Origin: Octopus sinensis
Lineage: Eukaryota
Assembly (NCBI RefSeq): GCF_006345805.1
Contig: NC_043006.1
Location: 24,862,001 to 24,926,000 of the forward strand
Length of the DNA stretch: 64,000 nucleotides
Direction of reading: 5' to 3'
A model generated the notes under the pieces. The model saw nothing but the letters and a program-made list of their open reading frames with translations. It was not told the DNA's origin and did no database searches. Both the position numbers and the translations under genes were made by a program. Positions 1 through 64,000 of this stretch are shown here, piece by piece (position 1 is the stretch's first letter; each line of letters begins with the position of its first letter).

Positions 1-224
1 TTTGTGTTTAAATCAAAACCTGGTTGGCACTGTAAGCTGGCAAAATTAAAACTGTAGAAAATACTTAGTGGTACTTTTGACAGCTCTTTACATTCTTTAC
101 ATCCTGTCAAATTTCATCCCTCTGAGGATGATAGAATAAAGTAGCAGTCAAATAGTGGTGTCAATGATATTCACTAATTCCCTCCCATCAAAATTTCTGG
201 CTTTGTGCCTAAAATAGAAATAAT

Positions 225-435
225 TCTTAAAGTCAGTGAGCTGGCAGAAGGATTAGAGCATCCAAAAAAAAAAAAAGAACTTTTAGTTTTTGTTTCAGTT
301 CTACATTCTAAGTTCAAAATCTACTAAGATCAACATGGCCGTTCATCCCTCAAGGGTCAATAAAATAAAATACCAGTCAACTAACACCCTTTCTTCCAAA
401 CTGTTGATCTTGTGAATAAATTAGAAACCATTATT
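225..435 (+). mobile_element. Degraded tRNA-derived SINE (octopus OR1-like); a further relic lies at ~55-225
   Basis: gtgagctggcagaa head, gttcaaa B-box-like motif and (tta)n tail resemble the intact copies at 8030 and 51716. Confidence 0.6.
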
Positions 436-834
436 ATTATTATTGCTTCTTAAAACATACACATGTTTATTTCACCTCCAAATCAGATCATGGCTGAAGC
501 ATTACCAAATGAATTTTTGGGGATGGGTGATTGGGGATAAGTTGATAAAAAAAATTATAATTACTTGAAGAAAGCCTGTCCTCAATATCAGAGTTAGACA
601 AAACAAAGCAAGTTTGTTGTTACCGACTATTTATATGTATGATATTTTCACTTCCAAAATAACCACTAAATACATACAGTACATGACAAAACATGCCGGC
701 AACAAACGAAAAAGCACAACATGAAAACAAAATGCATAAGTGAATGAACAAAAGAGAGAGGGTAAAAAAATGAACATTTAAATGAATAAGTAATTGATAA
801 AAATATTATAAGCATCTTAACTGGTAGTTTGAAA

Positions 835-894
835 AATAGCAGTGGTAACAACACCAGTGGTAACAACAGCAGTGGTACCAATAGCAGTGGCAAC
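835..894. repeat. 4 x 15-bp minisatellite (aaYaScagtggYaMc)
   Basis: Units aatagcagtggtaac, aacaccagtggtaac, aacagcagtggtacc, aatagcagtggcaac read directly. Confidence 0.85.
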
Positions 895-1179
895 ATTCAG
901 GTGAAGTCAAAACTTTAAATGACTCACCTTGTAGTTGTTTCAATCACTCATATAGTTGTGCTTTAAAACTAATCTTGCTCTGATTCTAACACTAATAAAA
1001 CTAACAGAATTTTTAAACATAAATTAGTTCCAAGAATCAAAAAGAATTGTTGAAAGAATTTTTGTAGGGCCCAAGGGTATTTCTTTACCATAGAGTCTAA
1101 TCCAAAGGAGAAAAAACGAAAATATATATAGCTGTGCTTCAGTAAAGATGCATCTGGATTAAATCTTATCTCATAATAA

Positions 1180-1500
1180 ACAACCACAAGCACTTCTAGA
1201 CATCTTGGAAGAAATCCTCTCAATTGAGAAAGGAAAATGTTACTACATTATCTGCTGTATTTTCAAAACTGAAGACTTAGCTAAAACATAAATTAAAATC
1301 AATAGAATTTGTATCCCCCTGTACATGAGACACAGAAGTACTAGATTGACAATTAGAAGCATTGAGAATGATGTAGATATATAGCAGGTTGTCACTTTTG
1401 TAACACAGTATGGGGGAGTGATTAAAGCAGGGCTAATGAAGGCTCCCCAAAGGCCAAAGAGTCATATGAGAACTGTGCCTAGTTGAGGTCACCAAGACAA
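1180..1500 (+). pseudogene. Possible degenerate LINE (L1/Tx1-type) ORF1 relic
   Basis: Stop-interrupted frame ...LTIRSIENDVDI*QVVTFVTQYGGVIK resembles ORF1 RRM-like segments; recognition is weak. Confidence 0.3.
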
Positions 1501-2166
1501 AGAGTATGAGATTGATAATTCAGGGCAGTCACTACATTTATCATTAGAAGAACCATTTCAGAGCTTCTTGCCCTGAAGAATCAGAAAGATTAGAGGCAGA
1601 AAATCCTGAAATGAAAGTAAAGGAAATCATTACTGCCATTTCTGACAGTAAGAAGATCAACAGGCTTCCTCTTCCAAAGCATAGTCAAAACTCCAGGAAT
1701 AGATAGAGAAATCACATTATATTCAGCCTTGGAACAAGAAAGTAGATATTCCCTCTCCTACCATTAGCAACCAGTAACACCACTCCATCCCCATGTTATG
1801 AAGAAGAAATGATAATTGTTGAAGATAATGAACACACAATCAAACATAAAACAAAAGGTAAAAAGAATATATTAGAAAGGGAAAACAGAGTCAGTGTTAA
1901 ACAATTAAAACAAGTGAAAAGGAACAACTTTTACAATATAACACTGATAAGATGAGTTGGGCAAAGAACTGGGATTCACTGTCTCTCAAAAATCAAACTG
2001 GCAATTTATAGATAAAATTATACATTTGTGGTGCCATGGATAGTAAAAATAACACATGCAGCTAGGCTTTTAATATAGATGAAATGCAAGAGGCAGAATG
2101 GGGTAAAAACAAAATTTAGATTCCCAACATTCTGTCTTTATAGTTAATGAACTAAACAAATCTTAC

Positions 2167-2234
2167 CTTGAAGATGTTGGTATTTTTCAACTTCAACTGA
2201 CTCAAAAACTTTTAATAAGTGTAACAATAGCAGA
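2167..2234 (-). CDS. Candidate internal coding exon of unidentified minus-strand gene (LLLLHLLKVFESVEVEKYQHLQ)
   Basis: Acceptor tatctgtcag and donor CAAG|gtaaga; only one of three frames is open (68 nt, phase 2 to 1). Confidence 0.45.
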
Positions 2235-2336
2235 CTGACAGATACACAGGGCCCTTTAACCTGACCAATTTTTCATGTTATTTCCTTTAATCATATCTTG
2301 TTTTACATATTGTTTTATCATAATTCTATTTATTTA

Positions 2337-3579
2337 TCAGGTCATCCCATAAGTCCTGTCTGATATTACTTTTTTAAAACTGAATGAAATTTAATAGTAT
2401 TTTAGAATGTCTAATGGAATTATTTTTATGCATTTGTGTACATTTAAACTAATTAAATATTATTTTATAGAATAATAGAATTAAAATTTCTTTAATTAAA
2501 ACCCTTTTCTAACATAGAAGTATCCAAAGAGCACTTAAGGCACATAATGTTTTATGAGTACAACAAAAGAAACTCTGCAGCCAAAGCGACTCGAAACATA
2601 CACTCAGTTTATGGGAAAGAATGCTTGAATGAAAGAACTTGCAGAAGATGGTTTGCAAAATTCAGAAGTGGAGATTTCAGCCTTGAAGATGAAGATTGAA
2701 CAGGATGTCCAGTTGAGTTTGATGATAAGCTCCTTGAGGCATTACTTGAAGAAAATCCTGCATTATCATTTGAAGAATTGGCAATAAAGCTTAGTTCAAA
2801 CCATACAACTGTTCATTGTCATCTTCAACAACTTGGAAAGGTTCCCAAACTTGGAAAATGGGTGCCTCATGAATTGTCCGAAAGCAATCACAAATCCCGA
2901 GTTGACATCTGCTCTTCTCTCCATTCTCATGTGACTGGTGACGAAAAATAGATCTTGTATCAAAATGTTAAACATCGTAAATAGTGGCTTGGTAAAAGGG
3001 AAAAAGCTCAACCACAATTGAGAAGGGAACTTCATGGAAAAAAGATTCTTCTCTCTATCTGGTGGGAAGGCAAAGGAGTAATTCACTTTGAATTGTTACT
3101 ACCTAATGCAACAATCAATGCTCAAGTCTACTGTCAGCAATTAGAGCGTTTGAACCAAGCTTTAAAGAAAAAAAGACCCACTTTAGTGAATTGAAATGGA
3201 GTGATGTTTCATCAGGACAATGTGTGACCCCACACTGCAAAGATCACATCACAGAAGATTGAAGAGCTTGGTTGGGGAAAAATTCTTCATCCACCTTATT
3301 CTCCTGACCTTGCTCCTTCAGACTACCATTTGGTTCATACTTTACAGAATCATTTGGAGGACATAACTTTTGCAAGCCAGGAAGAGGTCAAAACCGACAT
3401 TTCTTTGCTTTGAAACCAAAAGAGTTTTACATTGATGGGATTAAAAAGCTTGTAAATAGATGGAAGGAAGTCATAGATAATCATGGAAAGTACATTGATG
3501 ATTAAATTTCAGTTAAATATAATATTTGATCACTTGTTTTCTTTATTCAAAATTCGGACAGAACTTATGGGATGACCTT
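2337..3579 (+). mobile_element. Mariner DNA transposon, near full length, with inactivated transposase (~2514-3505)
   Basis: TIRs aggtcatcccataagtcctgtctga / tcggacagaacttatgggatgacct; WVPHEL and YSPDLAPSDY motifs; ATG mutated to ATA, internal stops and frameshifts. Confidence 0.95.
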
Positions 3580-3790
3580 TTAAATGCTAATGTTTGTCTC
3601 TTAAAATTTTAATTCTTCCATTGAGTAGTTTCACCTTTCTCCCATCTTTGTATAATTTATATGGTCCTAACCCACATGTCTTTTCTTTGTTAATCCTTTG
3701 GTTAATATCTCTTAACATTTTTTAGCATTACTTTGAGTCCCTGTGGGTAATTAGGAAAAGATTGAAGGTGGGATATGTAGAGATTCCCAT

Positions 3791-4400
3791 TTGGTGTACG
3801 CTACAGAATGTATGAAAGAGAACTTGATTTATGTTGGTTGTACAACAGAACAATTAAACGAAAGGTTTAATGGGCACAGATTCGACGTCAGCTACAATGA
3901 CAGTAGTTGGATAGAACTTGCTAAACATTTCGTTTCAAGTGGCTACAATTTTGAAGAAGACTTGAAAGTGCATATTCTCAGAAAATATTCTGAATGTGCT
4001 TCATTTTCACTTCTCAGAATGTATGAGGAGAAATATGTTTGTGGGTTATTAACATCAAACCCTGGAGGAATTAATAAAATGACAGGAGAATATCATCAAA
4101 TTTATACAAAACTGTTTAAATATTCTTCTTTTTCTCTCTTTTCTTTCTTTTTTTTCTGTCTTTTTCTTTTTGCCTGTTATAAAATTGAAATTTAAAGACT
4201 GATGATGTCATTCCATCAACATGTGGACTCTTACTGCTCTCGTTCATACTTTACATTTAAATTTCTATAATTCTGAATTTTCATCACTTCTAATTTTGAA
4301 CTTGACAAAGACAGATTTACTGTTGAAATATTGTTCAACCAATAAAATATCTATTACAATCGAATCGCACTCTTCATCCTGACTGTCTACCTTTGTGAAG
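3791..4400 (+). mobile_element. Penelope-like element 3' fragment: GIY-YIG endonuclease plus pLTR relic
   Basis: ORF 3791-4195 VYATEC...IYVGCT...LNERFNGHR...GIN; decayed hammerhead-like CTGATGA...ACATGT at ~4200-4225. Confidence 0.8.
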
Positions 4401-4449
4401 AGTTATATCAATCCTTTTAAAAATATTATTATTATCATTATTGTTATTA

Positions 4450-5085
4450 TTTTTATGGTGGTGGTGAACTGTTAAACTCATTAGCACACTGGGCAAAATA
4501 CTCCAACATGTCATCCTTCTTTACATTTTGTGTTCAAATTTCACTGAAGTTTGTTTGACTTTGCATTTCATCTTTTCAGGGTTGATAAAATATGTATTAG
4601 TTGAGCACTGGGGTTGATGTAACTGACTTACCCCTCCTTTGAAATTGCTGGCCTTGTACCAAAATTTGAAATCACTGGTGTTATCATTATTAAGGTGGCA
4701 AGCTGGTGGAATTAATAGTGTGTTGAACAAAATGCTTAACAGCATTTCGTCTGTCTTTACATTCTGAGTTCAAATTCTGCTAAGGTTGACATTGCCCTTC
4801 ATCTTTTTGTGGTCAATGAAATAAGTGCCATTTGTGTGCCATGGTCAATGTAATTGACTAGCCCTCTCCTGACAATTTCAGGCCTTGTGCCTATAGTAGA
4901 AAGGATTATTATCATCACCATATATATGTGCTGGCATGGTTATGTGGTTATGAACTTCACTTCACAACCGCATGGCTCTGGGTTGGCACCTTAAGCAATT
5001 ATCTTTTACTATAGCCTCAGGATAACCATTGCCTCGTGAGTGAAATTGGTAGATAGAAACTAGGCAGGATGCCATATGTATGTGT
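4450..5085 (+). mobile_element. Cluster of degraded tRNA-derived SINEs (OR1-like and OR2/CORE-like)
   Basis: Repeated gagttcaaatt...ctttcatc motifs, tail ccttgtgcctatagtagaaaggattatt, and a CORE-like cttttactatagcc. Confidence 0.65.
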
Positions 5086-5274
5086 AAATGTTATTCCATG
5101 TGTCTTTATTAAGTGTCTTTGTTCATAGTCTCCAGTATACAAAAACTCTTGTAGTTAACAGCTTTCAGTGGGTAATGATCAATAGAATGAAAAAAAAATA
5201 CCATACATGGAAAACAGTTAAAGGTTGGTAAAAGGATCAGCTTTTAATCATTGTTGTCCATTTATACATTACAC

Positions 5275-5305
<31 letters not shown>

Positions 5306-6476
5306 ATCAAAGATTACTATTTCTGAGGATTAAAAAGACTCTCTATATATAATTAACTATTGATAATAATAAACTATTACTTTATATTTAGTATTGAGTA
5401 CATTTAAACCAATGTACATTGTACACACACATGCACACACACACACACATATAAATATATATATATCTTATATCTTTGTAAGTATAAATATTTCACTGGT
5501 TTCATGTACTGCAGTCATGCTGGAACACTATCTTCATATGTCTTAGTTTATTATATATGATCCATTGCTTTTGTGCCACAACTCCATTTTAACTAGCAGT
5601 AACCATTCAAGACAGTTGCTAACAGCAGTAAAATACTGCCTTTTTTCCACATATTGGCTTCATGTGGTTTAATTAATTACTCTGTTCTCTCTCTCTCTCC
5701 CTCTCCCTCCCTCCCTCTCCCTCTCTCTCTCTCCCCCTCTCTCTCAATTCTTTTTTAAGCCTGCAATAGTTGCCATACTTCTTTGTTTTGGAAGAGAGGT
5801 GAAGGGTTGGAAGTGGAGCTGAAATATATTCATCTATTTAGTTTCACAAGTGCTTATAAATTAATCTGTGGAACACTTTGAAGCGATTAGCATTAGGGGG
5901 ATTTCTATATTTAGTATTTGTTACTGCTTTTATTTATTAATTTATATATTATGAATGATTAGAACAACCATGTCAGCTTGCATTTTTTATCTCAGCCAGT
6001 TTGATGAATGGAGGAAGATTGGCCTGCTTTATTCCCCTTTTAAAGATTAATACCAGAGTTTTCAGCAAAGTAATCTCATTATCTGTTGATTTATCTATTA
6101 TTTTTATGTCCCATTTCATCTTTTTTTATGTACAGTATTTTTAACTGTGCTATCACTCTGCTTTTATTATTTGGCTGTTTCATTAGGCTGTGAACTTTCA
6201 GCAACAACATTTAGTATATATGGTAGCTACAGGTGATAAATTATTGCAGCAAGTACAGAAATTAATTGATCCTTGATGCAAGCAAACAAATTACTGATAT
6301 AATGTATGTTTTTTTTTTGTTTGTTCATTTTCCCTAAGAACTGAACATCAACTCTCAATTGAAATTGTAAGTTTATAAATTTACATGTGTAAAATATTTC
6401 ATAATGGGTGCTAACTATTTCCATCTGATAATGATAAAACCAAAGCATACAGAACTAACGAAACATCAATACATAC

Positions 6477-6517
6477 TGGAACATAGTGATATGTCTATTT
6501 CTTCTTGAATAATACAA
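6477..6517 (-). CDS. Candidate 41-nt coding exon of minus-strand gene (CIIQEEIDISLCS)
   Basis: Acceptor ctattatcttttgtag, donor CCA|gtatgt, open frame. Confidence 0.4.
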
Positions 6518-7254
6518 CTACAAAAGATAATAGTGTATTTGTATATTCCTTCCCTATTCCTACACAAAACAGATTTAGTTAAGCAATATATGTTTTATTA
6601 ATGTAAAAGATATTATTTTTGTAATATCAACAACAGCTGTTTTAGATGGATTTTTCTAATCTTTGACTAACTAGATTAATTAAAGAGTTAAACAATTGAT
6701 ATGTTTGACATAATTACTTTAAAAAATTAAGCAAAAATGGATTTGTTAAGGAAAATAGTTCTTTATTCTTGGAAAGAATGAAGAGTTCTGTTTTGACCTG
6801 CTTTGGTGAAAAGTTAAGAAAAATTGTTGCTCAGGAAGGTAACAAACACTAAACCATGTTTGAAAAGTGTTTTGAAAATTCCAGTGACCCCAGCCACAGT
6901 ATGTATTTAATGAAGTATCTTTTTGCTATTTTACTGTATCATTTTAATTTTTACCTATTTTAAACACTGCACAAGACAATCACATATATTCAGTAATTGT
7001 TGAGCACTAGTGTCTGGCTATTTTTTAATTGATAATATGTAGGCTTTAATTCATTAATTGGCTATCAAGGGTAATTTTTTCATTGTTGTATAAAAATTAG
7101 TTAAATTTATAAAATTAATACTTAAAAGCTGACAAAGCTAATTAAAACAGTTCTATCTAAATTAAATCAGTTCTTTCAAAGCTAATTAAAACAGTTCCAT
7201 CTTGTTGTCATTTTTAAAAGAGTCCTTATCTTTTGAAAGTGAACTTCAGATGCA

Positions 7255-7289
7255 TACATACACACACAAACACATGCACGTGCATGCAT

Positions 7290-7352
<63 letters not shown>
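7255..7352. repeat. (CA)n microsatellite
   Basis: Read directly. Confidence 0.95.
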
Positions 7353-7354
<2 letters not shown>

Positions 7355-7708
7355 GGACTTCTTTCAGTTTCTTTTCACCAAATTCATTTGCAAGCCTTTG
7401 GTTGACCTAAAGCTATAGAAGAAAACACTTTCTCAAGGTTCCAAGCGGTGAGGTTATTTCTCAATCCATGTTGTGAAGCAAACTTCTCAATCAGAAATCC
7501 ATACCTGTACCTCAACAAAAACAATTTAACACTATCATTATTGTGTCTATATATTATTATATATGCTGCATACATTAGGCTGAGGAACTGTTCACTATTT
7601 GATAAGCCACTTACATTGCCCCCACCCCCACCCCCACCCCCACCCCACAAATTATCTTCTCTTGTTACATGTGCATGTATTCTTCTTGTATATATTTTCA
7701 CTGTAAAT

Positions 7709-7951
7709 TCATATTAACTGGCCATTTTCTTTGATTAAAAATCCTAACAGCTCCAAATTGTGACTTGGGTATTTACTAACATAACTGAGTGCACCAATGG
7801 TTATTAGTGCGAATGTAAATTTATTACCAGAGTAGAGGAGTTGCTGGTTTGGAAACAGTTGTTCATAAACATTTTTCTTCTTGCTGGGTTTAGAAGTGAC
7901 TTTCACATCTTCAGAGTAACTTAGCTCTATGACAGTTATTTTCTGTCCCAA
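7709..7951 (-). pseudogene. Relic of restriction-like endonuclease C-terminus of an R2/NeSL-type non-LTR element
   Basis: KITVIELSYSEDVK...KKKNVYEQL...FALITIGALSYVSK pattern. Confidence 0.45.
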
Positions 7952-8029
7952 ATAATTATGTCAGGTCTGTTATGCTTGCGCTTGGTAGAAAGTTTGATGA
8001 GAATGTTCCATCAATATTCCTTGTATGTA

Positions 8030-8253
8030 AAAGGTGGCGAGCTGGTAGAAACGTTAGCACACCGGGCAAAATGCGTAGCCGTATTTCGTCTGTCGTTACG
8101 TTCCGAGTTCAAATTCCGCCGAGGTCGACTTTGCCTTTCATCCTCTCGGGGTCGATAAATTAAGTACCAGATACGCACTGGGGTCGATATAATTGACTTA
8201 ATCCCTTTGTTTGTCCCCTCTGTGTTTAGCCCCTTGTGGGTAGTAAAGAAAGA
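8030..8253 (+). mobile_element. Young full-length tRNA-derived SINE (OR1-like) with 17-bp TSD
   Basis: TSD aatattcc(t/a)tgtatgta at 8013-8029 and 8254-8270; A/B-box-like head. Confidence 0.9.
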
Positions 8254-8339
8254 AATATTCCATGTATGTATATATTCCATTGCAGAGGTGTTGTTTATAT
8301 TTATCTCAGGACAGCTTTCTTTGCAGACGGTATTATCTT

Positions 8340-8520
8340 TTATCTTGTACTTGTTTCAATCATTAGACTGTGGCCATGCTGGAGCACCACACTGAAGAAT
8401 TTTTAGTTGAATGAATTGACTCCAGAATTTTTTCTAAGCTTGATACTTATTCTGAAAATCTCTTTTACTGAACCACTAAGTTACAGGAACATAAACACAC
8501 CAACACCAGTTGTCAGTTCT
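8340..8520 (-). mobile_element. 3' fragment of OR2/CORE-type SINE
   Basis: Reverse complement of the tail ggtgctccagcatggccacagtc...tgaaacaag seen at 38840-38900. Confidence 0.7.
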
Positions 8521-8619
8521 ACAGGAGATCAATTATAACAAATATTCCTTTTCAGATATAGTGAAAAATAGAAATGATTTTATGAAAGATAATCTATTAT
8601 TTTTATTGTCATTCTATTT

Positions 8620-9250
8620 ATAGTAGTAAAGAATGGACAACATTGTCCACAAGAACTCAGCTTTGTCATACAATACAAAAAGCAACAAACTAGTAGCAGA
8701 CTTAGTTAGGATAATGAATAATGTGTCCCCACTATGCGAACCCTATGAAACAAGGAATCATGCACAGAACTTCATGCACCACAAGCAATTCTCTGGATAT
8801 GACCAAAAAGATAGGATTCGTGTATACAGGGGAGCTAGAAAGAAGTTAGATAGCATCATATCTACCTAGATACAGAGGTAAAGAATGGAATATTATACAG
8901 TTTGTGACAAAGCAAACAGAAAGAACACATGGTACAGGGTTGACAAATATCAAGGAGTGATGTTTGCAGAGGCCACACCTGATGGGGAACTAGCCCGTAG
9001 ATTTAGAAGGCTCTGAAGTAGACCAAACTTAACACTTGAAGCAATATAATGACAAGAAACAGTCTTCCATACTCTATCAACATGCCAAAGACCAACATGC
9101 AGGCACACTGGGCCGACTTGACATCCACATTTTATCCAAGCACCTGAAGGACCCATCACTTAGACAAATACAGGAGTATGTCCTTATAAATGAAACATCC
9201 CCGTACAACATCGGAAATACACATAGAAGGTAGTGATATCCCAATACTCA
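8620..9250 (+). mobile_element. Degenerate Penelope-like element C-terminal region (RT thumb + GIY-YIG); tail resumes at ~9690-9790
   Basis: HKNSALSYNTK...FSGYDQKDR and SSILYQHAKDQH...IHILSKH...RQIQE; same family as 16678-16900. Confidence 0.65.
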
Positions 9251-9269
9251 TAGAATATACATACATAGG

Positions 9270-9680
9270 TACATTTACTGGTAGGCTGTTATGTAGGCAA
9301 ATATATATATATAGGTAGGTAGGTAAATGGATATGTTGGTAAATAAATAGATACATAGGTAAGTAGATAAACAGGTACATAGGTAATATGGACAGACAAG
9401 CACACACACGCACACTAAAGGAGATGGAAACACATGACCATACTCACACACACACTCCACACAGGCATACACATAAACACACTCAAACACACACATACAA
9501 GGAAGCACACATACACACACATATACACAAGCATGCACACACATATAAACACATGAATATGCAGAACACATACATATGTACACACACATATATACATGCA
9601 TACACACACATGCATACATACATATGTGCATAGACAAGCACACATGCATGCTGGCACGCACATATGCACACAATCAGACA
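9270..9680. repeat. Compound (TAGG)/(CA)/(TACA) low-complexity tract
   Basis: Read directly. Confidence 0.85.
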
Positions 9681-9897
9681 AAAGGAATGCAGCTCAGATA
9701 AGGGACAGAGTCAACATCCATTGACAAGGTTGCAAAGCAATTAAAATTTTGGAGAAGAAAAAATATGAATAAATGAGTGAAAATTGAACCAGTGAGTGTG
9801 TTAGATATTAAGGCAGTATGACTCTCCCCAGACACCACAAAATTTGTTTCACTACACAAATTCACAAAAAGAATCTTGCAAATCAGATACAAAACAC

Positions 9898-10062
9898 TAT
9901 TAATCAAAGTATACAGTAATATAGATTCATTTCAGCTGATCTTAGCAATCAATTTCATACAAGATATTAGGTACTTAGATGATTACCTAAGACTGGCTCA
10001 TCAAAGTAGCTACTATAGAAAGAATGGGGACAGCTCTCAGTTACTGAGGGGAGGAAGTGTCA
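9898..10062 (-). other. Intronic inverted copy of exon 10556-10708; putative editing-complementary sequence (ECS)
   Basis: 9898-9917 is the exact reverse complement of 10681-10700; 9975-9995 matches 10648-10668 at 19/21; 10035-10062 matches ~10581-10608. Confidence 0.8.
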
Positions 10063-10555
10063 CACCTGGTTTGTGGGTGTTGCAAAAAAAATAAAACGAT
10101 GCCATGGGAGATGATTAATGATTGAATTCAATCAAGAGTTACCCAAAATGCCTGAGTGAGTCACTGCCAGCAAAGTGGAGTTTGGGTGTGAGTAGTAAGG
10201 ATTGATATATGTACAGGGTGTGTGTGCGAGGAAGAGGGTGTGGATATGCTCCCAAAACCATAAACTCTGTGTTAGTGCATTCATGTATTTATGTGTATGT
10301 GGTTGAGTGTCATCAATATTTTGCTGGGCTCTCAGTTTATGGTGGTGAAATGATTAATGATTATAAACATTAGGGCTTCCTAACATTTTATAATCATGGT
10401 GGAGTCATTAGGTAACTAATCACATATTTTCTTTCATGTGATCACAAGCTGAAGATTTCAGTTTTGCAGTATAGGTAGATGTATGTGTGAAGAGAGCTCT
10501 TTAAGGCTGAGAAAAAAAAACTATAATAAAGAAGCCTCTTTACCCAAGAACCTAC

Positions 10556-10708
10556 CTGAACTGCAAGAAGGAAATTTTCTGGCACTTCCTCACCTCCAAT
10601 ACAGAGATCCATTCTCATATTTTCCCTAACTACCACACTGATAAGTGCAGTCTTAGGTAATTGTCTAATGGATCCATAAAACTGTATACTTTGATTAATA
10701 TTCTTCCT
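10556..10708 (-). CDS. Internal coding exon of unidentified minus-strand gene (RKNINQSIQFYGSIRQLPKTALISVVVRENMRMDLCIGGEEVPENFLLAVQ)
   Basis: Acceptor tatttgtctgcag, donor CAG|gtaggt, 153 nt = 51 open codons (phase 0/0), protein-like composition. Confidence 0.8.
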
Positions 10709-10831
10709 CTGCAGACAAATACATAAGTGTTAATTTTTTCTGATTTATGGATTCTTAGATGACTTACATGCTCCCATGTGTTGCAGAGTATATGGCAATA
10801 GGCCACTTACAATTTGTGACATATATATATA

Positions 10832-11561
10832 CTAGCTTAAGGTGACCGCTCTACGTGCGGGTGAGGTTGTGGTTGTTACTTTCTGTCGCTTCCTTTCTGT
10901 TTCTTATCGCCACATTCTCCCTCTTTGTTTCTTTATCCTTTCTCATTTTCCTACTCTCTTACTCTTCCTTTATCTCAGACTTTCCCTCGCTTTTTCTTAC
11001 TCTTTATCTATCTCTCTGCCATTTATAAAAAAGATTAGATTTCTGCGTTTAAATTACAAATCCGCTTCCACTTTACCATGTTGAAAATTTGATTGAAATC
11101 GGGCAAAAGGTGTCTGATCTAGACCACCAAGTGTCCCCCAAAATCAATAAAATCCCAGTTTTCACACCAAAGCAACCACTGTAGTGCCACAAAACGTCTC
11201 CCAATCAATTTCCACCCTCAAGTTACCCCCTCCTGTAAATTTGAATCCTCTTCCAGCCCCATTTAGACCCCTTTTTACATAAAAATTCAATCTGTATCTA
11301 CGTTCGCCTTCTTCATTTTATAGATAGGATTAGATGCCAATCACACCAATCTGGAGGGGCTTAGAGCCCCCTTGAATCTTCTCACCATAGCAACCACATC
11401 TTTCCAGATGGTGAGTTTCAACCTACTCAACTTGCCTCATCACGCCTTCTATGCCTGTATCGATTTTCAGCTCGATCTGACCACTGGTGTGGCCGCCAAC
11501 CTCTGACGTAGCAAAACGTGCACACAATTTTGACCCAAAGCCTCTTTTATATATATAGATA
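10832..11561. mobile_element. Non-autonomous interspersed element, possibly Helitron/Helentron-related
   Basis: Starts with (TA)n-ctag...gaccgctctacgtgcggg, ends ttttatatatatagat; non-coding and GC-richer than flanks. Confidence 0.4.
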
Positions 11562-13137
11562 TAATGATCTTATGGTTTGCAATACCAACTTCAGAGAACC
11601 TGCCAGTCACCTAGTCACCTATCGTTCTGGCAGACACACTAGCCAGATTGACTACATCTTCACCAGAAAAAGGGAAAGCAGGCTGCTTATAAATGCCAAA
11701 ACCTTCCCAGGCAAAGAATGTACCCATCAACATAGATTAGTAGTTAGCGACTTCAGGATCAGGGCTAAATGGTTGCCCAGAAGATCAGCTTGGAGGAGAA
11801 GGGTCTGGAAGCTTAAAGATCTTGCAAATGGACAGAGATTTAGAGACTTACTACTCGAAGCCTTCGATGAAATAGAAGGGGATATAGCATCACATAATGT
11901 GGAAGACAACTGGAGGTTTCTATGGAACAACCTGCTGAGAACCACTGACCAGATCTGTGGATGGAGCAAAGTCCCATTTCGACCCAAGGTAACGTGGTGG
12001 TGGAACAATGTGGTTGACAGGGCTATTAGACAAAAGAAACAGGCTTGGAGGGACTGGAAGAACGGAAGTAGCAGGGAATTATATCAGACTGCCAGAAGGG
12101 AAGCTAGGAAACAGGTTTATTTAGCCAGAGGGGAAGCAGATAAAAAATTTGCCAATGTTCTGTGCCATGAGGACCAAAGACTTGAAGTATTTCGTGTTGC
12201 AAGACAGTGCGTGAGAGAGAATCGTGATGTGGTAGGAGAGAAATGTGTCCGTATGGATGATAGTTCACTTGCACTAAATGAGGCTGCAAAGAGAGAGGTT
12301 TGGAGACGCCACTATGAAAGGTTGCTCAATAAAGAGAATGAATGGGAGAAAGAGAGTTTGCCGAGTGTCTACCCAACAGCGGGACCAGCTATCCGAATTG
12401 ACAGTACCTTGGTAGTTAAGGCAATTAGAAGCATGAAGACAGGGAAAGCCCCAGGCCCATCAGGAATTACTGCAGAGATGCTCAAAATATCAGGCAGTGT
12501 CGGCTATAGCCTAGTCACCCGTATAGTTATCCAGGTGATACATGAAGGAGTCATACCCAATGACTGGTGTAGCAGCATAATAGTCAACTGCTATAAAGGT
12601 AAAGGTGATGCTCTAGATACAAATAATTACAGAGGTATCAAGTTGCTGGATCAAGTAATGAAGGTCATGGAGAGGGTCATAGCCCAACTAATTAGAGAGA
12701 AAGTCCGTTTAGATGAGATGCAGTTTGGGTTCGTGCCAATGAAAAGTACCACTGAAAAGTACCATGGTAAGACAGCTGCAGGAGAAATACCTAGCCAAAG
12801 ATAAACCTCTGTACCTGGCTTTCATTGATATGGAGAAGGCCTTTGACAGGGTCCCCCGATCCCTTATCTGGTGGTCAATGAGGAAACTAGGGATAGATGA
12901 ATGGTTAGTGAGAGCCATGTACAGGGACGCTGTTAGTAAGGTGAGGGTTGGCAACGAGTACAGTGAAGAATTCTGGGTGGAGGTAGGGGTCCACCAAGGT
13001 TCAGTCCTCAGCCCCCTCCTATTTATCATAGTCCTCCAGGCAATAACGGAGGAATTCAAGACAGGATACCCCTGGGAGCTCCTCTATGCTGATGACCTTG
13101 CTCTAATTGCTGAGTCACTATCAGAACTGAAGGAGAA
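11562..13137 (+). mobile_element. RTE-clade LINE internal fragment (APE endonuclease end + RT), frameshifted and truncated at both ends
   Basis: SQIDYIF, HQHRLVV, KAPGPSG, NYRGIKLL, DMEKAFD, GVHQGSVLSPLLF, LLYADDL motifs in ORFs 11518-12804 and 12764-13204. Confidence 0.95.
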
Positions 13138-13175
13138 AATCCCCCTCCTATTTCTTCATTTTTCGCTTTTTTCTG

Positions 13176-13250
13176 TAACCCTAACCCTAATCTTAAAACC
13201 CTAACCCTAACTCTAAAACCCTAAACCTAACCCTAAAACCCTAACCCTAC
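13176..13250. repeat. Degenerate telomeric (CCCTAA)n array inside an element fragment (13140-13260)
   Basis: taaccctaaccctaa...; leader sequence shared with 44490-44530. Confidence 0.85.
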
Positions 13251-13404
13251 GTAGAGAAATTGTTGTAAATTTTTTAAAGCTAAAACCAGTACAAACGCAT
13301 GAATGATGTCATAAATAACAGTGACAAATGAAATATACACCACTGATAGTTGTTGACAAACTTATGAAAGGAACTTATGAAAGAATGCAGATTATGAAAC
13401 TCAC

Positions 13405-13489
13405 AATGCAGGATGAATTTTCTCCACTCTATGAGCATGTCCAGCGACCAGGCAAATAGACAAAATGTATACCACCCATCCAAACAGGA
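13405..13489 (-). CDS. Candidate exon of minus-strand gene (SCLDGWYTFCLFAWSLDMLIEWRKFILH, or LFGWVVYILSICLVAGHAHRVEKIHPA)
   Basis: Donor ATT|gtgagt and acceptor ttaattactctaag (alternative acceptor at 13542); frame ambiguous and phase does not join the 10708 exon directly. Confidence 0.35.
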
Positions 13490-13699
13490 CTTAGAGTAAT
13501 TAATGAAAATAATATTCCTTATATGGTTTGAAACATCTAGATCTGACATAGGTTGGAATGCTACTTTAATTTTAGATAGGGCTATGTCTGAGTTTAAAAG
13601 TTAAGGCAAAATTAGATCTGTGACTGTATATGACTAATGTTATATATTGTTTTAAAAGTGATAAGAGCAAATGTAAATTCATTCCAGTAAATATCAACA

Positions 13700-15730
13700 G
13701 CTACTATTCAAGTATGAACCTTATATTTTTAAATAAATCACTAATATTTGCTACTGAGAGCTCAAACTTATCTAGGAATGAGATTGATATAATTCTCACT
13801 GCTAAGAGAACACTTATTAACTTTGATGGTTAACTCTGTACTAGGAAGGATAGGGTAAATAATGCTGAAGTAACAATGGGATCAAGTGATTTGGTGCAGA
13901 TCACAAATTCAGTAGGTATTATATTTTGAATAGATTAAAATGTGATTTTGCAGATATTGCAAATGGTTGATGCATTATTTATTATCAATAACTGTAGCAA
14001 TGTAGAGATAGAAAGGATTAGCAGAAGACTTAAATAATTCTTTAAAAGTACAGGCTTATCCATAATCATTGCAGAAAATCATATAGTTGTCAGTTTCCTA
14101 GACATTACATTTGAGCTTAATACTGGTCTATATAGACCATATTGTAAGCTGAATGAAAATCTCCACTATGTGAATAAGAATTCCTATCACCCAAGGGCTG
14201 TTATCAATTCCATAATCAATAGTGTTTCCTTTAGAAGTTCTTAGTTACCTGCTAGTAAAGAAATTTTTAACCAAAATGCATACTATTATAATAGTGTCCT
14301 TGGAAGAGCTAAATATAAGGGAACTAATCAATGTATCCTTGAAGATTCAACAGATAAATAAAGATTCAACAGGTAAATCTCACTCTAGTAAATTACACCC
14401 TGACAAAAATAATTTCAATAAATTTAGAATTGAGTCTAAAAGTAGAACTGTGTCGGATAATAAGTTTTTGCCTAAGTAGTGTAAATAATAGCCTTAATAG
14501 CTCATGAATGGTGATGCATTCCACTAAATTACAACATAAATATAAGCAAAATACTACCTGTATTATATAAGTGTAATTACAGCTGGAAAGTAGGTAGTAA
14601 TTCACTTGTGAGTAAGAACCAAGCTACTTCTCTAGGCATAGCTTCAGCAGCCAAGATTCATAATGACTGCTATGAACCCAGGAGATTCAAGAAAAACACA
14701 GATAGATTACATAACAAGGAAGTGATCTAGCATAATCCATCTTATGTTCTAAATGTAAATCCTAGATTGCTTAATGTATTTTTTTCACAATCTTGGGAAG
14801 AAACTTCCCTTCTTCTAGTAGATATAAGAAGATATTTAACATGCGCATGATTAAATCTTCATATTCAGCAACACTAAATGTTGCCGATCGTATAAAAAAT
14901 GAGGAATATATTTACAAATAATGTAGAGAACCAGAATGTTTCTAATTTTAATCCTAATTTCCAACATGGAAAATTTTGGACTCAGTTATTAAAGTAATAA
15001 ATGTGGATAACAGAGTATCTGACAGCTCACAAGATGGTAGAAATAATATCTATGGCACAAACAGATAGCAGTAATGAATGTGAGAACAACCAAAGTAGGC
15101 ATAATAAAGTAGGGAATATTAGAACAAGTAGGTGTAGCTCTAATTTGAATAATAATAATAATAATGAATCCAGATGTCTTGTTAACACCACCAACCTTAG
15201 AAATAGTGCTTCAGCTTAGAACTTGAATATGTGTTATTTTAGGAGACTCATCAAATACCCTCTGAGAAAACAAATGTCTTATTGACAATGTGATCTACAA
15301 ATGTTCAATCCTAATGTCCAAAACAATATATAATTATATTGGCATAATTTTAAACGGCTTTAAAGTTAGGTTACATAATCATTTGTTCAACTTTCAAACA
15401 GAGGAAGGCCAACCATATATTATTATCTAAATTGGTTTGGAAATTGAAACAAGGTAAGGAATATTTGATCCTTTGGTCAATAGTAAGATATTCCATGTCT
15501 TGTATAGGAGGCAGTGGCAACTGCACATTGTGTTACACTGAATCACTTGCTATGATGAACTGCAGAGGTATCCTCAAAGAGAGATTTGATGAGATCATTA
15601 TTAGATGTCTCTATTTTATGAAGAAAACATTTCTACATAATACTGGTCAACTAATTTTGTTTACTCATATATTGGAAGAGAGTGTAAATCTTGGGTTTAA
15701 TTTGGGTGGCTATTTAAAGTTTCTTTCATA
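13700..15730 (+). mobile_element. Heavily decayed Penelope-like element (RT C-terminal half, Asn-rich linker, GIY-YIG)
   Basis: VSFLDITFELNTGLYRPYCKLNENLHYVNKNSYHP; KVI*HNPSY; LVWKLKQGKEYLILWSIV...NCTLCYTE. Confidence 0.75.
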
Positions 15731-16149
15731 ATTCACTTTATGACCTCTCGCCTAATGAATAATGGTATAGATCATAGATATTTCTCCAGCTTAAAACTTG
15801 TGTAGGCATGTCCATCAGTATAACCAAACGATGTTTTCTCTTTTTAATATGAGTCTAATACTGATCCTTATGAAATGAATCATGCCATTGGATTATTCTT
15901 GTGTATGAACTACATTTTATGGATTTACAGTTCAACTATTATATTGACCATTCTTCTTCTTTTTAACTCAAGTTTTGTTGGAACTCTTGGAGTCTTGCAT
16001 GCATAGCAGGCTTGTTGTTTGCAGCAATATACATATATGAATATATGTATATTGTTGTATTTAGGAATGGTCATTTGCCAGTTTAACCAATAAAAGCACA
16101 CGCACTATATATTTGGTGTTAATTTGCTTCAGGGTTATTTATTTTTTAC

Positions 16150-16899
16150 ATTAATCTTAGTCTTATTTCGGCCAGAGTTCTTTCATCACACTCCTGTGAC
16201 CTCATCAGTGGCCCTTTGCTTTCTTCTTTCTTATTTGTGTGTCTCTCCTTACTAACGGTCAGTCATTTTGTATTTTGTATTCCTATTGTATGTGTCTTCA
16301 TTTGTGCATGCATATACCTCTATGTGTGTCTATGTTTAGTTAGTGTGTGTGGGGGGGAAGTGCTTGTAATATTTGTATCTTCTCTTTATATACGTTTGTG
16401 TAATTTGTTTTTGTTTTTGTTTATTTTTATTTTGTTCATGTGTTTACACCTACTTATTATTATTATTATTTTTTTTATTATTATTTTTAATGTATATAGT
16501 TATTTACTTCCATTTGTTTATTTATCTGTGTATTTTATTATGTTTTTAGTTTTGTTTGTATTGTAACCAGTTTATGGGGATCTTCTTCTGTCATATGCTG
16601 TGGTGTGTGCTAGTGTTCCATTCCAGTTTCCTATTCAGGCTAGGTTTATCTTCTATTATGTGTGTAGCTTCCATAATTTATCTGATTGTTGCGTCTGTTC
16701 TATGTGTGGACAAGATTTTAACTTCTATGTTGTTGATTGATCCCCCATGTTCCTGTTCGGCGTGTTGGTACAGAACCGATGAGCTCTTTTCTTCCTTAAG
16801 TTCTCTCCAATGTTCATTAACCCGCTCTCCTATGCTCTGTGCCGTTTCCCCTACATATGTCATTGTCTTGTTACTGCATCGTCCCTCTATACATCTTAT

Positions 16900-16900
<1 letters not shown>
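16150..16900 (-). mobile_element. Penelope-like 3' end: GIY-YIG plus pLTR with hammerhead core
   Basis: IRCIEGRCSNKTMTYVGETAQSIGERVNEH; CTGATGA-stem-GAAA at 16208-16166. Confidence 0.8.
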
Positions 16901-17150
<250 letters not shown>

Positions 17151-17151
17151 T

Positions 17152-17337
17152 TCTTTTATTCTTTTGCGTGTTTCAGTCTGGAGCACTGCCTTTAGTCGAA
17201 TCAAATCGACCCCAGGACTTTTTCTTTGTAAGCCTAGTATTTATTCTATCTGAACCACAAAGTTACAGGGAACTAAACAAACCAGGATCGGTTGTCAAAC
17301 AATGTTGGGTGGACAAACACAGATACACAACCTATAT

Positions 17338-17372
<35 letters not shown>

Positions 17373-17456
17373 CATATATACGACGGGCTTCTTTCAGTTT
17401 CCATCTCCAAATCCACTCACAAGGCTTTCTTTGGCCCGAGGCTATAATAGAAGATG
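17152..17456 (-). mobile_element. OR2/CORE-type SINE, 5'-truncated, with internal microsatellite
   Basis: Reverse complement of the copy at 38461-38907. Confidence 0.8.
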
Positions 17457-18060
17457 TCAACCACTCTGAGAGTCTAGTGAGTGCTTTTACGTGCCAGTCA
17501 GGCGGTACTGGCAACGACTTTGCTCGAATCTTTTACACATGCCACCGGCACAGGTGCCAGTAAGGCGATGCTGGTAACGATCACGCTTGAATGATGTCTT
17601 TTACATGCCATTGGCATGGAGGCCAGATGGCCGCTCTGGCAATGATCACGCTCAGATGGTGCTCTTAATACCCTTCTAGCACAGGGCTTGAGTGCCAGTA
17701 AGGTGACGCTGGTAATGATCACGCTCAAATGGTGCCTTTTATGTTCGAAGGTCGTGCTTCACCACTTCATCCCAGTTCTTCCTGGGTCTACCTCTTCCAC
17801 AGGTTCCCTCAACCACTAGGGTGTGGCACTTTTTCACACAGCTATCCTCATCCGTTCTCGCCACATGACCATACCAGCACAGTCGTCTCTCTTGCATACC
17901 ACATCTGATGCTGCTTAGCTTCAACTTTTCTCTCAAGGTACTTATACTCTATTCAGTATGCACACTGACATTACACTTCCATTGGATCATACTGGCTTCG
18001 TTCCTTGCAAGCTTACACATGTCCTCAGCAGTCACAGCCATGTTTCGCTGCCATGTAGCA
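17457..18060 (-). mobile_element. RTE LINE 3' fragment (ORF end + tandem-repeat 3' UTR)
   Basis: LREKLKLSSIRCGMQERRLCWYGHV...RGRPRKNWDEVVKHDL matches the ORF end at 62288-62653. Confidence 0.85.
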
Positions 18061-18374
18061 GTGTTCATTAGATTTAATATTTTATAGTGTTAACTGAGGG
18101 AGATCAAATCATCCCTTAGTCTCCCAGTTAACAATTAACTCAGTTTGTGACTTTTGCACTTGAAATTGGTACATATTGTATCAACCTAGAACAATTCATT
18201 GCATAAACAGAAAAAGTTGAAGATTAGAGAAAAAAAAGCAAAAAAACTCAGCAATAACAAAAACGTAGCATGAATGTATAATATATACATATATAATATA
18301 TATTTATATATATATAGTATATATATACAATATGTGTATTCATATATATATATATAGAGAGAGAACATCTATAT

Positions 18375-19591
18375 TGTTACGGAATGGACTGGAATCGCCC
18401 GTCGTCGTCGCTCGCCCGAACGGCTCACACAAGTTCCGCCACGGAACCCAAAGAGGCGGAGAGAGGAGATACAGATAGATACTGCCACAACCTCAACAGC
18501 ACAGAGATACAGAGGCACAACCCGAGATACAACCCAAAGAGGCAAGGCAACAACTGGCAACACTGGCTTATATTCAAACAACAGTTTATACGACAATTAC
18601 AATTGCTACACATCAAATACATTTAAAGCATACATTTAAAGGAAGACATGCACGTGACTACTCAATACATCATACAACAGATCAAAGCATAATACAACAG
18701 CATGTAACAATATAACAGTCCGGAGACACAACAAGTCCAGATCAAATAATGTTCACGATACGTCACAGTCCAATCAGAACACTTCGATACATTATACAAT
18801 GTTCGTATCACAACAATTCACGTTACAATTCAACAAGTCCTTTACTCAATTCACAATGTTCTTTATTGACTACATCGACAGAGTCCTTCTTTTTCTCTCT
18901 TCACTGTTCAATACACAAATCACATACCTTAATTCCCAACTGAATCGCCAGTGTCCCATCCTGCACCTCATCTCTCCGTACCGCTAATTCCCCTGTACAT
19001 ATTCCCTTCTGTGCCGCCAAGTTCTCTCGCATCCCAACTTGCTCCTAAGATTCCAACGCTTGCTCCTTAAATCCAAGGTTCCATCCACTCGCTCTGACCT
19101 CCAGAGTCCGTCTCTCTTCTTCGACGACCAGCCACGACCGCAAGATCCGTCTGTGTTCTTCGACGACCGCTCAACGACTGCCCAGACCTCACTTCCTCTC
19201 TGTCCTCGCTTCCACTCCCTCATCTCCCTCTTTCTATATCGCTCTTACCCTTTCTAACTGCCCTGGTCCTTATACCCTATCTATATCGCCTGCTGTCTCT
19301 TAACCTTTCTATTTGCTATCTGATTCCTTACTCTATCTATATCGCCTGCTGTCTCTTAGCCTCTCCATCCGTCCCCTACTGCTTATACCCTATCTCTATT
19401 TGCTCTCAGCCCTTAATCTGTCCCTTTTCTCTTACATTCTCACTGACCCTTTTCTCAACCGCACGAGGTCACAGGTCATTCCAAAACCCATCAGTCCTCC
19501 ATTAGACAAAAGACTGTCACATTTTCACCAGACATGATGGTGCCATAATTCCTAAGTGGGTCACCAGAAATGCACTTAGCCAACCGTAACA
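18375..19591 (-). mobile_element. Solo LTR (~1217 bp), probably Gypsy type, with 4-bp TSD ATAT
   Basis: Termini TGTTACGG...CCGTAACA; atat on both sides; AATAAA on the minus strand near 18865; internal short tandem repeats. Confidence 0.85.
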
Positions 19592-19766
19592 ATATATATA
19601 AAATATATATTTATATATATATAATATACATATATATGGTATATATTTATATATGTATAGTATATATATATATATATATGTATATATAATATAATATTTA
19701 TATGTGTGTACCGTTGGCGATTTTTTTTCCTCTGTTTTCCCTTCTCTGGATCTTTCCTTTTCCTAT

Positions 19767-19801
19767 GTTTCTGACGAAGAGCTCCACTCGAAACGTAAAA
19801 C
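19767..19801 (+). ncRNA. Minimal type I hammerhead ribozyme in a PLE pLTR fragment (19690-19880)
   Basis: GTTT-CTGACGA-A-GAG(ctcca)CTC-GAAA-C-GTA-AAAC: stem I 4 bp, stem II 3 bp, 1-bp/palindromic stem III. Confidence 0.6.
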
Positions 19802-19899
19802 CTTCCTTCCCCCTTCCTTCCTGAGCGTCCAATAATACTATATTTGTTCCACATCCTCGCGTTGTTGTGTTTTCTCTTTGTGTTTTCATGTTTGGATTA

Positions 19900-19938
<39 letters not shown>

Positions 19939-20127
19939 GTATATATAATACAAATAAGAAAATGGAGAAACAAATTTGGTTTGTTCATCAACTTACGGAT
20001 ATTATAATGTTGGATATTATAACGAGAACATCAAAAGCATACAAAAATATTATATAAATCAATAGATAAGATAATAATACAAATACAGATTTTAAAAGTC
20101 ATAGTATAATGAAATCCTAAAAATTAT

Positions 20128-20257
20128 TTCTTACAGTTGTTTCAGCCTATGGTCAAAAGTCAATCTAATTTTCATTGCCTATAGATACTAAGGTTGTAGG
20201 CATTTAAAAAATATAATACTTATATATTAAAAAACCATAGGCCTCGTGAGAGGTTAT
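20128..20257 (-). ncRNA. Hammerhead relic with long stem II
   Basis: CTCACGA-GGCCTATGG...CCATAGGCT-GAAA-CAACTG-TA; core G5 mutated. Confidence 0.45.
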
Positions 20258-20379
20258 GAACTTTAAAAATATTAATATTAATATTAATATTACTATACTA
20301 AACATGATACATGTATTACTTGATATATAAAAAATAAACAGTAAACAAATATCCAAATATACATACAATAAAGAAGAGG

Positions 20380-21700
20380 AGAAATAGAAATAGGAAGATC
20401 ATCTGGTCCACACCTCCCTACTCACCCGAGGTGACTTTCAATATAGGTAAATATTTCTTAGCACTGATAGATCGACATTTTCCAGTTAACCATACATACA
20501 GGAAGCTCTTCAATAAACACAATTTAAAAATTAGTTTCAGCTCAACTACCAATTTTTAAAAATATAATCGCACATAACACACAAAAACCACAATGCAAAA
20601 ACAGCTGTTCATGCAAGAATAAAAAATTGTGCCCGCTAAATGGAGCTTGCATGTCCGAGACCATCATCAATGAAGCTACTATGGACTCTATAACCACTAA
20701 AGACACTGTTTCGACGAAGAAATACATGGGCCTTACAGAGGGTAATTTCAAGACCTGGTTCAATAACCACACCTTGAGTTTTAGGCACTGGGACAAAAGG
20801 AAAGCGACAAAATTATCCAATCATATATGGTTATTAAAAGATAAAGGTGTCAGTTACAACATCCATTGGAAGATTTTAGCCAAATGTAAGCCCTACACCA
20901 ACAGCAGTGGAAAGTGCAGTCTATGCGACATGGGCTTATCTGGAAAAGCAGTTTAGACCCTGCTACATGTCTAAACTCAAGGACAGAACTTTTCGGATCA
21001 TGCCCACACGTGACCAAATTTTTGTTATGTTTTTGGTCGCCCCAAGACTACAGATAAAACTTGCTTTCTATATTATGTCCATGCAAAAGTTTTTTTATCT
21101 CATTATACCTTTTACTTTTATTTTTTCATATATTTTTATATATATATTATTGAGAATTTGGTTTATAGATATATTATTTTTTACACATAATAATTTTTTC
21201 TGTACTCTACCTTCCATTCTGCATTTTTCTCTGTGCCTATATAGACGTGTATATGGATTCATTTGTACATGTGTGTGGATATATACGAGTGGGCGGGTAT
21301 ATATGTATATAGATGTGTGCGTGTGCATGGGCATAAGAATACATATATATATATATATGTATGAGTTTGTATATATATGCATGTATATTTGGCGAAAAAT
21401 GCGAGTGAAGATGTGTACATTTTCATAGTGATGTATACGTATGCACGTGGGTGCGCGAGCGCACATGTGTATGTATGAACAAGCATGCTTACGTGTTTAC
21501 TATGAACTTTTAACCTTATCTTAATTAGTGGTCATTCGAATTAGTGCTTTTGTATAAGTAGCAGAGTATAACACAGTAATTTCCCTTTGTATAACAGGTG
21601 TTTTTTCATAGCGTTTTTCAGATGGCCAGATAACTAAAGAGATGGTGGTGTGGATTTCCACCTCGGCATCCGTACATAATATTGAGGTCTCTTCCTTTCT
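20380..21700 (+). mobile_element. Penelope-like 3' fragment (linker + GIY-YIG + tail)
   Basis: CPLNGACMSETII...KYMGLTEGNFKTWFNNH...ATKLSNHIWLLK...IHWKIL...KCSLC. Confidence 0.85.
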
Positions 21701-22344
21701 TTTGTTATCTTACCATTTTACCAATAATATATATATTATATATATATACATATACATATACAAATACATATATACACACATACACAGACGTAAGCAAAGC
21801 ATATATACTATTCACATGCGCAAAATACATTAATGAACACAATTAAACAATATATTCCAGTGGATATACCATACGTCATATACGTATATAAATACATTAG
21901 AACATATAAACACATCTCTGCTTATCAGTAACAACAATATTATTGTATTAACAGTAATCTTCAACAGATCTTACATACTATAATAATGTCTTCTAACATA
22001 TCAAAAATTCATGATACAAGATTCAACATATATATATATTTATGCATATATATATGCATACAGAAATACATGCGTATAAGCATATAAACCAGACAATTGG
22101 AATATAGTTATCATTCTATACATCCATGTAAAGCAAACAAATTCAAATGTAAAATCCAAAAGAGTAATTCCTAACTTTTTGTCAAAGCTGAATTTACTCC
22201 ACAATATTTATGCTTATGTTATATGTATATTAAAGATTTTCAAAATTACAGGGGGTTAGGGAGCGGTTATTTTAAATCATAAGCTATTTCTAATTGGCTA
22301 ATTCATTTGAACTTATCCACTTGATCTGTTGTAAACAATAGGAG

Positions 22345-22397
22345 GTCCAACCCATGCTAACATGGAAAGCGGATGTTAAACGATGATGATGATGATG
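22345..22397 (+). mobile_element. Extreme 3' end of RTE element with (GAT)n tail
   Basis: gtccaacccatgctaacatggaaagcggatgttaaacgatgatgat. Confidence 0.8.
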
Positions 22398-22437
22398 ATA
22401 TATATACATATATGCTGTATGCATGTAGATATTGTGT

Positions 22438-22483
<46 letters not shown>

Positions 22484-22547
22484 TGTATATATATATTGTA
22501 TATATATATATATAATATATATATATTATATATATATATATATATTT

Positions 22548-22594
<47 letters not shown>

Positions 22595-22612
22595 GTACAT
22601 ATATATTGTATG

Positions 22613-22682
<70 letters not shown>

Positions 22683-22729
22683 GCACATATATATTGTATG
22701 TATATATGTATATATATATATATATATTG

Positions 22730-23830
22730 TATAGAGAAAGTCTTCGAACACGACTTCAGAGAAGACATCAAGAAAAAGTGGAAACGCTACCTCGATGACT
22801 GTTTCGTCTTTTGGAACAGATCAGAAAAAGATCTACAAACATTCCACAACATCCTCAACATACTGCACCCATCTATCAACTTCACGATAGATACCAGCCA
22901 CAATGAACTTCCCTTCCTAGACATTATCATCAAGATATACAACTCCCTCGTCACAACAGACATCTACTACAAAAAAACACCAATGTTTAAATTTCTACTC
23001 CTGTCACCCATCCCACATAAAAAGAAACATTCCATATAGTGTGGCAAGATGCATATGCAGCATAGTAACCAACTCACAAACATACCAAATAAGACTAAAT
23101 GAACTTAAAAACTTCCTACTAGAACAAAAATACTCACTCAAATTAATAAAAAACAGAATCTCAAGAGCAATGAAACTGGACATCACACAACTCAGAACTA
23201 CAAAAACGAAAAACAAAGAAAACATCACCCCCTTCATAAACGCACACAACACTGGAGTTACCAACATGTTTCAAATCATACATTCAAACTTATCAGTAAT
23301 CCTACAAACCCCCAAAATGGGAAACATAATAAACAAATATTGCATAAAAAACAGTAAACGCCAAGACAAAAAACTGAAGAAACAACTAACAAGAGTGAAA
23401 TTCTCATCAAAGACTAAAACCGAATTCTTTGTAAAAGAGTGCGGAGATGGTAGATGTGGGATCTGCAGTAACCCCATCTACAAATATATAGAGGGAAACA
23501 AACAAATAAAATTTAAGAGTGGTCACACATTCAAAGTAAATGCAGACATGAATTGCAAGATGCAGAACATAATATACTGCATAACCTGCCCCAACATGCA
23601 AGGAGAATTATATAGGCGAAACTGGAAATTCTTTATGCCAACGAGCCAGAATTCACCGACAACATGTCCAACAGGAGGAACTGCGAAAGATTCCACTGAA
23701 TAAACACTTAGATACATGTGGAGAAGGAAAATTTAAGATCTTTCCCTTCTATAAATGCCCATGGAATGACACCTTCTTCAGGAAAAATATGGAAAAATCC
23801 TTCATAACTAAGTTCTCCTCCAAACTGATT
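22730..23830 (+). mobile_element. 5'-truncated Penelope-like element (RT C-half + GIY-YIG), frameshifted
   Basis: [41 protein letters not shown] motifs. Confidence 0.9.
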
Positions 23831-23989
23831 GGCTGAAAATATTTCTGTAATGATTTGTACTGGATGAAGGATCAATTTTGTAAAGTAAATTTTATTAAAC
23901 ATATACACACACAGAGTACATATACATAAATAGAAAGGATTTTACATCCAGATTCTCCAACCTATATCAGCACAGGAATTAAACATTGG

Positions 23990-24655
23990 ATTGAAAGAAC
24001 TGAACAGCGGTATAGATGTCAACACAATTTTTTCTTCCTCTCTTCCTTCTTTCTTTCCTTCCCTTTTCCATTGACACTCCTTTCAGATAGCAGGCACCCA
24101 CCAACCCACACACATACGCACACACAAAAAAAACACATATACACTCTCTCTCACTGGACAATGATGAAAAGAAATGCAGACAAAAGTTTTTTGAAAAACA
24201 AGAGACCCCTTGGAGTAGCCACCTGGTTTTAGCATTTTTAAAGGACAAGAATCACTTTCTATTGAAAGAACTGACCTTCTGCAAAGATCTAAACACATTT
24301 TTTCTTCTTTTTCTCTTCCTTCTTTCTTTCCTTCTCTTTTCCATTGACACTCCTTTCAGACACACAGGCACCCACACACCCACGCGTGCACACACACACA
24401 CACCACAACACACAAACTTTCTCTCTCACCAGATAATGATAAAAATAATTCCAGACAATTTTTTGAAAAATAACATTTGCCCCACTTGGAGTAGCCAAGG
24501 GCAAGAATCACTTTCTATTGAAAGAATTGACCAGCTTTATAGAAGTAAACACATTTTTCTTCTTTCTCTCTTCCTTCTTCCTTTCCTTCTCTTTTCCATT
24601 GACGCTTCTTTCAGATACAAAGGCACACACACACTCTCTCTCACTTTCTCCTCCT
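23990..24655. repeat. Diverged tandem repeat, ~2.5 units of 256-271 bp
   Basis: Units start attgaaagaa at 23990, 24261 and 24517; shared ttttccattgac..ctttcaga, cttggagtagcca and caagaatcactttct. Confidence 0.85.
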
Positions 24656-24846
24656 TCCTCACCCTCTTTTACTATCCTATATCTCTCTCCACTATAAAAA
24701 GAGACAAATCTCCTGAAAAATTCAATCTGAAGAATCCACTAGAGTGGATGCAAGCGCTATTATATGATTTATGTGACATATTAATAAAAATTTGTATATA
24801 TAAAACCATCTAGATTTCTGAGTACCTTATTTCTTCTAATATATTG

Positions 24847-24919
<73 letters not shown>

Positions 24920-25099
24920 CAAAGAAATTCTAACTGTGCCCGTTTTTTATGTTTTATTTATATTCTTTATAATATTAATGTAGAATATAGAATAAATAGT
25001 ATAAATGATATATATATAGTAAAATGAAATGAAGTATTGGTTGTATTACTGAATAGATGAAATATTGAATATACAATATTAAATGACTACTGTGCTTTC

Positions 25100-25485
25100 T
25101 TGCATTATAGCAGTCTTCAAGATCCCAGGTTGTGACAGTAGTGTTTCAACTGTGGTTGAGTGGCTGTCTATTGTCCTTTATATATGTTCCTGTGGGCTGC
25201 AGTAGTAGTTGTTTGGCTATTTTTAGAAATGATACCAAACCATTTTTCCATATTTATTTTTTAAAATGATGATAGCAGTACTTTTTAGAAATTTTTTGTT
25301 TTTGTTATATGGGATAAGATTTTTAGACACCAAATAAGATTAATCTAATCGTTGTTTGTTAAGCTTGGGTTTGAATTTCTTAATAAAGTCCTTTTCTCTC
25401 AGTTTTCTCTCAATTTCATTCAGGTTGTAAAGTTTATGAAATGGGAATATCATAAAAGTATTCTGACCACAATTTGCCAGATGGT
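25100..25485 (-). mobile_element. Penelope-like extreme C-terminus and 3' tail
   Basis: [19 protein letters not shown]...[17 protein letters not shown]. Confidence 0.75.
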
Positions 25486-25526
25486 TATATATATATATAT
25501 ATATACATTGTGTGTATATATATATA

Positions 25527-25575
<49 letters not shown>

Positions 25576-25586
25576 TATATACATAC

Positions 25587-25701
<115 letters not shown>

Positions 25702-25753
25702 TATGCCATATATATATACACACCACACACATATATATGTGTATATATATATA

Positions 25754-25807
<54 letters not shown>

Positions 25808-27059
25808 TATACGGCAAATAAGAGAATGGAGAGGATACAAGACGACATACATCGGCTGGTAAACAATCAGGTGTGTCTATTTATTCCAAAGTATTATAAA
25901 GTATTAGAAGAAAATATACACATGTAGCAACTATGTGTTATGCACACATTACAGAAAAGAGCAAAAAGGTCAGTTCATTACGGCTATTTCTGCCAAGAGG
26001 CAACGAAATCCTCCATGCCATCTCCATCTCTTCAGTGATTGGCAGATAAAGTTTGGATGATGAGTGTACCTCTAGGCTTCTTCAGAGTGTCTAAGTGGTT
26101 AGGAGGGCTAATACATATAATATAAACAGCTAACAATAGGTACATTGTATTTGTCATTATTAAAAAGGGCAGAAAAAGAATACGAGCAAACATGAGGCTG
26201 TGAGAGAAGTACAACTTTTAAAATGAATTAGGTAAAGGAAGGAGAAATAAGTTACAAACTGCTATGTGTCAATGAAATCTTCATGATTAAAGCCAACCTT
26301 CTGCTTGTTAATTCCCTTCAGGAGAGAAATGTTTCCTGCCTTCACAATGCTAAGCACACTTTTTCTAAATACCATTTAGTACTAGTTATTTAACCCCCAC
26401 TAACACTAGCACCCCTCCTTATTCATATCATTATAACAATATTCCTATTATCAATACCTTCCTGTACATGGCCACCATATAATGGTTGCATATCCCCCCA
26501 TTGTGTTTCATGCCCTGGTTCTTCCCACCCTAACTAGTATGTGATTTACCTTTTCCAGGTAGGTATTTGCATATACTTTTGAGTGTATGTATGTATGAAT
26601 ATATGCATGCTGCCTATGCGGGTGTATATATGTATGTATACATGTATGTGTGTATCTATGCATGTGTGTGTGCGCATATATAAGTACAAACGATTGTAAC
26701 CTTATTTCTTTGTGTGTAAGTATGTGTAGGTATAGTGCTTTGTATGTATAGGTGAATACTTGTATTGTGTCTGTATGTACGAGTGCATTCTTTGAGTGTA
26801 TATATATATGTATATATATGTATGTGTATATGTATGTGTATATATATATATGTATGGGTGAGTGTGTTTGTGTGTACATATATATGTATATGTATATATA
26901 TATGGGTGTGTATGCATGTGTGTGTATATACACACATATTTTTGTGTATGTATGCATATATGCACAAATTTATATAGGTATATATGAGAGACTATGTAAG
27001 AAGCCATAGATTCTTGGATTTTTACACACATGTATTACACACATGTATCCATAGTTGTG

Positions 27060-28030
27060 GAAATAGATATATACATGTGTGCATATGTGAAAAATACCAA
27101 TTGGAAAAGCATCCTTCAAACCTAACAATTTAAATAATAATAGAATAAGCATTGACAGGAAATTGGATGCTAAAACTGGAACGAATCTTAGGTTAGATAA
27201 TAAAGGTAATGATGAGAAAGTATTGATTACTCCTAGATATGAAAACTACTGGAAATAGGAACATACCTAATAATCAGGTCACGATTCTAGGGAGCAGTGA
27301 TAGAACAGGTAGATCCCGCCCTTACTTACGCCATAAGTTTGAAAGTAAGAACTTCGTCTGGTTCAATATCCCTTACAACTATGCCAAATCCACAAACATA
27401 TATATGTGAAATTTATGACTATTTTAGAAAAAAACTTCCCTATTTCGCATAGATATAACAGAATCTTTTCACATAAGACAGTTAGAATCTCGTACCATCA
27501 TAGCTAGATTAAATAGGAAGAATATAAAATTAGTTAGAGGTGATGATGATGATAATAATAATAATAATAATAATAATACTGTCAACTAAAACATAAACCT
27601 CCAAAATGAGAATAGTAATATTAATGTAGAAGTGGAAAATGCAAATGACAGTGTTAATACTTCTAATATACACAATATAGATTGTGCCTATACTAGCACA
27701 GAAATAAATGTACAATCATAACTACAACTGGTAACTTTATATATATTGGATGTTCGATTAATATGAAAAGATGTCTGTACAATCACTTCTCCTCTTTTAG
27801 ACTTAAACATATGGCTAATTGTACATCATTATCTAATAAGATTTGGGAACTGAAGGAAAGCAGAATTGAGTTTAGCCTTAAATAGGAAATAATAAGAAAA
27901 GTGCAACCTTATAGAAATAGTAGATATGGGTGTGAGCTGTGCTCTATGGAAATATAGGAGATTTTTAAGCATAAAGAGAAGAGCAACCTGATTAACAATA
28001 GATTGTACCTCAGGGTATCATGCATACATA
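27060..28030 (+). mobile_element. Decayed Penelope-like element (linker + GIY-YIG), same family as 13700-15730
   Basis: NFVWFNIPYNYAKSTNIY..F..ILEKNFPISHRYNRIFSHKTVRISY; YIGCS motif. Confidence 0.7.
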
Positions 28031-28344
28031 GTGTCACCCATACATTTAAATATTTTCAAAAGTAGCACTTTATAGGTGCTGTGCTTGAACTAAATTTATG
28101 GAACCTTACTTTTAATATTTTAGTGGTAGATCTGAATAGTCTCATCTTCTAAATATATATATATATATATAATAAATTTATGTGATATTCAGTTACATGA
28201 GGAATTAAAGTACTTTGCATATAATATAAGCTATATACTATAGTAAGTTAGAGTGTGTATGTAGTTAGTATATTATCCTGTAAATATTCATGCCTAATTA
28301 GCATAACTTCATCATGTTTTTTGTAATTAATCTTTTTATCTTTT

Positions 28345-28950
28345 TCTATAGTGTTCTACCACTCTGATCATATTATTTATTTTTATAAAGTTCTTTTTGT
28401 AAGTAGTCCTCCTAATTAAGTACCCCAAATGAAGCTATATTATCATGTCTAGATTAATACTGGTAACTTATATTTTACCTCTTAGTTTATAATTAATATA
28501 TAGTTTACATGTTCTATGGCCTCAATATTCCTCTAGTTAATACCAGTTATCAGTCTTTACAGATATCACCTAATAAATAGATAATTTAGTTTTAAATGAT
28601 TGAATTAATAAAAAATTTCTATATAATCTTCTCTTTTCTATTGACGATAATAAGGCATATATGCTTCATCATGGTTTTAGTGATTAAGCTATTTATTCCC
28701 TTCTATGGTGTTTTACGCTACCTGATCATATTATTTTATAATAGCCTTTATGAAATTAAACATAATTTTTGTACCCCTAGATATTTATATTAGCTTATAT
28801 ATAACAACACCGGAAGCTTTACAACTTCTAATATACCTCTTAGATTATAATTAATATATAGTTAGCATGTTCTATCACCCCAGTACTCCTTTATTAAATG
28901 CCAGTAAACGTCAGTGATCAATCTTCATAAATACCATCTGATAAGTAAAT
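28345..28950. repeat. Diverged direct repeat, ~250-bp arms ~356 bp apart
   Basis: Shared ctgatcatattattt and acctcttag(t/a)ttataattaatatatagtt(t/a)(a/g)catgttctat. Confidence 0.7.
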
Positions 28951-29592
28951 ATTTAAGTATATGAATAAATATTAAACTAATTATATGTAATTTCTTTTCT
29001 CCCCCTATTGTAAATTTTGGTATATACTCAAAAGTATTCAAGATTTTATCCTTTTGATTATGATATTCTTCTTAATATTTTTCTTGATAACCCTAAATTT
29101 TATCTTTATACAATATAACAATATTGTTTAAATCATTCAACTATAGTACACCATGATAACATTTTCCCTGTATTATCATCACTGGTTTTATTAGAGTTTT
29201 GCTTCTTTAATGGATCACTAACATCTTGATTTAAGTTCTTTTACCAAACCTCATTATAGACAGTTACTTTATAACTACTTCAAACTAATCTTGACAAGTT
29301 TTATGACTATACCCACTATGATTCTGTCAACTCCCTCATACCCTTTCCTAACAAACAATGCTCTTTGGCCTTAGATTTTGATATACAAAGATTTGATAAA
29401 GAAGACTATAAATTAAAACCTACCCCAAAATCAGTGACATGCTAGATTTCTAACAAGTTCTTTTCCTGAAATCCTAGTAGCTTCTAAGCTGAAGAGATAC
29501 AGCATGGACTTTGTCTCTCTTCTTACTCTCTTAGAAGATTTAAGTAAAATTATATAAATGTGTCCGACTGATTAAATAAATTCTATTTATTT

Positions 29593-29840
29593 ATGCAGCT
29601 GATATAGACCTGCATTTAAATTGATGTAATGATTGCATTGTTCAATTAAATGGAGTCTCTTGAAACGATCGTACTGCATCACCTCCGGATATCCTTTTGC
29701 TTATTTTGATTTTATTCACCTTATTTGAAACTGTACGGCTAATTCCACCCTAATTTTTGGTGCCTCAACTTACGAACCTGATTCATCTGAATCACAATTA
29801 TTTTGCTTAACTTGTTGACCAAACCTATATATATATAATG

Positions 29841-29914
<74 letters not shown>

Positions 29915-30070
29915 TATATATATATCTATATATTATACTGATGTGTCCTTCTAATTTAATTAAATTCTATGTCTTTGTGCAGCTAAAGATTGCTCTACAT
30001 TTTAAATTGATGTAATAAAATGATTGCATTGTTCAACTAAATGGAGTCACATGAAACAATTGTACTGCGT
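29593..30070 (+). ncRNA. Tandem pair of decayed hammerhead ribozymes (29593-29679 and 29977-30070) in a ~390-bp repeat unit
   Basis: Stem I ATGCAG/CTGCAT; long stem II attt(a)aattga/tcaattaaat; GAAA-CGATCG-TA in copy 1 and GAAA-CAATTG-TA in copy 2; CUGANGA cores damaged. Confidence 0.65.
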
Positions 30071-30191
30071 ATTGTTGCTTATTTTGATTTTAATCACCTA
30101 CTTAGAAATTGTATAGATAATACCATACTAAATTTTGGTGCCTCAACTTAAGCACCATATTCATCTGAATCTAAATTTTATATATATATAG

Positions 30192-30270
<79 letters not shown>

Positions 30271-30289
30271 TATTACTCAAAGCCTTTGA

Positions 30290-30540
30290 TAAAATAAAAG
30301 CCTTTCACAAAATAGCATCACATGATATGGAAGACAACTGGAGGTTTCTGCTGGACAACCTGCTGAGGGCCACTGACCAGATCTGTGGATGGTGCAAAGT
30401 CCCCTCTCGACCCAAGGTAACATGGTGGTGGAACAATGTTGTTAACAGGGCTATAAGAGAAAAGAAACAGGCATTGAAGGACTGGAAGGATGGAGGTAGC
30501 AGGGAATTGTATCTGACTGCCAGAAGGGAAGCAGATAAGA
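30290..30540 (+). mobile_element. Short internal RTE LINE fragment between microsatellites
   Basis: MEDNWRFLLDNLLRATDQICGWCKVPSRPKVTWWWN, homologous to 11880-12130. Confidence 0.9.
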
Positions 30541-30562
30541 ATATAAATATATATATAATATA

Positions 30563-30646
<84 letters not shown>

Positions 30647-30659
30647 TATAAATTTATAT

Positions 30660-31405
30660 AATAATGGTAAAAAATTGAATATTATTTTGATTAATATCAA
30701 TTTAAAACCAGTGGCCTAGCATATTGAAAAATCTGAAGATTCAGAAAAATTATATTACATACATATAAACATATTACATACATATAAACATGTAAACGTA
30801 ATACTTACGTAAATGTCCGCAATTCATCAGTATGATCATCATAGCAAAATATAATTTGCAGAACTATACATGAAATGTCCACATGAGATTGAACATGCAT
30901 ATAGTTCTACCCATTACATTTGGGGGTGTTATCTCAAAAGTCTTTGTTTTGGTGCGCCAAAATACCAGAAATGATTCTTCGGAGAATAATTCTCAGCAGT
31001 GAATTTTACCGGTTAGAGAACATGGTTATTTAAATTTAAATAATGAGGGTGAAAAATTGAATATTAATTTGATTAATATCAATTTAAAACCAGTGGCCTA
31101 GCATATTGAAAAATCTGAAGATGCAGAAAAATTATATTTCATACATATAAGAGGGATGACCACTAAGAGGACATCCATTGTGCTAGAGGTAGTTCCCATA
31201 TGGTCTGACCACTAAGAAAAGATTGTTCTCAAGAAAATTCAGCAAACGCCAGAACATAAGTGAGTAAGACAAATGAAAAGATACAAAATATAAAGATTAA
31301 TCACAAACCCGGTTTCATTGTTACCACTTACGTTATACTTAGATAAATGTCCACAATTCATCAGTGTGATCGTTCTGATCCCTCTTATGTGTGTGTGTGT
31401 GTGTG

Positions 31406-31493
<88 letters not shown>

Positions 31494-31523
31494 ATATATA
31501 TGTATATATAATATATGTGTATA

Positions 31524-31557
<34 letters not shown>

Positions 31558-31710
31558 ATATATATGTATATATATATATGTGTATAATATATATATATAT
31601 ATGTATATATATATGTATATATATATGTATATATATATTGAATGCTGGACTACTGGTTTTAAATTGATATTAAAATTAATATTAATTTATCTCCCTCAAT
31701 TTTTAAATAT
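30660..31710 (-). mobile_element. Non-coding PLE pLTR-like segment with direct (30667-30770 / 31048-31155) and inverted (31660-31700) repeats
   Basis: Near-identical ~100-bp blocks plus two CTGATGA-ATTG hammerhead starts on the minus strand. Confidence 0.6.
31299..31370 (-). ncRNA. Near-intact type I hammerhead ribozyme
   Basis: ATCACA-CTGATGA-ATTGT(loop)ACAAT-GAAA-CCGG-GTT-TGTGAT; stems I and II perfect, core intact. Confidence 0.7.
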
Positions 31711-31790
31711 ATATATATATATATATGTATGTATATATATATTATATATATAATATATATATGTATAAATATATATATTATATATATATG

Positions 31791-31846
<56 letters not shown>

Positions 31847-31849
31847 ATA

Positions 31850-32238
31850 TAGGTAAACAGTAAAATTAATTACAGACATGGACAAGAACATGAAACACCA
31901 CAGAGACGACACAAGAACCACAGGACGGGACATTCGAAGCCCTCAGTCATCAGTCAAGAACCAGATCATCTTAGCAATTTCGGCTGATTAATCTTGAGAT
32001 TGCTCCGATATGGCCAGCCCGCCAAGGGAAATCTAAGCCAAGCGCATTAGATCCCCTGGAAGAAAGCTTCGAATGTATACAACGAAGGACGGAAAACGAT
32101 CGAAGTACACAAACAAAAATACAGAATACGTGACACCAATAAGAATACAAAAACGTAAAAACAATAACGGTAAAAATAAAAAATAAACAACAAAACAAAA
32201 CCAGGACGTAGGACAAGGGTCTTTCGACAGGACGATTT

Positions 32239-32305
<67 letters not shown>

Positions 32306-34640
32306 CAAGTGGAGTTGTAGGGTACCGCACGAGTGGAATTATCTATTTCAAGGGACACTGTAGGTGAGTTTGGGTGGGGGGAAGGAAGAGTAATGTGGAA
32401 CTGAAAAGAATTTCTCCTTTTTGTCTCTCCTTCATGCATCAATGATTTGGGGGATTGGCTTTAGAGATCAGGATGGTTCGAGTGTGTGTATATATACATA
32501 TGTGGTGTGAATAGATGTGTCTGTGTGTTTGTAAAATCTGGTAGGATGGTGTGTGTATATGTGTGCCCGTTTGTATGTGTGTGGTTAATGTTTGTTAGTG
32601 TGTTGCGTGTGCGTTAGTGTGTATGTGTTTGTTCGTATGTGTGTCCATGTGTGTTGGGTTTGTCTGGGTGGCAAGTGTGTGTTTATACGTTTTGTTTGTG
32701 TTGGTATTGAGTATCTGTTTGTGTGTGTGCATATATATGGTGCCAGTGTGTGTGCGTATATATGGTGCCAGTGTGTGTCTTTGATGTGTTTGTTTTGGAT
32801 GTGTGCCTGGGGGGTATATTAGAGTATGTTTAGTTGTAGTCTGTATTTTTGAATAAGATTATTTTCCCTATTTATTCATGTTTGGTCTGTGGTGTTGTCT
32901 GGGCATTGGTATTGTGGGGAAACTAAGAATTTGGGGGACTTATTGTGTGCACAGAGGTCTAAGTGTCCACTAAGTGGTATCTGTCTTGTGGTGGGGTCCC
33001 TCAGTTGTTGGCAATGAACTGTCATCCTTTCTCTGAGGGTAAGGCTCGTTTGCCCTATGTAGTCTTTGTGGCACCCTTCACACCTTATGACATAGAGTAA
33101 ATTTTTTTGATGCGCAGGTGAAATTATTTTTATGATAAAGTGTGTCCTGACTGGAACTTGTACGTTGATCCCCCAATGAGGTGGATGCAAGTCTTGCAGT
33201 TGGAACGACCACATTTTTTGACGGTGGGCAGTGGGTTTGTGTTATGTAATTTTGCGTTGATGAGTAGGTTTTTTAGGGATTTAGGTTGTCTCTTACTTTT
33301 ATTATTTTATGAGCTGCGAGTAATTTTTTTAGGCGTGGGTCTTGATTTAGCTGTGGAATGTTGTATATAATAGTGTAAGCTTCTGCATTTCTTTGGTTGT
33401 TTGTTGAGAGATAGGGGAGGCTATTTACTGTACTGTGGATGTGTTTTGGTTTTCGTAAGTCTTGAGTGTTAATTGATTTGGCCCGTTCTATTCCGTTGTC
33501 CACTAGTGATGCTGGGTAATGTCTTTCGAGAAGAATTGCCCTTAGTTCTCGGAGTCTTCTATCTTGTGTTGTGTCATTTGAGACAATTATGCAGATTCTT
33601 CTCACTAGGTTGAAGGGGATATTTGTCTTTGTGTGCTTTGGGTGATTGAAGGTGAATAGAAGGTATTATTTAGAATCAGTGGGTTTGTAATGGATGTCAG
33701 TTTCAATGTTGACGCCTTTTTTAATGATTAGAATGTCAAGAAAAGGGAGTTGGTCCTGACTATATTCCATTGTGAATTGGATGTGGTTATTTACACTGTT
33801 GATAAGGTTTTTGAAGTCAATAAGTTGGTCGAGTGTGTGGGACCATAGGATGAGGCAATCATCTAAGTAGCGTTTCCAGTTCTCCAACAGGTATTTGTGG
33901 AAAGACTGGCCATACTTATATTTGGATTTTTCATAAATATGTGATTCCAGGTAGGCCATCACCAGATTTGCATAGGTAGGGGCAACTTTCGTACCCATTG
34001 CAGTTCCTGAAACCTGTCTGTAAGTGTTATTATTTAAATTCATAAAGTTGTTTTGCAGAATAAATTTGAGGCCCTCAATGATGAATTCTTTTTTTATTCT
34101 TTCCGAGATCTCATTGGGATACTTATCCAGCCGGAATTTAATGGCTTCCCGTCCATATTCATGTGGGATCGTAGTGTAGAGGTTTATTACATCAAAGGAG
34201 ACGATTAAAGTGTCTTTATCGGTATGTTTGGGGAGATGATTTAAAAGGTCTAGGTCATCTCTTACAATACTTGGAATGTGTTTCAGTATTGGTTTTAGGA
34301 TGATATCGATAAAGTTGCTAAGTCTGTGTTTCACAGCTTGGGCCTGCCACTATTGGTCTCAGTTTGAGATCAGTGGGATGTGGTATAGTGATGCAGGTTG
34401 AAGTGGACTTTTTGCAAGCTTCTGTGATAATTTCACTCTTATGTATTTTTGGAAGCCTGTAGAGCATGCTGGTTTTGCAATTAAAGTTTGTTATGTAGTC
34501 ACATTCCTTTACTGTTAAGTCATTCCAGTGTTGGTAAATGAGTGCCTTCAATTTGGTCATTATTTTGGATTGCTGGTGAGTTTCTTTTCCTGTTTTGTCC
34601 CCCAGTTTTGGGGTACAAGTCAATTAAATTGTTTTCGTTT
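31850..34640 (-). mobile_element. Penelope-like element, 5'-truncated, near-complete RT + GIY-YIG with stops and frameshifts; 3' tail and pLTR at 31850-32870
   Basis: LPKIHK, LRPIVAGP, SFDVINLYTTIP, YRQVSGTAMGTKVAPTYANL, WKRYLDD, LPFLDI, LLYVIRCEGCHKDYIGQT. Confidence 0.95.
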
Positions 34641-35949
34641 TTTTCTCGAAATGGAGAAAACTAAACTGAATGCACTGATGCTCATATGTGAGAGAGGGGG
34701 AGAAAGTGAGGAGCATCACCAAATGACAGTAAGAGAGGGTGCGAGTGTTGCCTATCTCAAAAAAAAAACAGACAGCAAATCTGTTTTTATTGAAAAATAA
34801 AGATAAAAATGACAACAGGGCCAATTGAGAACCTTTGAGGGATCTTTCAAAAAATAATGACCCCATCACAGCAGCAACATTATTTTGCAAGCACTACAAA
34901 GAGAGAGAGAACCAGATGTCACCTATGAGAGTGTAAACAATGAAAGCCCTTTTTGTGAGTGAATCGACAGGTGGTGTCAATCCAAGAACAACCAACAATA
35001 ACAGGAACAGCAGCAACAACAACAGCAACAACAATGATAGCAGTGATGAAGATAAAGGAAGTGAGCAGGAAGCCGGTGCAACAGCTTGAAATATCACTAG
35101 ACATTTTTTTGCTACTGCCACGAAGTCCTCTCTTCAGAGAATAAGAAGATTCTCTGCAAACAAAATCAGAAATGCTGGTTGAGTGAGATGGGTTGGCTGT
35201 CAAACTAAACATCCTCATCAACTCTATCCAAAGCACAGTACGTGGCATAGAGACATGCCACATGAGTTGATTAAAGTCGAGGAGGGTGGAAAGAGCCACC
35301 AAGGCACAAATCTAAAAAGCTGTAGGTTCCATTTGGAACCTAAAAGAATACATACAAAGAGGAAGGTGTTACAGGAAGATGGAGGTTACAGAACAGAGGA
35401 GGAAGCAAAATCTCACTCTCTCAAACCCTCAAAAGTGAGGAGTTGTTGTTGGCAGGACCAGATTTAAATCATTTGAGGTCCTGGGCATTTCAAGTTCAGT
35501 GGGTCCCTTATACACAAGAATTAAAATCTTAGAAAATTACCAAATTTAAATCTCAAAATCCATCTATTTCATGTAACTGAATTTGATGAGTTAGCAGAGA
35601 AAGTTTTAATAAATGACTGAATATGTTGCATTATAGATATTCTTTTCAAATTTCGAATTTCGTTTTTCACACATCCACTTGAGGTGTTTGACTTTTCCTT
35701 CATTGTGGAAAGTACAATGAAGGAGGGAAGAGGCAAGTAAGATCTTTTTCTTTTAATGTGAGTTGTAAATGTTTCAGAATGTAGACAGAAAATTATTAAA
35801 AAAAAAAATCATTTTTGTGGTTGTTACTGTTCCAAAGGCATAATGAGTGTGTGTGTGTGTGTGTGAGGAGTGGGGTGGAGATACCAACATTTAAAAGACA
35901 TGGATTTTAAAAATTCTTTAAAAGCAGCTTCCCTTCATTGTTTTGCAAG

Positions 35950-36044
35950 GCACAAAAAAAGATAAAGTGGAGGAAATTCCAACAAAAAGGAGAAAATTCA
36001 AACAGCTACTTCCGAAAGTCTTGCTTTTCCAGTTTCCAGTAAGG
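35950..36044 (+). CDS. Candidate coding exon of plus-strand gene (TKKDKVEEIPTKRRKFKQLLPKVLLFQFPVR)
   Basis: Acceptor cttcattgttttgcaag and donor AGG|gtaagt; one open frame, ending in phase 0, compatible with the exon at 39326. Confidence 0.4.
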
Positions 36045-36499
36045 GTAAGTGGGGCACAATGAGTAATATTTACTCATTATAGTAGAAATGATCATCATAA
36101 TTATTATTACTCTTGGAGTGGAAAGCTGGCAGAGTTGTTAGTACTCCAGACAAAATGTTTTGAGGTATTTCATGTATTCACATTCTAAGTTCAAATTCTG
36201 CTGAGGTCAACTTTCCTTTTATCCTTTTGGGGTTCATGAATTAAGTACCCTCCCCCAAAATTTCAGGCATTGTGCCTATGGAAAGGATTACTGGAAACTC
36301 TTTTCCAAAATTCAGATGGCTCCCAATTCTTCATGCGAGTTAACTTTTTCTTGGTATGGGTTTATTTAAACAAACATTTAAAAAATGTTATCAAAAATTA
36401 AAGTTTGTAAGGAACAGTAAAAAAATAAAGATACTACTGTTTTTGCAGCGATAATATTTCATGTTGAATCAGCGATCATTCATTCATTATTGTAATATA

Positions 36500-36658
36500 T
36501 TTCTTTACTACCCACAAGGGGCTAAACATAGAGGGGACAAACAAGGACAGACAAAGAGATTAAGTCGATTACATCGACCCCAGTGCGTAACTGGTACTTA
36601 ATTTATCGACCCCGAAAGGATGAAAGGCAAAGTCGACCTCGACGGAATTTGAACCCAA
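36500..36658 (-). mobile_element. OR1-like SINE, 5'-truncated
   Basis: Reverse complement of the 3' two-thirds of the 8030 SINE. Confidence 0.9.
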
Positions 36659-37734
36659 TTCTGTCAACCCTCAGAAAACCCTCAGAAAAGTTTGTGATTA
36701 AAGTGGACTGCAATGTAATTTGAAAATAGTGTGCAAATGGAACTGAGAGACTGGGAAAAAAAATCAACATCTTAAGACATGAAATCTGAGGGAACCTAGG
36801 TGTGCATTTAGCCAAAGACTGTGGGCTCACCCAGACCAATTCATAGGAAAGAAAAGACATTTTTGTTATTTAATTTAGTCAAGATATCATTCTTTTGGTA
36901 GAGAATTCTTTTGTTACTAACAAGAGAATTCTCTTTGCATAAGATATGTTATTTGATCTGTATATGTCAAAAGTATAATGCTTGTTCTATCTTTCTATCC
37001 TTGTCTCTGTGATCATTGGGGCATTCATGGATGATGTTGCAGCCAGATTTCACCCCTTCTGCTGCCATCAGTGAGTCAGTAAAATTGGGGCCTGTTCACT
37101 TTTAGATGTTGATCCAAGCAACAACTGATTTGGTATGGACTCTGGTCTGGTTGTCATCATCATGTGTGTATCATGGGCAACTTAGCTTGGTGGTGCCTAT
37201 TCCTTTCTCAGTTGTTAACCGCAACCATACACCTCCACCACAAGCTTGCCTTGGCCTCAAACACTTGGCTATTGACCTGAGCAGGTTCCTCCACCCTAGC
37301 TGGTGATTCCTTGGGAAGCCTTACCCAGAGTCTTTCATCTACTTAGTGAAGTGGAGCATTGGGGTGTGTGGAACTAGGAATCATCAAGTGAGAGATGAGG
37401 AGTTGAATGAGGATCAGTGATAGCTGTCCACCTGACCTTCCCTGGCAAGGTACGGCTGCCAGACATCAGAGATACTACCTCCACTCTGTGACCTCTACAC
37501 TCCATGATGTATATAACCAAAATATAAGTGCAGTCATATTTTCAACTCACTTGCACTTTTACTTTTAATAACATTTTCTATCCAAAATACAACTATATCC
37601 AGTGACAACAAATTACTGCCAGCTCACTGTCTCTCTATCTCCAGTCTCGAGCTAATCGACTTTTTCGTTTTCCACATGAAACGGAAAATAAGGCTGGAGA
37701 AGAAATGCCTGCCGCAAAGTGTGTTTTGTAAAAG

Positions 37735-37817
37735 ATGGAAGTATATAGCAAGTATGTTGCGAGTGAAAGAACCTGTTTAATTGAGAATGTGAAAAAGGAG
37801 AAAGCAAAGTCTTCAGT
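37735..37817 (+). CDS. Candidate (first or alternative) exon MEVYSKYVASERTCLIENVKKEKAKSS in a locally CpG-richer segment
   Basis: ATG at 37735, open frame, donor gtgagt at 37818 (phase 2); upstream CGGAA motif. Confidence 0.4.
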
Positions 37818-38460
37818 GTGAGTATGTGGTTTGTGGGGTCAACCGCGTCCTCCGCTTCATTTTTTGTTAATCACTCATTCTCATTTAATTGTATATATTT
37901 TAATTGTTTGTTTATTCATACGTTTCATCTCATTCGATACCATGACCCCAACATTTGTTTTGTCTGTCCCCGTATTGTCCCGTCTTTTTCTCAACCTTAT
38001 GGTGAATAAAGACTCTCTCTCTCTCTCTCCCTCCTTCCCTCCCTCCATGTCTTCCTCTCTTCATCTTCTCTTAAAATTTTGCTGTGGTTGATTATACCTT
38101 TCTAGCTGTATGGGCTGAGAGATATTGCATTAATTTTCTATCTTATTGACTTTAAATTAAAGTGACATATTCCCTTTAACCTGATAACAATCAAGAAGCA
38201 TTCAAGTCATGACCATCTTGTATTTTTTCAGCCAGTATACATCCACGAACACTTTCATTTTCCAACATACCTTTCTCCTTTTAAAACTATATGGTGGAAT
38301 TTGAGGAAGACTTAGCTACTATTTCTAGCAGGTTAAGCTACCATGTAGTGACTTCCTCATTGGCTTGTCATGTACTAACTTTTAAAAATGTATAAAGTTC
38401 CACTCATTGTTAGTTTCAATCCCTGCTACATGTGAAAATTCCAAAAAGAAAAACAATACC

Positions 38461-38626
38461 AGGTGTAGGAGTGGCTGTGTGATAAGTAGCTTGCTTACGA
38501 ACCATATGGTTCCGGGTTCAGTCCCACTATGTGGCACCTTGGGCAAGTGTCTTCTACTATAGCCTCGGGCTGACCAAAGCCTTGTGAGTGGATTTGGTAG
38601 ACGGAAACTGAAAGAAGCCCGTCGTA

Positions 38627-38681
<55 letters not shown>

Positions 38682-38907
38682 ATGTGCGTGTTTGTGTGTC
38701 TGTGTTTGTCCCCCCAACATCGCTTGACAACCGATGCTGGTGTGTTTACGTCCCTGTAACTTAGCGGTTCAGCAAAAAAGAGACTGATAAAATAAGTACT
38801 AGGCTTACAAAGAATAAGTCCTGGAGTCGATTTGATCGACTAAAGGCGGTGCTCCAGCATGGCCACAGTCACATGACTGAAACAAGTAAAAGAGTAAAAG
38901 AGTAAGA
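38461..38907 (+). mobile_element. Full-length OR2/CORE-type SINE with internal (TA)n
   Basis: tRNA-like head, CORE-like ccttgggcaagtgtcttctactatagcc, tail (aaagagt)n. Confidence 0.9.
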
Positions 38908-39325
38908 GATTGCAAAGGATACTAACTGAATTGCCTTTATTTTGTTCTTATACATATGTGTTGTATCTAACAGATCATAGACCTTGTCTGCAGCATTGTC
39001 AGTGCATGTGAGTTGGGGATTAGTGGTTGTGATGATGGCTCCTCCATATTGGTTGCCAAAAGATATTTTGAACTGTTTTTATGATACTCCAGTCCTTTTT
39101 ATTGGATCATTCAGGATTATTTTACACTGAATTCTTTGATTTTCTTTGCTTTTGTCTCCAATCCTTTAGAGAATTAGACAAACATGGATTGGTATACAAT
39201 ATCCCATGATATTTAGTCTTCATGATATGACAATGTTTTACAATGATCTTGATCTATTTCAGTGTAGAATTCCATCAATTAAACTAGAGCAATGATTTAT
39301 TGTTTTTTCTTTTGCTTTTTTTCAG

Positions 39326-39433
39326 GATTCACAAACAAAAAAAGAAATTTTCATGGATTTACTTGCTAGGCGGTACGTGCAATATGCTGAAAAAATAAAG
39401 GACAATTCCAAAACTGAAGATTTTTCTCATTGT
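39326..39433 (+). CDS. Internal coding exon of unidentified plus-strand gene (DSQTKKEIFMDLLARRYVQYAEKIKDNSKTEDFSHC)
   Basis: Strong polypyrimidine acceptor ttttttcag, donor gtgagt, 108 nt, only the phase-0 frame is open. Confidence 0.75.
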
Positions 39434-39847
39434 GTGAGTTAACATTCTTTTTGTTATTCTTAAAAGTTTTATCTATAATACATTTTAATATTTAAAGGGA
39501 GGGTGGTAAAAGTGGCTGTGACTCTAGAGTACACATTAAAGTACATGCAGTATTGACTTTTCATCCTTTTTCCAGTATTCAACATCAAAAGCCAAACCTA
39601 TTTACTTACAGACAAACAACACATCTGTGCTTATTCAGAATGTAAGCTGTAGAAAAAAAAACCTGGCATGGTAGAAGAAAATAGTTTGAAATCAGCATGC
39701 CAATTTTAGTCTAAATCAAGTTAAAAAGCAAAATCTACATAAATTATGTCCAAAATTGTTCTCCTGTGTAATATATTAACCAGTGAGTGAGATAGATAGC
39801 TAGCTAGGTATGTAGGTAGGTAGGTAGGTAGGTAGGTAGATGGATAT

Positions 39848-41108
39848 GTTTCTTTATTGGCCACGCAGGGCTGAACACAGAAGGGACAAAATATAAAGTA
39901 GAGCTTTTCTTTTTGAGAAGAAGAAGAGAAGAAAAAGAAAGAAAGAAAGAAAAAAAAAGTGGGTTGAATTCCGACCAAAAGGCATCATGAAAAAAATAAG
40001 TGGGGGCCGATCAATAGGGATCGTGTATCACAGAAATGCCAATGTAAAAAGAGAAAACAGATTAGGTTTATCCATGGAAAGAAAAGCCTACAGAAAAGAC
40101 CACGGGAACTTTGGGCAATAAATAGCGTCATGCAAAAAAAAAAACACATTACAGTAAGTGGCTCTCTTTTTTCTTTTCATTAATTTATTTTGGTTCATAG
40201 GATTATGCTCAAGCTGGCTCCATCATTCACACATGTCATCCTTGCTACATTCACCCATCTTTTTTTTGAAACATTCACTAGACAAAACTTCCCTCTCTAC
40301 TCTTACCTTCCTCTTCAAGTGATACTTGAAGAAGTTGATGAGAGATTGACCAGAGAGGAAAGTGTTTGTCTCTAGACCTTTCAGACGTGCCCACCATACA
40401 CATTCTTTCACCATAGCCACAAGTATGATGAAAATGGCTCTTCCTTCCTGTTTCAAGGAAGGAGGCGCGACAATATTCACAATAGACTCGGTTGATAAAC
40501 CAACTCGTCCCGATAGCAGTTGTTCGACATATGTCCACAGGTCGGATATGGTTGGACACTGTATGAGTGCATGCAGAATGGTTTTGTTGCTCTGACCGCA
40601 TCTCGAGCAGGTTGACCCCGTGTTTCTCGAGCCATGCCTGTAGAGCTTATCCGAATGGGTAGCGCTTCTCGATAGCACTGCCAGGCCAGGGATCTCTGGA
40701 AGTTGTCCATAGGTCCTGGCCCGAATGTTGTCTTGAACAGGCGGGTCAGGTATTCCTTGTCGACACCCAGATTTGCCCCGAGATCGTTGGCGTACCTCCC
40801 CTCCACTAATCCCCTATACAATGCTTTGGCTGTGTTGAAGTTGCTCAAGGTTGACCCAGGAAGGCATAGTTGCTTGAGAGCAACATAACACTTGCGGTGG
40901 TATTGTATGTGTTCACCACCTCCGCCCAACCTTTTAGGGACAGCTCCCTCTCGGCCCATTGCTGGATGAGAGTGACCAACCTACTTGTTATCTCGTTCTA
41001 GTTCTTCTCAATTTGGAGGTCTGGACCAAACCAGACCCCAAGCAACTCGACCGGACCGTCAGTCCAGCGTCTGACAATGGAGGCGCTGGTGGACGGCATG
41101 GGCTTAGC
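39848..41108 (-). mobile_element. Tx1/L1-type LINE 3' fragment (ORF2 C-terminal CCHC region + 3' UTR), 5'-truncated
   Basis: RSLAWQCYREALP...TCSRCGQSNKTILHALIQCP (zf-RVT-like); polyA signal aataaagaaa at the 3' end. Confidence 0.85.
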
Positions 41109-41173
<65 letters not shown>

Positions 41174-41175
41174 GA
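41109..41175. repeat. (GATA)n microsatellite; partner (TAGA/TAGG)n tract at 39790-39843
   Basis: Read directly. Confidence 0.95.
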
Positions 41176-42373
41176 TACATGGATGGATGGATGGAGGGGC
41201 GGGCGGATGGACGGACAGATAATATAATTGATTCTTATCTTCTCTTCAAAACAGAGCCTTACTTGGTTACTTAATCTTTTATAAATAGCAACCAACTTAA
41301 ATCGAGAGATGGCTCATTAAATTATGTAGTTTTTACATATTCCTACAAAAGCACAATAGCTACAGCTGGAATACTTTGATAGATATACTTGAACTGAATT
41401 GATATTGGGCTAGGAAAGAGTATTTATAATTTATCAATACTTCAATATTTTTAAAATGTTCTTTTAGATAAAATAAATAATCTAACTTTGGAAATCCAGA
41501 TTATTGGTGTTTTACAGCTGTATATCCTTCTAAATATAACTGCAATGTATAAGTACTCTGTTTTTTTTCCGTTAGAAGTTAGTTCCATTCAGTTTGGTGT
41601 CATTGTTTAACCCAAGGTTCACTCTGATTGAGTATACCAATGATTTAAGTCATTCCAGCCATAACCATTGCATCCTGTCTTTTCCTTTTGTTTTCAAATA
41701 TAATGTGTGTAGGACTGCATTAGCAAATGCATCCTGCCTTTGTTTTAAGTTGTTAGAATATTGTTTGGAAAGTATTGGGCTGCTGTTTCTAGCAGATTGA
41801 GATGTACAGGCTCCCTGTACATAGTAAGCATTGTAAAGCACATTGTAAACTGAGTGAGTTCAAAATTTAAAGAACAAATTCTTTGAAAAGAAACAAAACA
41901 GCAGCAGTGATAATTGATATGTCACAATTAGCTACCATAATTACATAGATTTTTGTTTGCAAACATCCACTCATTAGTGAAAGTTAATTTTGCTGTGTGA
42001 CCACCATGATTTAGATTAAGCATTTGTTAATTCACAGGACTGGCCAGTCATCATTGTCATCATCATCATCATCAGCAGCAGCAACCTCATAATTATTATA
42101 ATTATTATTGTTACTTCTATCATCAGTACTTTCATCATCCTTGTCCTCTCTATTATTGTTCTTGTCATTGCTAATGTCATTAATTGGAGTGTCAGTTACA
42201 GCTCTACTGACTCCTCAAAACTTTGTGTAGTGTTATAGGTATTGCCTTTTGTCTGACATGCTAACAAATCTGCTGGCTCACTGAAAAGACAAAGCAATCT
42301 CTGTGTCTGTTTGTCACAACATCTATAAGAGGGACAGAAAAAATATTTTTAGAAAGGGAGAGAAATATAGTGT

Positions 42374-42405
<32 letters not shown>

Positions 42406-42739
42406 ATGTGTGTATGAAAGATAGATGTTTAGTGTTGTCACCTTTGTACCTAAGATCTCTTGAAGGATATATAGTTATTTTTGGGGGGTTGTGTGTGTGG
42501 GGAGGGTGTATATTTCTTAGCGTGTGCATGTGTTTGTTTCTGTGTCTTTCACTATATAGAAAACGCAATACAGACTTTCAAAAAGAAAACTTTCTCTTTG
42601 AATAGAAGAAGGGAAGAAGAAAAGGTTGTCTTTGAGAAAGAAATACAGTAAGACAAAGACAGAGAGGGAAAGAGAGATATATAGATCGGTATTGTTGTCA
42701 CCATAGTAACTAACAAGTTTTGATTAAAAATGCAGTATG

Positions 42740-43548
42740 CCAATTGGCAGTGGTGAGCATAGTCCTACTGCCGTGTGGTGCATCTTTGCTTTGCAGTGCT
42801 TCTCCCATTCATCGATTTTTGCAATGGCTGAAATGAAAGAACAATGTGCTTCTGTGAAATTCTGTTTTCTGCTGGGGAAAATGGCAGCCAAAACATTTGT
42901 CATGCTTCTAACAGCTTATAAGGATGCTGCCATGAGCAAAACACAAGCTTATAAGTGGTTTTCATGCTTTACGAATGGTCACTTGTTGCTTGAAGACCAA
43001 CCTTGTTCAGAGCGTCCATCGACCTCCTGAATGAAGGAAAACATCACGAAAATTTATGAACTGATCTTGAAGGACCATCACTGAACAATTGACGAACTTG
43101 TTGATATGACTGGTGTCTCCTGGAGCTCCTGCCAATTAATTTTGAGTGAGAAATTGCGAATGAAAAGAGTTGCATCATCAAGATTTGTGCCTTGCTTGCT
43201 CATGGAAGATCAAAAGCAGTCACAGTTTAATGCATGGTGTGAACTGAAAGAGCAGTTGGAAATTGATCTGGAGCTTTTTTCGAAGGTCATCAATGATGAC
43301 AAAAGCTAGTGTTACGGAATTAGCGGATGTGGAAGACGTGAAGAAAAAAATGACGGCATTAAAAGGCATCACTTTGTAAGGGGCATTAAGAGGCATAATT
43401 TTGCAAGAGTTCAAGTACTGCTTCAAAAACGTGTCTGGACCGATGCATTGCTTCAAATGGAGAATACCTTGAAAACAATAAAAGTGTAAACATGTAAACT
43501 AAGTGAATAAAATAATATTGCAAAATTCCGGTTTCTTTTGGGTACCTA
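42740..43548 (+). mobile_element. Internally deleted mariner relic
   Basis: MAEMKEQCASVKFCFLLGK...KTQAYKWF HTH region, RFVPCLL (WVPHEL-equivalent), right TIR-like aaattccggtttcttttgggtacc. Confidence 0.85.
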
Positions 43549-43591
43549 CTTACACATATACGCTACATATAGAATTTTTATCTGTGTGTGT

Positions 43592-43629
<38 letters not shown>

Positions 43630-44355
43630 ATTTCTGTATGTTTTTCAGCATATAGACACAGACTTCAAAAAAAACTGGCACGAAACCACAATGACATCTT
43701 GGGTCATTGAATGACAAGGAAATCAGCTGTGAATATTCCATGTATCATGTTTTTGCCTAAATTTCCCGTCTTTTAAATTTGCGTCTAGTTTTCCATTTGC
43801 TCTACTTTCACTTAATTTTTCTCTTTGTTTTGTTCTTTATGTTCAACCTTTGATATATCCATGTAGCACAATGAACACTCTGTTTACTTTATTATAAAAA
43901 AATATTCATTCAATATTTATTGCGCGACTCTTACTCTATTTCTTTCCATCTCTACTCTTACTCAATCTCTTTCCATTTCTAGTCTTACCCTATCACTTTC
44001 CATCCTTGCTTGTCTCCCTTGTACCTTTCTTTTCTCACTCTGTGTCTCTCCCTTTTATTCTTCAGTCCCTCTGTCCTACCATGTGACTGGTGCAGTTCTT
44101 TTTTTTGACCTGCCTCTGACCAGACAGTTATGCTTATCTGAGCTCCTGCTATGTCCGCTTGGACTTTCTCTGTTTCATCTCTGACGCAGCCTCTAGCTCT
44201 GATTCATACCACTTTTCTGCTACTTTGTATCTATACACTCAGCTAACATTCCAATGCTCCCTTTTACTGATAGTCATTCCTGCATTTATATACTTTTTGT
44301 GCTAGTCTACTGCAAAGCACCATGCCATTATGTCTGTCCAGTAGCTGAAAAGTTT

Positions 44356-45075
44356 GGAAAGACTTCTTCCCATTCACCCATTTTCTCCCCAATTTTTTTT
44401 TTTTACCAAAAAATCCCATTTTTGGATATGGAGATTCTGGAAAATTGCCATAAATCAGTATTTTGAAATTTCGTTTCCCCCCTTACCCCCATACCCCTAA
44501 CTTCCTCATTTTTCACTTTTTTCCCTAACTCTAATCATAACCTTAACCCTAACCGTAACCCAACCCTAAAACCCTAACCTAACCCTAACTGTAACCCTAA
44601 AACCCTAGCCTAACCCTAACCGTAACCCTAAAACTCTAAAATCCTAACTGTAACTGTAACTGTAACCCTAAAACCTTAACCATAACCGTAACCCTAAAGC
44701 CCTAACCCTAAAACCTTAACCCTAACCCTAACTGTAACCCTAACCTTAAAACTCTAGCCCTAGCCCTAAAGCCCTAATCGTAACCATAACCCTAAAACCC
44801 TAAAACCTTAACCCTAATTGTAACTACAAAATTTTTGGAATTTTTTTTTCAAAATCAAAATGTCTGTATTTTCCCGCATATTTAAAAAAAAAATTCTGAA
44901 AAAAATTAAAAATGAAGAACTGGGTAATTTTAAATGCTGATTTTTGCCAATTTTTTTTGCATAATTGTATTCTCCATAGCCAAAAAACAGGATTTGTGTA
45001 GAAAAAAGTATAAAAATTTTTTAAAAGGGGTGTTTTTTGGTAGGTACAAAAGGAAATCTTGCCAAAAGTTCTTTC
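44356..45075. mobile_element. MITE/foldback-like element with central degenerate telomeric array (44523-44827)
   Basis: Inverted segments ttttggatatggaga / tctccatagccaaaa and taccaaaaaa / ttttttggta flank ~300 bp of CCCTAA variants. Confidence 0.55.
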
Positions 45076-45509
45076 TAATGTATTTGTGGTATATGTATAA
45101 TTATTCTTTTCCTTCTGTTGTATAGCTGAAAGGCTTCATTCTATTATATATGCATAATTCTTTTTTTGTTGTATTTATAAATTTTTTGTTGTATACATAG
45201 TATCATTTCAGTTTTTTCCTGTCCTTGTATACATTTGTTAGCTTTTCCTCAGAAGCTTAATCCTCTGGTGCCTTTTGATATCTTGGGTCACTGACTGACA
45301 AGGAAATCAGCTGCAAATATTCTGTGTATTATGTTTTTACCTAAATTTCCGGTCCGTTGAGTCTTGTCTTCTGTTTGTTCTGCTTTCCTCTAATTTTTCT
45401 CTTTGTTGTGTTCTTTCTGTTCTAAATAAATGTTATTGTTCAACAGTATTCAAATTGTTACTAAGAAAGTCAATCTAAACATTATTTGCACAATTTAAAG
45501 TTTTGTGGA

Positions 45510-45690
45510 GAGGGGACTAGTCAATTACATCAACGCTAATATTTCTCTGGTACTTAATTTATCGACTCCAAAAGGATGAAAGGCAAAATTGACCTAAGTG
45601 GAATTAGAACTCAGAACATACAGATGGACAGAGTGCTGTAAAGCATTTCGTCTGGTGTGCTAATGATTCTGCCAGCTCACTGTCTTCATA
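45510..45690 (-). mobile_element. Degraded OR1-like SINE
   Basis: ggatgaaaggcaaaattgacct...aactcagaac...tgccagctcac. Confidence 0.75.
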
Positions 45691-45719
45691 ATAATAATAA
45701 TGATGATTGCTGCAATATT

Positions 45720-46570
45720 GGGTGTGCAAAAGTATGCTGTATGTAGTGAAGGAAGAGTACCATTAGCAGCTAGAAATATCCTAAAAGTTACCAAAACAAT
45801 AAAAGAATTCAAGGACAGAAGAAAAAACAAGACAAATAACTGGACAGAGAAGGAATTACATGGCTAATTCATGCAACAAACTCAGGATATTTGAAGTAAA
45901 GAACACTGGTTGTGGCTGACAGGTGGAAATTTAAAGCAAGAAACCAAATTGCTAATTTTAGCCATTCAAGAACAAGAGATTAGAATGAAATTTGATGAAG
46001 ATAAGGATTTACAAAATTCACACAAGTGCAGAATCTGTGGAAAAGGAGATGAAAGTATTAACTGTTTCTTAATAGTGCAGTAGACTAGCACAAAATGTGT
46101 ATAAATGCAGGAATGACTGTCAGTAAAAGGGAGCATTGGAATGTTAGCTGAGTGTATAGATACAAAGTAGCAGAAAAATGGTATGAATCAGAGCTTGTGT
46201 CAGAGAATAATAATTATGGGATTTTATGGGATTCTTCCATAAAGACTGGCTATGTTACTGAAGCAAAATATATGATAGTAGAAGACAAAAAAGAGTAAGA
46301 TCATTGACTTTGAAGTACCATATAACAGAGTGGATACCAAAGAAACTGAGAAGTATCAGGGCCTAGCCTGAGAGATAAAGTGACTGTGGAAGACTAAGGT
46401 GACAACTGTTCTTGTAATTAGTGCATTTGGCACAACACCCAAACTGCTACCTTACTGGTTGAATGATATTGGAGTTGAGACACATTTTCAACCTGCAGAA
46501 AAGTGTAATTCTTATGAAAAATTCTTGAGATTTGAAGAGACTTGTTGCCACCAAACCCCAAGACAATACC
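45720..46570 (+). mobile_element. R4/Dong-type non-LTR retrotransposon 3' fragment (CCHC + restriction-like endonuclease), decayed
   Basis: LHG*FMQQ, WLTGGNLKQETK, KCRICGKGDES, ILWD, IIDFEVPY, EKYQGLA, AFGTTPK motifs. Confidence 0.75.
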
Positions 46571-46989
46571 TCTGCTAACTAATGTAGCATATAGTAGCTC
46601 TTCAAAGAATTTGGAATTACTATAAAATTATTCTTATCCTTATAGTGCTTGCAGCCATAGGAAGAGTTTCAAGAAGTTTGAGTGGTTGACTGAAGATATT
46701 AGGTATTAAGATGAATTTCTTGATTCTACAGAAAATATGTTTGCTTGGCATAGCAAGGATTATAAGAAAGATGCTGGATACTAAGATTGCAAGGTATGGC
46801 CTGACATCCATGTATCCAATACCAATAGAGCAAGAATGAAAAGCAGCTGTGTTTCGTTTCATACTTTCAGGGGCGATTAAATAAGTACCAGTGAGAGCAC
46901 TGAGGTTGATGTAGTTGACTAGCTCCCTTCTACATATTTCAGGCCTTGTGCCTATAGTAGAAAGAATTATTATCATAGAGTGAGGAAGT

Positions 46990-47590
46990 AGCACATGCCA
47001 TCAAAGTGACACTGGGGTACAAATATAGAAAGCCTAATATACCCATCATGACTACCTGTCTGATAAGGGTACACCAGGCACATGCATTGCAGCCATATGT
47101 GCGTGACATGGTGATCTCATATTAAGTAAAACAGTACATGACCTTGTAGGTGGGGCCCAGTTAGAATTTTCTTCAGGCCAAGTAACCCATCCTACTCAAA
47201 AGGTCACTGAATAAGGTTTGTTTTCAGGATGATGAATAAAAAAACCCATGTTTCCAATGGGGAATTATCCAAACCCCAAAGAATTCCCCTCAACACATGG
47301 CTATGATGCTCCACCACTACTTCTGCTCATGATCAGAGATGCACATGTTGTCAACCATGAAGGGACATGCTCAACTGGTTAAGGTCAAACAACTGACAAG
47401 AAAATCTGAAAATATCATTGCCCAATGACTGAAGGGTACTCTTAAATGGGCTGGTTATGCTGCACTGGCATAGGCCACAGTTATGGTCTCATTTGGCTTG
47501 CTGGGTCTTCTCAAGCACAGCATATCACCAAAGGTCTCAGTCACTCATCATTGCCTCTGTGAGGCCCAACGTTTGAAGGTTGTGCTTCAC
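46990..47590 (-). mobile_element. RTE-related 3' fragment (different 3' UTR subfamily)
   Basis: gtggtgaagcacaaccttcaaacgttgggcctcacagagg matches the RTE ORF end at 62585-62625. Confidence 0.65.
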
Positions 47591-47599
47591 CACCTCATT

Positions 47600-49900
47600 G
47601 TACAAATCCATTTTATTCTCAATAACCTGGGATTTTTAATTTGACTTATTTGTATGATGTGAAGAATCAGAGAAGTGGTAGAAGTGAATGATATATCGTC
47701 ATGAAGATGTTAGCAGAATTAACTGCCCTGGGGGTACCCATGTTGAATCCCCTCATCTTGTGGTAAAATTTTTGTCCAAACTTGTAACACAAACTTCAAT
47801 AATTTATAGACAAAGTTAGATGGAATTCTTTTATTTGACTGTTTTTCAAAAGCATTTATGAATGCTTCCACCCTCTCATCATGGTCAATACTGGGTTATT
47901 GCGAAGAAACATTCATGGTTATAAAAAAAACACTTTTCAACAGTACTTTGGGTTTTGAAAAATTGTTGATTTTGGACACATAATCAAAAGTATCCCAAAT
48001 ATAGGAACTTATCTTTTTACTACAGGAAGGAGAAAGCCATTCAGCCACAAATTTTGGCTGTGTAACTTTTATACCCACTGTAAATTGGCCACAACGGAGG
48101 AAACTTTCCAAACTTTTGTGTATTTTTTGGAAGGCTGTGAAATATAGGTGTTTTTTGTTCTAACCACAAAATCCTAGATTCATCATCATCATCATCATCA
48201 TCATTTAACGTCCGCTTTCCATGCTAGCATGGGTTGGACGGTTCAACTGGGGTCTGGGGAGCCCGAAAGCTGCACCAGTCCAGTCAGATCTGGCAGTGTT
48301 TCTACAGCTGGATGCCCTTCCTAACGCCAACCACTCCGAGAGTGTAGTGGGTGATTTTATGTGCCACCGACACAGGTGCCAGACGAGGCTGACAAACGGC
48401 CACGCTCGATGGTGTTTTTATGTGCCACCGACACAGGTGCCAGACGAGGCTGGCAGACGGCCACGCTCGGATGGTGTTTTTATGTGCCACCGACACAGGT
48501 GCCAGATGAGGCTGGCGAACGGCCATGATCGGATGGTGTTTGTTACGTGCCCACAGCACGGAGGCCGGTCGATGCGGAACTGGCTACGGCCACGTTCGGA
48601 TGGTTCTCATGTGTGCCACTGGCACTGGTACCACAAAGTGTGTGCCACCGGCACTGGTACCACAAAGATACAGATTCCATTGATGTTCATCTATTTTGAT
48701 TTGTTTTGATTTGATTTTCACTTGCCTCAACAGGTCTTCACAAGTGTCACAAGAAGGAAGGTATGCACAGGTGGACTGACTACGTCCCAGGTAGGGGCCA
48801 TGGGTTATGGCCTGACTAGTCTTGCCGGGTCTTCGGATGGTGTTTTTATGTGCCACCGACACAGGTGCTAGATGAGGCTGGCGAACGGCCACGATCGGAT
48901 GGTGTTTGTCATGTGCCCACAGAACGGAGGCCAGTCGATGCGGTACTGGCTACGGCCACTTTCGGATGGTTTTCTCTTGTGTGCCACCGGCACTGGTACC
49001 ACAAAGATACAAATTCCATTGATGTTCATCTATTTTGATTTGTTTTGATTTGATTTTGATTTTGATTTTCACTTGCCTCAACAGGCCTTTGATTCAGTGT
49101 CATGAAATTGTTTTTTTATATTTACAAAATTATTTTGTCAAGTTCCTTTCTGTAATTGGAGTTTGGATTGACAGTTTGGATTTAAGTGACAAAACTTCAT
49201 AAAAAGTTTTGTCACTTAAAACTGCTTTACAAGTTGAAATATGCTCCTCCTTGTCCATAATTACAATAGCACCCCTACTCTATCTACCATTTTAATAACA
49301 ACAGAATCATTGATAACTAGACAATGTACTAATGGAGTATAAGGTTATCCCAGGTCTTCTTTCTACTTGTTATAAGGCTTTCCTTAAAGCCTGTCTGACA
49401 GGATTCAAGAAATTCTAGCAGGACACATTCCTGAACTTCATCCAAATACCAATTTGGATTTTTTTCAGTCCAATTATGTCAGATTTGATCATCATCATTT
49501 TCAGTAAACATGGGGTTTTCTGATTCTGTTCTGTGATACCATTTTTTCATAAACATATTCCTTAAGCTTGTGACAGTGAACAAACTGAAATAGTTTGAGC
49601 TAGTTTATTTTTGTCGAAAACTCAGTCTAAGCTCTAGACAAAGATATTGTCTGATAAAAGTTTTATAACTGACTTATTTTCTAATATGATACATTTTCTA
49701 ATGAGAGCAAATGTTTTCCATAGTATTACTCTCATTAGATTTCTGATTGTCTTTTAATTTTTGTAGGAATTCTTCACTTAAAAATGTAGAGCTTATTTGT
49801 CATCTTTCTAGGAGTAACTCATTTCTGGATGAGTGAGAAAAAGTGAGTGATTTCTTTGGTTTTGTTGGCATCTGAACAATTTTAACGTTTGAGAAGGGAA
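47600..49900 (-). mobile_element. Very decayed Penelope-like RT, interrupted by the RTE tail insertion
   Basis: KMRGFNMGTPRAVNSANIFM resembles the PLE RT G.AMG..AP.YANIFM motif. Confidence 0.45.
48181..49090 (-). mobile_element. RTE 3' UTR-derived element with (GAT)n tail, ~62-bp tandem repeats and an internal duplication
   Basis: Reverse complement of 54840-55180; three tttatgtgccaccgacacaggtgccag units at 48356-48541. Confidence 0.85.
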
Positions 49901-50741
49901 CAAATTTGTTGTGCCCAAGGCAAAATTTAAAATGTTACCAATTGCAAAAAAGAAAAAGCAAAAATTGATGATGTTTTATCTAAAAAGGAACACTAGATAT
50001 TCCTAGTCATATTTGGAATTTCTGTATTTCTGTTTTTTTTTGTTTTTGTTTTTGTTTTTGATTTTGAACCTAAGCAAGACTGACAGTGTCAAAATATTGT
50101 TTTGTTCAATAAACAAAGTCAATCTCTATCTATTACAAATTATATCCTCTTCTTATTGCTGTTTTGTATTGTGTTGAGTCAAAAGTTTTGCAATATTTTG
50201 GTAACTGATTTGCTTTATTCATCAAGATAGAACAAAAGCAGCTTAGCATTCTGTTATAAAGCAGTCTTTTTCCACTTTTGTAGCTGTCTTTGTACAATGG
50301 TTGTTACTCTGATAGATATTGTTATAATCTGAAGTCATCAATAGGATGTTTCTACCTGGTGCTGTACAACCCCCAGTCATACATTGTTGTTATCCTCAAA
50401 AGGTTGATCATTATAATGCCCACTCAGTATCACAGTATTACTAGACCAATACAGACACAACTATCAACACAATCTACACATACTCTTCATACTCTCTTAA
50501 TACTAGCTGATGTCACCTTACTTATAGGGACTGTTTCATTCCATTCATTGCGTGGGAGGGGTGTACTATTATACAACATCTCCCCTTTTAAGTTTTTCTT
50601 AAGAAGTGTCATTTTATTCAGCAATATTTTATTCACCCCACCTCCCTTTTTGAATTTTTTTTTTTGAATAATTTAATATTTTTTTAACAAGAATTCACAT
50701 TTTTCCTCCACACTGAAGAGAAACTGCTTAAATTTAATATA

Positions 50742-50969
50742 TATTTCTTTTACTACCCACAAGGGGCTAAACATAGAGGGGACAAACAAGGACAGACAAA
50801 GAGATTAAGTTGATTACATTGACCCAGTGCGAAACTGGTACTTTATTTATCGACCCCGAGAGGATGAAAGGCAAAGTCAACCTCGGCGGAATTTGAACTC
50901 AGAACGTAACGACAGACGAAATACCGCAAAACATTTCGCCCGGTGTGCTAACGTTTCTGCCAGCTTGCC
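50742..50969 (-). mobile_element. Young OR1-like SINE with 16-bp TSD, nested in the Gypsy element
   Basis: TSD gcttaaatttaatata at 50726-50741 and 50970-50985. Confidence 0.92.
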
Positions 50970-51715
50970 GCTTAAATTTAATATAAGCTATGGTGTGTGT
51001 TAATTTTTAACAAATGTAAGCACATGCGACTAAAAACTCGTTTACCCTTGTTGAAGAATCTCTACAAATTCTTCATTTATCATTCTTCTTTTACATGTGC
51101 ATCGTCAGTGCTGCCCAATCTGCATTGTCATTCTTTTCAATTATACCAAGACTTTCCAGTTATTTGTTAACCTGGCCTATTTCTGCAAGTGGTACATTTC
51201 TTTTTGATTTAAATATTTGTGTTTCACTTTGTTTTACTGCAATCTTTTTGCTTCAGTTCTTCAGCCACATTTGAACCTTTGACTTAGGCAACTATATTTC
51301 TACACAAAACACTTATAGGCTTATTCCATAAATTAAGTAATTCTATCCAGTCTATGCCAAATAAATTAAGTGATTTTGTCAACACATGTATCTTTGCTTT
51401 TTTGTCTGACCTTGAAATGTTATGTTACTTATACATTCACTGATAAAATATAATCTTTTTCCTGTAACACCATGTGCTAGCTTTTTAGATTTAATTAATT
51501 TCAGCTTACCGATATGTTTCCGCCTTTTTTTGTTTATAATAGTCATGTCACTATCTGTGTCAAACTTCAATTTTACATTTGTATTTTCAATTTTCATATG
51601 TATGAATTTTCTGTTTGTTGTATTACCCTTTTTTTTTTTGATGACAAACTATTTTTCCCCCTTTTTCTGACGTTTTATCATCATCGTCTTCAGTGTGTTT
51701 ATATGTCCTATATTA

Positions 51716-51950
51716 AAGGCGGTGAGCTGGCAGACACGTTAGCGCACCGGGCGGAATGTTTAGTGGTATTTCGTCTGTCGCTACGTTCTGAGTTCAAATT
51801 CCGCCGAGGTAGACTTTGCCTTTCATCCTTTTGGGGTCGATAAATAAAAGTACCAGTTTCGCATTGGGGTTGATGTAATCGACTTAATCCCTTTGTCTGT
51901 CCTTGTTTGTCCTCTCTATGTTTAGCTCCTTGTGGGCAATAAAGAAATAT
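51716..51950 (+). mobile_element. Young OR1-like SINE with 15-bp TSD, nested in the Gypsy element
   Basis: TSD atatgtcctatatta at 51701-51715 and 51951-51965. Confidence 0.92.
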
Positions 51951-53296
51951 ATATGTCCTATATTACCACAATGAAAATACTCCACTTTTTTAAATGGGCA
52001 ATTTTTCCTCAGGTGTGTGCCACCACATGCAAAACATGGGTTTATACCCTGATGTTTGTTGTGTTTCTTAGAAACACTTTATTCAGACTATTCCACACTG
52101 GTTTTACTTAGAAACAAGCTTTACGCTCAATTTCCTCTCTGTGTCATGTCTTAATTTAAGTATCCTTTCACATTCTTCAGACACTTTTTGCAAGGTTACA
52201 TTCTGGCTTTGCCCCAGCTTTGTAAGAATTCTAGTTCTGACTTCTACATTCTTTTTGGCAGTCCCTGTGTAAAAACCAGGCATTTGAACATATCTGGAGT
52301 TAATTCATCCAGCTTAAACTTCTCGCATTCCCTGTTTGCTCAACCAGCATATGTGATGTAGTCCTTATTACTATTTTTCTGTGTTCAAACACTTCCACTG
52401 TGTGTTGAACAAGGAGCTTTTTTCACTGACAATCTTACGCAATATATCTATTGTGTCATTTAACTTTACTCCAGACAGTTTTCTTGGGAGTATAAAATTA
52501 CTGTATCGTTCATGTACTGCTGGCACCAGTTTTCTCAAGATTAAGCCAGTTTGCACCTCATCATCCCAATCTTTACATTCTTTCTCGAAGATTTGCTCAT
52601 ATCTCCTGTAGTATGCTCCAAAGGTAACTCCTTTGTCAGGTTTGTATTTGAATTCAGTTATTGAATTCGCAATGTAATCTGGCAAGAACATTTTTTCTGG
52701 TTTTCCTAATGACCTCAGTAATTGCAGCATTTGTTGCTGTAATATTAATTGTTGTTGTTGTTGCTCTTGCAGTTGTATCTGCTGTTGTTGTTGCTGTTTT
52801 TACAGCTCAAGCAAACCGGCCTATAAGTTTTCCATACTTTTATGATTTTTCGTAAAATTCGTACACCAAGTTTGTGAGTTTATCAACTTCTCTTTGATTT
52901 TCTATTAACTCCACATGAATTGGTTTATCCTCCTCACGACTGTTATAAAGCAGTCTTTTGTCATTTTTGTATCTGTTATTGTACGACAGCCGTCATTCTT
53001 ACAGATATTGTTATAGTCCGAAGTCATCGGTAGGATGTTTCTATCTGGCACTGTACGACCCCCAGTCATACAGTGTTATTATCCTCAAAAGGTTGGATCA
53101 TTATAGCAACCACTAAGTATCGCAGTATAATTACTAGATCAGTACAGACATGACTATCAATACAGTCTACACATACTCTTGTACTCTCCATACTCTCTTG
53201 ATACTGGCTAATGTCACCTTTCTTATAGTGGCTGACTCATTCCACTCGTCATGTGAGAGGGATGTACCATTATTACTAATTCCCTACAACACATTC

Positions 53297-54125
53297 TAAG
53301 TAGAGGCCATTGTATTGCACTGTCTGAAGCCACTTTTCTGTCAGTTCTTTCATCACACACGGATACCAGTTCTTGTCCTTCAAGGTAAAGAACCCCTTCA
53401 CTGAAGCTTTGCCTCTTATTGATTGATGAAGCGTCATGAGCACAGAAAGTGATTCATGGATCAGAACAAATAATAATCCTAGGAAGCTAAGTCTGGGCTG
53501 TATGCTGGCTGTAGTATCAGTTCCTGGATTTTATTCCAGTTTGTTTAAATGTTATGAGATCTTGCATTGTCTTATTGAAGAAGAGCTCACTTTCTATTAA
53601 CCAGTGCCAGGTATTTTTGCCATACAATGGCATACATTCACTCCAGCTGTTTGGAGTGCAGGTTGAGATCAATGAGTCAACCATCTGGAACAAACTTGCG
53701 GTAAGTTATCTCCCTCATAATTCCACTGGACACAGAGCGTTATCTTGTGTACAAACACCCAAGTTTGGTGACAAGTTTCAGAAGCTGGCCTTTGCTTAAA
53801 TACTGCTTATGCACATTAGGATTGCAGAAAAATATATCCCTCAGATTATTAGTTGTGTGTTATTTACTTTGTGTGTTCACAATACTTCATTAAACAAGAG
53901 GAGGTGGAAGCTTCAGTCAAGGAATTCTTCAGCTCAAAGGACAAGAACTGGTATTGGCATGGGATCGAAGAACTGGCATAAAGGTGGCTTCAGATGGTGC
54001 AACATGATTGCCTCTTCTTTGAATGCTAGGATGCTTTTGTTGTAATTTGACAAATAAAGCAAATAAGTTACCAAAATATTGCAAAACTTTTTACTCAATA
54101 CAAGATGAGTTGTTCCAAATCTCAC
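53297..54125. mobile_element. Two mariner 3'-end relics of one family in opposite orientation (53297-53760 minus; 53880-54125 plus)
   Basis: Shared gcttcagt...aaggacaagaactggtat...gtggcttcaga; LVNRK.ALLQ.DNAR and QPAYSPDLAS on the minus strand. Confidence 0.7.
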
Positions 54126-54249
54126 CCAGAGACTTCAAGTAACAGCAAGATTACTATGTGAGTTATTTATGATTAGCAATGATATATTGTAAAGAAAGGA
54201 GATCAGATTTTGAGAACTAAGATTCCCTTAATTTTGTAATATTTCCATT

Positions 54250-54760
54250 TTGAAAGAGTTTTAGAAAAATAAGTTGTTTTTTTTTATATCAGGTTGACAG
54301 TGTTTTTCTTAGGATGTGTGCCATACCTTTGAGAGTGATTCTTTTGTAGTTCTGCTATTTAGGGGTTTCCTAGTATTTGGCCATAGTTTTTAAGATTGCC
54401 ATTGGGTATTGTCCCTAAAGCACCAATGATCACAGGTCCAGCTGTTGTTCATCGATGCCACATTTTTTAAGCCTTTATTTCACAGTCCTTGTATTTACTT
54501 AAATTTTTAAATGTTTTTACTGAAGCGTTGTAATCTAATAGGACTGACATATTTATGAACAAATAAGTTTTGTCAATGTGATTTTTTTTTTACCTATTAT
54601 CATTTTTATAAACTTTTATTATCGCTATATGCCATCTGATTTGAAATATGTTTGGAGTAGTTTTATTTATGCTTTTTTTCAGTTGAAGACAGTTTGACAA
54701 CTGTGACTTCACTTCTTTTGACAACAAATAATTTCTCCAAATTAGTATCAGCCTGTAGGA
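54250..54760 (-). mobile_element. Possible R4-type LINE 3' relic
   Basis: Minus strand cctgtgatcattggtgctttagggacaatacccaa (PVIIGALGTIP) motif. Confidence 0.5.
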
Positions 54761-54840
54761 AACACACACATATATAATGCTACATGAGAAACATAGGCAA
54801 CAAGTTTATGAAATCAGTGGAATAAGGAAATTGTAGTTGT

Positions 54841-55180
54841 GATCCCTGTGCCAGTGGCACGTGAAAAGCACCATCCAAACATGGCCGATGCCAGCGCTGC
54901 CTTGACTGGCTTCTGTGCCGGTGGCACGTGAAAAGCACCAACCCGGTCATGGCTGCTGCCAGCCTCGCCTGGCACCTGTGCCAGTAGCATGTAAAAAGCA
55001 CCCACTACACTCACGGAGTGGTTGGCGTTAGGAAGGGCGGCATCCAGCTGTAGAAACACTGCCAGATCAGACTGGAGTCTGGTGCAGCCTTCCGGCTTCC
55101 CAGATCCCGGTCGAACCGTCCAACCCATGCTAGCATGGAGAACAGACGTTAAACGATGATGATGATGATGATGATGATGA
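54841..55180 (+). mobile_element. RTE 3' UTR fragment with (GAT)n tail
   Basis: gagtggttggcgttaggaagggc...ccaacccatgctagcatgg...(gat)n, as at the end of the 59790-63108 LINE. Confidence 0.88.
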
Positions 55181-55585
55181 AGGAAATAATTGAAGCATGC
55201 ATAATCATTTGAAACACTTAGTTAAAAATGAGAACTGGCCATTAAAGGCATCACTTGAGTATCCAGAGAGTGAATAGATGATGTTTGATTAATAAAAAAA
55301 AAATGTCTGGTGTTGACATTGTGAGGTACCTGTAGAGGAAAGTCAAGAAGTGATGGGAAAAGGTCTGAAGGTGGTTGACTTCATAGATCATATGATCTAA
55401 TATTAAGTTGAATAGAGGGACATGTTGTAGTGTTGACCTGTCTAATTCAAAATGCCTTATGAATTATTAATTGCCATATTTCATATTTCATTATGCATAT
55501 TTCATTATGCAACCATAATATACTACCAGGTATATTAAAGGCTTATCAGTCAATACTGTGCCTCACCTGTGTTAGCAGTGCTATT

Positions 55586-55990
55586 AAATCAATTTTTAAA
55601 GTTATCTCTTCAGATTTTCTATAGAAATTAGATCCAGCACTGATTTGTTACAACGATTCATATACGAATATGCTTAATGTAAACAATGCAGTTGAAGATA
55701 GCATAACAAAATATGGTGTTCTTACCAGAAATTAATATGCATGTACCAGTTGCCTGGAATGTGCTTATTATGTAAAACTGTTGTATCCAATAATGTTACA
55801 CTGCTATGTTTGGTAGCTATTTTAGCAATGTGTTCATAGATGGTTAATGTGGTTGGATGTGGTGCTAAAGAAGGAGCAAGGACTCCTGAAATGTGGCATT
55901 GACTTATTTGTATACGAGACATTGTAATAAATCAGTGCTGACTCTAATTTCTATAGAAAATGTGTAGAGATAACTTTAAAAAGTGACTTA
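55586..55990. mobile_element. MITE-like foldback with ~70-bp inverted arms
   Basis: tttttaaagttatctct..attttctatagaaattaga..cagcactgattt is inverted at 55920-55990. Confidence 0.8.
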
Positions 55991-56478
55991 TGAATTATGT
56001 TTATTATCATTAACTTTATAGAATTTTTTTTATTCAAGTTGTATCCCCAAGAAACATTTTCTAAAGTTATGCAATAATTTTGCATGCAACTGTATCATTA
56101 AAAAATGCCTTGTTTAAGATCTAGACATGACGTAAATTTTCCTTTCCTATGATCAACTACTATTTAATTTAATAACTAAGTTACTAGAATTAATTTAAAT
56201 TTCATTTTTACAGTCATTTCACCTTTGAAAGGCATAAATGTCATGCATTTTAATTCTTTTCTTTATAATTTATGTTCTACTTACAAAGTCAATTTAATGA
56301 ACTTGTATTTTAATAGTGCTGCATATAACAGCTTTTAGGTCCTTATCTTTTCCAAAATAAGAATCAATGAGTTTTAAAGAAAATCCCATATATGAAATGA
56401 TATCATTAATCATTTGGCTTGGTTTGTTAAACCAGATCATTTGTTTTTATACTTCATTTTGAGTGTAATTAGTTGCAG

Positions 56479-56564
56479 GAAAACTGTTGTAAGAATCTGT
56501 CTACTACGACTACCTAACTGCTACCAAGTAGAGACTGTTAAAACCTGTTACGTATCTGCCTCAG
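56479..56564 (+). CDS. Candidate coding exon of plus-strand gene (KTVVRICLLRLPNCYQVETVKTCYVSAS)
   Basis: Acceptor ttagttgcag, strong donor CAG|gtaagc, one open frame (86 nt). Confidence 0.45.
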
Positions 56565-58312
56565 GTAAGCAAGCCATAACACTTGGGTTATTTTAAGAGT
56601 CCTCTAGGTAAATGCTAATATGAGTGGCAAGTAAAAACTAGGTATATTTGTAACTTACTTGGTGTAGTGGTTGGATACATGCTTATCAACTTGTGCTTGC
56701 TGTCTGTTCTTTAGTTTTTATTATAGTAATTCTGTTACACTTTAGCCATTTTCTTCATTCAAGTCAATATGATAGTTACAATTTAACTGGATACACTAAT
56801 AGTTAATCCCATGTACATACTTGTTTTTACTGGTTTGTGTGATTGAGGAACTCAAAAAGATTGTTTTGGCATTACAGTTGGACAGTTACCTTCTAATATT
56901 TCTTTAATAGTAACTTCTGAACTTATTTTCTATAGTTCATTTAGTTTTTATGTTCACATCTAATTTTGTAAGTACATTCTTATAATTTCTTCCGTTTGCT
57001 TCCTTCCTTAATTTTGTGTGCATTTACTTTTTATTTGCTTTTGTTCTGTGTTATTTTAAACATGAAATATAGTTAAAACATCAATATGAGTAAAATATTC
57101 ACCAGTAATAATTAAAGTTTAAAGGATATCCTCTCTCAACACATACTTTTATTGTCCCAGTTTTAAAACAAATTCTCACTTTTTCCAAGAAAGACTGTTT
57201 ATGAAAGCTACGAACATATTTTTATCAGTAGGCCATGAGTTGATTGTTCTCTACAGAGATAGTCCACCAATTTTTTGGTGCTGAAGTACTGCAATAACAT
57301 TCTTGCTGCTCTGTTGCTAGCGACAGCTAAGTTTACATAATTTATTTTAAGATTACACTCAAAGCAGCATATTACTTTTAATTACTGTTTTATCCAAGCA
57401 TAACTTGATATTCCTCTGTTTCTTTCAAAATTAATATTAAATTAATATTTATGATATAGGGCATTCCCTAAGTCTTAGTTTTCTTCATTATTTTATCATA
57501 TCTGATAGCTTTCAGCATCAGGCTGTTTGTGATGACATTTTTAAGGGAATTGCTCACAAATGTTGATTGCAAGAGATTAATAATCTTATACGTAAATATT
57601 TTTCATAAAAATACTGAAATTATTTGCCATGTATTCAAATATTCCTGTGAATAAGATCTCCTAACATGAGTAAATGATTTTTTATCTTTAATGATCCAGT
57701 TAAAGAAGACTTTCTCAAATTACTTTTGAAATTTTATATAGTAGATAGAATGTTTTTTTTATCTCCTTTTCACAATTAACTCAGTTTATTGCGGATTAAT
57801 CCTATTTTGCTTATAATTTTTCAATATTTTACTGTGATATATCATTATACATGATTTCATCAAAATCATTAAACTAAATATTTCTACTATGTCTGAGATA
57901 TTAAAAGCTTGGATTCTGAATTTATAAATGAACTGTAATTAATTTAGATTGGCCATATTTGGCACCATAATCAATGAAAATCAGACACAAATGTTGCTGT
58001 CTATTCTTCATAATCAGTGTACATATTGTTTTAGTAGTTGTTACAATTTTGTAATACAAGAACATGAAATTATTTGGCAAACTCTTTGTGTCATATCTGA
58101 GTTACCCGTTCAGTTGGCCTTATTGTAGATGGCACTCATCGACATCATTGAACATGGCTTTAAACTTGAATATGTAATCATGTTTACCATACATATGGTG
58201 TGTGCGTTTGTGTGTGTGCACGTGCGCGTATGTGTGTATAGTTAGCTGTGTTCTATTTCCACAATATGCTTAAAGAGATTTGCTTGCATTTACTTAATCC
58301 TTGTTTTGCTTC

Positions 58313-58350
<38 letters not shown>

Positions 58351-58819
58351 GAACCAATTTATTTAGCTTACATCTGTTTTAAACAGTTTAGCACAATGCA
58401 GCTGTGGCACATTGATGATGATGTTGATGTCCAATATTTTAAACCCAAGTTTGTCCCCATTAACAAGGGTGGCCAGATCTACCTCACTCTTACAGCAACT
58501 GCTCTCACACCATCTCACCCGGTTTTGGACGTCCTCCTTAGCTTATGCTCATGGTTGATCAGTACAAGCAGTTCCACTGTTACCAAAATTCAGAAATTTG
58601 TCTGATGGGTTAAACTTTATTTGACCACCGGACAATATTCACCAGCAACAACTGGAAGTGTAAAAAAACTATTAAAAAGATTACTCAACAATTACCCAGA
58701 TATCAAATTGTGAAGATATTTCTGATGTTTGTTGTGGGGGAGTAGTGTGGTCAGAAGTAGGGTAGCATAAATCACCTCCCAGCTACCAGACCTACTTTGT
58801 CACCCTAGAGTGTGTAGGA

Positions 58820-59410
58820 GGTGGAGGTGTATGGCTTAGTGGTTAGGGTGTCGGCTTATGATTGTAAGTTCCTGAGTTCAATTCACAGCAATGTGTTGTG
58901 CCCTTAAGCAAGACACTTTATTTCACATTACTCCAGTCCACTCAGCTGTCAAAAATGAGTTATACCTGTATTTCAAAGGACCAGCCTTTCTGTGTCATGC
59001 TGAATCTTCCTGAGAACTACAATAAGGGTACACACATTAGTGGAGTGCTCAACCACTTGCATGTTCCATTGATTGGATCAAGTGGGATGTAACAGATGGA
59101 ATGCCAGTTTAGTTTGTGAAGGCACATGACTCAGTGGTTAGGATATTCAACTCACAGTAGTAAGGTCATGAGTTCAAAAACTGGTGGTGCATTGTGTCCA
59201 TGAGCAAGACGCTTTATTTCACATTGCTCCAGTCTACTCAGCTGGCAAAAACGAATAGTATCTGTATTTCAAAGGGCCAACCTTGTCAGACTCTGTGTCA
59301 TGCTGAATTTCCTCTGAGAACATTAAGGATACATGTGTTTGTGGAGTGCTTAGCCACTTGCACGTAAATTTCATGAGTAGGGGGTTCCATTGATCAGCTC
59401 AACTGGAGGC
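58820..59410 (+). mobile_element. Two adjacent diverged CORE-type tRNA SINEs
   Basis: tagtggttagg A-box, gagttcaa B-box and gagcaagac(a/g)ctttatttcac CORE-like segment in both copies. Confidence 0.75.
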
Positions 59411-59614
59411 ACCTAATAGGGGTAGTATTGCTCTAGAAATTAAAGCAGAACTTATTAATTTAGAGTTTAATTAAAGAGTGGTTAGGAGAATTATAAACTA
59501 TGTAAGTTATAACAGATATGGCTAAGTTAATAAATAAAATGTATAGATGGAAAAATAATTAGTGATACATAGGTATAAATATATCCATATATATACCCCA
59601 CTATATATACATAC

Positions 59615-59645
<31 letters not shown>

Positions 59646-59658
59646 CATGCACACATGC

Positions 59659-59742
<84 letters not shown>

Positions 59743-59789
59743 TCATATATATGCACAGAAACACACACACACATATGGGGGGGGGTGTA

Positions 59790-62700
59790 TGTCTATGTAG
59801 GCATATCGAATGGTAGGTCTAGTGAGATTGTTGAGATGCTTGAACAGAGACATGTTGATGTATGTTGCATCCAAGCGCTAAGGTGGAGAAGAGCTTCAGC
59901 AAGGTTCCTAACAGGTAAGACACATAGGTATAAAATCTTCTGGAAAGGTAACAGTGATAGGGTAGGTGACATGGACATACTTCTTGCAGAGAAATGGGTG
60001 GATAAGGTCATAGTGGTAGCCAGAATGGGTGATAGAGTGCTTAAGCTTAGGATAGTCTTACAGAACAGTACAGTGACAATTATCTCTGCCTAAGCCCCTC
60101 AAGTGGGCCTACCAAATTTGCAGAAGGACTACTTTTATGACATTCTTCTGCAGGCTACCTCAAAGACAAGTGACAATGATCTCTTCTTCATGGTTGGGGA
60201 TTTCAATGGGCATGTCGAACGGCAGTCTAGTATCTTCCATGGTGTGCATGGGGGCAATGGATTAGGCTCCTGAAACAAAGAGGGAACAAGGTTACTAGAA
60301 TTGAGGGATGCAAGTAACCTTTTGATCTGCAACATGAACTTCAAGAAACCAACCAGTCACCTGATAACCTACCAAGCAGGTATCTGTGCTAGCCAGATCA
60401 ATTACATTCTCACCAAACAGCATGATGCATGGTTGCTTCTAAATACAAAGACCCTCCTGGTGAAGAATGTACCTCACCAGCATAGACTAGTAATTAGTGA
60501 CTTTAGATTCTTGGCCTGAAGGACACAAAAAAGTAAACCAATCTGGAAAAGAAGGATTTGGAAGTTTAAGGACCCTTCATATAGTCAGAGATTTAGGGAC
60601 ATCTTAATTGAGAAAATCGATGAAAGGGAGGAGCTACAGACGAGTGACATAGAGAGCAACTGGGAATTCCAGGACAGCTTGCTGAGTGCTACAGACCAAA
60701 TCTATGGCTGGTGCAAAGTCCCGTCCAGACCTAGGGTAGCATGGTGGTGGAATGATGCAAGAGACAGGGCCATTAGAGCTAAGAAACAGGCCTGGATTAA
60801 TAGGGATAACAGGGTATTGTATCAGATTGCCAGAAGGAATGCTAGGAGACAAGTATATCTAGCCAAGGGAGAAGCAGACATGAGGACCAAAGTGTTTCAG
60901 ATTGCAAGACAGTGTGTGAGAGAAAATTGTGATATCATAGGAAAGAAATGTTTCTGTATGGATGATGGTGCACTTGCATGTAATGATTCTGCAAAGAAAG
61001 AGGCATGGAAGTGCCATTATGAAAGACTGATGAATGTAGAGAATGAGTGAGAGGAGGAGAGCCTGCCAAATGTTGACCCAATTGAGGGACCAGCTACCCA
61101 AATTGACAGTTACATGGTAGATAAAGCAATTAAGGATATGAAGATAGGAAAAAACCCCGGCCCATCAGGAATCTCTACTAAGATGCTTAAATATCTGGTG
61201 GTGTGGGTTATGGTGTAGTTACCTATATTGTAAATCAGGTGGCTCACGAAGGAGTCATATCCAATGACTGGTGTAGCAGATTCATAGTCAATTGCTACAA
61301 AAGTAAAGGTGGTGCCTTAGATAGAAATAATTGCTGGATCAGGTGATGAAAATAATGGAGAGAGTCATAGGGAGAGGGTGAGATAAGATGCACCACTGAT
61401 GCTATATTTCTGGTGAGGCAGCTGCAGGAGAAATACTTAGGCAAAGATAAACCTCTGTACTTGGCTTTTGTTGACTTGGAAAAAGCCTTTGACAGTGTCC
61501 CCTGATCCATTATCTGGTGGTCAATGCAGAAACTAGGGATAGATGAGGGGTTGGTGAGAACTGTACAAGCTAAGTACAGGAATACTACCAATAAGGTGAG
61601 GGTTGGCAATGAGTACAGCAAAGAATTCAGAGTACAAGTTGGGGTTCACCAAGGATTGTGCTCAGCACCCACCTTGTTCATCATAGTCCTCCAGGCAATA
61701 AGAGAGGAATTCAAGACAGGCTACCCCTGGGAGCTCCTCTATGCTGATGACCTTGCTCTTATAGCTGAATCATTACCTCAACTAGAGAAGTTCCAGGTAT
61801 GGAAGTAAGGTCTAGAATCAAAGGGCCTTAGAGTTAATCTAGCAAAAATCAAAGTCTTAGTAAGTAGGAAAGCACACAAATCACAAATCCCTTCAGGTAG
61901 ACGACCCTGCTCAATCTGGAGAAAAGGTGTATGTAGAAACTCCATGAGATGCACCCAGTGTAAGCTTTGAACACATAAAAGGTTCAGCAATATCAGAGAA
62001 AGATTAACAAGGAAACTAGCTTTTGTATGTGATAGATGTACAGGTACAATAAGTGCCAAAAATGGGCAGAGGATAGACTCCACCAACTGCCAGGAGGGCA
62101 AGCTAGAGGTAGTAGCTTCTGTTATCTAGGTGACCAAGTAGGTAGTGGAGGAGGATGCTCTGAGAGCACAGCTGTGAGAATAGGATTAGGATGGACAAAG
62201 TTCAAATAACTCTTACACCTGTTGGAAACATAGGGGCTCTCTCTCAGAGTGAAAGGCAGATTGTATGATGTCTATGTGTAAACAGCTATGCTGCATGGCA
62301 GTGAAACATGGGCTTTGACAGCTGAGGACATGTGTAGGCTTGAAAGAAATGAAGCCAGCATGCTTCACTGGATGTGCAATGTCAGTGTGCATGTTCGACA
62401 GAATGTATGCATCTTGAGCAAAAAGTTAGGCATAAGAGGCATCGGATGTGGTGTGCAAGAAAGACGACTGCACTGGTATGGTCATGTGATGCATATGGAT
62501 GAGGACACTTGTGTAAAGAAATGCCAGTCTCTAACTATGGATGGAACCTGTAGTAGAGGTAGATCCAGGAAGACATGGAGCAAAGTGGTGAAGCATGATC
62601 TTCAAACTTTGAGCCTCACAGAGGTATCGACTAGTGACCAAGACCTCTGGTGATGTGCTGTGCTTGAAAGGACCTCTCAAGCCAAGTGCAACCATGCTGG

Positions 62701-63108
62701 TGGCATGTAAAGAACACCTTTCGAGTGTTGTGCCTCATGGAAGCAAAGTAGCTAAGTTTCTTTCAAGTGTTGAGACTCACAGAGGCAAAGTGGCTGAGTC
62801 CTTTCCGAGTGTTGGGCCTGATAAAAGCAATGACCAAGACCTTTGGCATTATGCCATGCTTGAGAAGAAGACCCATTAAGTCAAGCAAAATTGCAGTCAT
62901 GGCAGATACCAGTGTCACGCAAATTGGCACATAAAAGTACCCCCTGTGCCCATTACACTCTTAGAGTGGTTGTTGTTAGGAAGGGCATCCAGGTATAGAA
63001 AACCATGCCGAATTAGACAAGGTGCAGCTTTCCAGCGTGCCAGCCCATTCAAACCATCCAACCCATGGACAAAGGATGTTAGATAATGATGATGATGATG
63101 ATGATGAT
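59790..63108 (+). mobile_element. Near full-length RTE-clade LINE (APE + RT + 3' UTR + (GAT)n), inactivated
   Basis: DVCCIQ.LRW, GDFNGH, SQINYIL, DLEKAFD, LLYADDL, LHGSETW, WYGHV motifs with many stops and frameshifts. Confidence 0.95.
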
Positions 63109-63150
63109 ATATATATCTATAAATATATATATATATCTATAAATATATAT

Positions 63151-63202
<52 letters not shown>

Positions 63203-63759
63203 ATATATATAAAGTCCTATGAGGTAGACTGGGGGTGAGTATTAGTAAGGTGAATAAATAATGTAATCATAAATATATATATATATATATGTGTGTGTAT
63301 GTGTGTGTGGTGTATGTGTGTGTGTGTGTGTGTGTACGTGTACAGGCATACCTCACCCTACATCGTTAATTGGTTCCAGGAGATGCAACTTAAGTTGAAT
63401 TAAGTTATCTCTAGGCTAGGCCGAATTTACTTGTCTCTAGGCTAAACCGATAATAATCATTCTGAGTTCTGTACTTTATTTATGAATGTATTTTCAATAA
63501 TACATGGTTAATAAAAACCTATGTTAAGCTTACAAACAAGTAATTTTTATTTTTTAATACAGTACAGTAAAAAAAGAAGTAATTTAAATTTATGAATACA
63601 ATTTAGTGGTGTTTACTGTACTTAGTGTTTACCTTATTTATGAATGCAGTTTGCAATAAGACATGGTAAAATAAAAACCTTTTATAAGCTTAAGAAACAA
63701 ATTCATAATTATTAGAAATATTGAATTTCTAAATGTCTCAGAGAGACATGAGTGGTGGT

Positions 63760-64000
63760 GGAGTGATATAGTGGTCGTATACTGTCAACTCAATGTGACA
63801 ATCCCGTAAGGGAACTACACCACCGCCATTTAGCGCTAGGAAACATCGACGTCTCCTGTCGGCTTTGACACATTTTCTGTGTCCTTATATTTGCAAAGGG
63901 GAAGCAATCAACCCCTGCCAGATGGGACTAGCACCTGAAGACATATGTTTCTGAGTCTATTGCTCGTTGTCAGTCCAGAGTAGTCAGTGTCGCTCGCTGA
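63760..64000. mobile_element. Start of a GC-richer, possibly LTR-like element cut by the window edge
   Basis: Abrupt composition change with CpGs; only one end visible. Confidence 0.3.

What the first reader, a model, noticed from the sequence alone, without database searches (positions are those of the whole stretch)
9898..10708. Exon with its own inverted copy in the downstream intron: candidate ADAR recoding hairpin
Seen in sequence: most of the 153-nt minus-strand exon (10556-10708) is repeated in inverted orientation at 9898-10062. The match includes a perfect 20-mer, a 19/21 block and a GAGGAAGTG block, interrupted by a ~45-nt insertion. In the pre-mRNA the two segments would pair. By my manual alignment, exon adenosines at 10662 (CAA to CGA, Q/R), 10620 (AAT to AGT, N/S), 10615 (AGA to GGA, R/G) and 10613 (silent) face C. 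Established: A-C mismatches in exon-intron duplexes are favoured ADAR targets, and coleoid cephalopods recode mRNA extensively. Inference: a local inverted exon duplication may have created an editing-complementary sequence de novo, a route to new recoding sites that does not need TE pairs. Other differences are ordinary transitions, so neutral decay is also possible.
Basis: partly seen in the sequence, partly recalled or inferred. Interest (0 to 1): 0.8.

Follow-up and report, generated by a model that had tools for sequence, protein, structure and literature searches.

The report
Decayed inverted repeat around an unproven exon
A stretch of about 125-165 bases really is repeated in inverted orientation half a kilobase away and would fold into a long imperfect RNA hairpin, but nothing shows that one arm is a real coding exon or that RNA editing uses it, so it is most likely an ordinary decaying inverted duplication in repeat-rich non-coding DNA.

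Summary
10578-10705 is repeated in inverted orientation at 9893-10064, with a perfect 20-mer, a 19/21 block, GAGGAAGTG and a 45-nt insert. The match is far above chance. As minus-strand RNA the arms pair in the minimum-energy fold (z = -7.5; duplex gain -41 kcal/mol against -7 for shuffles). The adenosines at 10662, 10620, 10615 and 10613 face C, with the stated codon effects.

The interpretation has no support beyond that:
- The "exon" has no relative among 1.84 billion representative proteins.
- Its splice-like ends and open frame occur about once per window by chance.
- No non-transposon protein domain was found on either strand of the 64 kb.
- Differences between the arms fall 8/8/8 over codon positions.
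- Transitions split evenly into pairing-preserving G·U (6) and pairing-breaking A·C (8).
- Two of the five A·C sites have the disfavoured 5' G.
- The window holds seven inverted pairs within 2 kb, and this is the weakest.

Most likely this is an old local inverted duplication decaying neutrally. Transcription, splicing and editing cannot be tested here. Human coding sequence paired with an inverted duplicate as the editing partner is already described (PMC8897444). Interest is low.

The parts
10556..10708 (-). Putative 153-nt exon. The frame is open (RKNINQ...LLAVQ), with an AG acceptor (ttgtctgcag|AGG) and a CAG|GTAGGT donor. Exon status is unproven. The open frame actually runs 10445-10729 (95 codons), 37 codons past the putative donor.
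   Evidence: No homologue. Exon-like features are at chance level.
10578..10705 (-). Right arm of the inverted repeat. It lies inside the putative exon.
9893..9931 (+). Left arm, segment 1. It matches 10705-10667 at 85% and contains the perfect 20-mer 9898-9917. In the exon's frame it carries a TAA stop.
9932..9974 (+). The insertion in the left arm. 9947-9974 is a second, more decayed copy of exon bases 10696-10670 (a partial tandem duplication). It forms a large internal loop in the fold.
9975..10064 (+). Left arm, segment 2. It comprises the 19/21 block (9975-9995), a weaker 43/69 stretch, and GAGGAAGTG. It pairs with 10668-10578.
9869..9897 (+). Possible outer extension of the repeat. It matches 10756-10727 in the putative upstream intron. 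A 26-nt gap removes the acceptor and the first 8 exon bases from the copy.
   Evidence: Marginal on its own (34 of 500 shuffles as good).
10727..10756 (-). Partner of the outer extension, upstream of the putative acceptor.
10065..10577 (.). Spacer (loop) between the arms, about 0.5 kb. It holds small local hairpins, for example around 10350-10400. It has no ORF with a homologue and no Rfam family above the gathering score.

Best explanation
This is an old local inverted duplication. Its arms are about 125-165 bp, possibly about 215 bp with flanks, and the spacer is about 0.5 kb. It lies in a short unique island of repeat-rich, AT-rich non-coding DNA, either an intron or intergenic.

Shown:
- The two arms are homologous.
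- The left arm later gained a partial tandem duplication and several indels.
- The arms now differ at about 20% of aligned bases.

Inferred:
- The duplication arose at the DNA level, by fold-back or template-switch repair, not from mRNA. The similarity seems to run into the flank, and the copy lacks only a 26-nt piece around the acceptor.
- Both arms have since drifted neutrally.
- The open frame with splice-like ends in the right arm is most likely fortuitous.

If the region is transcribed in either direction, the arms would form a long imperfect hairpin. That would be a generic ADAR or Dicer substrate, edited promiscuously, not a site-selective recoding device. The A·C mismatches are the ordinary outcome of transitions in one arm of an inverted repeat.
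For: - The inverted repeat is significant and unique within the window.
- The fold and duplex energies are far beyond shuffles.
- Differences are uniform over codon positions, 8/40, 8/39 and 8/40. There are 14 transitions and 10 transversions. Transitions split 8 pairing-breaking (A·C or C·A) against 6 pairing-preserving (G·U or U·G).
- The copy has at least four stops in the exon frame, plus indels.
- The peptide has no homologue.
- Exon-like candidates of equal quality are expected about 1.07 times per window by chance, and 3 were observed. One of those lies inside a LINE ORF.
- No non-transposon Pfam family was found on either strand. The same method recovered mariner domains, so it does work.
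- Close inverted pairs are common here. There are 7 within 2 kb, and this one is the weakest.
Against: - The protein libraries seem to lack this genome and its close relatives. The window's LINE reverse transcriptase finds nothing above 46% identity over most of its length. The negative homology result therefore excludes only a deeply conserved exon.
- A 51-residue query is short.
- The acceptor and donor are good (8 of 9 donor positions match the consensus). The exon arm kept an open frame while the copy did not.
- With only 24 differences, the codon-position test has little power.
Confidence: 0.55

Rival explanations
1. 10556-10708(-) is a real coding exon, and 9893-10064 is its own inverted copy in the downstream intron. 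In the pre-mRNA the two pair and recruit ADAR. Exon adenosines are then edited, including the A·C sites at 10662 (Q/R), 10620 (N/S) and 10615 (R/G).
For: - The duplex is real and strong, with a 20-bp perfect helix that is long enough for ADAR binding.
- The A·C mismatches and codon effects are as stated.
- Splice-like boundaries and a single open frame are present.
- The exon arm is open while the copy has stops.
- An A opposite C is a favoured editing configuration, and coleoids recode heavily (established knowledge).
- A coding sequence paired with an inverted duplicate as the editing partner is documented in human (PMC8897444).
Against: - No evidence for the exon.
- No sign of coding or pairing constraint in the divergence pattern.
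- 10615 and 10613 have a 5' G.
- 10662 sits in a tandem C·A/A·C mismatch next to the 45-nt loop, and it is unpaired together with its neighbours in the minimum-energy fold.
- The organism and any transcription are unverified.
Confidence: 0.17
2. The two arms are the long terminal inverted repeats of a non-autonomous DNA transposon or foldback element of about 890 bp (9869-10756). Alternatively they are two inverted copies of a dispersed repeat. Either way the 'exon' is repeat sequence.
For: - The whole unique island between a microsatellite tract (about 9250-9700) and truncated LINE sequence (from about 11500) is essentially the foldback.
- Four of the seven close inverted pairs in the window are made of an abundant dispersed repeat.
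- Pairing may extend to 9869/10756, beyond the open frame.
Against: - There is no other copy of either arm in the 64 kb. There was no match in the metagenome scan either, though that scan is hardly informative for an animal genome.
- No target-site duplication is visible at 9869/10756 (read directly).
- No transposase or other transposon protein signal lies in or between the arms.
Confidence: 0.2
3. The similarity is a chance or low-complexity artefact.
For: The region is AT-rich, and the weaker third block is only 43/69 identical.
Against: - 0 of 500 shuffles reach the alignment score.
- E = 5e-8 and 7e-6 against the whole window.
- There is a perfect 20-mer and a colinear 19/21 block.
Confidence: 0.02

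Closest known systems
Exon-intron duplexes with an intronic editing complementary sequence (GluA2 Q/R and R/G sites, Gabra3 I/M, Drosophila Syt1)
   Same: A sequence downstream, on the same strand, is complementary to a candidate coding segment. The duplex is imperfect and has A·C mismatches at would-be recoding positions. The spacing is a few hundred bases (PMC3479170 and PMC5705066 for the known cases).
   Different: - In the known cases the exon, the editing and the cross-species conservation of the partner sequence are all demonstrated. None of these is shown here.
- The known partner sequences are not recognisable copies of the exon.
Human coding-sequence editing clusters whose partner is an inverted paralogue downstream (e.g. 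TOR1B, CLDN9; Gabay et al. 2022, PMC8897444)
   Same: Duplicated coding sequence in inverted orientation supplies the complementary strand, so no transposon pair is needed.
   Different: - In those cases the partner is a whole neighbouring gene reached through an extended 3'UTR, and editing is measured.
- Here the partner would be a 165-nt intronic fragment of the same exon, and editing is unmeasured.
Inverted repeat pairs in introns and UTRs that form long dsRNA and are edited promiscuously (inverted Alu pairs and the like)
   Same: Two inverted copies lie within 1 kb and give a long imperfect duplex. The window contains six stronger examples of the same geometry.
   Different: The arms here are not members of a repeat family seen elsewhere in the window.
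Inverted-duplication model for new hairpin genes (plant MIR genes arising from inverted duplication of their target gene; own knowledge)
   Same: A local inverted duplication of a gene segment creates a hairpin that is complementary to its source.
   Different: That model concerns a different pathway (Dicer and miRNA) and a different kingdom. It is an analogy only.

Membership tests
Site-selective ADAR recoding substrate (exon plus intronic editing complementary sequence) | The target adenosine lies in a bona fide coding exon of an expressed gene | tested here: inconclusive
   - An open frame and AG/GT boundaries are present.
- No homologue was found.
- The features are at chance level.
- No host-gene domains were found in the window.
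- The protein libraries appear to lack close relatives of this genome.
Site-selective ADAR recoding substrate (exon plus intronic editing complementary sequence) | A complementary sequence in the same transcript forms a stable imperfect duplex with the exon | tested here: met
   - The minimum-energy fold pairs the arms, z = -7.5.
- Cofold gain is -41.2 kcal/mol against -7.2 +/- 2.3 for shuffles, with a 20-bp helix.
- This is conditional on transcription of the minus strand, which is untested.
Site-selective ADAR recoding substrate (exon plus intronic editing complementary sequence) | A-to-G differences between RNA and DNA at the sites | not testable with these tools
   No RNA-seq data or transcript collection for this organism is reachable.
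Site-selective ADAR recoding substrate (exon plus intronic editing complementary sequence) | The partner sequence and its pairing are conserved or co-vary across related species | not testable with these tools
   - No orthologous loci could be retrieved.
- Within the locus, transitions show no bias towards pairing-preserving G·U (6 against 8).
Site-selective ADAR recoding substrate (exon plus intronic editing complementary sequence) | Favourable neighbour context (5' U or A, not G) | tested here: inconclusive
   The 5' neighbours are C (10662), C (10646), A (10620), G (10615) and G (10613). One is favourable and two are disfavoured.
Foldback element or miniature inverted-repeat transposon | Terminal inverted repeats | tested here: met
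   The inverted arms reach 9869 and 10756.
Foldback element or miniature inverted-repeat transposon | Target-site duplication flanking the ends | tested here: not met
   The flanks ...TTCACAAA|AAGAATC and GATTCTT|AGATGACT share no direct repeat. An old duplication could have decayed.
Foldback element or miniature inverted-repeat transposon | Multiple dispersed copies in the genome | tested here: inconclusive
   There is no other copy in the 64 kb. The whole genome is not available.
Inverted pair of a dispersed repeat (Alu-pair type dsRNA) | Both arms belong to a repeat family with other copies | tested here: not met
   There are no further copies in the window. By contrast, the abundant repeat that makes four other inverted pairs has at least 10 copies.

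The most novel reading that the evidence does not exclude
The open frame is a genuine lineage-specific coding exon. A local inverted duplication of the exon itself created an intronic editing partner de novo. Exon G-to-A substitutions then became A·C sites whose editing restores the ancestral residue (R, S, G). That would be a transposon-independent birth route for recoding sites.
Probability: 0.12. Interest if true: 0.6.

Novelty: new member of a known kind. Interest (0 to 1): 0.2.

Why it matters
If the exon and its editing were real, this would be a clear example of how a recoding site can be born. The exon would duplicate in inverted orientation into its own intron. The hairpin would exist immediately. 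Later transitions would create A·C sites.

That would bear on the debate over whether coleoid recoding is adaptive or 'harm-permitting'. The principle, duplicated coding sequence serving as the editing partner, is already documented in human, so the gain would be incremental.

As things stand, the locus shows only that decayed inverted duplications, which are common in this window, automatically produce editing-like A·C geometry. That is a caution for sequence-only predictions of recoding hairpins.

Tried and rejected
1. Homology of the 51-residue peptide. I searched Pfam, PDB sequences, the word-indexed search of 5.8 billion clusters and the exhaustive HMMER scan of 1.84 billion representatives. 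Nothing credible came back. The two hits were translated tandem repeats.

2. Positive control for the libraries. The window's LINE reverse-transcriptase ORF finds at best 46% identity over most of its length, and 52-57% over partial matches. One partial relative sits on a 2.7-kb contig of assembly GCA_024449705.1. The source genome and its close relatives therefore seem absent, which weakens the negatives.

3. Exact look-ups of ORFs over both arms and of the LINE ORF in the assembly collection returned none.

4. One metagenome scan with a 32-nt degenerate arm pattern returned 0. I did not use the second scan. Animal DNA is not expected in that collection.

5. Host-gene search. I scanned stop-free segments of both strands against Pfam and found only mariner domains.

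6. Rfam on 8500-11600 gave only sub-threshold miRNA-like hits in the CA/TA-rich tract at 9511-9678, which are low-complexity artefacts. Nothing fell in the arms.

7. Codon-position and transition-type tests for selection showed no signal, but power is low.

8. Extension of the repeat beyond the arms is marginal on the acceptor side and absent on the donor side and further out.

9. Literature searches for inverted exon duplication as the origin of an editing partner found no direct precedent for the intronic self-copy. They did find the inverted-paralogue case.

10. The shifted frame shared by both arms (LIKVYS...YLRL) had a very low chance of a hit.

Full report
**1. The observation**

- The repeat finder reports arms 9893-9931 / 10667-10705 (39 nt, 85% complementary) and 9975-9995 / 10648-10668 (21 nt, 19/21).
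- A gapped alignment adds 9996-10064 ~ 10646-10578 (43/69, ending in GAGGAAGTG). It confirms the perfect 20-mer 9898-9917 and a 45-nt insert at 9930-9974.
- The alignment of the left segment against the reverse complement of the open frame scores 39.5, against 14.3 +/- 2.6 for shuffles. None of 500 shuffles is as good.
- blastn against the whole window gives E = 5e-8 and 7e-6 and finds no third copy.

Two refinements follow.
- The 'insert' is not foreign. 9947-9974 is a second, weaker copy of exon bases 10696-10670, so the left arm carries a partial tandem duplication.
- Colinear matches continue into the putative upstream intron (9869-9897 ~ 10756-10727). A 26-nt gap removes the acceptor and the first eight exon bases from the copy. 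On its own this extension is marginal (34 of 500 shuffles as good). There is no extension past the donor.

**2. The hairpin**

- Folded as minus-strand RNA, 9860-10760 has a minimum free energy of -242.1 kcal/mol. Shuffles give -192.2 +/- 6.7, so z = -7.5.
- The minimum-energy and centroid structures both pair the two arms, from 10756-9869 inwards to 10583-10059.
- Cofolding the 153-nt open frame with 9890-10070 gains -41.2 kcal/mol over the monomers, against -7.2 +/- 2.3 for shuffled partners. There are 107 intermolecular pairs and a longest uninterrupted helix of 20 bp.
- A10620, A10615 and A10613 sit in small internal loops opposite C.
- A10662 is opposite C in the ungapped 19/21 block. There it is part of a tandem C·A/A·C mismatch next to the large loop made by the 45-nt insert.
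- A fifth A·C site at 10646 (GCA to GCG, silent) was overlooked.

**3. Is the right arm an exon?**

The sequence shows one open frame of three. It also shows an acceptor ttgtctgcag|AGG and a donor CAG|GTAGGT. Everything else I could test is negative or neutral.
- The peptide has no Pfam or PDB match. It shares no three 5-residue words with any of 5.8 billion protein clusters.
- An exhaustive HMMER scan of 1.84 billion representatives found only two proteins that are translated tandem repeats.
- I checked what that negative is worth. The window's own LINE reverse-transcriptase ORF (11518-12801) finds nothing above 46% identity over most of its length. The source genome and its near relatives therefore seem absent from the libraries. 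The negative excludes a deeply conserved exon but not a lineage-specific one.
- As a null model I counted open segments of 120-300 nt with a YAG acceptor, at least 65% pyrimidines upstream and a donor matching at least 8 of 9 consensus positions. These thresholds were set at the candidate's own values. The window has three such loci, one of them inside a LINE ORF. First-order Markov shuffles give 1.07 per window. The exon-like features are therefore about what chance supplies once per window.
- The open frame is not confined to the putative exon. It runs 10445-10729, 37 codons past the donor.
- Stop-free segments of the minus strand gave no Pfam family, neither all those of at least 35 residues from 1 to about 16.5 kb nor the non-transposon ones of at least 50 residues elsewhere. 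The plus strand gave only mariner Transposase_1 and HTH_48 at 2496-3191. That hit shows the method can see domain fragments.
- The window is dominated by transposon remains, read from the translations: RTE-like LINEs at 11512-13201 and 59707-62650, Penelope-like ORFs, mariner and a gag-like ORF.

I put the probability that 10556-10708 is a real coding exon at roughly a quarter.

**4. Signs of selection in the divergence**

- Over 119 aligned positions the arms differ at 24, falling 8, 8 and 8 on codon positions 1, 2 and 3.
- There are 14 transitions and 10 transversions.
- The transitions split into exon-A/copy-G 5, exon-C/copy-T 3, exon-G/copy-A 3 and exon-T/copy-C 3.

There is no excess at synonymous positions, which gives no support for coding constraint. 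Power is low, because the copy's own neutral changes are uniform. There is no excess of pairing-preserving G·U outcomes (6) over pairing-breaking A·C outcomes (8), which gives no support for selection on the duplex. There is no significant excess of the exon-A-opposite-C class.

The copy has at least four stops in the exon's frame and several indels.

**5. Suitability for editing**

An A opposite C is edited better than an A-U pair, and ADARs disfavour a 5' G (established knowledge). The five sites have 5' neighbours C, C, A, G and G. Only 10620 is in a good context, and the proposed R/G site and its silent neighbour are in the worst.

The 20-bp perfect helix (10681-10700) holds several A-U pairs. 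In a long duplex these would be edited too. If the RNA exists, promiscuous editing is the more natural expectation.

**6. How unusual is the geometry here?**

A self-comparison of the window finds seven inverted pairs with arms less than 2 kb apart at E < 1e-3. The pair under study is the weakest (48 bits). The strongest are 247 bp at 89% and 137 bp at 92%.

Four of the seven are built from one abundant dispersed repeat with at least ten copies in the window. The studied pair and two others have no further copy.

Independent insertion of two members of a family that has no other copy in 64 kb is unlikely. The arms therefore most likely arose together, by a local inverted duplication or as the ends of a single foldback-type insertion. 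I see no target-site duplication at 9869/10756.

**7. Explanation and rivals**

- Best supported (about 0.55): an old local inverted duplication in non-coding DNA, later modified by a tandem slip and indels and decaying neutrally. The open frame is fortuitous. If transcribed, it is a generic dsRNA substrate.
It remains possible because its decisive tests (spliced reads, RNA-DNA differences, conservation) are out of reach here.
- A foldback or other repeat origin of both arms (about 0.2): this needs the whole genome to test.
- Chance similarity: excluded.

**8. Relation to what is known**

- Exon-intron editing duplexes are classical (reviewed in PMC5705066; Gabra3 in PMC3479170).
- Human coding editing clusters whose partner is an inverted paralogue downstream are described in PMC8897444. 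The idea that duplicated coding sequence can serve as the editing partner without transposons therefore has precedent.
- I found no paper describing an exon paired with its own intronic inverted copy.
- The plant model of miRNA genes born by inverted duplication of their targets is an analogy from my own knowledge.

**9. Verdict**

The feature is an ordinary member of a known kind, and interest is low.

Noticed in passing
window 303-368, 4481-4895, 8036-8258, 36117-36695, 45461-45677, 46852-46978, 50737-50980, 51709-51954: An abundant dispersed repeat of about 150-250 bp, probably SINE-like, with at least 10 copies in the window. Its translation recurs as ...FKFRRGRLCLSS.... It forms four inverted pairs within 2 kb. 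One of them, 50737-50980 / 51709-51954 (247 bp, 89%), is a far stronger dsRNA candidate than the finding.
   Followed up: partly
window 44178-44314 and 46076-46206: An inverted pair of 137 bp at 92% identity, with a 1.8-kb spacer and no other copy in the window. It is younger and cleaner than the studied pair. Its origin was not examined.
   Followed up: no
window 18213-18382 and 19584-19755: An inverted pair of 173 bp at 72% identity, with no other copy in the window. It lies in a C-rich, skewed stretch (GC skew -0.30 at 18-20 kb).
   Followed up: no
window 11512-13201 (+) and 59707-62650 (+): - Two RTE-like LINE remnants carrying the C-terminal part of the endonuclease plus the reverse transcriptase.
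- The first is 5'-truncated about 0.8 kb from the studied hairpin.
- The best database relatives reach only 46% identity over 93% of the query, so close relatives of this genome seem absent from the protein libraries.
   Followed up: partly
window 2496-3191 (+), also 42728-43306 (+): Mariner-type transposase remnants. Pfam HTH_48 and Transposase_1 hit at 2496-3191. The second locus was recognised only by eye from its translation.
   Followed up: partly
window 3755-4192 (+), 20338-20953 (+), 22921-23833 (+), 32879-34623 (-): ORFs that look like Penelope-like elements (reverse transcriptase with a GIY-YIG-type tail). This is judged from the translations only and was not tested against a family library.
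   Followed up: no
window 9250-9700: A CA/TA-rich imperfect microsatellite tract directly next to the hairpin. It gives sub-threshold Rfam hits to mir-297, mir-466 and similar families (best 44 bits against a gathering score of 90). These are low-complexity artefacts.
   Followed up: yes
window 48350-48551 (array context 48209-49035): A tandem array with a 62-nt unit, 3.3 copies at 92% identity. Further diverged copies on both sides give long open frames on both strands.
   Followed up: partly
They share LIKVYS...D.YLRL. This is probably coincidence, but it shows that the open frame is not unique to the 'exon' reading.
   Followed up: no
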